A stretch of 64,000 nt of DNA, from NCBI GenBank assembly GCA_977020255.1, contig CDROCS010002991.1, positions 248,001-312,000 of the forward strand, written 5' to 3'. Numbering within the stretch: position 1 is the stretch's first letter; each line of letters starts with the position of its first letter. The notes beneath the pieces are model-generated. The model ran no database searches. It worked only from the letters and a program-made list of their open reading frames with translations, and was not told the DNA's origin. Position numbers and translations under genes: made by a program. Source of the stretch: Obrimoposthia wandeli. Lineage: Eukaryota. Shown here piece after piece: positions 1 to 64,000 of this stretch.

Positions 1-718
1 TGTAGTCGTATATTCTTATTGAATAAAATGGATTTTTATTCTATGAATATCAAACCGAATCAATATGGCTTCTAGATTTAGTTTTGTCTGTGATTATTTT
101 TCCTCTAAAAAATGTACATTTTGAAAACTATTAAAGTGTTCAGGAAAGGATTTGGTAATTTGTAAAAATTATATTTGTAAATATCTTCAAAGAAAAATAT
201 AGATGTGCAATGCATTCAGAAAAGAGGAATAAAATATAAAATTGGGATCTCTTAGTAGTCAACTTCCGGAAAATAACAAATAAATTTAATCAGTATCACA
301 AATTTAGTATATTTCCCAAAAAATGTAAAGTAATTCACAAGGAAAAGCCAGAAATCGAGCTTATAAAAGGTAGAAAGAAGTAAAAATAATAAAAATTCGA
401 CTTGATTTTTTTCAAAATACACCTACATGCATAATTGGTACATTTTTTCAATAGTTCTAAATAAAGAAGAGTTTCTGATAAAACCAAAAAATTTAAATAG
501 AAATAACTTAAAATTTATTTAAATAGAAATAAAATATAATTGCTATTTATACACTTAGAAAAATGAATTGACTGTTCCATAATTCAAAGTTAAATGATTT
601 ATTTTGTTTGTAGAAATGGTTTAAAATAATGTCAGAAAATAGAAAGTAACTTTATAATTTATAACTCTTAAAGTTTGGCTTTACCAGAAAATAGAATAAT
701 TTTAACATCTCATAAATA

Positions 719-1315
719 TTATGAATATGGTTGAGAGTTTCTTATCAACGTACTTCTATCAATGAAAGTTGATAATCGAGAAATGTCGTCGCCGAATGAT
801 TTGGTGGCTCTGGGAATACTTTCATCTCCGTTTTCGTCGTCTGTGAAGCGAATATCGTATTGGTACGACATGTAGCGCTCAGACTGATCGAGATTCGGAC
901 AGGACTTTGATTCATTTGTTGTAGTCTCGGTAATAGTAGAGATTTTGACAATATCAGGCTTTGTTTGACGTTGCCCACACCGATAGCGAAATGTATTCAG
1001 CACTTTATTCGACAGCAACAGTAAAATCAACGTGGAGACAAAAACTAACGTCACTCCCGCAGTATAGAAGCTCGGGATATTCTCTTCTAATGGTCGAAAT
1101 AGAAACTTATTGTAGGCATTCACTGAACGTTTTGGGTGCAGAATTACTAGAGCTTCAGAAGGAGCTCTGACGGATAAGTCTATTGAGGTAATAATTGTGA
1201 CGATAAGAATTGAAATTCCACAAAAAAGACAAATTGAAAATATTATTCTCGTTAATAATTTGAAAACAATTATATTCATGAAATATTGATTTTCAGTAAT
1301 ACAGTAATTGCTCAT
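719..1315 (-). CDS. Putative host membrane protein, 198 aa, function unknown
   Basis: Single ATG-initiated ORF, more GC-rich than its flanks, with two hydrophobic stretches (IIFSICLFCGISILIVTII; AGVTLVFVSTLILLLL) and a polar C-terminal tail. No family recognised. Confidence 0.45.
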   Translation of the reverse strand: MSNYCITENQYFMNIIVFKLLTRIIFSICLFCGISILIVTIITSIDLSVRAPSEALVILHPKRSVNAYNKFLFRPLEENIPSFYTAGVTLVFVSTLILLLLSNKVLNTFRYRCGQRQTKPDIVKISTITETTTNESKSCPNLDQSERYMSYQYDIRFTDDENGDESIPRATKSFGDDISRLSTFIDRSTLIRNSQPYS

Positions 1316-1836
1316 ACATTGTACAAAGTACAGGGGATACAGAAAACAGTCAGCGAACCGTTGAAATTTATGTTGTCTGTGTGTTAAGTTGAGTTGGTGT
1401 GTTTATGACTTTCTTACAACAATGATGTTGGTCTATTGTTTATTGAATATTAATTAAGTCTTTGCATATGTCACCTTAAATGTATTGATTATTCCTTTTA
1501 TGATATAATAGTGAATGTGGTTAACCTTGGATTTAACAAACTTCAAAGAGAAATAATAGTGATCATTCAGGTTAAAAAAACAATATTAAAAAAACATTTT
1601 TATCAAATTATGTATTTTACCGAAATTTGACTTCGTCGTTACCATATATTTATATTACTCTTACGCTGTTTTATGTTCAGTTTTCTTTATGAAGATTATT
1701 ATTAATATAAATTTATTCAATGATACATATTATTACTTTACTCTAAATTGATTAAACAAATTGAGGTTTTGATTAATTTCTTACTTTTTAAAAGACTAAC
1801 CGTTATATTTTACAAACTTCATTCTGCTAAAATGGG

Positions 1837-1960
1837 AGTATGTGGATATGTCTGGTCTAACCCACTCTCGCCGCCGACCTGTAGTGATGAAGAAGGAGTA
1901 GGCAATCATGTATCCTTTAAAACTGTATATGTGTGTCAGGAGTGAAATTTTGTATTTATG
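1837..1960 (+). repeat. Degenerate copy of the AGTAGG-type Polinton terminus
   Basis: agtatgtggatatgtctggtctaacccac...cctttaaaactgtatatgtgtgt..gagtgaaatttt aligns by eye with 3535-3660 and 56142-56240. Confidence 0.5.
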
Positions 1961-2486
1961 TGTAAAAATCTATATCAATTATACATTTTCATAATTTTCA
2001 ACCGTCCAAGAGCAGTTTAGACTAGAAGGTTGTAGACTAGGAATAACGATTAAGTGAATGGGATTCTTGAATTCTATCAAAAGCGAGTCTGAGCATGGGC
2101 TGCACTTCTTGGCTTACCATTTAAATTAGAATATGTTCTAGAATTTCAGTCAGGTCTTATCTAAAATTTGCTGACAGTATATGTCTTTAAGTTTACCGAA
2201 TGTACCATAGTATCACTACTAAAGTACTATATGGGACTTTATGATATTGTATTATAGGCAAAAAGTAAAGTTTACACTTGCAATTTTCACGACTTTTATG
2301 TGTACAAAGAAAATAATTATATTTAATAAATTTATAGTTGTAAATACTTCAAACAAATTCTTTAAACAATGTTTACAAGTACGGATTTAAACTTGCAATT
2401 TCTACGACTTTTAAGTGTACAAAAAAATTATTTAAGAGGTTTATATTTGAAAATACTTCAAAACTCCTTTTACGAATGTTTATAAT

Positions 2487-3466
2487 TGTTAGAATTAGGA
2501 AAAATAAAAAATAAAATAAAATTCTACCTTATAATCAAGGTTAAAATAAATTACATAATTAAAAATTGAAAATAAAATGATTTTAAAAAACAAAAATTAA
2601 ATAATTTAGGACCCTGAAGAGGTCGTGTGTAGTGTAAAGATGATTTTAATTAAAAGGGCCTAAAAACAAAAAGAAAAAAAGAAAAGCAAAACGCAGAAGA
2701 AATTAATTACCAAGACTCAGAGATATTGCAGCGAGGTAGAGCCCGCTTAGAATCAAGCCAGCCGACAATCGAAACCAGACTGTTTCCATTAGAACGTGGA
2801 GATCAACCGACTGACATCTCCATTAGAGGTTAGAGCGTTAGACCAAGGGGTTTTAATTGCACTCTGTTTTAGAAATCGGATAAAGGCAGAGAATTCAAGA
2901 TGGAAAATCAGGCACGAATATAAAGTCAGAAACACAAGGTCGGTCAAAAAAGCAAAAGTGAAACACGATTAATCGAACCTCCTACAGAACGTCAACCATA
3001 GAAAACTCGCAATCAGATCCGAGGCCGGAACCAGGGGAGCGACCCATAAAATTCAAGCGATCAATTTGCTACGCATCTCAGTCGGTGGAACACACCGGAC
3101 GCGCAGAATAAATATAGGTGAGAGATCGTGACATTATCATAATTTGTATATAAAAATGAACTTAATTGTCGTATATAAAAGTGAATTAATTGTTGAATAT
3201 AAGAGTGAATTTAATCGTCGAATATAAAAGTGAGTTAATTGTTGAATATAAGAGTGAATTGATTTGTTGTATATAAAAGTGAATTAATTGTTGATATAAA
3301 ATGAATTTAATCGTTGAATATAAAAGTGAACTTAATTGTCGTATATAAAAGTGAATTAATTGTTGAATATAAGAGTGAATTTAATCGTTGAATATAAAAG
3401 TGAATTAATTGTTGAATATAAAAGTGAATTTGATTGTTACATATAAAAGTGAAATTAATTGTTGCA
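2487..3466 (+). mobile_element. LTR-like repeat (solo-LTR candidate)
   Basis: Starts TGTTAG. The internal block ttaggaccctgaagaggtcgtgtgt...aaaagggcc recurs at about 19364-19430 in another segment starting TGTTAG (19224). No TSD found. Confidence 0.35.
3150..3465. repeat. Minisatellite, about 12 copies of a 25-27 bp unit (atataaaagtgaattaattgttga)
   Basis: Head-to-tail degenerate repeats visible directly, with no spacers. Confidence 0.85.
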
Positions 3467-3830
3467 AATATAATTAAATTTTAATTATTAAAACATACTC
3501 TAGGCTAGAGTCATCATTATTTATAGTGTTTCTGAGTAGGTGGATGTGTCCGGTCTAATCCACCCCCTCCCAATCACCCCGGGGGGTCTCCGTTGTCCTT
3601 TAAAACCGTGCATGTGTGTGGAGTGAAATTTCGTGTATGTGTGTGGAGGGAAATTTCAACATATGTATGTGTGTCCATATTTTTTAAATAGATTTTAGAT
3701 TAATAAATTACTACATGTTTTTGTTATATATCTAGGTCAGATTTATAAGAGAAAAAATAGGTCAGATCTATATATTTTAGAGGAGAAAAATAAAATACGA
3801 GTCAAAATTATTTTCAAAACATTTATTAAT

Positions 3831-4241
3831 TCAAAGATAAAACACCATATTGGCTTCACTCAAAGTCCATAGAGGCTGCATGTTCCCGTCATCAGCAAAA
3901 TATCCATTTAGACGTATAGAGTTATTCCATAGTTCTTCATCTAAAATTGGAGCAATCAAATATCCTAGATCATCTTTAAAAGCCAGACTGGGATCGGTTT
4001 CAAACTGGAAAAAATTTCCTTCATATACATAATCAGGAATGTAAAATCCCCAAATATTTTTTAATTGATCAATATCAGAACTTGTTAAAATTTCGATGAT
4101 ATATTTATTCTCCACTTTTGATATTTTCACAGGATTCATAACTCGTATAATTTGATGCCTCTTTAATATATTGCATAGTTTTCTTTTTGAAATTCGTTCT
4201 GGATAATAAAAATTTCCTATATATTTCAGAAGAAGATCCAT
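3831..4241 (-). CDS. ORF X homolog (family B), unknown function
   Basis: Aligns with the C-terminal domain of 30823-31473: KYIIEILTSSDIDQL/KYDFKIHRLNPSDIDDL, GNFFQFETDPSL/GNHIIIRADPNL, IRLNGY..QPLWTL/ISIQGY..KPIWKI. First ATG at 4241. Confidence 0.7.
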   Translation of the reverse strand: MDLLLKYIGNFYYPERISKRKLCNILKRHQIIRVMNPVKISKVENKYIIEILTSSDIDQLKNIWGFYIPDYVYEGNFFQFETDPSLAFKDDLGYLIAPILDEELWNNSIRLNGYFADDGNMQPLWTLSEANMVFYL

Positions 4242-4531
4242 TCTAAAATAACAAAACTGATTAAAACACAATGTTTATAAAAAAAATACATATAAGATAC
4301 AAATATTATTTAAAAAAATAAAACTGATTATTAAATGCCAAATGACAGAAACATAGTAAAACTGATTACAATTTATTACATGCAAAATGAAAAAAAAAGT
4401 TAAAACATAGGAATATGAGCACGTTCAATTTTCCACATAGGCAACTTTGTTCCTAATTCATCTTTCTTGTAACCATAAAGTCGAATTGTTACAGTCCATT
4501 GCTTTCTTTTCGGAAACGCATCAACATCTAT

Positions 4532-4882
4532 TTATCTTCCATACTCACCTAGAAATGCTGCATCGGCTCCTCGGGTATAAAAATCGTTCTTATTGAAAGT
4601 AAAATTCGGAACTGCCTTTTCTATTTTCTGTTTAAGATATTGAAAATCTGGTTTTTGAATATTTGATAGATAGTAGCTGAACTTTCTTCTTTCAATTGTC
4701 ACAGGATTTACTAAAGCAATCAGTTGAGCCTTCTTCAAGAATCTGACTTTGTATTTGAAATATTGTTTCACTTCTTCATAAATATCCTTATTCGATTCTT
4801 TAAACATTTCTAAATCTTCGTCACCGCTTAATATCCGTTGGCTATCGTCCATCATTGATAATTGTCTTTGATATGAATGCAT
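4532..4882 (-). CDS. Hypothetical protein, 116 aa, in the family B relic
   Basis: ATG-initiated open frame between ORF X and the TBP-like gene. No counterpart seen in the intact element. Confidence 0.5.
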   Translation of the reverse strand: MHSYQRQLSMMDDSQRILSGDEDLEMFKESNKDIYEEVKQYFKYKVRFLKKAQLIALVNPVTIERRKFSYYLSNIQKPDFQYLKQKIEKAVPNFTFNKNDFYTRGADAAFLGEYGR

Positions 4883-5106
4883 TTATTGTGATTTGCCCTC
4901 CAATGGCGCATTCTTTTATACTAATTTATAACAAAGACATGAATCTCATTGGTTAATATAACTAAAGCATATTAAAAATCAAATTTGATTGGAAGAAATA
5001 TATCATCCAATTATAATAGGTTTGCAAGATAATTACAAGAAATGTGCAATAAAAAGCAGGTTCAGGCATATATAAAGAAAAATTTACAGAATACAATTTC
5101 AGTCTA

Positions 5107-5591
5107 ATGAAACTCGTAAATATAAATTATAAAGGTAGAATAGAAGATGATGTTTTGTACTTACCATTCAATGAATGGAAGCCGAGAAAATATGTGAAAA
5201 GATTTGACAATTTCACAGTTGTTATTTTCCCATATGTCAGTTTTTTTATTTTATTTTCATATAAATTCTTTTAGGAAGTTGCAGTGTTATGGGATGCAAA
5301 ATACCTTTGCTTGAGATCGATTTACCATTTGGAATTCGAATCACTGCAATACAAGCAATCACATTTTCGGCTAATCTTGGGAAACAAATAAATCTTTTTA
5401 AAACTGCAGAGAAAATGAAAGAAGAATGCATGTTTGAACCAGAAATTTTTCCTGCTCTCAGTTATTTGAGTTTTAAACCTATATGTGTAAATATATTTTC
5501 CAGTGGTAAAGTTATGATATTGGGATTGAAAGATTTCGATTATCCAGACTTTGTTGATTTGATTTTAGAAAATATATCTTATTACATCTAG
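5107..5591 (+). CDS. TBP-like protein (family B copy), two exons, splice donor possibly damaged
   Basis: Exon 1 MKLVNINYKG...TVVIFPY; exon 2 (from 5275) GSCSVMGCK...MFEPEIFPAL...VNIFSSGKVMILGLK. The intron lies at the same position as in 31602-32092. The GTCAGT donor at 5236 is 1 nt out of frame; a weak donor at 5240 would restore the frame. Confidence 0.75.
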
Positions 5592-5634
5592 TTATCTTTT
5601 CTATAAACAAACCCGTTTAAACTTATTGTTTCAA

Positions 5635-5916
5635 ATGAATAATACTATAAATACAGACAATGAAGTGGATCGTCTTACCGACGAAATATTTTCTGGAAAA
5701 ATTAGGGGTAAAGAAATTTTATCAGAATTAAAAGATAATAAGATCAGAATTATAACAAGAGATAACATTGAAATATTAATTAGATCACACGTTATTCGAG
5801 AATTTAGAAATAGTACACAAATAAATAAAATTATAACCAAATATTCATTAATTAATTTTTGTATTTCATCTACAATAGCTCTAACATTGAACATTTCAAT
5901 AAGGAAACTTCTATGA
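5635..5916 (+). CDS. Small protein with C-terminal hydrophobic helix, homolog of 33052-33318
   Basis: EVDRLTDEIFSGKIRG/LVDDAVEEIINGTING and ITRDNIEILIRSHVIRE/LSRNNIKEIVCTHVYRD. TATAAACAA at 5602. Confidence 0.7.
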   Translation: MNNTINTDNEVDRLTDEIFSGKIRGKEILSELKDNKIRIITRDNIEILIRSHVIREFRNSTQINKIITKYSLINFCISSTIALTLNISIRKLL

Positions 5917-5969
5917 TAATATAAACAATATTAAAAATGAAAGAGTATATGCAATGGAGTTAAATAATA

Positions 5970-7272
5970 ATGCTGTATTTCGCGGCTGCCACAAATGAGT
6001 CAATGGTGGCAGAGTTGGATGACCACGAGTGGCGGCTGGTCACGGACGAATGTGATGGTCTCACTCTCTCTGCTACTCCAACTCCGATAGCAGACAATAC
6101 GGTACCTGAACCATTCACAAGGCCTCAAACTCCGATGCGACCAGTTAGAAGAATAAAAGCAACGAATGAGGTTAGACTATTAATTTATTTCATATGTTTT
6201 TTAATTTCATTTTCAGAAACTTCAACTGGATATGGAACCGTCGGTAACCATGACGAAGAGGCTGCTAGAACCGCAATACTTGGCGAGTCAATGCAGCCAG
6301 GTGGTGCCAAGGAGTCAGCTCCAATACCTAGCGACTCCAGATAATATTAAGGTAAATTATTTTAAATTAGATAATAATTTTAATTATTCACATAGGAAGC
6401 CGACTTGGTGGAGGAAGTTCTGGAGGAGGCAACACTCAAACTACCCGTGGATAGGAAGCAAGCGGTAGTTAGGAAACCGCGAAAACATCAAGTGAAAACA
6501 TCGACAGTCTACCGGAAGAAGGCCAAGTTGGTGAAACAGGTAAACCGGTCTGTTATTGAGGTAAATTATTTATATATTTAAATTTATTGATGTTTTTTTT
6601 GCAAGAACCCGCAACACTTATTTAGGAATGGATGAGAGAGGTAACTACAATTCCAGGGAGGTTGAAGCAGAAGGCGGTGGTACGCAAAACCAAACGCGCT
6701 AAAAAGGTGAAAACCAGTTTTCTTCAGTCTATCAAGGTATCAGTGGAGCAACAGCATAAACTTTCTGATCCTATAATTGAGGTAAATTTTAAAAAATATA
6801 TTTATGTTTATTAAATAAATATTTTATTAAAGTTTATTAAAGTTTTTTATGCAGGAACCTGTACATATAACTGAGGAGACGTGGATAGAAATTGATCCTT
6901 TCCCACAGAGACGGATGAAGCGAGCAGCAGTGCAAAAGACGAAGTGCTCCAGAAAAAGCCACCGCAATGCTCAATTCTACAGAGGCGGTGATTGGCCGAC
7001 AGGAGATTCTCCCATCTCCAGTGGACGATGAGCCAATTTTGTACGAAAGGATTCCAGTGTCTCTGATCGAAATTAGCCCGCTTCCCAGTCAACGACGCAT
7101 GCAGGAGACTTCGATGGAACCGGCTCCATTAAGTATCAGTCAAAATTTGGCCAGAGCTCGGGAGACAGCTTCTCTTTTGCCAGCAGCATCTACCAGCCAG
7201 AACTTGAAGAGGGCCTGGGATGAAGCTGTATTGGACGAATTGTTAGCGGACTGGAGACCCCGCAACTGGTAA
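5970..7272 (+). pseudogene. Multi-exon gene for a repetitive basic/Pro-rich protein, apparently decaying
   Basis: Phase-0 exons 5970-6170, 6217-6351, 6396-6560, 6626-6781 and 6855 onward, separated by short GT-AG introns. Repeated motifs KQAVVRK and IEI.P.PQRRM. Frameshift near 6960-6975. Confidence 0.55.
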
Positions 7273-8099
7273 TGCTTCCAGATTCGTGAGGGCAGCAGGA
7301 TGCAGTCTCCCACCAGCTTCAGTGTGGAAAGAAGGAGAAAGTGAAAAATGCTCCGCGGAAGAGGAAACCTTCAAAACCGATGACTTCTTCGTCGAGGCCA
7401 TCTACATCGGCCAAAACCTCAGGGAACGCCAATTGCTGCACAACAATCGGTGCAGCAAAAAAAGAAGCCAGCCCACCAAAGAAGAAGTGCCGTTTACTCC
7501 GATAAAACGCAGTCGGAGGGATTTCGATGAGGATGATCCCAATAATGACTTTGTGAAGTGTTTTAGAAATAATATAATTTATAAAACATAATTTTATGTG
7601 TTGGGCTTTTATTTTTAAATATTTTTATTTTAATTTCAAAAAAACATCTTTCAATTTACAGATTTTTTACGAAATTTATTAATATTAAAATGCAATGATT
7701 AGTTATAGATTTATTAAATTATAAACTCTCATTTGATAAATAAAAATATATTATTTAATTGAATACGATTGGATTAAAAATATTTCAACTTTATATATAT
7801 ATAGGTTGAAATTTATTTACATCTTCATTATTAAAATAATGGAATTTACTAATATGCAAAATCTCGTGATGAAGATAGAAGACAATATAAGAGAAATGCG
7901 AAGAAAGGAGTTTTAAGAAAGAGGGTCCTGAATCAAAATTTATATGCTGCTGTAGCGACCGAGTGGAATCGAAGGATGGAGATTCAAGACATGCGGCTAG
8001 TTGAACGATGAAGGTTCCTGGGCTGGAATAAGAAGATGGAATTGGAGCAAAAGCAACTGGTGAAAAAAGAAGAGTGGGGATTTAACGAGAAAAATTGAA

Positions 8100-10002
8100 T
8101 ACGGAGTACTTTGATATTTTACTAAATTTTGATTATTGATTTATATTTTAATTCGTTATAAACAAGGGGATTTGCTACATATTTGGGTAATTATGCAAGA
8201 ATATATCATAGACTTTGAGGCTTTCATTAACTGAAATGGAGATTATATTATAAAAGAATTATGTATTATGGATATATGCGACGTTTCTCATCCTTTGCAT
8301 TTCATATTTCATATATATATCTTTTTACGTTCAAATTCACTACCTTCTTGGCTTTTATCTGATTTAACTTTTAAATCAAATTAACAACGTCAGGTAAAAC
8401 ATTATCTAGTTTTATTAAGTCCATGCTTCTTAAAAGTTGGTATTAATTTATTATCCTTAGATGAAGGTAGTCCTTTCCTAATGTTGATACAAATCGCCCG
8501 AGTCTCTTCAAAAAAGTAAAGGCAAATCTACCTAATGTTCTAAGCCAGCTGTATCATTATTGTTTACCAACAAAATATGGTAATTCTCCTTGTTGGCTTT
8601 GACTATAATCTTCAATTATTGCCGGCTTCGCCATTTCGCTTTAGGTCCGATAACTCAATCATTTGGAATCAGTGAGTAAATTCGAATTGATAAGTGTTTA
8701 ACAACTAAAGTGAATAATATATTTTAAAGTAAAAACAAGTAATTTGAATTGATACGTGGATAAGCATTTGAAGGGATTAACATATTTTCAAGAAATAAAA
8801 TTGATAATATATTAGTTAAGGTAATTTAACTGATAACGTATTGAAAGGTAAAAGTAATCCGAATAAAGGATTAGCATAGAACGCATAAGAAGTTGTGCGA
8901 GAAAAAGTAAAAAGTTTCACCCTACTTCCTGTGAAGTGTTTGCGTATAGCTCTAGTGTATATCCGTTTACGAATACTAGTACACTGTTGTGATATGTTTT
9001 CATTACACTCTCTCTTTCTCTTTGTGTTGTCATTTTGTTTTATGTGTGCACATGTTGTGATTTTGTTGCAATTATTGCAATTATGTATTAATAATAATGA
9101 TTGCAATTTTATGGATTATAATAATGTAATTAGTAGCCTCGCTACATAAAAGATTTGAATGGAAAGTAGTTTTAAAAATTATCTATAAAATAAATCAATT
9201 TTGTACAAGATCTTGTCTTCTCAATTCAAATCCCTCAATTGCATAACTTCAATAAATTGGCGCCTGAACAAACGAAAAAGAAACGAAACTCAATCCAACT
9301 CTAATCAACTCTCAATCTAACTCTCGTCCACTCTCAATCCAACTCTCGTCAACTTTCAATACAACAACCCTCTACAACGTACCGAACAAATCAATTACCA
9401 ATCTCCTTCTCACTACAATTTGGTGCCAAAAGCAATCTACAACCAAACAATCCAACCACTCTAACATCGTTCCGCAACTTCTAATAACTACTCACGGTGG
9501 GAACAACTTCTGACGGTGGGAATTACTTCTGACGATGGGAATCACAACCCTCTATATCACAACATTTGGTTAAATGTTTTATTATTAACTGTATTAGTAT
9601 TTCTTAACTGTACTAGACACTTCTACATACAACAATTCTTATCACCAACAATCAAAATACAACACAAATGCCAAAAACACAACCACCAACCATCACACAC
9701 ATTAAGTCTCCACAATACTTTGCTGATGAAAGCAACAATCCAACTGATTGGATAAATTTAACACATAATACTTTAACATCCACAAACAAACACACCAACA
9801 TAGAGATCACAACACACATCATACGCAAGCTGCCCGCTGCCTAATCAGACTGCAGTCAGCCCAATGACATTCTAAGCCACAAACACCCCACGAATGAGTT
9901 AATTAGGCACATCAACTAAAATCGAGGAAACGTGACAAAAAACGCAATCGAGCAATTACTCAATCTAATTACGAGGATCTAGTTTCAAATAGAAACCCCA
10001 AC
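8100..10002 (+). mobile_element. LTR-retrotransposon 5' region relic with primer-binding-site-like TGGCGCC at 9258
   Basis: aataaat-TGGCGCCTGAAC is followed by low-complexity ACA-rich sequence similar to 21480-22000 (-), and ends in the shared structured motif at 9971-10002. Boundaries approximate. Confidence 0.35.
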
Positions 10003-12501
10003 GATACTGAAATCTTAGATACTGAAGTAATCTTTGAAATCGTGCATACTGAAACATTTACAGTAAAAGATACCTCCAGGGTGTAACGCGATTCAGTATG
10101 CACGATCTTAGTGCTTATGTGTGCTCGATTTCAAGAATCAATGATTTTTGGGTGTTTTGGGTGATTTAAAGTAGAATGTAGTGTTGTTCCTGGAACTTGG
10201 AAATAAAGAGCGCAGTGTACTCCTCCCTCGAGGAGTTCTTTGTTCCCAAATTCCAGGAATGTCACTATATACTATTAACTTAATATTGATATTCTGTGGA
10301 GGTTATATTTCTCTGAAAAAGGGAGCCTTCACATCTTGAAGCAGTGTGCTAAATAAGTGGAAATCATCGCCTCTTCCTTAACCACATCATCGCATCTTCC
10401 TTAACCACATCATCGCATTGTTGGGACCAGAGTTGAAATGCTTCTTAGGGAAGGCTCTGGTGTGTGAGTCTTTATAGGTGACAGGTCTTTTATGGAAAGC
10501 ATATCCTTTAATTTATCTCAAACTTATCTGAAGGTTAATGTATTTTTAAAAGCCTAGGGTACAGGTTGTTTAAATTTACTCAGATTTAACAAAGATTTTA
10601 TGACAACTGTCAAATGAACTGCTTTAGATTAAAAGTTAAAATTGTGATTTTTAGTAAATTTTAGTAAATTTAATCCACAAAATAATTCACTTGACGTACG
10701 CCGGTTGGTTCGTATTCGGGTTAGGAAGTCCGAGAATTGTCCTGTCCAGGCTCTTCCGAGTTTTGATTTCTTTTTTGTGTCCTTCTCTCTTCCCCTAAGA
10801 TTTCAGCCTACATTTGCGTCAATTTCTCCACGTCTTCTTGTGTTATAAAATTAGCATGTCCAATGGAATCAGGGCCAATCACAATCAATTCTTTTCGGTT
10901 GTTGGGACCAGAATTTTTTGCTGACTCGTTGCTTTTCTACTGACTTAGAAATCCACTTCTTGTTTATGTGGTGTCTCAGGGGACTTATATCTGTTGACTC
11001 AGAGGCCACCTGAGACTAATTAAACCTTCATCTTTCTTTTTTGTAGATAATTAATTTTCCAAAATATCCCTTGTAATCCACCAATCGATTTAATTTTAAA
11101 TTTCAGGGTTTCTAAATGTTCTTGTCCAGGACTATACATATTAGTCAATTTAAATTATTTATTTCAATTAAATCGTCCGTTGCTGGACCTCAATGGCATC
11201 ACATTCAACTGTTCCTTACATTTCACCTTCTCAACCCAAGCGTATCACACTCTAAACTTTTCTCAAATGTCTCCCTATCTTTGTTTTATTTTTTTCTGTC
11301 TAGTACCCCTCAAAATTTTTTACAGTTACCCTTCCTGAATGTCCAGCTATGGTATGATCACTTCGATACTCGCATACTCTTACAGTGGCCGCAGCAGCAG
11401 TATGGGCATGCATCATCAAGAAGTATAGGGGTTTCGCTATTTCGATCTGCTCTCATTCAGCAGTCTAACAGAACTTCTTTGAGCCTTGAAGATCTAGATC
11501 TCGCCAATTGGGAGATACTAGGCGATTACCAGGCTGCATCTGTTGGTGTGGGCGTCCGATGGTAATTTCCAGTCAACAGCAAACTTCGTCAGTTATCTCA
11601 AAAACCGGAAACGCCAAAAGGACACCTACACAAAAAATTTCAGTCTCCGAAGAAAAGAAGAAAGAACAGCGCCACTCTAAATTCACTCCGGTGATCTATA
11701 TCGACACCTCCAGGAAGCTCACATTCATGGCAACCTTAATCAAACTAATACAACATTTTTTTATTTAAAAAAATATATTTAGATAATATTAAATCGATTC
11801 GAGGTCGATTCAAATTCGATTCGAAGTCGATTCGCAGGTTTCTAAAAGTAAACGAATTATTTTATAAAAAGGAATTTAATATAACTTAAAATTATAGTTC
11901 CATTAGAAATTATATTGTTTCAAAAAAATTTAATGTGTGAAATAATGGAAATAAACTGTTAAGAGTCTAGATTCGCATTTTTAGTTTGGGATTTACGTTT
12001 TAATAACGTATTATATAGGATTTTAAAAATCAAATCATAAAATTGATTACAATAGATTTTGCTATAATATGAATATTTCTCTAATATTGATTCACTAAAA
12101 TAGTTCATGTATGGAGAAAAAGAAGAACTATTAAGATTAACGAGGCTGTTGGCGGAATTTGAAATTCAGATAACCATAATTCTAAATCGCTCAGAGAATT
12201 TTGTTCCGATAAAAAAATTAATTTAAATATACTCAAAATGATTAATTAGAAGCATTTATAATAATAAAAAATGATTCATGTAATTGTTTCATTGTTCACT
12301 TTCTATGGTAATTAGTTGGTAACAATATGTAAATGTCGATCAATACATTACACTTACGTACATTGTTAGAGAAAATAAAACAATTCAGCCAATAAAATCT
12401 CAAGTCAGTTTAATTTATTCAATCGAATTGTATTCAATATATTTTGGTGTATTTTGTGAATTTGTAACCTTCATTTTCGAGTGTATTTGGATTTCTCAAG
12501 C

Positions 12502-15500
12502 ATGAACTTCTCGATAATTCACTTCAACGACGTGTACAATGTCGAAACTCCGGAAGACAAAACGCAATGTGGTGGAGCTGCGCGTTTCTGTACTGCTGTT
12601 AAACAGTATCGTAGTAAAGTGAGAAATTCTCCGGTTTTGACAATGTTCAGTGGTGACTGCTTCAGCCCATCGATGCTCAGCACAATGACACAAGGAGAAC
12701 ACATTCCAGAAGTTCTGAATGAAATTGCTGTAGACGCTGCAGTTGTAGGTAATCACGACTTCGATTTTGGAGTCGATCAACTGGAAAAGTAAGATGCAAG
12801 CATTGAAATTTATTATATTATGTTTGCTTGAATTTCATTTGATAAAATGAAATCTATATTTAGAAATTTGTATCATTGGTTTGATTTATAGGAAAAAAAT
12901 AAAGTATTTACAATCTTTGTATAAATCTGAATACGATAAATCTTGCATAGAAATTATAGAGTAAGACATAGTAACTATAGTTACCGTCACTGGTCAGTTT
13001 GCTATCGGCACTAGTCATTTGAATTTGTTGTAAAAAAATTAAAATCTAATAATTTTTTACACAACTTACAAGTTGTCATGGTAGTCAAAAAAACATTTAT
13101 CCTGGTATTTATACAAAATTCTGCTCGAAAGTTTCATATTTGATCTGGCTTCGACATGCATTGTGAACAGTCAAGCAAAGATAATAGCGATTTTGTGGGT
13201 TCTTCAATTTTTAAAAATATATGCAGGTAGTCTCAATTTTGACAAAGATAAGATCTAGATTTTCTTAGCACTTTTGTTTCACAGTTCCCCAGAATCTGCT
13301 CAAGTCTTTAAGGGCAATCATCTCAAATTGGATCATCAGATTTGTCAATACTAGATGCCACTGGTCATTCGCCCACTGGACAAGGAGAACAAACGCGTTG
13401 TCATTATTGTCCAAATAATAAGTGCGAGTTGCTTTGCACAGAAGATATGTCAAAATATTTCTTAGATAAACTTCAAATATATTCATTTGTTCATTAAAGA
13501 GAGCTAACTAAATTTATTTTATTTGACAGCAAATGCCATTCGTTTATAGTCTAATCGCTCATACAAGTGGTTAATGGCTTAATTCAGGTCTTCTAACAAC
13601 TCTGGCGAAAAGGGGTTTGAAGACTCATTTGACGAAGCAATTTATAAATAAATTATAAAAACTGACATTATATATTTTGAAAATTATTTTAATTATGTAA
13701 TTAAGGTCATGTCGAACACCCACTGTTAGTTCATTATATTTCCTTCGCAGATGTCTAAGTATGACCAAGTTTCCGTGGCTGCTAAGCAAGGTGACTGACG
13801 CAGTCACTGGGGAAAGATTGTTAGGCAAATTCTGTCAGGAATATCTGGTGATAGATCTTCGAAAATCGGTTGGAGCTAAGATTGGAATCATCGGTGTCGT
13901 GGAACCTGAGTGGGTGAGAGTCACACAACTTTCCTCTACCATTGTTTTACCTTTGTTTCGGTATATTGATGTACGTGATTTTGATATTATGTATGTAGAC
14001 AAATGAAGAACAATTCACGATATATGGATAAAACTCTATAACAATTGTGCTCAACGCGTTTCTTTCATCGTCCAATTATCCTAAATTTTCGTCTACAATA
14101 CTAAATAACGACAATGGGAAATGAAGATTTTCGTTTTACAGTTCCACGTGCCATTGCAGTTGATAGGAAGAAGCTACCAGTTTTTAATCTTCAAATCTGA
14201 CATGGGATTATGGTTAGAAAAGGGTTGGTACTGACAATCTAAATCTTTCTTCGATAAAACAGTCTCTTTCAATTCTTGACCCTGCATCATAAAACTGGAC
14301 GGGGAAAACACACATAAACATTAATCGCAATGATTCCTCATAGATTAACTTCGAAAGGACAAGATTTAGATATTTTCGTTAATAAATCGTTTAAAAGTAA
14401 TTGGGTGATAAATGGTTTTAGGGAATATACAAAAGGGCCTATGTAAAGAGAGTTTCTTATGTGGAAATTGATTTAGTATTGCAATCTGTACTTCTTTACT
14501 GTAAGTGATGTAGCGATTCGCGATATTGTTCATTCATCATGACATCGATTTTTCCTCCAGACAACTCTTCTAAGTCAGTACCCCAACAGGTATGATTCCC
14601 TTCTCCTTCCATTGTAAATGAAGTAGCTAGATAAAATTAACAAATTTGTGAATGCTTCCAAACATTTTCCTCAAACATCGTTGAATTAGTTTAGGGAACA
14701 ATTCAATGAAGGTGACTGTGTAAGGTAACTGAGCTTGAAACAAAATGTGTCTCAATCTCTATTACGTTTTCAAATAAATACAAATATCATTTTAATTGAA
14801 ATATTTATCTTTTTTTCAACTCACATAAAGAAGGGGCAAAAATTTATTTCATTTCATATTTTATCATAGGACACTATATTTTTGTGTGAAATAAAAATGA
14901 ACCTAAATAAATATCTTCCTCCTTCAATTGTTGTACCGTTACTTAACTGGATCATTCGTCTACCTATCCAGGTTGCAACCTTGGCTACAATAGACGCCGA
15001 GGACGTAACCGTGGCTGACTTCTGTGAAGTAGGTCGTGACCTTTCTCGGTGTCTGAAACAGGCTCCTCACAACTGTGACCTTGTCGTAGCCTTGACCCAC
15101 ATGCGATGGCCCAATGATCGGACTTTGTTGAAGGCCGTTCTGGAGATCGACATTGTGCTTGGAGGTCACGACCACGATTGTCAGTGGGAAATGCAACCGA
15201 ATCAGAAGAGGCTGCTGCTGAAGAGTGGCACTGATTTTCGTGAGTTCGGTGTTGTGGAGTAAGTAGACTACTTGTTAATGAAAATGTTCATTCTCTTTTA
15301 ATTATGTGGTCAATAGTGAATGTTGTTTCTGTCCTTAGGATGTTGACGATAAATGTTGGGGATTGTTGGGGGGAACATTTTATCCACTTGCTCACTTACA
15401 TGAAAAACTCTAACTCGGTTCAAAATTTCATTTCACTACTTTTGTCTTCGTCTCTCGACACATCATCTTTCATCAACATCCACCTTCACACAAACTTCTG

Positions 15501-18500
15501 GGGATTATTACAATGTCTGTCACCAGTTTCACAAACAGCATTGCAGTCCCAAATTCCATCAACCATTTTCACTTATTATTTCAAATTATATAAAACTGTT
15601 AATTCATTCAAATGTCTGGGTAGTTTTAACCCCAAGCAGCATACATGTATAATGTTAACGTTTTATCAAGGCACGGGGGTTAACAACAAAACTTGTATTC
15701 AAGTGGAAAATTAATAAGTTTGTAAGTTAAAACGATCGTAATTAAAATAAACTCGGAAAGTAAATTTTCGACAATATTTAAATAAGAAAATGAAAGTATA
15801 AATATCCAACAAATTTGAGAGCTCAAAAATGTTTAATGCTTGATAAATTCTATCCAACATAAATGATGATGATGATGATCAGTGAAGTGAGTTTTGCTGT
15901 TAATTGCAAAAATGTGCTGTTAAACAGCACATATTATGTAATATTATTAACAGTTAATAATCTATATATCCAAACAAGCTTTTAGATTTAAATAAGCAGA
16001 GCAGATGAATCAGTAGAATCATATGCAAATATCATAAAAAAAGAAAATCTATGAAACAATGTATATTGAAAATCAGATTGAAACATACTATATATTGTAT
16101 AACCAATATACTTATGTTAGGTTATGTCGCTTTTAATTTAATTATAAGTTATTGTTTATTAATTATATAATCAAAATTATATCGAAAAAATAATTGGTCG
16201 TCTAATTTTTCATCTATTAGATCTGATCTTATATTTGTATGTAATTGTCTGTGCTTACTGAATGACCTTTCTACTGATGCTTCTGTTATTGAAATTTTAA
16301 GAATTAAATTTAATAAAGTTTCATGCGCTGGAAAATTCGTAACCTCTACGTTTTTATTTAACATTGATAATCATTTTATATTAGACATTTCTTTTTCAAG
16401 ATCATCATGCTTTTCTACTGGTTAAATACTTTTATCTCAAGTTGAAAAGCAGTCAGTGTCAGGGTTGTCTATTAAATATAATTAATCTATTTTTAAATAA
16501 AATTGTTTTAAAATAATCGTCTATTTTTCCTAACGGAGAAAATAAAAAGAGGTTCCATCTTTTCTGTCGCAGTTCTATTTATTTGGATTTTGTAGATTTC
16601 GGAAGACCTAAATCAGTATTCCATTCATCACGTATTTCCCAGAATAGATGATGCCGATTAAATTAGATTCGTCCTTTTGGATAATTAATAAATGTTTAGA
16701 TAAGACCTTTAGAATTATTTGCACCTGTCAAAAAGACTTTTCATCTTTTGAATTACCTACTTTATTTTCTAATCCTCTTAAAATTGATTCAAATCGTACA
16801 TTCCACCTAGTTGGATATGATTTCTCGGCGAGGAACTATGCAAATGTTCATTTACATATTTTATTCTTTTCTTACAATAATTACATATCACATATTTATT
16901 TAAATCCATTTTTTCTCTATTAATATTATGTAACATTAATTAAATAAAAAATATAAAAAGTATTTAAACAAATTTCAACTTTGTAATTTTTTTATTAACT
17001 ATCATAGACAAAAATATAAATTATATTACTTAACTATTGCTAGTAATTTGCTGTTAATGGCATACATTTTTGAATGCTGTTAACATCAGAGATAATGATA
17101 AAAGAAAACAAACCAAATTACATCTTACCTATGTAAAGGATACGGGACCAAAATCGGTGTGTTGTAGAGTAGAAATTGTTATTATTATGTTTGTAAATTT
17201 AGGTCTTTGTGATACAGTTTTATACAGTCGTCGGGCTCCACATGGTGGTCTCTTTGGTTATGTTACGGACAATTCAAAATTGAACCATTATTTTGATCAT
17301 GGAGTAATTTAGTCTCTTAGCTCATTTGTACATTTAGATACGATAGGTTTCTTAAATCCTGGTGTGACTTTGGTAAGACAATCCTGGATCGACTGGAATT
17401 AATTTATGCTTTAATATATTTAGAATATTTTTAATTCTTCAAAATACTAAAAAAATCTAAATAAAACTCTAAAATACGCATAAAATTACTTTTTAAAGTA
17501 AAGTGAATTTATTTTGGCAAAAATGTAAACTAATTAATTTATACTTTCAAACAAAATTGAAAATAAATTTATGCATACAGGTTATTTATTAATATTATTA
17601 TTGTGACAATTAATTTTTATAAATATATTATTTTCTCATTTCTAACATTTGTGATACTTCTTTGTTTATACAGTCAAAATAGCAGTTTATTTAGAGCAGC
17701 GGTTCCCAACCTTTCTAGTGCGGTGACCCCTTGATAACATTTTCCAAGTTGCGGTGACCCCAAGGATAAAATAATTTTATCAACACAACAATTTTTTATA
17801 TTTAATTATTATATATTACCGCGAGAATACAACACAAGGACATTCGGTATCATAAAACAACTTTTTAAAAGGCCTTGCTGCCTTAGGCGACTCCAGGCAA
17901 ATTGTCAGGCGACCCACAGGTTGGAACCGCTGATTTAGAGGGATGTTTTTCAATATGAATCCCATTAAAGAAAATAAAAATTATTTTGTTTTAAATGAAA
18001 TTGAATGTCTGAAAATATTTGGAACTATGCAAAATATATCGAGTTAAATAAAAGGAAACTATATGTTACTTACAATAATGAAAAGTATATATAAGTTATA
18101 ATTAACTAATTTTTTGTCACTTGATTTTGTTATTAAATTCTAATTTTATTTTGATTTAAAGAAAAATAATTTAAAACCAGCTAATTTTCAAAGAAGAATT
18201 TCGAAACCTGAAAATTTAGATTACGAAGAAATTAAACATTTTTTACAAACATCATCCCAAATTCCATCAACCATTTGCACTTATTATTTCAAATTATATC
18301 AAACTGTTAATTCATTCAAATGTCCGGCTATTTTTAACCTCAAGCATAAAGGCAAATTGAATTGACTGAAATGTAGATTACATTGACAGAATCTAAATTA
18401 ATATTAATTTTGTTAATGTAATTTTTTGTGTATTCAGTTGTAAATGTTAAAAAATTCAAACAACTAAAATTATTACTATCTCCAACAGTGTTTTTTTAAT

Positions 18501-21500
18501 TTTAAATATAAATAAATAATCTTTTTTTTCTTAACGTTTTCTTTAAAATATAAATTTATAAAACAATTTCCTTATCTAATAACAGTATATGACTACCAAT
18601 AGTGAAAATTCTATTAATCATTCATTAAACTGTTCAGTAAAGTTCCCTTAGCTAAGGATTTACTTAAGGAAGGTCCACGAGCAAACTCATGACCCTAATA
18701 TTAATGCTCTAACATAACTTATTCTGTGGTCATCAAAACAAATGCGAATGAACCTTCCTGCACTGGCTTTGAGATGTAATAAGCACAGAATATCAGACCG
18801 ATCAGCCTCAACTGTTCTGCAAGATACGGGAATCATTTCTCTGAATGATAAAAGGAGTGTCATCGATCGTAATGTCCATCATCACTGAAGTCAGCTTTTA
18901 ATAATACATCGATCACGATATTCTACTTTGACATTTGGGAAGACAAAACATTGGAGTAGCATGGAACGAAAAGAAGATGTATTGTGGAGCCCGGAGGCAG
19001 CACTTCAATATTGGAACCATGGGACATTTGCAGATGGTAGAGCACGATGCATTAAAATTCAATGCTAGAGTTTTCTCAAGAAAATAATCTTTACTTGGAA
19101 AATTTAATAATAGCAGTTTGGTGTGATGGAACAGCAGTCACAAATGTGGTGTTATATGGCAATGAGTTGAGCCCTCCACTAGTGTGCGTGATATATTTAC
19201 TTCACAATAATGAAATGTAATTGTGTTAGGATTAGGTTTTGACTGAATTGGAATAATTAATCATTTTTATACTAAAATAGAAATCCTTGAAAACAAGGTT
19301 AAATAAAATTAAAATTATTATAAAATTAAAATTATTAAAGTTAAAATGATATAAATTAAATATTAGGACCACGAAGGTCATGTGTAAACGTGTGTAAGTA
19401 TATAAAGGAGAGTTTAGATTGAAAAGGGCCCCCAAGAAAGATTAGCCACAAAAAAAGTAAACGAAGAAGGAAAAACCATCTAAGGAAGGAAGAGTCAAGC
19501 ACAGAGCAACAGAGATTAATTGATTTAGTCACTCGGCGAGCAGCAACAAGCAATTTCAACGAGTCACTCTAGAAGGATCCCTAATTGACTGTCTGGAGGT
19601 AAGTGCTTTGACTAAGTGATTCAGTAAACATACTTTGCAGGAGATACAGCTAGGAATAATTGCCAAGCAGGAGTAATTCAAAAGCACTTAATTGGAACAG
19701 AAGATTGAAGTTGAAATCAACTATAAAAGGCGGAAAATTGTATCGTCGAAAAAACAGAATTGTAAATAAATTAGAGAGAAGCAACTTAAGTTGAAATTAA
19801 TCCGACAACGGAGAAGAAGCAGAAAAGGTAAATCTGCGAACCAGAAACCTAATTTATTTCCTTTAGAAGACAGTGGAATTAGGAAGACGACGAAGACTTG
19901 CGCATAATCAGGAAACAGAGGACGATCAGAACACAAGGGACATCGGAGCGATCAGCCAAATCTTTTCCAGCAACTGGAACCGAGCAACGTAGGACCGCAG
20001 CAGCCGACTTCGGAATCGACACCAGTAACCCAAATTAAAGATATAAAAGCACTGAGAAATCAATAGTAATTAAAGAATTAATTGTGAAAGTCATTACGAA
20101 TTTACACAATTGCTATAACCATTTTTAATAAAAGACCCATTTTGATAAAAGACTCCATAACTTAGAGCAGAAAGTAATTAAGAAAGTTTTAAATAATTGT
20201 TATCGAAAGTACACATTAGTCCAATTCCCTATTTTGATAAAACAGAAGTGTTAAAGTAAATTCAGTTATCCCTTTTCAAGAACAAGAAAGTTGTCCGTTT
20301 TAAGTAAGGAATTTGATTTAGAGAATCAGATTGAGATAAAAGAGTTTCGATTTAGAAATCTCATTAAAATCAGCACATATTTTAGAGCGACCAGCTTTCT
20401 GAACTCAATCCCTATTTTAGAGCAACCAGCGCTCCAGAAACCTACCACTTTGACAGTGCCACATTTTAGAGAAAAGACTCTAGTAACCAACCAACCCTAA
20501 AATAAAATCGATACATGGTTCATCCCCACTTGTGTAGAGACTTGGTGAAAGTCTTAGGAGTAGTATTGTCATTTTTAGAGCGTAATTAGAACGTGTTTAG
20601 CTTAGTGTGTTTAGTAATAAAAGATTTCCTACAACTAGACAGCGTTATAATAGACCCTTCAAGTTTAGAAATAACAAACCTTCAGATAAAATTAGAGACA
20701 GGCAAGCATAACATTAAGTAGGCCACAAACATCTACAAGTCCTGCTTCTATAGAACTGACGTTGGGGCCCTCCACTCAGAGGATTTATATTAGAAAGACA
20801 GTTTCATATAGAAACCCCAACAATTGCATCTGTTGATGACTAATTGCCGATAAGCCAATTTTTGTTTAATCAGAAATTAGTGAATTTGAATTTGGCCAAT
20901 TGGGCCTTGCAATATAAGCACTTTTCGGTACTGTATATGTGTGGTGTGTTCAGTGTCTGGTAATCTGGTAATTGCTCGACATGAATGATGTTCAAAGGAG
21001 ACGTGTACACAGTGGTAATTCATGCACCATTGTTAATGTTGGATTTTAAATAATAAAGTGTCGAATTCATGTCTTTAGAAGGTGTGTGTTTGGCATGGGT
21101 AACACTTTGTTGGATATACCAGCTAAGGATCCAAAGAATTGTACAGCCAGAGTAATTTGTTGAAATCTATTGATAGTTCTACTACATCACTTATTGCCTA
21201 CTCTGATCTAATTAGCAAATCACTCCTGAACTGTGAAATTTGGATACTGTGCACTTCAAAGTTAATGTTGTGGGAATCTGTGACATTGATACGGTACTCT
21301 GGCAGACTACTTGTCACTTGATATCGAAAGACGACGTTTAATCGATTTGTAGACAATTTCGTAAGCTACGACCTTTATTTAGATCTAGATTCACTTAACC
21401 CATTAACGCCGATAAGAAAACAATACAAAATAATTTATATATATCGAAAAACAATTGTATTCACTTATATCCCGAAATATTTTATCCATCAATCTCTTGA

Positions 21501-24500
21501 AGGTTGTAGCAGAGTTTTTCAAACAGAAAGGCATCTTTATGTATTCGAATAATCCAAATGGAGTGGTTATGGGGGTTTTGGGTATGTCCTGTGGTTCTAT
21601 TGGTATGTGATGATATGTAGATTTTAAATCGATTTTCGAAAATATTGTGCTGTGTGTAGATTTGTTGTGATGTTGTGTATGAGTGGTAGTGGTTATGCAT
21701 CTGGGGTTGTAATGTTGTTTAATTATCCGTAGTCACCGCAATATCGCCATTCGCCGTTTTCTTCTTTATCATCATGATGACCATTATGAGTCGGATGGTC
21801 GTATTATGTTGTATGTGATCAATGTATTGAATATGTCTTTGCTGTTTTGTTTTTGTCTGGTGGTAATGGTCTGACTTTGGAAGGAGTATGTCTACCGTTT
21901 GTGATAATTTTGTGTCTGATTTCGTTTGGTTTCTCATTTTGTCGTGAGGATTTTGTGTTGACGGTTTGATGGTTTGATGTGATGGGAGGTGTTAGTATGT
22001 GTGTTTTTGTTTTGTGGTTCGAATTGTTTATATGATCTGTTGTGTGTTGGGGTTTCTATATGAAACTCTGGTTTAGTTAGATCCTCGATGAAGACCCCCA
22101 ACTATAAAAGTAGGGCTTGTAGTTGTTTGTGGCCTACTTAGATTGTGCTTACTTGTCTCAATGTCTAATCTGAAGGTTTGTTTTTGTTTGTTGTTGTGGA
22201 GATGTGTGAAGGGCTGTGTAGACGGCACTGGAAAAATTCCCTTAGTGTGGTGTAATGTATGGAGTATCTGGTATCTGCCTGAGCTCAAATATTTGTTCAA
22301 AACAACATTGTTTAAATTGTAGGAAAACTTTATTATTGAAACCACACTAATTTACGTTTCTAAAAATGACAACAACTAATCCTAACTTCGCTTCACTAAA
22401 CCTCACACAAATAGGGATGTCTTACGTATCAATTTTATAAATTCTTTTAATGAAACGTTTACTTCTTCTTATGATTTTATCGTACAAAATGTGGACGATT
22501 TTAAAGTCAACTTCTTTTAACTTTATCGTAAAATATGGACAATTTTAATTCAAAGCTTTAACTTCTTTTTACGATTTTATCGTACAAAAATTGGCGATTT
22601 AATTTACACTTGTATCTGTAGACACTTTAATTATGGATCATTTTCCCGCTTTAATATGAATAATTTCCCGCTTTAAATATAGTTAAATTCACGCCTATTT
22701 AATGCGATTTACTACGAATGCTCATTGGGTCATTTGCGGTAAGCAGAACTGTCGATATGGGATGAATTAGTTAAACAAATAGTTTCTAACCTTGACATAA
22801 AACTGACTTGTTAACATTTTTATTATTATTAGTCAACCTTAGTGTCGCCCCCGCGCTTGCAAAGCTTTCGGCACAGGACTACATATTGACATAATCATTC
22901 TACAATTTTGGCCAATCTCATCAAGTATTGCAGTCATATATGCAGTGATGTTGCATCTTAGAAATTCAGCATAAAAAAATGTTGAAGTTTTATTTTTACT
23001 GCCTACTTTACATTTTCACTTAAGATCATTTTAGAATGTTGGTTTCCCAAGCAGTAAATGCTCACGACCCTCTCCCAGAGTTCAGGTCGAGGCGGGGGCC
23101 GTTTCCAAGGTAGCAGTATCCCGAGTCAAGGTCGAGTGTGAAGTGGTCGAGGATGCGAATGTGTTGTCCGCACTGGCTTCGTTGACGCAACCTCAAACGA
23201 GTGTAGCGGGATTGGGTCAAATCGCGGTGCCACTGGATGTCACATTCGGTCACATCAGGTGCTGCGAGAGCGCGATCGGGAATCTGGTGGCCGACATTGT
23301 GCTCACCGCAGTCGATGCCGACGTGGCACTGCTCAATGCCGGCACTCTGCGACTGGACCGCACTCTGCCGCTCGGTTCCATGATCGACCGTAGCCTGTTG
23401 TCGGCACTGTTGCCCGCTATCGATCCGCTTGTGGTGCTGCGTGTCAGTGGACATCGACTCTTGGCGGCGCTGAACAATGCTGTGTCGCAATGGCCACGGC
23501 AGGAGGGCCGTTTTCCACTGGTGTGTGGCATCAGACACAGGTGCCAGATGCAGTAACATGCAATTCACAATACACAACACTTCTGAGACAATTTACATAA
23601 CAAAAATACACACATAAAATGGTGCACAATTGCATGAACATTTAGGAGTTTAAAAAGTGTTTTTCGTTTTTTATTTCAAATCTAACTTTTTTGTCAAAAG
23701 TTATTGAGAATATCATACTATCCCATCATTAATTTTACTCGACAGAATCATAATTATAAAATACAATGATATGTTAGGTAACACAGCTCAAGGAAATCGA
23801 GTTATACTAGTATTGTTAGGTTTGTTAGTAGCATTCAAGACATGAAAAATATCGGAATCATTTGATCTTCCGACAACAAACAGTTGATTGTGTGTTTTCC
23901 AAGCAATATTTAAAATTAATGAGTACCACAGAACTTTATTTTAGGTTCAACTTTGTGCCTTATATATACAAGTTCGGTTAAGAATATATTCAATAAATTT
24001 GAAATTCAGTATCATACCCAGAATTGAAACATTAAGCCGTTAAATTAAAAAAACTTTTTTTTTCATTTTGATTATGTTTTTGGCTTTGTTAAGGAATACT
24101 TCTCCGCAATCATTCATCTAAATAAATAGTATTTATTTCAGTTAAACTTAATTTTCTTTTTGTGCAACAGATTTTATAATACAAAAAAATTAAAAGTAGA
24201 GCTTAAATTATACGTACGTGTATTACTAATAAATAAAAGTAGTAAAGTATACATAATATTTATAAAATTAGTTTTTTAAAACATTCTATCTGCGATATTT
24301 TTGGCCGACTCCAAACTCTGATTATACATATTCTGATGAGATACAGTTATATGATTCATTTTATCTAAACTAATATTTAAAGAATTTGAAAAAATATATA
24401 TAATTTTTGAAATACAAACCTAATTGTACCGAAAAGTAATTATTTTGGATCACATAATATTTTAAAGCTATTAATGCAGTTAAAAAGCTAAATTAATGTC

Positions 24501-27500
24501 GATAACAATGAGAAATATGCAACAACAAAAAACAATTAAAAACATTATGGAAAACGATTTCTAATTTATGTCAATTAACTGAGTCCAGGAAGCAATTTGT
24601 GATTCATGAGAAATTTGAAGAATTAATAATTGAAGAGATTAAAATGATTGATAATTTACATAATTTCAATTTTTAATTCTATAAAAGATAATTCTTCAAA
24701 AATGTTGGTTATAATACTCAGACGATTCAGCTGCACAGCTGGTCTTTTATGAGCCCATATCCTATATATGGCACAACTTACTAAATGGCGAATAACTAGT
24801 GATTTGCGATATTATTAAGTAAGATTTTTAAAGATTTTTATCTAGATTTATATTACAATTTGAATGTCTGGGTTTGCAGAATGTTGAAAAACACTTATAT
24901 ATTTTAGATTTTGTTAGTATGTTCTTTTATACTTGTAATTGTTTGTTGAATCTGAGCATTTCATTACTAACCAATGGTATAATGTGTCATTCGCAAAAGA
25001 ACAGTCGTCTTTTTACGTGAGCTTAAAATGTATTACTGCAAAAATCCAAGTATAATATTCCAGAGTTTGCAATATTTCTAATGTACTACTTGTATTTATC
25101 AGCATTAAATTTAGGTATAAATTAGGTTTAACTTTTAAATTTTTTTACAAATTACAAATTTTTGTTACACAAAAAGAAGAATAAAGATTACTGATTTACT
25201 ACTGTTATTTGGATACAAGATTTGTGACAAATGCTTCTTGTGAAATGCCTTTTGAAACTTAAATCCTTAAAATAGCTGCTATCATATGAGTTATGATAAA
25301 CGGATAAAGTACTTCTTTAATGTATAATTAATAGTTGGGCTTTGAAAGTTTACATTCGATCAATTAGATTATGAAAATTTATAGAATCATAAATTAAAAA
25401 TAAATGCATTTTGAAAGGGATTATAATTTTTTATATTTCCATGTTTCCAGGTGAGTGGAGTCAGATTCCGGTTCTTGGCCAATGCAGCGCCGGGGTCGCG
25501 TGTGGATCGTTACTCGGTGGAGGTGCAGGGGAAGACGCTGCAACTGGAGGCCGAGTACCGCGTCTGTGTGAAGGAGTACCTCGCCAATGGCAGGGATGGC
25601 TTCAGCATGTTGCCGGAGTGCGAGGTCATCCTAGATACGGAAGATGCGCCTTGTCTGAATGTAGCGGTACACAACTACTTCCGGGCACTCCAAGTTGGTT
25701 TTCGTACTGCTATTTCTTGAGAACTCCTCACCAGATTATAATAATTATATACTGAGGGTTTGAAAAGACCTTTTGTGGTTTAAAATGACCGTGCATTTGA
25801 TCAAGAGTGGTATATTCGATTGTCTCATTTTTGACTTACATAACCAACCAACTAAGCGATTCTGCTCTTAATAAAAACTGTAATGTGAAATGAAAGGAAA
25901 AAACAAAACTGCGTATGTATTCTCGGCAATTATATCCAATGTAGCAACGCAACTAAAACTGATTTTTATGACTTTTAATTCATAGAGGAAAAACATTTTT
26001 GGTTGTACCATATTTGTATGGGTATTAATATGTACGAGGTGTGTGAAAAGTAATAGGACTGGGTGTATTGTGTGAATTATGGGTGACGGTTTGATTAACC
26101 AGTTGGGTCACCGTTTGATGTACTGTCTGGCGTGTATATAAGCTCTCCTCGGCTATTGTTCCAGTTAACAGCTCCGAAAATTATGATCACAGACCAATGA
26201 AGCCACTTGAAGTTTTTGGTCTGGCTGGTGAAAACTGTGTCAGAAGCACTCGATGTTGCAATCAAATATTTTGAGTAGAATAAGATATTGAAAGATAGAC
26301 ACAATGTAGTGGAAGATGACTTCGGGGGCGGAAGATCTTCAAGGAGAAAGATGGAGGACAATATTGAGTACGTGAGCAGGTGATGCTTGATGATCGTTGG
26401 CTGACTGCTCGAATGATCACAAGTGAGCTAGGGCATCAAAGGCGACTGAATGGATTGGAATTCAATTTTTTTAACCTCAGTCAGGTTGCTTTTCAGACAT
26501 TGGATTCCAACAAATTCTAATGAAGAAACGCTACGGTACATACATTATTATCTACCAAAATCGGCTTACAGAAAAATAACAATAATATAGATATGATAGA
26601 GTGATCCGTAAAAATGTTTAGTTTAAATTACAAAACCTTCCCCAGACCAGAAAATATATTTATATAAGACAGTCAGACATATTTCCTATCAATGACAATA
26701 ACATATTGAATATATCCAATCAATTTGGTCAGTGTCTTTTTCGTTCTTGGTTCAGTAAATAATGTCAATTGAATTTTCAAAGTCATACAAATGAATCATA
26801 CATACCCATACTGTCAAAGTTTATCTTACCACGAACATACTCCAGTCTTGGGGAAATCAACCTGCCATTTCCGTTGAAATCCTGTGAAAACGCCAACTGT
26901 TTGTGTAGCGGGATGATATTGTTTACAAAGTCAATTGTAGAAACTGCCACCAGGGAATGGGATATATAACGTTCATTGTTAATTGATTCATCCTGACGAA
27001 GGACTTCATAAAATTTAGTTCCTCTTAGTCTCACAACTGCAACAAGTTCCAACTGCAATCCAATCAAATTCAATTGCGATTAGCCCCGTTTTGGTGAGAC
27101 GAAATTGAATTGTCTCCAGGAAACCCGTGTCCTTGAATTAAATTCAGTAGGAAATATATGAGTGCCACTTACCAATTGTCTTTAATCAAACGAAAAGCAG
27201 TTTTCACAAAATATGAAATGGAAAAAATCACTCTCAAAAGAATGAAATATTATCACAAATCTGTGCAAAATAAAATATTTAAATGAACAATATCTAAAAA
27301 CGGCAATACAAACCTATATAAAATTAAATTAAAATGTGAATTTTCCTTTTCATTATAAAATTGCATACACCTAATTTTTATTATTATAAATGTTGAAATT
27401 ATGACGAATAGGATGCACTGAAGAATGTCCCAATAAATGAAATCCTGTTGTTTTAAATCAAAATTTTATCCAGAAAATATTATTGAAGGTAATGATTTAA

Positions 27501-28333
27501 ATAAAGTGAAAAAGTCAGATGTAAAGTCATAAGAAAATATTAATAAAAGATGGACATTCATATGTTCTACAAAAAAAGATTTATTGAAGTTGCAATACCA
27601 AAATTGAATTCAAACTCCTACTTATTGTCAAAAAAGTATTATCTCTCAAAAGTCCAAATATTTATATGATCTGCTCGACCCTGATGTAGTGAACATGTAT
27701 AATATACATGCTCACTAGACCATTGTATATGCATCTTAGGCGCAACGATTATGACTGCATATTGGTTAAAAAAGTTTCAAGTAACAAACAGAGTGATGGA
27801 ATATTTAAAAGTTATACTCCGAATTTTTACAACAATTTACCGATAGATTTACAGAAATGCAATAATATTGAAAAATTCAATAAGTAATTGAAACAATTAT
27901 TACCTTCAAGAAATAAATCTTACATTTTCATATGTTATTTTAAATATATTCTATATGGAGTACAAGTCATAAAGAATGATTTTAAAGCTCTCACGTTCAG
28001 TTAATAGTTTTATGGTAAATCTTAAAGATGGTTTTGGATTATTTTGACTGTATTTTAAAATATTATGAACTCACTATACTAGCCAGCAGACACTAGCAAT
28101 TTTTTCCGTGACAGGTGGTAAACGGTTTCCGGAAGCAGAGACATCGCTACCGCAGTAATGTGGTCAGTATGGTCAGAAAAAGGTCTATCATACAGCAAGA
28201 CACTGAGGTCATAGAGCCACAGTCAAAGGAAACATCAAGGTGGAGAAGAATCAGGGAGAAAATCAGCGAGTCCGAGAAGGAATATTGTGAGATCCAGCCG
28301 AGAGTTGAAGGCAGAATCGTGGTCGTCCAGTAG
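12502..28333 (+). CDS. Host 5'-nucleotidase / calcineurin-like metallophosphoesterase (YfkN-like), 6 exons
   Basis: Exons 12502-12788, 13751-13913, 14972-15258, 23079-23520, 25451-25693 and 28115-28333 join in frame at GT-AG sites. Motifs [35 protein letters not shown]; C-terminal 5'-NT domain (LNAGTLR, EGRFPLVSG); terminal PRVEGRI. Confidence 0.88.
14050..14480 (+). mobile_element. pogo/Tigger DDE transposase relic in intron 2
   Basis: The degenerate [21 protein letters not shown] resembles the pogo IP.G.TS..QPLD..VNK.FK motif. Confidence 0.5.
16149..16930 (-). mobile_element. hAT transposase relic
   Basis: ORF 16149-16364 contains EASVERSFS...RSDL, the hAT C-terminal dimerisation motif. 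The upstream boundary is approximate. Confidence 0.65.
17697..17932. mobile_element. hAT-type MITE, 236 bp
   Basis: TIRs CAGCGGTTCCCAACCT / AGGTTGGAACCGCTG and a perfect 8-bp TSD ATTTAGAG (17689-17696, 17933-17940). Confidence 0.9.
19224..22700. mobile_element. Two related LTR-retrotransposon-like segments in inverted orientation
   Basis: 20500-20830 (+) is homologous to about 22045-22430 (-), e.g. aaaccttcagat, aagtaggccacaaaca.ctacaag, gtcatttttaga. The start at 19224 resembles 2487. Confidence 0.5.
26032..26445 (+). mobile_element. mariner relic
   Basis: TACGAGGTGTGTGAAAAGT resembles a mariner TIR. The downstream EDD..GGRS...LDDR.LTARMI.SELG is a mariner HTH-region motif. Confidence 0.6.
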
Positions 28334-30205
28334 CAATGGTCTTATGAGGGTTCTGTGTCAAAATATTTTAGTGGTTTTCCTCAAAGAATATTTATCTATT
28401 TTGTTTCTTATAATACTTTTTTTATTAATTTCCCTAAATGTAAATATATTTGGGAAAATATGTGTTATTTAATTGATCAGTATTTTTAATATAATTGTTT
28501 TTTTCGGTAAAATGTAATTCCCCAGTAAAATAATAAATTAACGGTATTTTAAATAAATTATCATTATTATAACAAGTACTAATGTCCCAGTGGAGATGTT
28601 TTCTTTTTTATTCCATAAATTATTTCAAACAGTGAATTTTATGAAGAACTATTTACTGTTGCATTTATAGAAAATTCAATTTGTAGTAATTAATCGTGCC
28701 AATCTTTTCCAGTTTTAGTAGACGCTATTGTTGTAACAATTACATATCTTGCCGTGCGTATAACTATTTCTGTTGGACCCTTTAGCTTCATGTTGATAAG
28801 GTGCTGTAAGCTCCTGTTTAATACCAAATTTTCGTAGCCAATTCTGAAAATATTTTCTAATAAATATTCATCCTCTATCTGTTAAAATTTTCTTAGGTTT
28901 CCAAAATGTATATATCTAATTTGTCTCTAGTGTTTTAGTAATTGTTATTTCATCTTCGTTACAGAATCATTTCTAGAAGAAATTTTTATAACAAACGTTT
29001 CTTGTTGACGCAGATTAAAAAATCACAAAATGATCAAGTAGAGCTAATTTTTGCCTCCAAATTGAGACAGCAAATTCATTATATGAGCCTTATCCCAATA
29101 ACACCAAAACTCAACGTGTGAATTATCTGTAGAAATAGGCCGAATTTTGTGTTATTGTTTTATAAATATAAAGATTATAAAATGGGTTTAGGTAGCTTAG
29201 GTCTCCCTTAAAGGAATTGAGTACTTCTTTAGATATAGTAGGTTGAAGTTATATTCAAAAATACCCTCGAAAAACTACAACAAAAACGCTATTTTATTCA
29301 AGGTCACGCTTTAAAGTTAACTATTTTAAGTACAATATGTAAATAATAATGTTTTTTTTAATATGTAAATATTAAAATTTTTATTTAAATTTGTCTTTGA
29401 TTTTTCATTCAATTAAATTAAAATATTAAATACTTTTGGTCTTTATATATCATTTTATTTGTTATTCTAATAATTAGAAATATTTTATTTTCAGAATTTT
29501 TATAGTTAAATATTTATTTTATTTTATAATAATTATGAATTTTAACAGTTCACGTTGTCATTTTTGTAATGTAAGTAATATTTTATCTTCAGTTTTATGT
29601 CCAGTTTTTCAATTTTATATAAGCTTGTTTTAACTTATTTAAGATTAATTTTTTATTCAGAATATTTGGAAAAGTTACTGGTTAGAGTTACTTAAAATAA
29701 CATCTAAATATGATTTTGGCATGTAATATATGCAGAAACAGACATAACGGGTTTTTTCATATAATGAAACCCATTTATGGATTGCTTAGGTTACTGTTAA
29801 GTAATGAGCAGTGTCCAATTAAACTGATTCCATTAAGATACAAAGTGATCTTCATCTGATTAAACTTTAAATGTTTGTTTGAAAATGCTTATAAATTTAA
29901 TATATTTTAGTACAATGACGTATTTAAACAAGATGGCGTCACAAGCAGTATTGGAGAACCTGCTTAAGTTACTGATAGGATTTGTGAAGTTCAAGCCAAG
30001 CCAGAATTTGATCAAAACAAAGAAGATTATACATTGATTGAGTCTGTAATGTTGCAGCTTTAAAAAGAGAAATCATCAAAGAAAACTCCATTAATTGGAG
30101 GTTCTGGATATAACATTAGGAACTCTGGGAACATAATAGAGAATAAACAAAATATGCTGTTTTTAACTTTTCTTAAAGGAATTATTAATCGGAAGGAAGC
30201 AAAGG

Positions 30206-30766
30206 AGAAGTGTAAAGTGTCGGTTCTAAAACAATAGCACACAAAGCCCCCCCCCCCGAACAAGGCACAAGGAACAAAGCACATCTGAAATTTGTTTAGT
30301 CATACAGATGTGCTTTGTTCCTTGTGCCTTGTTCGGGGGGGGGCTTTGTGTGCTATTGTTTTAGAACCGACACTTTACGTCTCGAAATTTGTTTGGTCTT
30401 ATGCGTCACTTACGATTATGTAGGTTAATATTTTGTAACATTAAGTATATAGTTCAAAAATTTAAAAATTTAAAATTTAAAAATTTAAAATTTAAAATTA
30501 AAAAAATTAAAAAATTAAATATGAAAATTAAAAATTTAAATTTTAATTCAAATTAAATATGAAAATTAAAATTTTAATTTGAAAATTAAATATGAAAATT
30601 AAAAATTAAAATTTTGAAATTAAACACAATTGACCGTCCCAAATTTTATTTGCAACTATTTAATTTACTTAGTACTGCGACCTCATTCCAGGAGTTAGAC
30701 TGCCCCGCATAACCGGACAGCTATCGCAGTTTTATCTTAAGAAACGTTATTGTTTATAGTAGGAGT
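30206..30766 (+). repeat. Left TIR, containing a terminal palindrome (30212-30378) and AT-rich heptamer repeats (30455-30615)
   Basis: Reverse complement of 44718-45250 on both sides of the assembly gap. Confidence 0.92.
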
Positions 30767-30822
30767 CTATATTTATATAATGAATAAAGCAAAGTAACAT
30801 CGATAAATATATATTAGTACAA

Positions 30823-31473
30823 TTATAAGCGAACTTGTCCATCAGTAATTTTCCAGATTGGTTTATGAAGACCTGTACAGTTGATTTTGTATCCCTGTAT
30901 TGAAATGACGATCATCCACTTGAGTCCAGTTCCCATATTGTCAACATTAAAGTCGTGATCTCGCTTGAAAAGATTAGGATCAGCTCGAATTATTATATGA
31001 TTCCCAACTATGATGTTGAGATGCATCGACTCAAAAGTTTTGTTAAGATCATCAATATCTGACGGATTTAATCTATGTATCTTGAAATCGTATTTTGACT
31101 TATTCAGAGCCACCGGAAACATGAATCCATATATGATTGGAGTCTTCAAAAAATTCATTTGCCAGTTATAAAACATAACCGGCTTGGTGTACTTCAAATC
31201 GTTAGACTCAAATATTACATCTGATGGTTTATTGTTGAACGGTTTCTTATGTTTGGGTGTAGAGACTATATCATCAATAAAGAGATCCTCATTTGTTGCT
31301 TGCTTCTCAATCTTGATAATCTTGGTTTGTTTATGGTTGTTGCTTGTCATAGTTTGCTTCTTTGGTTTTGATATAAAAACTACATCATCATCATCGGTAT
31401 CCACATCTGTGTCTGTAAGCCTTGTTGGTGGTGGCTTCTCGAACTTAAGAGATTTAGTTTGTTTAGAGTTCAT
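30823..31473 (-). CDS. ORF X, 216 aa, unknown (possible OB-fold ssDNA-binding protein)
   Basis: Intact ORF. Acidic DDDDVVFI segment in a disordered N-terminus; conserved C-terminal domain shared with 3831-4241. Confidence 0.7.
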   Translation of the reverse strand: MNSKQTKSLKFEKPPPTRLTDTDVDTDDDDVVFISKPKKQTMTSNNHKQTKIIKIEKQATNEDLFIDDIVSTPKHKKPFNNKPSDVIFESNDLKYTKPVMFYNWQMNFLKTPIIYGFMFPVALNKSKYDFKIHRLNPSDIDDLNKTFESMHLNIIVGNHIIIRADPNLFKRDHDFNVDNMGTGLKWMIVISIQGYKINCTGLHKPIWKITDGQVRL

Positions 31474-31601
31474 ATCAAAATAATGAATTCTATACCAAAA
31501 GTGGTAGCTTATATATATATATATATCATACTCGATTCTGATTGGATAATCTTTAGCTTAAAAATTTATATATAGATTGGGTTATTTCCATCAATTCAAT
31601 C

Positions 31602-32092
31602 ATGAATCTTGCAAATATTAATTATAAAGGTAAAGTTAAAGGAGACATCAGTCACTTACCCTTCAAAACCGGGAAACCATGTCAGTACGTGCACAGGTGT
31701 AAGGATTATACCCTTATAATCTTCCGTTCAGGTATGTTTTTATGTTAGTTAGTTAGTTATTATTATTAGGAGCATGCAGGATAATGGGTTGCAAGAAACC
31801 TATTACTACAACTTTGCTCAAGTGTCCATTTAGAATAAAGATTGATCGTATTCAATCAGTAACGGTTACTGTCGATTTAGGTAAGAAGGTGAACCTATAC
31901 AAGTTGTCTCAAAAGTGTGGAGCTGCGTGCATGTTCGAACCTGAGTTGTTTCCTGCTTTAAGGTTTACAAAACACAATCCTCTGTGCGTCAACATATTTG
32001 CAAGCGGGAAAGTGGTCATACTCGGTCTCAAGGATTTGGATTATCACTTTGATGTGACTTTGATAATAACTGATATTTTACTTTTGATATAA
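31602..32092 (+). CDS. TATA-binding-protein-like protein, about 150 aa, two exons (31602-31731, 31770-32092)
   Basis: Repeat 1 ...TLIIFRSGACRIMGCK versus TBP TALIFSSGKMVCTGAK; repeat 2 MFEPELFPAL...VNIFASGKVVILGLK versus TBP YEPELFPGL...LIFVSGKVVLTGAK. A 38-nt GT-AG intron restores the frame. Confidence 0.85.
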
Positions 32093-32133
32093 ACAATAAA
32101 TTTTAGTTGAATTTTATTCTTACATGATTTGAA

Positions 32134-33033
32134 ATGCTAGTTGATTATATACTTCATTATACAACTGTTGATGATGTTTTAGTTAGACGAAAAGTAGGTT
32201 ATTCTAGAATGAAAGTTTTACACTGGAAATATAGACGTGAAAGTGAAAGATTAAGATCATTAATTATAAATTTTAAAGGGAAACAATCTGTAAATGATTT
32301 AGCTAAAGCCGGATTTTATAAACATGATGATGATTCAACCGATAAAGTAAAATGTATATACTGTCAAGGTGCGTTATCCGAATGGGAATGGTATCTTAAA
32401 CCAATGAAGCAACATATGAAATTTTTTCCTACATGTCCATTTATTTTAAAGTTAAATGTTTCAAATGTACCAATAATTGAAACTATGAACAAGAAAATCG
32501 ATTTTGATACATCACCATTGATTGGAAAAGTACATGTATCAGATATTGATATAAAATTACCTGATATATGCTATTCAAACAGTTTAGGACCCTATAATGA
32601 GGCTAATGTTATTGAGAAAATCGAAACAGATTGTATAATTGAATATCCTTTGACTATCGAGAAATTCGATATGTTGATGGATACAAACCAAATCAGATAT
32701 TTGAAAAAGTTTTTCACAAAAGATAGAATAAAATCTGTTTTAAAATATAAAATGATGCGATATGGTGAATACAATTCACTATTTGAATTGCTTTGTGATT
32801 TATCTAATTTAGAAATGAAACCTGAGAAACAATATATAAATATACTTTCATACATTTTAAAGGTACCCGAATGTGTAGTATGTTTAAATAATCATATTGA
32901 AGTAGTATTTCTCCCTTGTGGACATGTAAATACATGTATATCATGTTCTAGAATGTTACATTCATGTCCAGTATGCAGATGTCTGATCGAACGGAGAGTA
33001 AGAAATGTAAAATTTCATGGTATAAACAATTGA
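32134..33033 (+). CDS. Inhibitor of apoptosis (one BIR + C-terminal RING)
   Basis: BIR: LAKAGFY...VKCIYCQGALSEWE....KQHMKFFPTCPF. RING: CVVC....EVVFLPCGH..TC..C....CPVCR. Confidence 0.92.
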   Translation: MLVDYILHYTTVDDVLVRRKVGYSRMKVLHWKYRRESERLRSLIINFKGKQSVNDLAKAGFYKHDDDSTDKVKCIYCQGALSEWEWYLKPMKQHMKFFPTCPFILKLNVSNVPIIETMNKKIDFDTSPLIGKVHVSDIDIKLPDICYSNSLGPYNEANVIEKIETDCIIEYPLTIEKFDMLMDTNQIRYLKKFFTKDRIKSVLKYKMMRYGEYNSLFELLCDLSNLEMKPEKQYINILSYILKVPECVVCLNNHIEVVFLPCGHVNTCISCSRMLHSCPVCRCLIERRVRNVKFHGINN

Positions 33034-33051
33034 AATTTATGAATTATATAA

Positions 33052-33318
33052 ATGGATAAAAACGATAAATTAGTTGATGATGCAGTCGAGGAAATTATAA
33101 ACGGAACAATAAATGGAGTTCAATACTTTTCTAGTTTTGATGGACTTTCTCGTAATAATATAAAGGAAATTGTTTGCACCCATGTCTATAGAGATATCAA
33201 ACGGATTAAGGATTTTGAAAAATTTGTTCAAATTAATCGTTCAAACATGATGTATATAACCTTTTCTGCATCAATTTTTAATTCTCTGTTGTTGTATATA
33301 TTAATAAAACGTATATAA
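33052..33318 (+). CDS. Small protein with C-terminal hydrophobic helix
   Basis: 88-aa ORF with a homolog at 5635-5916. Confidence 0.7.
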   Translation: MDKNDKLVDDAVEEIINGTINGVQYFSSFDGLSRNNIKEIVCTHVYRDIKRIKDFEKFVQINRSNMMYITFSASIFNSLLLYILIKRI

Positions 33319-33348
33319 ACAATCGTTTTTTTTGATTTATTATTATTG

Positions 33349-33996
33349 ATGATGATAAAACTTAAAAATAACGCGGTTTACCAAATAATAGGACCTAGTG
33401 GGAGTGGGAAAACACATTTTGTAACTAAATTACTTCAAAATAAAAACATGTTTAATCAAAAGTTTAGTAGAATATACTGGCATTACGGAGGTGTAGGTGA
33501 ATCTGGTCTAACACGAACAGAATTAGGTAAATTGAAGGGTATTCATTTTATTAATGGTTTTGATAATAAATGGTCTGAGAGGTTAAATTCAGGAGATGTC
33601 ATTGTAATTGATGATTTGTTTGATGAAGCAAATAAAGAGTCGGGTTTTAATAACCTGTTTACCAAAATAGCTAGACATAGAAATGTAACAGTGATTTTTA
33701 TCACTCAAAATCTCTTTCATCAAGGCGGTCAACACCGTACTCGGAATTTAAATGTACATTATCTAGTATTATTTAAAAATCCGCGAGATCAAACGGTTAT
33801 CGACTTTGTTGCCCGTCAAGCTTTCCCTTGTAATAAGCAATATTTGATTGACGCATTTCAAGATGCAACAACTAACCCTCATGGATACTTGTTTTTAGAT
33901 TTTACACAGGAATGTCCAGACGATTTACGCGTGAGAACCGATATTTTCAATAATGATTTTGTATATAAACAAAAGAAAAGCCTATCTACTTGTTAA
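33349..33996 (+). CDS. A32/FtsK-HerA-type packaging ATPase
   Basis: Walker A GPSGSGKT, Walker B VIVIDD, followed by ARHRN and FITQN. Confidence 0.92.
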   Translation: MMIKLKNNAVYQIIGPSGSGKTHFVTKLLQNKNMFNQKFSRIYWHYGGVGESGLTRTELGKLKGIHFINGFDNKWSERLNSGDVIVIDDLFDEANKESGFNNLFTKIARHRNVTVIFITQNLFHQGGQHRTRNLNVHYLVLFKNPRDQTVIDFVARQAFPCNKQYLIDAFQDATTNPHGYLFLDFTQECPDDLRVRTDIFNNDFVYKQKKSLSTC

Positions 33997-33998
33997 TC

Positions 33999-34310
33999 AT
34001 GTCATTTATGAAAGAAACAATGCCTAGTGGAGTTAGACCTAAATGGAGACCGGGTGATAAATTACACGCTAATGATAACAAATTGATGTTAAAGAAGAAT
34101 GCTCATATTAAAAATCTTATTAAATCAGTGCTTCATCGGCGTAAAGTAGTCGATGAATCATTAAAGAAATCGGTAAAGACAGTAAAGAGAAAACCTGTAA
34201 AAAAGAAACCATTAAAGAAGAAACCTGTTAAGAAAGCAGTTGGAAAGTCGGTTAAGAAGTCGGATAAAAAGCGTGTAAATAAACTAGTTGGTAAATGGAT
34301 TAAACTATAA
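33999..34310 (+). CDS. Lys-rich basic protein (candidate DNA-condensing core protein)
   Basis: KKSVKTVKRKPVKKKPLKKKPVKKAVGKSVKK, with histone-H1-tail-like composition. Confidence 0.6.
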   Translation: MSFMKETMPSGVRPKWRPGDKLHANDNKLMLKKNAHIKNLIKSVLHRRKVVDESLKKSVKTVKRKPVKKKPLKKKPVKKAVGKSVKKSDKKRVNKLVGKWIKL

Positions 34311-34341
34311 ACAATATTGCAAATAGTTTAATTCATTAAAC

Positions 34342-34671
34342 ATGTTATCAAAATCTATACTTCCCTACTTTCAGGCTTTAATCAAGGCTCCAAGCATATA
34401 TAGACAACGTATACTCAAGTCATTTCCACCCTTTGTTATAGATAAGTTGGTTGAAGTCTTGTTTAATATTACAAAAGGTACTGTAAAAATCGGTAATCAT
34501 AAACATAACCTTAGAAAACATCAAAAAGCTTTACTTGATTTAGTGAATACTAAAAGTAAAACTGGTAAACGTAGAGTAATTCTAAAACAAAAAGGTGGTT
34601 TTATCGGTGCATTAATACCTATAATTGCTACTTTAGTATCTCCTTTGATTGCAAAATTGATAAACTCATAA
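34342..34671 (+). CDS. Conserved Polinton small protein with an adenovirus pX-like C-terminus
   Basis: Ends QKGGFIGALIPIIATLV, resembling the GG-FLPALIPIIA C-terminus of adenovirus protein X. Confidence 0.7.
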   Translation: MLSKSILPYFQALIKAPSIYRQRILKSFPPFVIDKLVEVLFNITKGTVKIGNHKHNLRKHQKALLDLVNTKSKTGKRRVILKQKGGFIGALIPIIATLVSPLIAKLINS

Positions 34672-34722
34672 ACAAAATGGGTAATAACATACCAAACATC
34701 GATTTTAAATTCACTTGTTGTA

Positions 34723-35757
34723 ATGGAAACGATATGGTACGATCCCGAAAACCCAGCTGGGTACAGCGGCATTGGCAAACTATCATTAAAAAGTCAATCG
34801 ACTCAAAAGAAAACTCAGAAATGGCTGAGCAATCAGCTAGCATACAGTCTAAACAAGCCAATGAAGCGGAAGTTCCCGACTCGAGCATACAGAACAAGCG
34901 GTCCTAACGATTTATGGCAGGCCGATTTGATGGAAATGATACCATATGCAAGTATCAATGATGGTAACAAGTATATTTTAACATGTATTGACGTGTTTAC
35001 AAGGTATGCGCGTGTATTACCTGTAAAATCTAAATCAGGTAAGGATATAGAGGCTGCTCTAAGTATAATGACTGATAAAACTGTCTCCATACATGTGCAA
35101 ACTGATAAGGGTAAAGAGTTTTACAACAAAAATGTAGGTAGTTTATTTAAAAAATTAAATATTGAACATTACTCTGTAGTTTCACAATTCAAAGCTGCCC
35201 TAGTTGAAAGGTTTAATAGAACATTGAGAGATCGATTAAAAAGACATTTTATTGCACAAGGCAATAAAAGATGGGTTGACGTTTTACCAAAAGTAATGAC
35301 TTCATACAATCACAGTAAGCATAGAGGTTTAGACGGATTGAGACCTGTCGATATTAATGATAAAAATGCAATGGAAATTTGGTTGAGTCGTAATCAAGTC
35401 GATAAAGTTAATAAACCCAAACATAAGACTGGTGATTATGTTCGGATATCAAAGTTTAGTGGTAGCCCCTTTATTAAAAACTTTGATCAGAATTGGAGTG
35501 ATGAAGAGTTTAGGATAGAGAAAATAGACAAACGTGCAAATCCTGTAATGTACTCTATAGTTGATGATGACTGTAATGTAATAACAGGGAAATTTTATGA
35601 ACCTGAACTACAAGTAATTGATAAACCTACACTTTTCCGTATCCAAGAAGTCGTAAAATCTAAAGGCCGTAGTAAGAATAAACAATATCTCGTAAAGTGG
35701 CATGGATATTCTGAATCAACATGGATCAAAGCAAGCCAGATAGAGACTTCTATATGA
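34723..35757 (+). CDS. Retroviral-type (rve) DDE integrase with C-terminal chromodomain
   Basis: WQADL, QTDKGKEF and VERFNRTL catalytic motifs; KQYLVKWHGY...TW chromodomain. Confidence 0.95.
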   Translation: METIWYDPENPAGYSGIGKLSLKSQSTQKKTQKWLSNQLAYSLNKPMKRKFPTRAYRTSGPNDLWQADLMEMIPYASINDGNKYILTCIDVFTRYARVLPVKSKSGKDIEAALSIMTDKTVSIHVQTDKGKEFYNKNVGSLFKKLNIEHYSVVSQFKAALVERFNRTLRDRLKRHFIAQGNKRWVDVLPKVMTSYNHSKHRGLDGLRPVDINDKNAMEIWLSRNQVDKVNKPKHKTGDYVRISKFSGSPFIKNFDQNWSDEEFRIEKIDKRANPVMYSIVDDDCNVITGKFYEPELQVIDKPTLFRIQEVVKSKGRSKNKQYLVKWHGYSESTWIKASQIETSI

Positions 35758-36890
35758 TTTTACCGAGTAATAGTTGTCCGAAAACTCAACCTAATAATAT
35801 GGCTTCATTATTCACTGTAGATTGAGAGAATCCAATTACGTTAAATGGTAAATGGGAGGCGACATTAACTGAATTTACGTACACAAACACTCCTGTTATT
35901 TTAAATAAGGGCAGTGAAATTAATTATTCTATTAAATTCTCCAATCAACAGACTGATCAAATATCTTTATCAGTAATTCATACTCAAGTAGAAGTAGAAA
36001 AGAAAGAACCGCAATTGCATGGTGATAAATCAGAACCAAAAGTTATTAAAAAGACAATTAATAAAATATCAAAACTCACCGTCACGTCTAAAGATAAGAT
36101 TGCAAAGCTTTCTATTTCCTTAAGCACAGTTGGTGTAGGTATTGATAAAAAGGATAATGTTGTACTAATAAAATCCGTCAACAACAAAAAATTCTATATC
36201 AAGATGGATGCTGACGCTAAAAATGAATTAGGATTCATTTTCAATACATTAACTTCAGAAGGTTTCGAGTCTGATGATAAAGGAGTTTTACTTGGATCAA
36301 CGTCTATCAGACCTGATTGCAGTGCACATAATTTACAATATATGCATTATAAAACCGGTTCATACAACAAGAAAATTGTATTTACAGAAGATTTAAATAA
36401 TAATAATGTAAATGCATTAGTAGCATACATTAAATCTAAATGCGACGTCATATTTAAAAGATTTTATATTGATGATAATGATAAGCTAATAAAATTTGTA
36501 TTAAAGAATGGAATTGAGCATATTGGATTTGATCAACGTTTAATGTATGTATTAGGGTTAGATAAATCACGATTTACGGGCAACGGGTCTGGACTACCTC
36601 GATTAAATTACGAGTTTGATCACATGTACTTGTATTCTAGTCTGTGTGAACCTGTAAACGTTGGAGGTCAAATGATACCCTTATTAAAATCTATATGGTT
36701 AGATAAAAATAAAGCACCAGGAGACACGGTTAATATCGCAATATACAGACCCATGTATATCCCTTTAGCATCAAATGTAATCTCAAACATTGAAATTAAT
36801 ATTAGAAACGATGCAGGTGTTCCAATAAGTTTTTCCAACAATGCAAAAGTATCCCTTACCATACATGTCCGTTGTATAGATCAGGTATAA
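35754..36890 (+). CDS. Minor capsid (penton) protein with one in-frame TGA at 35823-35825
   Basis: MILPSNS...FTVD*ENPITLNGKWEATLTEF N-terminus is in frame with ORF 36015-36890, which has MYLYSSLCEP..VG...PLLK and PMYIP...IEINIR. The ATG overlaps the integrase stop (ATGA). Confidence 0.8.
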
Positions 36891-36926
36891 ACAATCTGTA
36901 TTCAAAAATAGTTGTCCATTACAGTT

Positions 36927-37334
36927 ATGAATATAATTGAGACATTTAGTGGACCTCAACAAGGTGGTGAATTACCATATTTTGTAGGTAAACAGTACGG
37001 TTCGGGATGGTTGAAAACATTGGGACGGTTAGCATTCCCTATACTGAAAAGATTAGGCCGTGTTGGAGTTAAAACAGTTCAAGATGTAATAATGAACAAC
37101 AAATCTGTGTTACCAATGCTTAAACAACATGCACTAGGGGAAGTTGCCGGAGCCATACCGGAGGCTAAGGAAGCTTTTGGTACAGTTGTTAAAATTATTA
37201 AAAATCGACGTAAACGTAAAGCAAGTGAAGCAGCACAAACGGTTGAACCCGAAACTAAAAAGCAAGAGGGTAGTGGTAGAAAGAAAGCATCTAGTATAAA
37301 CAAACGAAGAAAACAAGGTACAATATTTGCTTAA
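36927..37334 (+). CDS. Conserved Polinton core/cement protein with QxGG/QxGSG sites and an amphipathic helix (pVI-like by inference)
   Basis: QQGG..., QYGSG-WLKTLGRLAFPILKRLG, QEGSG, and a basic C-terminus. Homolog at 56942. Confidence 0.7.
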   Translation: MNIIETFSGPQQGGELPYFVGKQYGSGWLKTLGRLAFPILKRLGRVGVKTVQDVIMNNKSVLPMLKQHALGEVAGAIPEAKEAFGTVVKIIKNRRKRKASEAAQTVEPETKKQEGSGRKKASSINKRRKQGTIFA

Positions 37335-37336
37335 TA

Positions 37337-38560
37337 ATGGCTTGTGGTAAATCTGAATTATGTATTTTTGATCGAGCTTTGCCCCAGGTAGTTGTAAGTA
37401 ATGGTAGCTTTGAAGATATATATCCAACAAACAATATTACCGGAACAAGAACATCAGAGATTCTGTTTAAAATTCAAGGTTCAGATATTGAGTACTTAGA
37501 TTTGAATGATACCTTGTTGTTTGTGAAAATTAAAGTAACGAAAACTGATGGTACAGAAATAGCTGTTGCAGATAATGTGGTCCCATCAAATTTCTTGATG
37601 CATTCCCTATTTAAAAGCATAGATATAACAATGAATAATACTGTAGTAGAAACCCATCCTCAATATGCACAAAAAGCTATGATTGAAACCATACTAAACT
37701 ATAGCACAGACACTAAAGACACTTGTTTGTCGAGTATAGGTTATGATGATGATGATGATAAGCGTAAAGGTTGGGCTGCTCGCTCAAAAGAAATTGACTT
37801 GTGTGGGACTCTTTGATCTGATATTTTTGAGCAACCAAAGTATCTCTTACCTGGTGTGTCTATCATGGTAAGACTTGTACCTAATAAATCTATGTTTAGT
37901 CTGAACTACGGAACGACTCTATCGCGAATCATATTTATTGAAGCTAAACTTAAAGTCAGAAGAGTCAGAGTTGAGAATGATGTTTTAATGGGACATAATA
38001 TTGGTCTTGAATCTAGGAATGCTGTATATCCCTATACTCGCAGAAAGCTAATGTATCATACCTTAGCCATCGGTTCTACGAGTTTTTACAAGGATCAAGT
38101 GTTTGATGATGAACAATTGCCTAAATTTGTGTTGATTACGTTGCAAGCAGGTGAAAAACTTATCGGTAATGGTGCTACAGACTCTTCAACATTCGATCAT
38201 TCTAATGTTAACACTATCAGTCTTGCTAGAAACAGTGATTTTAACGAATCTTACAGTACAAACTTTGAAACAGGTGAAACCACCTTTGCATATGTCCAAT
38301 CTATCATTAGAAATATGGGTAATTTGGATAAGAATATAAACAATGGCGTATCACTGGATGAATTCAAAACCAAATATCCATTTTTCACGTTTGTTTTAGC
38401 CCCTGACTTTGATATCACGCAAAACCAATTAGCAAAACAGGGTAATTTACGCCTTGACATCAAGTTTCACAAGTCATTAACAGTCCCAACAAACGTACTG
38501 ATTTACGGGATTTTTGATTCTGAGTTTGAAATAACTAAAGGCCGACGTGTGATTGTATGA
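37337..38560 (+). CDS. Major capsid protein (double jelly-roll) with one in-frame TGA at 37814-37816
   Basis: ORFs 37337-37816 and 37856-38560 are in the same frame. Polinton MCP motifs: KSELCIFD...Q, YLDLNDTLL, LCG.L*SDIF.QPKYLLPGV, FDH.NV, GNLRLDIKF. Confidence 0.85.
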
Positions 38561-38937
38561 AGTGAGTTTTTAATTTATGTTTTAAGATTTTATTAACCCA
38601 AAGTACTGTTCAGGTGAATGAAATAACTAGTTTGCTGCTCGGACCGCGATTTAAGGGTGTATACCCGTTGGAAAAAATCCCAACATTAACGCCTGGGGGA
38701 TATATTGTCAATACACATACCTCAAATCTTCCTGGAGAACACTGGATTGCGTTATTCGTGAGACGGAATTCTGTACATGTGTATGACCCTCTTGGAGTAT
38801 ACTATCCGGGAAAACTTATCAAGCATGTAGAGTCTCAAGGAAAACATGTATATTACAACAAAATTCGTTCTCAAAACCCACTGACTACTAATTGCGGTCC
38901 ACTATGTATCTTATGGTTGTATGATCAAACTATATAA
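38557..38937 (+). CDS. Adenain-like cysteine protease, spliced (predicted exons 38557-38561 and 38604-38937)
   Basis: Catalytic motifs GEHW, YDPLG, Q....NCG..C. ORF 38614-38937 has no in-frame ATG; a 42-nt GTGAGT...AAG intron yields MNTVQVNEI. Confidence 0.85.
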
Positions 38938-39287
38938 ATGTCAAACCTTTTTATTTGTGTTGATTGGTAATAAAATTTGTATTCAAAATCGTATTTGTTT
39001 TATAAGCTTCAACTGTCCCATCGAAATTTAAAATTTATTTTTGAGTTTTGATAAATTAAAAAATAGATTTAAAATCTACTAATTAAGAGAAAATTAATGG
39101 TGTTAATTATTTTTAAAAATTTAAAGTTTAACGGTGTGAATTTCAGTTATGAAAAAATTCATAATTGATTGACCGTAATTAACCTTTATGATCACGTGTG
39201 TAGCAACTAGGGAATAAAGAGTCTTTATTACGCATTCCTAGTTTGTAAGTACACACGTGATGTGTGACGTGTACATCTAGGGCAGCA

Positions 39288-39328
39288 ACTACACTGATTG
39301 TGAACCATATATAAACAATCAGTGTAGT
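39288..39328 (+). promoter_or_regulatory. PolB promoter: TATATAAACAA flanked by a perfect 14-bp inverted repeat
   Basis: ACTACACTGATTGT (39288-39301) / ACAATCAGTGTAGT (39315-39328). Confidence 0.7.
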
Positions 39329-39405
39329 GTCATTTATCAATTTCATTCACAATTTCGAAAAGTAAGTATTTTTATTATTTTTATTTTTATTTAATTTTTT
39401 TTTAG

Positions 39406-42400
39406 ATGTCAAAAATTATTTTCGCGTACAATGCTAAGAAAAGATGGACGATGAAGCCTGTAGTGGCTGATGATGATGATGATGATGTCGACTTGGATGC
39501 GACACCTGTGAAGAAAGGTAATTTTGATTATTATTATTATTATTTTTAATTTAATTTAGCAATGCAGAGTGTCACACCACTGCCAATATCAATCGCACCA
39601 TGGCTTTCAACGCACCATGCTCCTACTAAGAAAAGAAGCCGAAAGCAGAAAATGTCAACAACAACAACAATATATGATGATGATGATGAAAAGAAGAAAA
39701 TGTCAAAAGTTTTTTTATCTCCTGAGAAATCTTCTCACTCTCAACTTCCTTCTTCTTCTTCATTTTCTCATTCTCATTCTCATTCTCCATATGATAATCA
39801 TTTATATAAACTTTTTGGGGATATAAGGGATATAAAATCTTATTCTCCCGACTGCGATAGCTGCCCGGTAACGCGGGGCAGTCTAACTCCTGGAATGGGG
39901 TCGCAGAATAAGTTAATTAAATCAAGAGGTTACCCCTTACTTTTTAAACCAGGAACACCTGTTGGGTCACCTGTTAATTCAGTAGAAAATTTCAACGTAA
40001 ATGAGATATACTCGGGTTTTGAAAATATCCCGTTTAAAAAATATTTTAATCAATTAAAGAAAGTAAAAAATCAAAATATTGATTTAAGTAAACTTAAAAC
40101 AGAAGGTAGGAAAGGTAAAAGATTTCGTCAGAAGCTGCGTAGATTGAGAAAACTACCAGCAGATATAACAATATTTGCAAATTTATTAGGGTCTTGCAAA
40201 CCCATTAATATTAGTCCAGGTCTGAAAATTACAGATCTGGCAAATAAATTATATGAAGTCTTTGAGACTGATCAAATTTATTTTAACCGTAATGGCATGC
40301 CCTTTGAAAGGGAAGCTATTATCGGTGATGTTTTACATGAGGGGGCTATTATCCATGTATACCCTAAACTTCGTGGAGGAAGTAACTTATGTACATTGTA
40401 CAAGTATTGCACAAACGTTAATCATGGAATAGAATGTCATAGTGTAATGCTTAAATATTATAAATTTAAAAGCGGTTTTATTTGTCCACATTGTGATGTG
40501 TTATATTGTATTGACTATCAAACATTTTATAATGATCATAAGGATCATCTGACGTATTTTAAGTCTAAAAAGTCAGCATACAAACGTAAAGTAATGAGAG
40601 TACCAACAATAGACAACAATAAAATAGCAAAAACTAATAATTTTACTGAAGAGTTTGATGTGGTAGACTCGTGGGAACCGGATAGTGTTGTAGAAATTGA
40701 TACTTATCCTGAAGTTGTAGAAATTATTGAGCCTTTAAACCCTAATGAAATCTTAAATAATAATAATATTGATGAACTTATAGATCAGGACGAGTTTATA
40801 ACAGAAAATGATTTTTTCGACTCACTCCTAATTATTACGGATGATGACTTTGATAATATTGTTACAATTAATTCAGATAATACATTAACTTTTAACAATC
40901 AAATAGGAGGTGCAATTCAATCAAACCTTGTTTTTGATGTTAGTGGATTAAACATGCTTAAACTATACATTAACGATACTATGCTAACTGAACTTACTAG
41001 CAGTATAGATGTGTTTGGTCCCTGTAAAATACAGTTTGGTGTTGAAACCGAATTTGTCAATAACGAGGGTCAACATAAAACATGGCATGTAAGCTGTAAA
41101 GCAAATATTTTTGAACAAGATTTTATCACTACAAGAACAGTTGAGCTCAACAATAAAATTGAAATTTATAAGGATATGAGTTCGGGATGGTCAGTATTTA
41201 AAATTCTGTTGGTATCCTTTAAATTTACCGCACTTTCAAACGTAGCAGGATCATCATTTATAAAAACCCCGGTTGCGCTTGCTAAAACACTATCTATAGT
41301 GAACGTAAATAATACTGATGATCAGTGTTTTAAATACGCTGTTCTCAGTATCCTACACTATAAAGATTTCAATCGAAACAGACAAAGAGTTGAAAACTAT
41401 AATGATTATTTAAATGAACTTATATGTGAGCCTGGTCCTATGAGGATAGACGGTATCAAGGCGTTTGAAAAACTCAATAATATAGCGATAACAGTATTCT
41501 CCTATAAACCTACAAAGGTAGAGCCTCATAGTAGTCATCTAGTGTTTAAAAACCCAGATGTTAATGTTATTTATAGAACGAGTCTTAAACAGTGCGAAAA
41601 AGTAGTAAACTTGTTGCTGTTGGAACAGAGCGGTAATTATCACTATACAGGGATTACAAACCTGAATATACTTTTAAATACTCAAAAATATAATGTGCGT
41701 CTCTTTTGGTGTGAGAAATGTCTTTTTGGATTTCGAACCACGATTTCATATGACAAACACAGGGCACATTGTAATATTAATACAGATTTAACAACCTTGT
41801 TTACAATGCCTAAAGAGATCAAGTGTCAATTTTCCGACTGGTCTAAATCTATTGCGCCACCATTTGTTGTATATGCCGACTTTGAGTCAATACTCGAGCC
41901 ACATAATACTTTCAAACACATTCATAAACCAATATCTATAGGGATGATTTTGAAAAACAACACTAATAATTCAATACAATATTTCAGTTATTACGGTCTG
42001 CAGTGTGCTAAACACTTTGTAGATAAATTAACTGAGTTGATAAATGGTGAAGTGGCAGATTTTTGGGTAAATAGTATTAATGTTCCTATGGTTTTTACTA
42101 ATAATGACATGTTAAACTTTAGAGATTGCACTAATTGCTATCTTTGTAAAAAATTAAACGATCGTATGGTTAGAGATCATGATCATATCACGGGTAAATA
42201 CTTGGGTGCGGCATGCAACAAATGCAATTTAAGTCGCAAGTTTGCAAAGAGACCGGTTTTACCTGTGGTGTTTCATAACCTTATGGGTTATGATATACAT
42301 CATATTTTAAAATATGCCGACTTGAAAGGTAAATCCTTTTCAATTATCCCTAAATCAAGTGAAAAGTTCATGTCCCTCCGTATAGAGATGAAGAGGGGGA

Positions 42401-44193
42401 CATTGAAATTCATTGATTCATACCTTTTTACAACGTCAAGTCTTGAATCCTTAGTTTCATACTTGCCAAGTTGCCCTTATACTACACAATACCTAAACCC
42501 TAATATTGCAACAAGTAAGGCGGTATTTCCATATGAATATATTAGTGGTGTTGATAGGCTTATGGAGACGCAGTTACCCGCTAAATCTGAGTTTCCTTCT
42601 CGAGTCACTGATCAACAATATAATGAAGCCCTAATGATGTGGACCGTATTAGGGTGTAATACTATTAAAGACTACATGCTTGAGTATATGAAACTTGACG
42701 TGTATCTCTTATGTGATGTTTTTGAGGCCTTTAGACAGAAAGTAAGGGATGATGATAATCTAGAGGCGCTCAATTTCTTTAGTATCCCTGGTCTCAGTTG
42801 GGCTAGCGCATTAAAAACATTAGAGTATGATGTGGATTTATTGCATGATCCCGAAATGTATAACATCTTTGAGGCAGGGATACGGGGAGGGATGACTTTC
42901 ATCAATAAACATTACGTTAAAACAACAGATGAAACATTCCTCCTATATATTGACATAAATAACTTATATGGCTGGGCCTTGAGTCAACCGTTACCACATA
43001 CGGATTTTACATGGGTATATGACGGTTTTGAAGCGATAATTGAGCTTATAACTGAGAGGGATATTCACGGTAATATGCAGGACTTGAGTCTTAAAGAACA
43101 TGGATACTTGTTGGAAATTGATTTAGGCATACCCATCAGTATTCATGATAAACTTGATGACTTACCGATTGCGCCTAATAGAGAAATCCCTCCCGGCTCA
43201 AAAGCTTCAAAGCTGTTGATGACCCATGAGGATAAAAATAATTACATCATACACTCACAACTACTACAATTTTACTTGTTTCTGGGTGCAGAAATTAAAC
43301 AAGTGCATAGAGCAATAAAGTTTCATCAAGCTCCTATATTTAAAACATATGTTGATATCAATAGCCGGAAACGGGCAGAGGGTACTACTACATTTGATAA
43401 AGAGTTTTATAAACTCAAAAATAATTCAATATATGGTAAGACAGTGGAAAATCTTAAAAAGCGTAAAGATATCCGTCTTACCAAGAATGATCGTCAGTTT
43501 ACTAAACTTGTTTCAAGCCCCTGGTTTAAGAAGCATACCCAAATAACCGACAATCTCAATCTTTTATTTATGCAAAAGAAAGAAATTTGTCTGGATCGCC
43601 CATCATATATTGGTCAAGCTGTGTTGGACTTATCTAAACTACGTATGTACCAACTACAGTATAGTGATCTTGACCGGTATCGTAAGCAATATCATTGTGA
43701 TATCAACATAGTTGCAATGGATACAGACTCGTTTTTCTTAGAGTGTAAGCATATAGATAAAGATGTCCCCTTAAAACAAATGATTAAAGATCAGATGTTA
43801 GATACGAGTAATTACCCGATCACACATGAGTTATTTAACGATTCTCATCGAAATGTGATTGGAAAGTTTAAAGATGAAAGCAAGGGGACAGTGCTTTATG
43901 ATGAATGGGTATTTCTGAAACCTAAATGCTACTCATTGAAAACGAGTATGAGGGCTAAGGGTATCTCCCTTAAACAAACCGAAATCAGACATGAGCATTA
44001 CATAAAGTGTTATGTTGATGATGAAATTATAACTGCCGGTCAGACACGTATTTTATCTCGCAATCATCAATTATTTACAATGTATAATGATAAAATTGCG
44101 TTAAGGTGTTATGACGATAAAAGGGTTTGGCTTGAGAAAAACAAATCCGTCGCATATGGACACTATAGTCTAAAATCTGGGGTAACCTCTTGA
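39406..44193 (+). CDS. polB: Protein-primed family B DNA polymerase polyprotein (Ubl, Zn finger, vOTU, Exo with EndoVII insert, Pol)
   Basis: Extra exon 39406-39517 splices in frame to 39560. Motifs YADFES, FHNLMGYD, YMKLDV, RGG, YIDINNLY, KLKNNSIYGK, DTDS. CYLC..VRDHDH.TG..GAAC..CN insert; vOTU DQCF...HY. Confidence 0.95.
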
Positions 44194-44204
44194 AAGTATT
44201 AACT

Positions 44205-44398
44205 AATATCCTCTTATTTTTAATGTGATAGTATGTATCTTTTTAATGCAATAGTATGTATATATTTTTAATGCTATAGTATGTATATATTTTTATTGAT
44301 GTTTATTTTTAATACATTGTATGTATCATAACCATGTCTTGACTTCCTACTAGCTACTCATTGGATAATTTCATTGGATAATTTCATTGGATAATTTT
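44205..44398. repeat. Short tandem repeats after polB (3 x ~24 bp ttttaatg..atagtatgtat; 3 x cattggataattt)
   Basis: Visible directly in the sequence. Confidence 0.75.
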
Positions 44399-44455
44399 AA
44401 CAAATTCTCTATAAATATAAACACATTTCAATCAACCAATTTCTCATTATTTCAA

Positions 44456-44695
44456 ATGACTACTTCTAAAGAAAAATTGCAAGCTCTCTATGATAACCTG
44501 AGCCCTACCTTGATGGCCCAGTATACTGAAAAGTACTTTAGCTTATTTGTTGCACCAGAACTTTTTGTCTCAAGGATTGAAGAACTTTATATGTATCACC
44601 TGTTTAATGGAGACTTTAAACCTAAAGTTGCAACAATCATTAAAATAGAAGAAGAAGAAAGCATGGATTGTGACAATGAATATAATTATGTATAA
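44456..44695 (+). CDS. Hypothetical 79-aa protein at the right end of the element
   Basis: First ATG at 44456, with TATAAACAC 40 nt upstream. Acidic C-terminus. Confidence 0.55.
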   Translation: MTTSKEKLQALYDNLSPTLMAQYTEKYFSLFVAPELFVSRIEELYMYHLFNGDFKPKVATIIKIEEEESMDCDNEYNYV

Positions 44696-44717
44696 ACATA
44701 GACTTTTTTTTTACTAA

Positions 44718-45250
44718 ACTCCTACTATAAACAATAACGTTTCTTATGATAAAAACTGCGATAGCTGTCCGGTTATGCGGGGCAGTCTAACTCCTGGAAT
44801 GAGGTCGCAGTACTAAGTAAATTAAATAGTTGCAAATAAAAATTTGGGACGGTCAATTGTGTTTAATTTCAAAATTTTAATNNNNNNNNNNNNNNNNNNN
44901 NNNNNNNNNNNNNNNNNNNNNNNNNNNNNNNNNNNNNNNNNNNNNNNNNNNNNNNNNNNNNNNNNNNNNNNNNNNNNNNNNNNNNNNNNNNNNNNNNNNN
45001 NNNNNNNNNNNNGTTACAAAATATTAACCTACATAATCGTAAGTGACGCATAAGACCAAACAAATTTCGAGACGTAAAGTGTCGGTTCTAAAACAATAGC
45101 ACACAAAGCCCCCCCCCCCCGAACAAGGCACAAGGAACAAAGCACATCTGTATGACTAAACAAATTTCAGATGTGCTTTGTTCCTTGTGCCTTGTTCGGG
45201 GGGGGGGGGCTTTGTGTGCTATTGTTTTAGAACCGACACTTTACACTTCT
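44718..45250 (-). repeat. Right TIR with terminal palindrome (45074-45244)
   Basis: Reverse complement of 30206-30766, interrupted by an N gap. Confidence 0.92.
44882..45012. other. Assembly gap inside the right TIR
   Basis: A run of N. It corresponds to the AT-rich heptamer repeats of the left TIR (about 30440-30604). Confidence 0.98.
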
Positions 45251-46599
45251 CAAAGGCAGTTGAAATTATAATTCCATACATTCGAGAAACATATTTAATT
45301 TAATTAAAAAGAAAGATAAAAATACGTTGTCGAACAAGTACGTCATATTAAGAATGACGTAGATACAAATAATGAATATTCAATTCCTACGAATAAAGCA
45401 TCCATTTTAGAATCGAAGATTAACAAATTATGTAGAAACGAAGAGATCCACAGTTGCAGAAGTAAAAATGTTATTACAATAAAATGGCCATATTGCAAAG
45501 AATTACTTAAAGCTCAAAGTGAAATGAATATGGACATTTAACCAGTTTTTTGTCAATCGCAACAAAAGTCTAGATTGAATTTACAAAAAATGTATTAATT
45601 GAAAGATGACATATCAATTAATTATGATGAAGAATTTGAATTTGGCAGCGACCTTCTTCGAGAAATTGATTCTGTATCAGAAGATATTTACGCCATTAAA
45701 GCATTTCAGACGATCAAAGGCAAGAAAACAAGGAAGATTGGAAATAATAAACTATTGAAGAAACATGCATATGAAATAGAAGTATGTTTTAGGATTCAGA
45801 GGCTCAATTCTTCAAACATCAGCAAACACAAGGATTTTTGAATCAAACTCTGAATCAGCAGCGAACAGCTGATATTCAAAGAATCACTAGGAAACAATAA
45901 TGAAAGGTTATCCATTGATTCGGTTGCAGAATCCCGAATCATCGACTGCAAACTCTTTCTGCAAATCAAGGACTCAAGAAATTTAAAATTGTACCGATAA
46001 AGAAGTGACTCAGTTGTGCCAATGGAATTGGATATTCCTTAATCAATGTAAAAATCAACGAATCATTACAAAACGTAAATTTTATTGTAGTTAAGAAATT
46101 AGTGTCGAGAGTAATAATCAATATTAGAGATATGAAACATCTAAATATAAGTTTCATCTCAAAAATACAGTTGTGCTAAAGCAAAAAAGAGTAAAAATCG
46201 ATAGTGATATTTTTTCTAATAAAGATAAATTGGTATATTTATGCTTTTTAGCAGTAAATAGTATATTATATGTCTCAGCCGACGGGAGTTATGAATATTC
46301 TCGAAAATGATTCTATTTTGTATAATATACTAAATTAGGAAAGGTCGAGATTATCTTTGAGTGTGAAAAGAAAAATAATTTCAATAGTACGATAGAAAGT
46401 GAAGATAATAACGGTTTCATAAAGATTAATTTTTATTCAATTTATCAAGAGAAATCAAAATTTGCAAATATTACAAAAAAGGAAAAAGTTTAGAATATTA
46501 TAAAAATGTACTAAGATGTCTTTAGCAAATTCAAAAATAATATTAGGTATTGTTCGGTTTTTAATTTCGCCTAAATCAATTTATCCAAGGAACATTTTT

Positions 46600-49500
46600 A
46601 TTTGAACTCAACCACCTTGACTTCTTATTCTCACAACCCTACATTGTCATCACTACTTGGCATTAATTCGATTACTCTTCATAACGATCAAGTTCGTCTT
46701 TTATTTTATTTGTCTAAAATAAAAACAATATCATTTATTTTCTTGGGATCTTTCTCCTCATACCACTTCTACCTCTTCATCCATCGATTGCATAAGTGTT
46801 TGTTAAGCTCTTGAATTAACCTCCAATGACACTAGTAGTCTTCTTTTGCTTTCGAATGAGCTCTTTGTGAAACCTTTACCTAAAAGAAAACGGTTAGGAG
46901 TTCACGCCTCGGGAAAATCTTAACATGTTAATTTTATAAATAATTGGTCTTGAATTAACCAGATGTTCTAATTCTATTAAAACTGTGATTAATTCCTCAT
47001 CAGTCACCTCGGCATTGTTCAAGATCTTATAAATAGCTTGCTTCACTTACTTCACCATAGCTTCGAAAATTCCACCATAATGTAGCGCTCTGTGTAGATT
47101 AAATATCCATTTAATCCTGAGAACTGACATTTCCATCTGCACCATGAGTCCATCAATCTCTAGCTTTTCTAATTCATTCACCGCTCCTACAAAATTCTTC
47201 CCATTATCTGATATAAAAGTATCTGGTTGACCACTTCTGCATATGAACCGTTTCAAAGCCCATACAAATGTGTCAGTGTTCAGGGTTCATTTGAAAACAA
47301 TTAAATATACAAACATATCTCTTCTCACGTGTTCTTTTTCTACCTTGCTTGGTCAAAAAAGGTCCAGATAACTTACTTCAACTCTCGCAAATGCCCTTAA
47401 TGGTACTTTGAAATTAAAACTGGGTAATAGTGCTATTATTTGAGTCATGGGCGTTGCTTTAAATTTGGTACAGGACACGCACTGCCATTCTACTTTTCTG
47501 ATAAGTTGACCCACCTTTGGTGTCATAAACCGGCGTTATACTACGTTTAATAAATGTTGAACACCTGCATAATGTTTGTATTTCTCATGTTCCTTCTTGA
47601 TTAATGGCCAAGTTATCCCACCTTTTTTAACGACAAAATTATGGGCTATTATGAATCAAAGCCTAACAACTGTGCATGAACTACTCTGGAATTGGAGGAC
47701 AAAAGTTGAGAACTATCTAAGTTTGGGTTTAAATTCAACAGTTTGATTGATCTCTGCACTTTTCCAGACAAATTAAATTCTTTTACTTCATCGTAAAAAT
47801 ATTTATTTTGATGTTCTTTGAATACCTATATTTATTAAATTTTAACTCATCCATGCTTAATTCCCCAGTCGTCCATTTCTACTGTTTAACTTTACAGCTA
47901 TTAGTAAATCGCTTAATCCAAGCTTGTATTTTCACTAATATATTAAAACTGAAATAAATCTTCACCTGGAAACCAAGTGAAACAGAAGTGATTGATGCTA
48001 TTATATGTTTTTTGTGCTTTTTGAAAACTCGAACTTGTAAGCCATTTTTCACACTTTGATAGAAATTCTTGTCCATGCCACCATAATTTATTCTTAGCGC
48101 ATTGAAATGTATCACCACCCCGAAACAAAATATCCGCTGGTATTTGTTTAGACAGAACCTATCCCCATTGTTCAGAAATTGTGTCTTCTTGTATCTATGC
48201 TACGCGATTAGCCACAAAAGATTTATAGCACATTCTAGGTTGTTTAATCCACCAAATAACGGTCTCACTGTCACACCAAAACACAACATTTTTGTCGTTT
48301 TTCTTCTAACGCATACCATTAACTTTGCCAATCTAACCCCTTCGCATACTGCTAATAGCTCTAATCTTGGAATGCCTACTGTTTTTAAAGGTGTAAATAT
48401 TGCTTTGGATACAATTAGTTGAACTTCCACTTTATCCAAAAGAGTTTCACGATACAAACTACAGCTCCATAAGCTTCAATGGAAGCATCCACAAATAAAT
48501 GTGTTATTGAAGCTTTGCCATAGGTTTTAATCAATCAACGTGGAATTTAAACCTTTATTAAGACCTGACAACCTTTTATCCAACTTGAAATCTCTTTTTC
48601 AAAACTTTACTTAAACTGTCATTCCATCCAGACTATCAAATTCCCTGCATAATAATTTTAGAAACTATTACCATAGCGCTTATTAATCTTAAAGGATCGA
48701 ATATTCTAGACCAATAATCTTAAAACTCTCTTTTGGTCACTACATGGTCATAATTCAAATTTACTGAAAACGTAAAAATATCATGAATTGCTTGCCAGCT
48801 AATTCCTAAGTTTTCATTATTATTTAGCTTTCATATTATATTTGTAATTCACAGGCTCTCTCTTCTATTGCAATAGTATGATTTACATCATCATTATTGC
48901 TTATCCTTTTCTTCACCACCATTCCAGCTTTTTCCAAACTTCAGAGAATCCTTTTTCAAATTTATTGCTTTTTCTACTGAGTCAACTGAATATAATGTGT
49001 CGTCCATATAGATAGATTCAAGCACTGATTTAGTGGCTCCTGGCGATGTCTGATTAAATTTGTAAGCAATTTCTTTTATTATTAACTGTGCTAAAATGGT
49101 GATGTGTTTTATCCTAAAAACAACTCTTTCATGTTCTTAAATCCCCAGTTTCCTTTCATTATTCTTCCGCAGAAATCTTAACCATTTACAGTCCTATTGA
49201 TTAAAAGATATTTGTAAATACATTTCAGAAACATTGCACACCAGAGCTAATTTTCTCTGTCTGAAACGCAAAATTATTTTTGTCTATTTAATTTGTAATT
49301 TAGTTCCTCATTCAATGGTATCATTTGAACACATTCCATTTATTTTTGCTGCAGCATCAAATACAATATGAATCTTTGTAGTTTCTTTATCAATTCTGAT
49401 AACTGGAAAATGAGGCAAATATTATTCAGTATTTCCATCCTTTGATTCATCTATCACTTTTAAATATCCTTTCTCTATTTGTTTATTGATAATTCTTTCA

Positions 49501-50090
49501 TATTCACTCTTCAAAAAGGCATCTTTATTTAGTCGTTTATACAAACCTTCCAATCTATTTAATATAAGATTTATATTTAGGAGTAATTGATATTTATTTT
49601 GTTTCCATGATATTTTTATTGAGTACCGACCATCCACTCTTGTAATTGACTTAACTAGTGATTGATATATTTTTCTATTCGAGTTAAACATCTAAAATTT
49701 TTCATTGTCCATATTATTAATATCCGAAAATATTTTTTAATTGAACGTCATTTATTGAAAATGCGTGAATGAATTTTGTTTGATTTTGTACAGCTCTACT
49801 CACCTTTACTTTCCCCAGGCATTTCTATCATATTGGAGTTAACCTTTCTACATGATCACCTCGATTTCTAACGATTTCTCTAATTGACCATTGTAATTCA
49901 ATTTGATTAGCACCAAAGAGCATATCGACTTGTCTTACTTTTCCTATCAAAAGAAACTTTATCTCCGATGATTACAATTTTTTGTTGCATCTGACCAATC
50001 TAATACCATATTTTCCGGACCATAAAGTACACTTAAAAACTTCATTTTCCTTAAAAATCAGCATTGCACCTTATGTATGAAATATGTTAT
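46600..50090 (-). mobile_element. BEL/Pao LTR retrotransposon pol relic
   Basis: YLPHFPVIR.DKETTKI.IVFDAAA (about 49345-49420), IYMDD (about 49000-49013), RNase H LIVSK...GIPRLELLA, integrase FISDNGKNFVGA and GGIFEAMVK. Many stops. Confidence 0.9.
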
Positions 50091-50389
50091 TGATTCTTAT
50101 TTTACTCTTTGAAACGAGTGAACAAAATGTCGTGTGATTTAGAATTGCATTCTATTATTAGCGCAACATTAGTCATATATGTGAGTTATGAATTCTAGGT
50201 AACATTAGGAAAAAGAATTAACTGCGATTAATCGATATAAAAGTGCACCTGATTAAACGAAATCTCTGTTTACAAAAAGTACTTTAATGTTGTGTCGCAT
50301 TAATGATTTCAATGTTTTATTACTTCCGATTTATACATACATACTTATTTTTGAACCCTAAAATGGCTAAGTAACATGCTTACTAAGCA

Positions 50390-51720
50390 ATATTAAAAAT
50401 CAATGCCATCAGTTATGCAAAAGAACATGGGAATAGAGTATCTGTGAAAGAGTTCCGCATCAATGAATCAATGGTACGAAAGTGGAGGAAGCCAGAAGAT
50501 GACCTGCGTCAAGTCAAGAAGACAAAGCTGAGTTCCCGAGGGAATAAAGCCGTGTTGCCAGATCTAGAGGCAAAGGCATTCGACTCAAGGCAAAAGCGAT
50601 GGCATGTTACATGAAGATGATTGATTTTAAAGGTCCTTCTTGGTGCTTTTGCTCTATGAAAAGGTGTCATTTCTCCATCCGGACAAGAACTATCATATCG
50701 TAGCAGCTGCCACCAGATTACGAAGAAAAGCTGGCCATCTTACTGCAAGAACAAGATTACTGAAAAGAAGACCCAGCCAGACCACATCATCAATATGGAC
50801 GAGGTGCCCCTCACCTTTGACATCCCCATGAGCCGTACTGTCGAGAAAACAGGGACCAATACAGTATCTATACGCACCTGTTTTCTCGACAATACAGCTC
50901 ATGGGAATGTCAAAGGTGAGGGGCACCTCGTCCACATTGGTGATGTGGTCTGGCTGGGTTTTATTTACAGTAATCTTGTTCTTGCAGTAGGTGCGAAAGA
51001 TGGCCAGCTTTAGATACTGTATTGATCCCTGTTTTCTCGACAGTACAGCTCATGGATCTATACGCAGGGAGCGAGAAGTCATCTTTAGAGTCGTCCTTGG
51101 TTGCCAGGCCAATGGTAATTTCTAAGAGGAAAACCTTGCCAACGGAAAATATTTCGGCCGGGGTCATTGTAAAAGTCAACCCAAAAGGCTGGATGGACAA
51201 GAAGAAGATGACCGTGTGGCTGGGAGATGCCTACGTCAGGAGAGCAAGTGGACTTTTCCACATATATTTATCCTTATTAATCTATGACTCGATGCATGCA
51301 CATCGCATCAATACCCCCAAAGAACAATAAATAAGCAAACTAACGTGGAGCTCACTATCATTCCAGGAGGATTAATCAAAGGACTCCAACTGCTAGATAT
51401 AAGTGTTAACAAGTCATTCAAGTTTAAATTGCGAGCCAAATGGGAGCAGTGGATAACAGAAGGTGAGCACACCTTTACAAATACCGGAAAGCAACACTGA
51501 GATACGCCACTATCTGCCAATGGATCGTCAATGCCCGGGACAAAGTATCAGTCTCGTCTATCATCCGAGGTTTTGTGAAAGCTGGAATTATCACTAGACA
51601 GCCAGATAACAGAGCCGATTCTGACTCAGATGATGATGTGGATCCGACCAAGCTTGATGTGAAAACTCTGCGACTGCTAAACTCAGATACAGAGGATGAA
51701 GACTTTTATAGGTTTGTGGA
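50390..51720 (+). mobile_element. pogo/Tigger transposase relic with an internal fold-back duplication
   Basis: HTH AISYAKEHGNR...MVRKWRK, NMDEVPLTFD, IIPGGL...QLLDISVNKSFK. Confidence 0.8.
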
Positions 51721-53129
51721 TGAAGAAGAACAGGAATAAAATGACTTTGACAATTTTGTATAGTTTAAAGCATATTTATGTACCTATTTTTAAAGTATAT
51801 ACCTAATAAAAGTGTTATTAATCTATCTAAACTTTATACGTTATCTTTTATCTTCGTTGTTATACATTTTCTATTAAATAAGTCAAACAAGATACATAAG
51901 AGCAGACGTTTATTAATAACAGGCTTGATCGCAATTATCCTAAAACTTCTATCTATCTTACTTCTCAAAATCTCAATAAAGGGGCCTTACATAAGTCTAC
52001 TTGTGCTTTCTAATAAAAATTCACTTTCCCTCCTTTTTATCAATATGCTAAAAATATTATACAATTCTGAAGCCCTTAATCCCCATTCTAGCTGCATAAC
52101 CTTAGTACCTACTACTCCCCTTCTCCACACCAAGACATTGGCCGAACCTACTCTTTCTTGGTATATCTGTCATACTTGAACAAAACTCTTATCTGCCAAC
52201 GATTGGCTTTATTTAAGTGCATTCTAACCTCTACAACCGCATCTACTACTATGCTTCCAAAACCTTCCATAAAGTCCTTATCAAACATAAACTTTATACA
52301 TTCAACACTCTCATTAGCACTGTTTGCACACAAAAACTCCTTTAAACACGATACCATAAGTATAAGCTCATCATCCAAATAAACATTCTTACCAAAAGAA
52401 CCTTCTAATGGAGCTACACATTTTGAGTCTTGGAATCCTTTCATCCACAGTCCATTTGAGTCAACTATATCAACAGTTTCCTTTGCCGCCAGACAGACCA
52501 TAAGATCAAAATAGCTAAATCTATGTGTAGGATCTTTGAACAGTGGAATTCTGTAGTTTCCGCTAAACTCGAAGGTCAGGCATTCGCTAGAGTCACACCC
52601 AACCGAACCACTGTGGCCTCTACCATGTGTCATCAGGCACTACATAGTGCCAGCCACCAGCGATATTTGGTCATCCACAACTGCAGGCATAGAGCAGTAT
52701 ACTGCTGTACCGATTTCATAGCGTTTGCCAGTTCATCTTCTCTGTCAGCATTGACTGCAGTACATCTGCAGCTTAGGTCATCTACTTGGTAATTACAACG
52801 GCTACCTTCAGCATTTGGTCAGGGCTCAGCTGAAACCCATTCTTCATACTTTTCAGGGTCCATTTATAGAGCTTCAGCACCAAATTTCCCTTTTCATGGT
52901 ATAACCACGCTTCTGTTACTATCTATTGAAATCTCATTTTCTTTCTTGTTCATACTAAAATTTACAAATTCTCTAATACTTCTAATTTCACAACTCTTTC
53001 TGTCAACAAAATCAAAATATTTTAGTTTTCTAAAATTTCATTCACTAAAAACAAAACACTGACAAATTTACAAAATGTCAGGCTATAATATAGTCACCAG
53101 ACAAACAATACGTCCTCTAAAGTGCAACA

Positions 53130-53810
53130 AACCTTTTTTCCAACGGGCTAATTGATCATTTCTCCAAATAGCTCGGCTTGCCAATCTCGGTCAAAAGTGA
53201 TTCAGTAATTTGCTGAATCTGTTAATAAATTTGTGCTAATAGTAAAAATAAATTATACCAAGACAAATAATGCACTTGTAAAAATTCAGCATGCTTTTCG
53301 CTATCCATGGTGGGAGAAGTTCCCCATAAGCAGTGACACAAGGCATAACTCTTGTCAAAGTGCCCTCTCACCAACCTTGATACAGTTTACGGCTAAACTA
53401 CCTTTTTCAGCAAGTGCTTTTGCTGGGACATTGGAAACACTTGATAATCTGGTCTCATGTATGTTCAAAATTAGTCGGGGTTGACATCATGACTCAGATC
53501 CTCTGTAAGAATGATGAAATAGCAATTGATCCTTTTTCATTGGAAGCTTGAGCCTTATTTGATGAAAGACCTTCTGGTTTCCTCAAGGCCAATTGGTTAT
53601 TTTTCGATCAAAATACGAGGTACCATTCTTCGACAGCTCTGTTATTTTTCAGCTACAGCGTAGTTATTTGCGCATTACTGCAATTGTTTTATTGTGATTG
53701 TGAAGTTTATTTTACGTTCGGCTAACTTTGTTTCATGTTCGTTCGAAAATACTTCGTTTTATTTTATGTTTATGTTTACCTCTCCTTTCCAAACGGTTTC
53801 TTGGCACTGA
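53130..53810 (-). mobile_element. pogo-like transposase relic
   Basis: TRVMPCVTAYGELLPPWI resembles the pogo/Fot1 T...CV.A.G..LPP motif. Confidence 0.4.
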
Positions 53811-54299
53811 AATATAATAATAAAAGTAAATATGTTAAAAAATTATCCTTACTTATACACTGACTCTCAACGTTAAAAACGCTTTATATTTTTTATTTAA
53901 TTTTTTGTAATTTTATTATATCAGCAAGTAACAAATTATCATCAAGGAGTGACACCGCGAATCTCAAACCATTTTGAGTGCTTTACAAAAATAAGCTGTT
54001 TCATAGTAAATATGTAAGGCATTATTTTATGAATAGGAGATACATTGTTTTTAATAAAGTAAATAGCCACTTACTTTTTATTGCAAAATTCATTATCCAA
54101 AAGAAAAATCTTGAAAATAACAATATGTCACGGTAAAATGTATAGAGTTTAAATATTTTGCCTATTTAACATAGTTATAGATTTTAATCAAAAATGGTTT
54201 TAGATTTATGTTTTACTTATAATAATACAAATGCATCTTCAATTACAATGTTCTATACGTCTGGGGGATCGTCTATATGTATATTGTATATATACCTGG

Positions 54300-54964
54300 G
54301 CCGATAGTCTGTTTAATAAGATATGATTTGATATAACAGAATCACTACCAAACGGAAAAATATATTTACCATTATTTCCCATAGAAACATTCAACAGCGC
54401 AAACAATTGCTTATTTTGGTACTCCAAAAACAATCCACAATGACAATGGAACTCAATTTAGCTACTAATTTACAAAACCAAAAAATATAAGTTGCTTATG
54501 TCTAGTAAGTCGAGTAATCGAAATTGGGTTGATTCTCAAAAAATTCGATGTGCTTGTCAATATTCAAAGTCGAAAAGATGGAGTATCCCTATTTGAGAAA
54601 GTTTCATGCGCAGAAATGAATTGGAATCCAGTATTGTTTATTGAAAATAAAATTGAAGGGAAAGACAACATAACAGAATCAACTTACTTTAAATCCGAAA
54701 AAATAATATATCAAATACAGAAAAACAACATGGAGGGTTTTACTGGTAAAGTTAATGGTTTGGTTCTGGTAAATACTGATGAGACTGATGTATGCTAAAA
54801 GGTATTCAGGACCATGGGAGCTCATTGCAATAATATCATTTGATAATCTGAAATTGCGTTTAAAGAATAAAGTGATAAAGAGAAATGCGCATCAAGTCAA
54901 ACGATTCAAAGGTAAAGGTCGAAATATTAGCACCAGCATCCATTTCAAATGCATTGTATTCTGA
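54300..54964 (+). mobile_element. Gypsy integrase relic
   Basis: KRYSGPWEL...RNAHQVKRF matches the GPY/F module. Confidence 0.45.
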
Positions 54965-55778
54965 TATAAATGGCAGCTTAAGCCATATGTCTACAAACCA
55001 TGCATCATCATTTTCAAGGAGTTATCCAGCTAGACAGAGGAAGCCAAATTCCTGATTTGCAAACAATTCTTTGAAGAGGAGATGTAGATGTTTGTTGAAT
55101 GCTCTTCTCCTGATGCATATATTAGTATTATGTTGTATTTGAACAAAATTAACAATATCTGGGAATTCTAAAATATGCAAAATATACTCATGATTTGAAT
55201 TTGTTGACTTGTCGGCTTCAATAGCAATCGATGGGACTGATAGTCAAACACATATTTTTATTTCTCCGGAGTCGGAAATAAGCTTTACTTTTTCATGTTT
55301 CTGGTCCGTATTTAGACGTTTATCTCTTCTTAAATGTTTATTGCAACTATTTTATCTTTTGTGATCGACTGTCACATTGGATAATGAGCAAAACATAATA
55401 TCTTCTTCTGCATAGAAAATAACATGGTATTAAGTCCTGCGTTACTTTGCACTGACGTATTCTGAACATTTCAATTTAGCAAGTTTTCCGGGTCCCTGTT
55501 TATAATCAATATTTAACTTATTTCTGAGTATTTAATAAATATTGTTTATTTATCTTGCTAGAGCTTATTTAAGGTACATTTAAATTTTCTTCTTCTTTAA
55601 ACCCTAAATCTTGCTAAAACTAACAAAACAAATAGTATATAATCACCCTAAAAAGTTTAAATAAAGAAAAGGGAAAGAAAAATAAGAAATGGAAAAACAA
55701 ACAACGCAGATTACTAATCATTTGAATCCTATGCGCGGGTCGTAAAGCAAACATTACTGCAAGACAAATGTGACAACT

Positions 55779-55790
55779 TGGCGACCCAGG
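55779..55790 (+). other. Primer-binding-site-like TGGCGACCCAGG of an LTR-retrotransposon relic
   Basis: TGGCG start just after a ...tgtgaca LTR-end-like sequence. Confidence 0.35.
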
Positions 55791-56141
55791 TTCTTCTTAT
55801 TTTACTTCTGCGTGCTCGTGTGAGAAGAAGCTATGTTTGTTTAGATGGCATCTGACCCCAAATTGAGTAAACTTGTATTGCCACCAGAAAATGAGCGAGA
55901 TTTCAGAAAACAGATTAGAAAAGCAACTAAAACTTCAGTATTTGGTTTTGTGAAGAAAATCCAATTGAAATTTTACCCAACGATTTCATGCGATTATTTG
56001 GTTTAGGATGCCTTTAATGTTTGACAAAGCTTACACCGAAAGATTTGGTATCTGTTTTAACTTTCCAGTTGACCATAACAATATTAGCTCGATTTGTGTA
56101 GTTTTGGCAACTTATAAAATAATACTTAGTGCGCTCAATAC

Positions 56142-58235
56142 AGTAGGTGGACGTGTCCGGTTTAATCCACTCCGTTTGAGGGGAAGGGGGTACCACTGTT
56201 CTTTAAATCCGTGTGTATGAAGTGAAATTTCGTGCATATTGTCCTGTCTAATCCCCCCGACTAACCCCTTACAAGAGGAGGGGGAGGAGTACCCCACATT
56301 TTTTGTGTTATTATGAGTGAAATTTCGTGCATGTGTGCATGAATTTCACATCCAACCTAAAAAGTGATTAAAGAACACAGTAATCCATTTTGAACCCATC
56401 GACTTATCGTAGACGAGATTTCAGATATTAGTTTTGTATGAGTAAATTAGTAAATAGATAGTGAAGTGCATTGTAGTAATTTTATAATGAAGGAATTTGG
56501 TAAAATTAAAAAAATGGTAACTTGACGTTTACAGCAAAGAACAATATAAAACGGGTTTCCTTTGATTATGAACTCGCTAAAACCCTTGGTTTAACAGCAA
56601 ATACCTTTGAAACACATGCAGTAAAAACCATAAAAGCTAAAAATCATGCAAAAATGTTAAATTATATTAATCAGTTATATATTTATACTAGTTTGATGGA
56701 ACCAACGCTTGTAAGAGGACTATGAGTATCACTTTTAAGAACAATATAGATATCTCAAAGTCAAACTAAAATTGGAGAAGTTCCTATATTGGGAAGTTTC
56801 GTATAGATCAGCCGATGTGTCTTCCAGTTGCTCTCTTTTCTATAAACAATATTGAAATAAATATTAGAGATGATTCTGGACAATTTATGAATTTCACATA
56901 TGGAGCCAAGACAAATTTAACAATACATTAAAGAAAAGGAAATGGCGAATACGGCAATAATTGAAGCTTATAGTCAAAGCCAGCAAGATGATGAATTACC
57001 ATATTTTGTTGATAAACAATATGGATCCGGCTGGTTTAGAACATTAGGTAGATTTTCCATTCCTCCTTTGAAGAGACTCGGGCGATTTGTATCAAAATTA
57101 AGAAAGGATTACCCTTCATCTAAGGATTATAAATTAATACCAACTTTTAAGAAGAATGTATCTTATGAACTTGATAATGTTCTTCCAGACGTTGCTAATT
57201 TAATTAGGAAAGGTTAATCAAGTAAAAGTTAAGAAGGTAAAGGATTTCAACGTAAACAGAAACAAAATATTACTATAAACAAACGTAAGAAAGTCAAAGG
57301 AACAATATTTTAAAAATGAGTTGCGCCAAAACTGAATTGTGTATTTTTGATAAACCTCTTCCACAAGTTGTTGTAGACAATTCTTCCTTTAAAGAGAAAT
57401 TTCTAGTTAAGTCAGTTTCTGGAACCACTTTAACAGATTTATAATTATTTATTAATGGTTCCAATAGTGATTATTTAAATATTGAAATATACTTTGCTTT
57501 ATGTTCAAATAAAAGTAACAAATCGGGATGGTACTGATTTAGCAAAAAATGCCGATGTGACACCTGTAAATTATCTCTTTAATACTTTATTTAATGATAC
57601 CATTGTTACTCTTAATAATGTCAAAATTTAAGATGGAAATTCTTCCTATGCTCATAAAGCTTTGATTGAAAGTCTATTGAATTATAGTACTGATACTCAA
57701 AATAATAATTTGGTAACCATTGGTTATGATAAAACGGCTGCAACTCGCAAAGAATGCATTGCAGGTTCTAAAGCTTACGAAATGTGTGGGTCTTTGAGAT
57801 TGAATTTCTTTGAATAACCTAAATATTTAATTCCCGGTGTTAATGTACATCTTCGTTTGAAACGTAATAAATATAATTTTTCTTTGATAAGCACAGACGT
57901 TTTAAAACCTAGACTTGATATTTTGGATGCAAAATTGTATGTTTGAAGAGTTAAAACCGAGCAATCACTTTTAATGACAAATAATATAGGAATGAAAAAA
58001 ACAATGCTTGTTATCCTATTAGAGAAACTAAACTTATAACCCACTCTTTAGGTACGGGTACACAAGCTTTTAATAAAGATCAAAATTTTGGTGATGTAAG
58101 ATACCCGAAATTCGTTTTAATTTCATTTCAAAAATCTGCAAAGTTTTTAGGAAATTATACGACAAACGTAGCACAGTTTGTTAATCTAAATGTGGGTTCA
58201 GCAACACTTTCAAAAAATAGCGATTACAAGTAAGA
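56142..58235 (+). mobile_element. Internally deleted, decayed family B Polinton (terminus, penton C-terminus, core protein, MCP)
   Basis: AGTAGGTGGACGTGTCCGG terminus; LYIYTSLMEP and INNIEINIRDD (penton); ELPYFVDKQYGSGWFRTLGR (core); MSCAKTELCIFD (MCP, ATG 57316). Multiple stops and frameshifts. Confidence 0.85.
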
Positions 58236-59180
58236 ATGTTCAATTGTTTAAATTATAAAGTAACTTACCAATTCGAATATTAAATTAGAAGTAGAATTTC
58301 AAAGTTACATACAGTCTTAAGTTTATAGTTAAAAAACAAATAAAAGCTTATTCAATAAAATGTTTATTCAAGGTTCCAAGGAATCAGGAATTCTTCAAAA
58401 TATGTCTGACTCTTTGTGTTTATGCAAAATTATATGTTTAATAATTGTTATACATACCCAAATTTCTATTGGAGTTATGAGAAAGCCTATTCTCTTTTAG
58501 GGGTTTCTCATTCTACGTTCAATAAGATCTAATGACGGTCAGCGTGGAATTTTGATGAGCTGTCATAGATTACATTTTCTTAGAGAATGCTAAATCAATT
58601 AACCAATTTGAAAGCATTTCTGAGATTAAAAGTGAGTTTAGAAATAATCTAATATTCTCTCAGAGATTATAACTTTTTTAACTACTTATTGGAACGTACT
58701 AATGAGAAAAATGTGATTTCTTTGAAATCCTTTGTTCTCAGTCAAATACCAGATAGAAATTGATAATAATCATTAAACTGATATTTTACGAATGCCATCC
58801 TGTTTGACCTCGTCATGCTGTTTGTTACTTTAATAGTATCCCATAATATAAGCAATTTGTACTCGATTGTGACAAGCTGACTAAACCAGACTCCATCGAC
58901 TTGATAATTTTAGCGCATCAATTTAATGTTTTGTTTATTTTTATTGGATGATACTATCAAAAGTTATTTGACTGTTAAAGTTTATTAATAGACTTTACTA
59001 AAAACTCAATATTTCTGAAATATTATTTTTTAACATGCGATATATTTTTTATTTCAATATTTTATTTAACATCCTGAGTGTTAAGATGAAAGCTAATTAA
59101 TATTAATAGTAGATTTTTCAAAACCTTGAATTAAAATATTAAAAAATTATTTAAAGAACTATATTTTTATACATTCTGTT

Positions 59181-61202
59181 GGATCTATGTCTAAATTTCT
59201 ACTGAGAAAGTTTCTACTGTAACTTTAAATAATTATATCTACTACACTAAATTAGTTACTCTTAGTTTAAAACACACAAAAATTTCATTTTAATTTAAAA
59301 GTTTTCGTCTTCTTTTAAAAACAAACTAACTACTTTCATTTATTGGTAATAAAATATTCTACCATGAAATATTATTCAAATTTAATAACTTTATTCAATT
59401 TTCAAAATTATTAAAATTTTTATTAATTTATTATTATTAAAGTTATTATTTTATTTTCTATTTTTATCCTCAATTACTATTTCAATGCAGAAAGCTCAAG
59501 AGGTAAGATTTCGTTTAGACATTAAATTTAGACATAGATCCACTAAAACTGAGTTTAAATTTTATCACTTTTTATTATTTACAATATTTTGTGATGTTTT
59601 TATTTTTTTCATACTTTTAAATGTATCTAATGTGCTTTTAGTTTTGTAAATTTAATTAAATAACTGTATGAAAATGTTTCGCTATTATTTCATGTAGTTG
59701 ATATTTGGACTTTATTTTAGTTTTAGTTACTCATTTGATTATTTGTTGAGATTTCTAATTATGACTATTAACGAAAATCAAGACTTGTACAAAGGAAACT
59801 TTTATTATCTGAAAATATTTAAATTTACTTTGATATATAACGCCATTGTTTATGATCGTCTTTATAGAAGTATTTGACATGAATATTTTGTTTTATAAAC
59901 ATTTAAATATAATATACTATATAAGTGGATTTATTTCATTCTTATTTATCGATGTACCTTGAAGAAATACCCATTTTTATATATTCAATGGAGTTCATCT
60001 ATAATATAAGATACATCTCTTGATAAGATACAGAATGTTTATTTATATACCTTTTATTTATAAATCTAAAATACAACATTATTTAACTGTTGATATATTA
60101 AGCGGTTGATATATTTATGGAGTCGATGGATGGAAGAGGTAGTTCCTCAATGGGTTGTGCTACAGACGTGGTGTGAGGACAAGGATCCCTTGAAAATGAA
60201 TTATGTTGTTTTAAATTTAGAGCTAAAGAGAAATTTGGTTATCAGGAAGGGCAATCGAATTAATGCCAGGTAGTGATGATAAGATTAGTGTTACGAGAAT
60301 AAAAAGTCAAGATAAAGAGATAGTTCGGTAATTTCGTAAGTTTTGTAAGCTGTGTGCGGTTTTCCTGATTTTACTATCAATATAACTACTTTATCACTGT
60401 TTAGCAAACTTTGTTTAACTTCTGTCTTTTTCATAAAACCTGATATTGTTTTGCACTTTTCAAATTGATCTTAAAAGTGATAACTTTACTCAGTTCAATT
60501 CAAAAAATGATAACTTCACTCAGTTCAATTTAGAAATTGATAATTTCCATTCAGTTCAATTTAAATAAGGATAACTTCACTCAATTCAATTGAAATATTG
60601 TTATAGAATTCACGTTGGGGGCCTCCATACGAGGATCTAGTTTCAAATAGAAACCTCAACATTAGCACAAAATACGTTCAACATGCTACCCAAATATATC
60701 CAAGGGATGTTAAATATACTACGTTTGATTTGACAAGATAATTGAAGTTTCTGAACAAACGTTAGCTACTAGACACTGGAAACTTAAATAGACGGTTTTA
60801 TAAATACATAAAAAATTCATTTTAATGTTAGCTTAATTGCTTAGAGTTTAATAATAAAAAAAAATTAAATATTATTCAATGTTTATTTTATAATATTTGT
60901 TTTATTTTGTTTTAAATTTAAAATAATGTTGTATAATATGTTTTATTTACAAAAAAGAATAATGTCCTTAAATTGTTTTAAGTAAAAAAATAAATTAAAC
61001 CAATAAAAACATTTTAAATTATTTAATTTTAATTAAATTTATAACATACTTCGTCTACTTTCATTTAAAAGAAGACGAAAAATATTAAATTAAAATGTAA
61101 TTTTTGTGTGTTTTAAAATAAGAGTAACTAAATTAGTGTAGTAGATATAATTATTTAAAGTTACAGTAGAAACTTTCTCAGTAGAAATTTAGACATAGAT
61201 CC
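59181..61202. repeat. Pair of ~140-bp inverted repeats (59181-59320 and 61056-61202), possible non-autonomous DNA transposon
   Basis: ggatctatgtctaaatttctactgagaaag... versus ...ctttctcagtagaaatttagacatagatcc. No TSD found. Confidence 0.55.
60470..60600. repeat. Four ~30-bp tandem units (ataacttcactcagttcaatt)
   Basis: Visible directly in the sequence. Confidence 0.7.
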
Positions 61203-64000
61203 CATTTTGTTTTATAAAAGAGGTTTTAAAGCTTCTTAAATTTTGTTTCAAGACATTTTAATTTCAATTATTAATTTTCAACAATTTTGTATGAACATTA
61301 TTGTTCAACATAGATTTGACTTTTGTATCTTATTTTAAATCCCAACAGATTTTAGAAAAATGATATTAATGTGACGTATTTTATAATGTTACTATGAGAG
61401 TATGGTTAAACTAACTATTATTAGAAAAGCTCAACCATGTACTAAACCTTTATAACTCCAACACTTTTATCTATGAATATGAATATTTTAAAATATTTTG
61501 AAAAATGAGAGATAAATTTAATGAAATGTAAATTTAGCAATAAGCGTTTAAAATATTTAAATGTGCCCGCAAACCAGTCGTTATTTAGGAATCATCTTAA
61601 ATAACATTCTGAAATAAATGTAAATGATCGAAAAACGCAGTATTTTAAAGTACATAGATTCGAAATAATAAGTATGTTAATCGAAAATAAAATATCAATT
61701 GCAAGAATACAAAAAGTTGTTCGACAACCCGAAGCAATATTTAAAATATTATCAATAAGTTTATTTAATGTAGAGAAAGATACTGTTGATATATCCGACG
61801 TTTCAGATTATGTGGGAAATATTTTGAAAATGTATGGGAATATGAAAGTAAAGATATTTGTTCTGAAGATGATGAAGACCATATTATATACAAATGAAGA
61901 AACTATTTCTCCTGCTTATCACCTGCAACTGATAGAACCTGATCCTATTTGTCTTCAAGCTACCTTCAACAGAGCATGGCACATATGCAAAGATATGAGG
62001 AAATTGACAGTTTGACTCATTCTCGTTTGGCTCATCGTATCGAGTCCCTCTTCCCAAAGCCATTTATGACAAGGAATACAGTCAAAAAATTCCACTATAT
62101 CCAGATTTGATGGTAAGCTCACTGGATGTTAGACAATCATCTGAAACAGGCTGTGTACATCGCCGTAAAACTCACGAAACTTTTTTTGGTATTTTGTATT
62201 TCTCAGTCTTAACAGCCTACATGTAAGACAACTTGTAAAGCGCTAAGTTTAATAAAAAAAAGTATATACTTCATTAGGCTTATATGGATTTGTTCAAAAT
62301 TTATGACTTATATGATTAAGAGAGCTTCCATCCATTCACACAACCAAAATGATGTAAACGATGATTAAGATACTGATAAGAAGTAATGAAATTCCTATAC
62401 ATTTGGTTAAACTATTGGAAATCTTGATATGGAATCAAATTAAATTTTTATGGATTTGAATCAATTTTCTTATATAGTTGTTTTTTGTCATTTGAATGAG
62501 AATTAGATTAAATTTTTGTATGTTAATAAAAAATTCTTATTTGATGAATACATTTATATGTTCTACCTTAATTATTCAACTTAACTTAATTATAAGTAAT
62601 TTTCAAATTAAAAAAATAAAATGATAAATATCCATTTAATTTTAACTATATATACTGTTTAAATTTAAATTTTATTAAAAATATACAAATAATATTGAGA
62701 AAATTTACGAACATTTTAAATTAATTTAGAAAACTATTTCAACAAATATTTTTAGTGAGAAATATGTAAAAATCAATGCAAATTAATGAGATATAAAAAC
62801 AATCCAAAAAAGTCCGGAATTACTTATTTGTGAGCCAAAAAATGCATTTCTTATTTTGAGAAATATTTATTATCATTTTGCGAATTAACAATTAGGAAAT
62901 GTTGTCGAACAAAATGGTGAAAATTCTTCCCTTGTTCGTTAGTTTTCGTTCAGAAAACATTTACTGTTGTAAAGATTATAATATTAAATTATATATTTGC
63001 TCTATACTGTTTTTAAATAATTTTAACTATTCTAAGAACAACCGACTTTAAATTTAAAAAAATTACAAATGGAAAAATATTGTTCAATATTAATGAGCAT
63101 AGCATGCAAGGTATGATATAAGTCATGTATACCATTTTAAGTACTGAGTATACATTGTCAGGCAGTTATTTCATACAGCTAAAATGTATTTTTATCATGT
63201 TTTTGTTCAATATTTTGACTCACACAGTTTAATTAATATCAAATCTTTGAAAATATACATAAATAAATGTGAAGTAAAAAAAAGATTTACGTGTTTATAT
63301 ATTCTACACTTACTAAATTTTTCACATAATTAAAATGAGTAAGGAACCCGACGAATAAAAAGTTTTAATCACTAAGTAAGATAATTACTTTACTAAACAT
63401 CATTAAAACTTGGAGGTTATAACCAATTCTCCATTTGTAACATTCTACCTTTCCTACCTTTTCTCGATAACTAAATTAAGAATTTCTGAAAGAAGAATAT
63501 GTACTTTTAATTGTGAGGTACTAAATTTCCCCTTTAATTCTAATAGGAAATGAGTTGACTAAACGTTGCAGCGATTGGTTTGATATAAGACATTAGTAAA
63601 TAGATTGTGGAAAATACCTTTATTTTTTCTTAGAAACGACAAAAAATGCTGATTCACCATATCCATCTAAATGTTCTCAATACAACATTGGGAATTTAAT
63701 AAATATGAAAAGGCTGCGAAACCATGTGAGAATTGTGACCAAATGGGAATGAAGGAAGACTACCGACGTAATATTATAAGTACATCATTTAATAAGCCTT
63801 ATAATATACATATATATTAATTACAGTTTAGTTTCTTAAAATACATCGCTAAATAGAAAAATATTTCAGAGCCAAATTCAAAATTTTGAGATTTCTGAAA
63901 ACACGTATTTGGAAATTTGTTTGTAAGTTTTTATATTTCATTATTGTATGTATGTGTTTCAGACATCATTTAGAGTTTTTATGATATTACTATTTAAGGT

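Follow-up and report, generated by a model that had tools for sequence, protein, structure and literature searches.

A Polinton of Obrimoposthia wandeli carries a gene for a minimal TBP-like protein, and most of its other genes are preceded by a nine-base box, TATAAACA(A/T), also written (T/C)ATAAACA(A/T), which is missing from the promoter of the TBP gene itself. The element TBP likely switches on the box genes, and its sequence predicts that it would use the host transcription machinery to do so. As to the wider interpretation, the balance tips slightly towards a one-protein early-to-late switch in an animal Polinton lineage, in which a 150-aa TBP without the host-regulator surface, linked to TFIIB, would read a private box. 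All positions given without a locus name refer to the window, i.e. the whole stretch of 64,000 nt that was analysed; features are collected in Table 1.

The element is 15,045 bp long, is flanked by a 6-bp target-site duplication (CAAAGG) and has what defines a Polinton/Maverick: a long PolB-type ORF (pPolB), an integrase of the rve-chromo type, a packaging ATPase, capsid genes and terminal inverted repeats; the gene set also includes an IAP. Pfam matches were obtained for the ATPase, the rve integrase and the capsid-like proteins, those to the capsid proteins being weak. The Polinton context proposed by the sequence-only reading, made from the letters of the window before this analysis, is thus borne out. 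The terminal inverted repeats contain long hairpins, near-perfect and located just inside both ends (30212-30378 and 45074-45244). The PolB ORF contains a segment (39851-39921) with 85% similarity to a stretch of the terminal repeat (30660-30730 / 44752-44847), and two short GT-AG stretches (39362-39405 and ∼39515-39557) suggest a spliced 5′ end of PolB behind the box at 39310.

The host genome (1.35 Gb) holds at least 150 copies of the element, a lower bound set by the number of exon 2 matches scored (150 of 150 were protein-identical). In the window copy, in-frame TGA codons interrupt the minor capsid frame (35823) and the major capsid frame (37814); the TBP exons and the frames of the ATPase, integrase and PolB are open. 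A second TBP-bearing Polinton, decayed, lies at ∼4400-8620 of the window; its TBP (5277-5543) is 53% identical, and TATAAACAA sites are present in it, as they are in a capsid-region fragment from another family (56800-58230).

ORF-L, the divergent neighbour of the TBP gene, adjoins that gene in many relatives. It is possibly a single-stranded-DNA-binding protein; the lead is weak, coming from Atlas hits (0.84-0.88) to large-virus clusters, some with Pox_I3/DUF2738, and a comparison with PDB sequences gave no match. One (TA)n box common to ORF-L and the TBP gene was considered and rejected, each gene having its own box.

Table 1. Coordinates of the Polinton, its TBP-like gene and the boxes (window positions)
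Feature	Position	Strand	Remark
Polinton/Maverick element	30206..45250	.	Inverted repeats, target-site duplication, Pfam matches, PolB-type long ORF
Box in left terminal repeat	30750..30758	-	Outward-facing
ORF-L, divergent neighbour of TBP gene	30823..31473	-	Candidate single-stranded-DNA-binding protein
TATATAAG box of ORF-L	31508-31515	-	
Putative host-type promoter of TBP gene	31567..31601	+	TATATATAG at 31567; initiator-like TCAATT/TCAATC at 31591/31596
TBP-like gene, exon 1	31602..31731	+	Most of repeat 1: S1, short H1, S3, S4 with Phe equal to yeast F116
Likely 38-nt GT-AG intron, phase 1	31732..31769	+	Within Gly codon after IIFRS
TBP-like gene, exon 2	31770..32092	+	S5 with family R-x-M-G motif, linker replacing helix H2, repeat 2 with EPELFP and VNIF
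TATAAACAA box, overlapping TBP stop codon	32088..32096	+	46 nt before first ATG of IAP ORF; in 29 of 29 copies read
Box	33021..33029	+	31 nt before 88-aa ORF at 33052
Box	33314..33322	+	35 nt before packaging ATPase gene
Box	33964..33972	+	35 nt before basic protein gene; also codes YKQ at ATPase end
Box	34306..34314	+	36 nt before adenovirus-mu/PX-like core protein gene
Variant box CATAAACAA	34667..34675	+	56 nt before integrase ATG at 34723
Box	36886..36894	+	41 nt before 135-aa ORF at 36927
Box	37295..37303	+	42 nt before major capsid gene
Box	39310..39318	+	Before likely spliced 5′ end of PolB; initiator-like TCATTC at 39343, GTAAGT at 39362
Box in right terminal repeat	44726..44734	+	Outward-facing

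The TBP-like gene spans 491 nt, which is no whole number of codons. Exon 1 supplies 43 codons and one base, after which its frame meets stops; exon 2 lies in another frame, where ORF P0001 (106 aa) starts at 31772. Arithmetically, removal of 38 nt leaves 453 nt, i.e. 150 codons and a stop. The sequence-only reading had described a two-repeat TBP of ∼150 aa; its length and fold stand, but the gene is not a single reading frame, being split by the likely intron. Pfam TBP (PF00352) matches exon 2 with E=2.9e-13 (49.9 bits against a cut-off of 22.9), while exon 1 alone gives no match to this family.

In 29 of 30 genomic copies examined (the 30th is missing the start anchor), the putative intron has GT..AG ends, a length of 34-43 nt with all three length classes modulo 3 represented, and an open exon 1 before it; these copies have at most one change in exon 1 and at most three in exon 2. 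In four public runs, every indel listed for the gene lies within the 38-nt stretch. Related loci L104 and L113 have a GT..AG stretch at the same codon; a clean donor there was found neither in L122 nor in the second TBP copy of the window. Judged by its behaviour across copies rather than by RNA, the stretch is likely an intron. Intronless natural relatives of the gene occur in the same genome (the L106 family and others) and in metagenomes.

A word search returned 76 TBP relatives, most of them 144-160 aa long, and a profile search gave a wider set of family members. Genomic context refers to the 62 metagenome loci fetched, not to proteins from the profile search: 38 of these loci carry another Polinton gene within the contig. 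Scans of IMG/VR with TBP, ATPase and integrase queries returned no relatives, and a search of a phage collection gave no match. The family is conserved, and changes between TBP families fall mostly at third codon positions. A tree that took in 71 of 181 rows separated the element family at 100/100 from 10 cellular-type and host rows, among them the host TBP and a host paralog. By this tree, the family lies outside the eukaryotic TBP group and does not nest among recent host TBP paralogs, a nesting that the sequence-only reading had named as a case against itself.

Two intronless host TBP paralogs (L096, 1066-1758, and L097, 1036-1758), in which F99 is missing, L114 is changed to R and T124 to M, group with eukaryotic TBP and not with the element family. 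The host genome also has several TFIIB/Brf-like paralogs (L123-L126, L124, L129, L130), two of which (L129 and L130) adjoin a frame resembling the N-terminus of a Polinton capsid protein; TFIIB P0219 is 88% identical to a host TFIIB exon. A distant, complete-looking 18-kb Polinton (L089, 1-18268) encodes a 179-aa TBP with helices H1 and H2 kept; its ATPase is 41% identical, and variants of the box are found in it beside the TBP gene. By motif, further ORFs of L089 presumably encode an SSB, a KilA-N-like and a phospholipase-like protein.

For the fold, a relative of the window protein (P0002, 61% identical to exon 2) was modelled with AF2 as a stand-in. The model (pLDDT 96) superposes on human TBP with Z 13.3 and an rmsd of 2.5 Å over 148 residues and predicts a two-repeat TBP saddle; helix H2 of repeat 1 is predicted to be absent from it and is present in the model of the L089 protein. 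The linker in place of H2 has at most 24 residues in 120 of 166 family rows versus 32 in canonical TBP. Repeat 1 is ∼11 residues shorter, before F116. Since L089 keeps both H1 and H2, the trimming of repeat 1 is likely derived.

Residues were counted, in yeast TBP numbering, over 166 family rows of 125-215 aa, 43 of 209 rows having been dropped for length; the reference residues agree with Table 1 of PMC12529657. As the sequence-only reading stated, repeat 2 of the window protein keeps both Phe positions (FEPELF, NIF) and the acidic EPE, and repeat 1 keeps IIF, is shortened and is without NPKRF, its losses including F99. Kept across the family are N69 (140 rows), F116 (160), E186 (152), E188 (164), F190 (165) and F207 (164), together with Q158 and P191; T215 is mostly replaced. 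Repeat 1 has V71 changed to N in 116 rows, F99 to P in 149, V122 to R in 159 and T124 to M in 164. N159 is S or T in 165 rows and V161 is T or S in 164; repeat 2 further has I194 changed to R in 126, V203 to C in 131 and L205 to N in 163. Three of the four intercalating Phe (F116, F190, F207) are therefore kept. The register at F99 comes from the alignment and from strand pairing in two models; a shift by one residue would give Lys instead of Pro, the Phe being lost regardless. As a set, the canonical TATA contacts (N69/N159/T124/T215 and V71/V122/V161/V213/L114/L205) do not occur in the element family.

The sequence-only reading had called the saddle 'half-rewired', with change confined to repeat 1, and had derived from this a box with a changed 3′ half. 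The first point does not hold: base-facing residues are changed in both repeats (V122R, T124M, N159S/T and L205N are each nearly invariant). As the box keeps its TATA, a simple code leading from a repeat-1 change to a 3′ change is not supported either. The architecture is asymmetric, in agreement with that reading, yet the saddle is rewired in both halves. With repeat 2 changed as much as repeat 1 and the TATA half unchanged, the logic from residue to base gives no neat fit. Residues 194, 203 and 205 are positions altered in the specificity mutant TBPm3, according to a passage of PMC1636458. For repeat 1, a likeness to the TBPm3 triad (aromatic at I103) was considered and given up, as a better register has F99 to P, A101 to Q, I103 to V and R105 to K.

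The short clade is predicted to lack the N-lobe basic patch of H2 for TFIIA, TAF1, Mot1 and Brf. As this patch lies largely on H2 (PMC7221094), a protein without the helix would be expected to escape all four. For TFIIB, the C-lobe glutamates E186 and E188 are present. These features, namely the intron, the deletion of H2 and a TBP-gene promoter that has no box, go beyond what the sequence-only reading contained.

The box itself stands out in frequency and in position. The window contains 18 copies of TATAAACAA, where 3.2 would be expected; 0 of 100 shuffles reached 18, and 11 of the 18 sites fall within the Polinton. Of 69 distinct box sites in the element and 60 metagenome loci, 32 are located 28-45 nt before an ORF start; none of the 75 sites found for three other TATAAA words and none of the 12 GTAAACAA sites has this placement. 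Within 150 nt of 287 starts, 45 of 61 sense box matches are at 30-49 nt and the antisense matches total 3; GTAAACA has no positional peak. Thirty sites with up to two mismatches agree fully at positions 2-7 (A at position 2 and C at position 7, each in 30 of 30); C7-A8 is strict and position 1 is loose. Each of the three frames holds sites (19, 8 and 15), and a further 40 are outside ORFs, which points to a constraint at the DNA level and leaves the YKQ codons at the ATPase end as no explanation.

At 26-60 nt, TATAAACA(A/T) precedes 25 of 35 trusted virion/accessory gene starts versus 0 of 47 TBP starts (Fisher p=2e-13, a value that overstates the evidence because many of the loci are kin and hence non-independent). 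The TATA-AACAA box noticed in the sequence-only reading is thus real and positioned. No exact box was found within 60 nt of five integrase starts; in the element, the protease frame has no box in front of it, and that of the minor capsid gene is inexact. Three tandem CCAAT-type words (44380-44455) precede the 79-aa ORF at 44456, which has a TATAAACAC variant. The box also stands before PolB and IAP and in both terminal repeats; it is not a pure late-gene mark, and 'second wave' fits better than 'late'.

In seven TBP-bearing long loci the box was found at 21 of 94 ORF starts, versus 0 of 81 starts in six IMG/VR Polinton-like contigs without TBP by the family HMM; the latter were found through PolB and are a weak control, being partial, from other Polinton groups and probably other hosts, with four of them close kin. 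Five of these six contigs have a canonical TATA-type word before the ATPase. The box and the TBP gene thus appear to travel together, and the distant L089 also has both. A pattern scan for the box plus an ATG returned 118 single-match loci.

The promoter of the TBP gene is of another kind. No TATAAACA(A/T) box occurs in 31567-31601. Across the family, a canonical TATA precedes 23 of 47 TBP starts versus 7 of 35 virion/accessory starts, and an initiator-like TCA(T/G/C)(T/A) 35 of 47 versus 5 of 35. There are two promoter classes: TATA plus initiator for the TBP gene and the box for most other genes. CCAAT-type words (ATTGG) lie between ORF-L and the TBP gene (31473-31601).

From these data, we think it rather probable that the element TBP is produced through the host TBP and in turn reads the box and recruits host TFIIB. 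The host TBP would initially transcribe the TBP gene, and likewise its divergent neighbour ORF-L, from an ordinary TATA-plus-initiator promoter; as the TBP gene avoids its own target box, there would be no start-up deadlock. Once made, the element TBP would occupy the box that lies 30-45 nt ahead of the genes for packaging, core, capsid and polymerase proteins, preferring TATAAACA(A/T) over TATAAAAG, and its kept EPE stirrup (E186/E188) would bring in host TFIIB and RNA polymerase II. In solved TBP complexes the repeat-1 face reads the 3′ half of the TATA element; the new polar residues N71, Q101 and R122 on this face may confer specificity for C7. Through the loss of H2, the element TBP would escape TFIIA, TAF1, Mot1 and Brf. 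Neither the element nor 60 related loci yielded a TFIIB-like ORF (Pfam on 13 ORFs and phmmer on 3109 six-frame pieces, best E 0.49), a search that a very divergent or spliced one could escape. For function of the TBP we count the kept Phe residues, the third-position bias of changes and a TBP gene that is intact in a copy where both capsid frames have stops.

The host TBP might instead read the box as a weak, C7-variant TATA, with the element TBP shifting host transcription as a decoy or inhibitor, either by sequestering TFIIB or by competition with host TBP. The C(-25) of PDB entry 1qn3 we take to be the C at box position 7, and work by Patikoglou from 1999 reportedly gives Hoogsteen detail at that position. 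Going by the title of 1qn3, wild-type TBP was crystallised on the C(-25) TATA variant, so host TBP may read the box unaided. A decoy would also agree with the stronger conservation of the TFIIB glutamates than of the TATA-reading residues and with the loss of many saddle residues and one Phe; by analogy with TRF2, a protein that has lost F99, N159 and T124 might bind TATA-type DNA weakly or not at all. It has no need, however, of the near-invariant new residues on the DNA face (R122, M124, N205, S/T159), and it leaves unexplained both why the TBP gene avoids the box used by the other genes and why a canonical TATA stands before the ATPase in contigs without a detected TBP. We regard it as unlikely. 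Kept TFIIB glutamates, and boxes that are mostly sense-oriented at a TATA-like distance before ATGs, speak against a TBP that binds the box mainly as an architectural or DNA-bending protein, with replication or packaging at the terminal repeats as its task and a secondary promoter role. The outward-facing box in both repeats (30750 and 44726) and the frequent adjacency of the TBP gene to a possible SSB gene would suit such a role, to which we give little credence.

About equally improbable is that a forkhead factor of the host binds the box, which would then be a forkhead site overlapping a TATA, used for tissue-specific expression and unrelated to the element TBP. The forkhead core is RYAAAYA; ATAAACA fits it, and the strict C7-A8 and loose position 1 agree. 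The forkhead-type GTAAACAA, however, is never positioned, GTAAACA lacks a peak, position 2 is always A, and the box is one-directional and at a fixed distance. A recent capture of a host TBP paralog, now in decay and without function for the element, is largely refuted and hardly credible as the origin of the gene: the window copy is split and the host does have divergent TBP paralogs (L096, L097), but the split behaves as an intron, and the family stands apart from every cellular-type and host row in the tree and is conserved across many element families with third-position-biased change.

The reading in which the element TBP drives the box genes bears on how Polintons turn on their capsid genes and on whether animal Polintons have a real viral cycle. 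If true, it would be evidence that elements mostly regarded as transposons run a viral gene programme with timed steps, and it would provide a minimal orthogonal promoter-factor pair for Pol II; once confirmed, the system might find use as a compact orthogonal tool for transcription. With its dedicated factor and its box of nine bases, the model is open to direct testing. The protein also offers TBP research a natural experiment, having three Phe and a polar saddle and lacking H2; its DNA specificity is predicted to change while the TFIIB contact is kept.

Among known systems, the literature already names a TBP-like gene for a Polinton-related element: the legend of Fig. 5 in Starrett 2021 (PMC8502044) has the label 'TBP' in MELD viruses with adintovirus-like PolB, for a gene that may belong to the family described here. 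That legend and section 3.4 of the paper contain no residue, family or promoter analysis of this TBP, and one of its supplements has no TBP mention. Literature on Polinton/Maverick TBP, or on TATAAAC with TBP, outside most subscription journals and Repbase, yielded no study of the gene or the box. The sequence-only reading knew of no such description for Polintons; within the literature covered, this stands as regards analysis, but not as regards the label in related viruses.

TBPs of large DNA viruses (Nucleocytoviricota, mirusviruses; BFVD matches) resemble the Polinton TBP in having lost the N-lobe patch for TFIIA, TAF1, Mot1 and Brf. In these other viral TBPs, according to part of PMC7221094, the first TFIIB glutamate is present in ∼40%, and they mostly co-occur with their own viral TFIIB; the Polinton TBP, by contrast, has near-invariant glutamates, and the search for a TFIIB-like gene in the 15-kb element gave none. 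Cellular TBP (PF00352; yeast 1ytb, human 1cdw and host TBP L093) has the same two-repeat saddle (Z 12-13) and has N69, Q158, F116, F190, P191, F207, E186 and E188 in common with the Polinton protein. The two differ in overall sequence (∼25% identity), in the H2 linker (21 versus 32 residues) and in V71, V122, T124, N159, V161, I194, V203, L205 and T215, mostly replaced in the Polinton TBP, where F99 becomes P. Precedents for altered binding are TRF2/TBPL1, in which Phe loss abolishes TATA binding (a passage of PMC10005294), and TBPm3, in which changes at 194/203/205 alter specificity (PMC1636458, in part). Unlike these, the Polinton TBP keeps three Phe, has R/C/N at 194/203/205 and lies outside the eukaryotic TBP group.

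The closest functional likeness is to the herpesvirus vTBP (KSHV ORF24, beta/gamma): a viral TBP fold with a polar saddle, a variant TATA and host Pol II. ORF24 has residues 114, 122, 124 and 205 of the saddle changed to polar ones and drives late genes via TATT, and a section heading of the same source gives it as modelled to be incompatible with TFIIB (PMC12529657, in part). ORF24 is, however, a 752-aa multidomain protein of a six-protein viral complex, with all four Phe and binding to the Pol II CTD; the herpesvirus type, a multidomain vTBP with a Pol II-binding N-terminus and five partners, is not what the Polinton encodes. By analogy, the Polinton TBP would work like a vTBP at most and is no member of that system: it is a lone 150-aa core without F99 and H2, with the TFIIB glutamates kept and with a box that varies at position 7.

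What the first reader, a model, noticed from the sequence alone, without database searches (positions are those of the whole stretch)
40165..41643. Ubiquitin-like domain with intact LRGG inside the PolB polyprotein, upstream of an intact vOTU
Seen: a 72-aa segment (40165-40380) ITIFANLL...IIHVYPKLRGG aligns with ubiquitin (MQIFVKTL...LHLVLRLRGG). It is followed by a Cys/His-rich finger and, further on, DQCF (Cys 41326) and HY (His 41641). Established: Polinton pPolBs carry a vOTU proposed to process the polyprotein; DUBs cut after LRGG, which also fits the adenain consensus; viral Ub fusions act as cleavage signals in pestiviruses. Inference: a built-in Ubl cleavage cassette that releases the TP/Pol part with a defined N-terminus, and possibly a conjugatable Ubl. 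Together with the RING E3 and a clan-CE protease, the element would hold a compact ubiquitin toolkit.
Basis: partly seen in the sequence, partly recalled or inferred. Interest (0 to 1): 0.78.

Follow-up and report, generated by a model that had tools for sequence, protein, structure and literature searches.

The report
Ubiquitin-like cut linker in Polinton polymerase
A very abundant virus-like jumping element in an animal genome carries a diverged, predicted ubiquitin-shaped domain ending in ubiquitin's own cut signal inside its DNA polymerase protein, a piece that none of the relatives examined has and that likely serves to cut a long front section off the polymerase precursor rather than to tag other proteins.

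Summary
Residues 202-273 of the polymerase frame of an intact-ended, roughly 1,000-copy Polinton form a diverged ubiquitin-like (Ubl) domain ending in LRGG. An unbiased search hit a Pfam-ubiquitin protein (E 9e-4), and an alignment-guided model gave a beta-grasp fold (partly circular). vOTU Cys 41326 and His 41641 are correct.

The Ubl is internal, at residues 240-311 of a predicted spliced protein. It was not found in 120 listed homologues or five sister families of this genome, so it looks like a family-specific capture.

A cut after LRGG would free finger-linker-TP-vOTU-Pol, the form with which sister polymerases begin. The terminal protein (TP) has its own flanking Gly motifs 174 residues or more downstream. 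The TP/vOTU junction of homologues itself resembles the ubiquitin tail (L[KR]G[GS] in 23 of 105, background 0.3%), which makes the vOTU the likeliest cutter.

Conjugation is unlikely (I44N, R42Y, R72K; no E1 or E2 in the element). No cleavage was shown.

The scan had already noted the spliced finger leader (same genome) and ubiquitin-Gag fusions (another genome), but not this Ubl.

The parts
30206..45250 (.). Polinton/Maverick (adintovirus-like) element, 5'-AG...CT-3', 6-bp target duplication CAAAGG, long terminal inverted repeats
   Evidence: genes for packaging ATPase, integrase, capsid proteins, adenain, pPolB
39406..39517 (+). predicted first coding exon of the polymerase gene (ATG 39406; acidic and basic), preceded by a predicted intron 39362-39405
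   Evidence: GT..AG sites; length varies among copies but keeps phase in 34 of 36; no RNA data
39518..39559 (+). predicted 42-nt intron joining that exon in frame to the long frame
39562..44193 (+). pPolB long open frame, 1543 aa (about 1581 aa with the predicted exon)
39560..40164 (+). low-complexity then basic leader upstream of the Ubl (basic patch 40102-40164)
   Evidence: shared variants in aa 116-201 are 11 synonymous to 6 non-synonymous, p 1e-4; length changes keep frame in 29 of 35 copies
39851..39906 (+). 56-nt GC-rich structured repeat inside the leader's coding frame; two more copies lie in the terminal repeats; function unexplained
   Evidence: no Rfam or tRNA hit
40165..40380 (+). 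diverged ubiquitin-like domain, aa 202-273, ending LRGG (40369-40380)
40381..40596 (+). Cys/His finger, the module near the start of sister pPolB frames
40597..40899 (+). acidic linker
   Evidence: sequence; no sign of constraint, 0 synonymous to 11 non-synonymous shared variants
40900..40911 (+). QIGG, predicted maturation-protease site in front of the terminal protein
   Evidence: like QKGG, QQGG, QYGSG and QEGSG in the element's small core proteins
40912..41238 (+). terminal protein domain with predicted priming Ser541 (41182-41184)
   Evidence: Ser in 104 of 110; TP criteria from 10.1101/2024.03.18.585575 section 6
41239..41253 (+). TP/vOTU junction NVAGS, predicted vOTU cut site; homologues carry a ubiquitin-tail-like motif here
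   Evidence: L[KR]G[GS] 23 of 105 vs 0.3%; [LIMV]xG 74 of 105 vs 11%
41254..41691 (+). vOTU protease domain, Cys589 (41326) and His694 (41641) intact
   Evidence: 12 synonymous to 8 non-synonymous shared variants, p 1e-4
41866..44193 (+). exonuclease and polymerase domains (with an endonuclease VII-like insert)
   Evidence: motifs; Pfam; homologues
38566..38937 (+). adenain-like (clan CE) protease frame with His, Asp, Gln and Cys motifs; no ATG at its 5' end, so probably spliced
   Evidence: Peptidase_C5 E 0.0075, below the curated cut-off
32134..33033 (+). IAP-like gene (BIR + RING)

Best explanation
The segment is a captured, diverged domain with a predicted ubiquitin fold that likely acts as a cleavable linker inside the Polinton polymerase precursor, so that a cut after LRGG would split it into a 311-aa leader protein ending in Ubl-GG and a finger-TP-vOTU-polymerase chain like that of Ubl-less sister families.

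Shown: the domain, its position, its copy number, its absence from the relatives examined, and intact vOTU residues.

Inferred: splicing of the leader; the cut itself; the cutter. The cutter is most likely the element's own vOTU (about 45% given a cut), whose predicted site at the TP junction resembles the ubiquitin tail in homologues; then host DUBs (30%); then adenain (25%). Later cuts at QIGG (likely adenain) and at the TP/vOTU junction (likely vOTU) would free the terminal protein. The effect would be two proteins from one mRNA, like ubiquitin-ribosomal fusions and pestivirus ubiquitin inserts.
For: Ubl homology and fold. LRGG sits exactly at the domain end and directly before the finger. 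In five sister families the finger lies at or near the start of an exon, with no Ubl. The leader is coding in the same frame. The Ubl shows modest purifying selection (5 synonymous to 4 non-synonymous shared variants, p 0.028; singletons neutral-like, 7 to 17). The junction motif resembles the ubiquitin tail. In the same genome, LTR retrotransposons place Ubl-L[RK]GG directly before Gag, verified by Pfam for one family. Precedents: vOTU proposed to cut at the TP junction (10.1101/2024.03.18.585575, passages); adenain has DUB activity (PMC4584293, passages); ubiquitin inserts in BVDV (PMC13517609, passages).
Against: No cleavage, RNA or protein data. The loss of I44, R42 and R72 would weaken recognition by host DUBs and possibly by an OTU fold. 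This element's own junction (NVAGS) is a poor ubiquitin-tail mimic, and its predicted adenain sites have Gln rather than Leu at P4. No diverged Ubl-bearing subfamily was found, so long-term conservation of LRGG is untested. Its invariance in 45 of 45 copies is uninformative because the copies were picked for it. The selection signal rests on 9 variants. The unguided fold model was inconclusive.
Confidence: 0.58

Rival explanations
1. The Ubl is an uncut integral domain (type II Ubl) that sets the stability, proteasome targeting or partner binding of the polymerase precursor; LRGG is a leftover of a recent capture.
For: Nematode Maverick cargo proteins (WASP, KRMA) carry N-terminal Ubl domains, suggested to regulate abundance (10.1101/2022.07.12.499685, passages). 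The Ubl body has diverged at the DUB-binding surfaces. Burro polyproteins hold a SUMO-like domain of unknown role (PMC6431247, passage).
Against: The body has drifted to about 23% identity with ubiquitin while LRGG is perfect, which is hard to explain for an unused tail. The tail also sits at the point where sister polymerases begin.
Confidence: 0.22
2. After release, the leader-Ubl is a conjugatable modifier, charged by host E1 and ligated with help from the element's RING protein.
For: Intact LRGG; RING-bearing IAP gene and two DUB-type proteases in the same element.
Against: I44N, R42Y, R72K (roles in E1 binding recalled); a 240-aa extension; no E1 or E2 gene found in the element; the IAP is a usual accessory gene.
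Confidence: 0.07
3. The resemblance is a coincidence or a neutral passenger: a host-derived scrap kept only because the frame must stay open.
For: No Pfam or PDB sequence hit; tail-less similarity to host Ubls is matched by one unrelated window; found in a single young family only.
Against: Unbiased library hit to a ubiquitin-family protein over the whole domain; 13 of 14 core hydrophobic positions kept by alignment (core positions recalled); synonymous excess.
Confidence: 0.13

Closest known systems
Polinton/alpha-adintovirus pPolB with TP-vOTU-Exo-Palm architecture (10.1101/2024.03.18.585575 = PMC11161782, passages and sections 5-6; PMC8502044, passages)
   Same: TP with priming Ser, active vOTU and polymerase in one chain; cut predicted between TP and vOTU; integrase, ATPase, capsids, adenain, IAP accessory gene.
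   Different: Extra 311-aa predicted spliced leader ending in a Ubl-LRGG, then a Cys/His finger. No Ubl is mentioned in the passages read, and 'ubiquitin' occurs 0 times at word start in the preprint's main text.
Ubiquitin and ubiquitin-like inserts of cytopathic BVDV (PMC13517609, passages) and ubiquitin-ribosomal fusions
   Same: Internal ubiquitin-type unit ending in GG directly before a downstream viral protein.
   Different: Those inserts are near-host sequence in an RNA virus and are cut by host enzymes (recalled). This one is about 23% identical to ubiquitin, fixed in about 1,000 copies of a DNA element that carries its own DUB-type proteases.
Ubl domains of nematode Maverick cargo (WASP proteases, KRMA kinases; 10.1101/2022.07.12.499685, passages)
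   Same: Diverged Ubl carried by a Maverick.
   Different: Those are N-terminal domains of cargo genes, with no cleavage reported in the passages read. This one is internal in the core polymerase and ends in LRGG.
Ubl-Gag fusions of LTR retrotransposons in the same genome (L042-L045, L120-L139; similar to scan note e1-8073826) and the SUMO-like domain of Burro (PMC6431247, passage)
   Same: Met-less internal Ubl with a GG tail in front of a core mobile-element protein.
   Different: The retrotransposon Ubls stay close to ubiquitin (strong Pfam hits); the Polinton Ubl is far more diverged, and no donor could be assigned.

Membership tests
Ubiquitin-like (beta-grasp) domain | beta-grasp fold | tested here: met
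   Alignment-guided model pLDDT 80.5, TM about 0.8, Z 12, rmsd 1.4-2.1 over 71-75 aa (partly circular). The unguided model had the right element order but was inconclusive.
Ubiquitin-like (beta-grasp) domain | sequence homology to a ubiquitin-family member | tested here: met
   P0008, E 8.9e-4 in 1.84 billion proteins; P0008 has PF00240 at E 8.5e-26.
Pfam ubiquitin family PF00240 | score above the curated cut-off | tested here: not met
   No hit at E up to 10 for the 72-aa segment.
Type I (conjugatable) Ubl modifier | C-terminal diglycine exposed by processing | tested here: inconclusive
   LRGG is present; processing not shown.
Type I (conjugatable) Ubl modifier | E1-binding surface (I44 patch, R42, R72) of ubiquitin | tested here: not met
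   N, Y and K at these aligned positions; the residue roles are recalled.
Type I (conjugatable) Ubl modifier | E1 charging and conjugation | not testable with these tools
   Needs an assay.
Polinton/Maverick | terminal inverted repeats with 5'-AG...CT-3' and a 6-bp target duplication | tested here: met
   (the feature itself is recalled)
Polinton/Maverick | pPolB, retroviral-type integrase, packaging ATPase, adenain, capsid proteins | tested here: met
   Capsid and protease hits are weak, and the major capsid gene of this copy carries an in-frame stop.
Active vOTU of pPolB | catalytic Cys and His | tested here: met
   Cys589 108 of 110, His694 106 of 110
Active vOTU of pPolB | protease activity on the polyprotein | not testable with these tools
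   Only proposed in the literature read.

The most novel reading that the evidence does not exclude
This Polinton family has evolved a private ubiquitin-protease pair. Its Ubl surface has drifted away from host recognition and is cut only by the element's own vOTU. The vOTU's ancestral self-cut site in Polinton polymerases is a ubiquitin-tail mimic. The released leader-Ubl is a separate functional nuclear protein, at the extreme a virus-encoded modifier. The domain would then be a natural built-in substrate with which the untested vOTU-processing hypothesis for all Polintons can be assayed.
Probability: 0.22. Interest if true: 0.78.

Novelty: new variant of a known kind. Interest (0 to 1): 0.5.

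Why it matters
How Polinton polymerase precursors are processed has been proposed but, in the papers read, not shown. A folded Ubl with LRGG inside the precursor, and a ubiquitin-tail-like motif at the TP/vOTU junction of many homologues, give concrete, mappable cut sites and so a simple assay for vOTU activity and specificity. With the Ubl-Gag fusions of retrotransposons in the same genome, it suggests that unrelated mobile elements of one host repeatedly recruited ubiquitin as a polyprotein separator. Its reach is limited: one young family, with no activity shown.

Tried and rejected
Searches that found no Ubl or no relatives of it:
- Pfam and PDB sequence searches: no ubiquitin hit.
- Word-based homologue searches for the Ubl region: none among 848-2701 aa proteins or 126-403 aa proteins; other lengths not searched.
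- Viral contigs: nothing for the Ubl-finger query or for P0136.
- The ESM Atlas gave no answer.
- Ubl survey of relatives: no hit in the 120 listed (of 164) homologues or their listed cluster members (best iE 0.5), 44 metagenome/viral loci, or 60 sister-family loci of this genome (best iE above 2). Limits: many gene calls and contigs lack upstream exons, and a profile without the query finds this Ubl itself only at iE 0.056, so other diverged Ubls could be missed.
- Pattern search for a diverged Ubl-bearing subfamily: of 15 matches, 13 read as point variants of the main family and 2 as unrelated.

Other tests without a result:
- No RNA holder listed. The four runs laid are contigs of one sample and showed no joints at the predicted introns; repeats were skipped there.
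- Complex prediction, vOTU with Ubl: no answer (score 0.01, folded without alignments).
- Unguided fold searches were inconclusive.
- Donor of the Ubl: not assigned; the best host row was a retrotransposon Ubl.
- The 56-nt repeat as tRNA or a known RNA family: no hit. Twister and HDV layouts were compared by eye from memory and did not fit.

Rejected:
- That the LRGG cut defines the TP N-terminus.
- That the Ubl is N-terminal.
- That the three enzymes form a special toolkit.

Literature: no paper held 'protein-primed' + 'ubiquitin-like domain' + 'polinton', or 'bel pao' + 'ubiquitin-like' + 'gag' + 'retrotransposon'. Listings showed no Ubl-pPolB report. Supplements, Repbase entries and subscription papers were not seen and could mention such a domain.

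Full report
Setting. The finding lies in a Polinton/Maverick element at 30206-45250, with terminal inverted repeats, AG...CT ends and a 6-bp target duplication. It encodes a TBP-like protein, a BIR-RING IAP, packaging ATPase, integrase, capsid proteins, an adenain-like protease and a 1543-aa pPolB frame, 39562-44193. The host genome is 1.35 Gb; earlier scan notes call it a probable planarian, which I did not test. The family is young and abundant: all 150 scored matches were 99-100% identical over the Ubl and finger, and a pattern for HVYPKLRGG matched 1,047 places against 0 for the reversed control.

Observation. Pfam and PDB sequence searches do not recognise it. An unbiased search of 1.84 billion proteins gave 8 hits. 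Five cover the finger, two are repetitive junk, and one (P0008, E 8.9e-4) covers the Ubl and is a tandem ubiquitin-domain protein. Global alignment to host ubiquitin and NEDD8 gave z 4.6 and 5.6, falling to 2.6 and 3.1 without LRGG. Without the tail, the segment scored z 9.7 against P0008 and 4.2 against 17 host rows, but one exonuclease window matched the host rows equally well. The unguided model (pLDDT 55) had beta-grasp element order with inconclusive fold searches. The model guided by 18 Ubl rows (pLDDT 80.5) matched ubiquitin, NEDD8 and Hub1 at TM about 0.8 and Z 12; this shows compatibility, not independent proof. I take the Ubl as real at about 87%.

Anatomy. The Ubl is internal. A predicted exon (ATG 39406) and a 42-nt intron join the long frame in phase, which puts the Ubl at residues 240-311. 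I examined 45 copies, 15 chosen as identical over the Ubl-finger and 30 by the pattern. Exon length varied from 100 to 133 nt and kept phase in 34 of 36 with anchors; one of the 34 is mis-anchored at 592. The next stretch varied from 255 to 376 nt and kept frame in 29 of 35. The spliced frame was open to LRGG in 17 of 35. Copies are related, so these are not independent events. Variants shared by two or more copies were synonymous-rich in aa 116-201 (11 to 6, p 1e-4), the Ubl (5 to 4, p 0.028) and the vOTU (12 to 8, p 1e-4). They were not significantly so in the TP (4 to 5), finger (2 to 3) or acidic linker (0 to 11), and aa 1-96 was too indel-rich to judge. After LRGG come the finger (aa 274-345), an acidic linker, QIGG (447-450), the TP with Ser541 (104 of 110), the junction NVAGS (560-564), the vOTU (Cys589, His694) and the polymerase.

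Distribution. No Ubl was found in the 120 listed of 164 pPolB homologues, in 44 metagenome and viral loci, or in 60 loci from five sister families of this genome. In the sister families the finger follows an apparent splice acceptor, directly or after a short Ser/Thr/Gln-rich stretch. The closest outside homologues show the same break (P0136, P0150). The survey is limited by missing upstream exons and by profile sensitivity. No diverged Ubl-bearing subfamily turned up. The Ubl is therefore best read as a family-specific capture placed between leader and finger.

Mechanism. A cut after Gly273 would restore a finger-first polymerase precursor like that of the sister families and release a basic, low-complexity 311-aa protein ending in Ubl-GG (inferred). 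It would not define the TP N-terminus: a Gly motif lies just before the TP here (QIGG) and in 43 of 76 sequences counting this one (18% background). The motif resembles the sites in the element's small core proteins and the adenain consensus (recalled). At the TP/vOTU junction, where 10.1101/2024.03.18.585575 predicts the vOTU cut (passages and sections 5-6), homologues show L[KR]G[GS] in 23 of 105 and [LIMV]xG in 74 of 105 (0.3% and 11% background). This suggests a ubiquitin-tail preference and makes the vOTU the likeliest cutter of LRGG. Against that, this element's own junction is NVAGS. Host DUBs and adenain (DUB activity reviewed in PMC4584293, passages) remain possible. Conjugation is unlikely, given I44N, R42Y, R72K, K48M and K63E and no E1 or E2 in the element.

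Comparison. The TP-vOTU-Pol core and IAP accessory genes are known. Ubl domains are known in nematode Maverick cargo and a SUMO-like domain in Burro polyproteins; ubiquitin-like inserts are known in BVDV. All were read as passages only, and PMC12721341 (passages) has no ubiquitin mention. I found no report of a Ubl in a pPolB; supplements and Repbase were not seen. In this genome LTR retrotransposons also place Ubl-GG before Gag, which I saw before reading the scan's note of a similar fusion in another genome. The scan had noted the spliced leader, finger and pre-polymerase protease site but nothing matching this Ubl.

Verdict. Observation confirmed; interpretation partly supported; new variant of a known kind. 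Cleavable linker 0.58, uncut regulatory Ubl 0.22, passenger or coincidence 0.13, conjugatable modifier 0.07. Interest 0.5.

Noticed in passing
window 39851-39906 (+), 44755-44810 (+), about 30675-30730 (-): A 56-nt GC-rich structured repeat occurs three times per element (3,021 exact matches to a 25-nt part in the genome): once inside the polymerase leader's coding frame, and once in each terminal repeat just downstream of the outermost genes, pointing outward. The internal copy differs from the terminal copies at 4 positions, is very constant among copies (0.55% per site), folds better than most shuffles (z -2.2 to -2.8), has no Rfam hit and was not found in sister-family loci. It could be an undescribed RNA 3'-end, ribozyme or DNA signal.
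   Followed up: partly
homologues P0010-P0129, TP/vOTU junction: Polinton polymerases carry a ubiquitin-tail-like motif at the junction where the vOTU is predicted to cut (L[KR]G[GS] 23 of 105, L[KR]GG 7 of 105; backgrounds 0.3% and 0.1%). Not mentioned in the passages read.
   Followed up: partly
L042-L045, L120, L121, L123, L125-L136, L138, L139: About three families of LTR retrotransposons in this genome have Ubl-L[RK]GG fused directly before Gag; Pfam confirmed ubiquitin + DUF1759 for L042.
   Followed up: partly
L122, L124, L137: Host tandem arrays of diverged Ubl units, each interrupted by a short apparent intron just before the GG tail.
   Followed up: no
window 30212-30378 and 45074-45244: Near-perfect hairpins of about 170 nt just inside both element ends; already noted by the scan.
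   Followed up: no
window 37814-37816: The major capsid gene of this copy is broken by an in-frame stop.
   Followed up: no
window 38555-38587: The adenain frame has no start codon and begins after an apparent splice acceptor next to the end of the capsid gene, so it is probably spliced.
   Followed up: no
window 31784-32092 and 5289-5591: The element encodes a single-repeat TBP-like protein; a second such gene lies in a decayed related fragment.
   Followed up: no
window 56800-58230 and 8494-8595: Fragments of other Polinton copies (capsid and core-protein regions).
   Followed up: no
window 39908-39943 and 44172-44207: An imperfect inverted repeat (78% over 36 nt) brackets most of the polymerase frame; it may be chance.
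   Followed up: no
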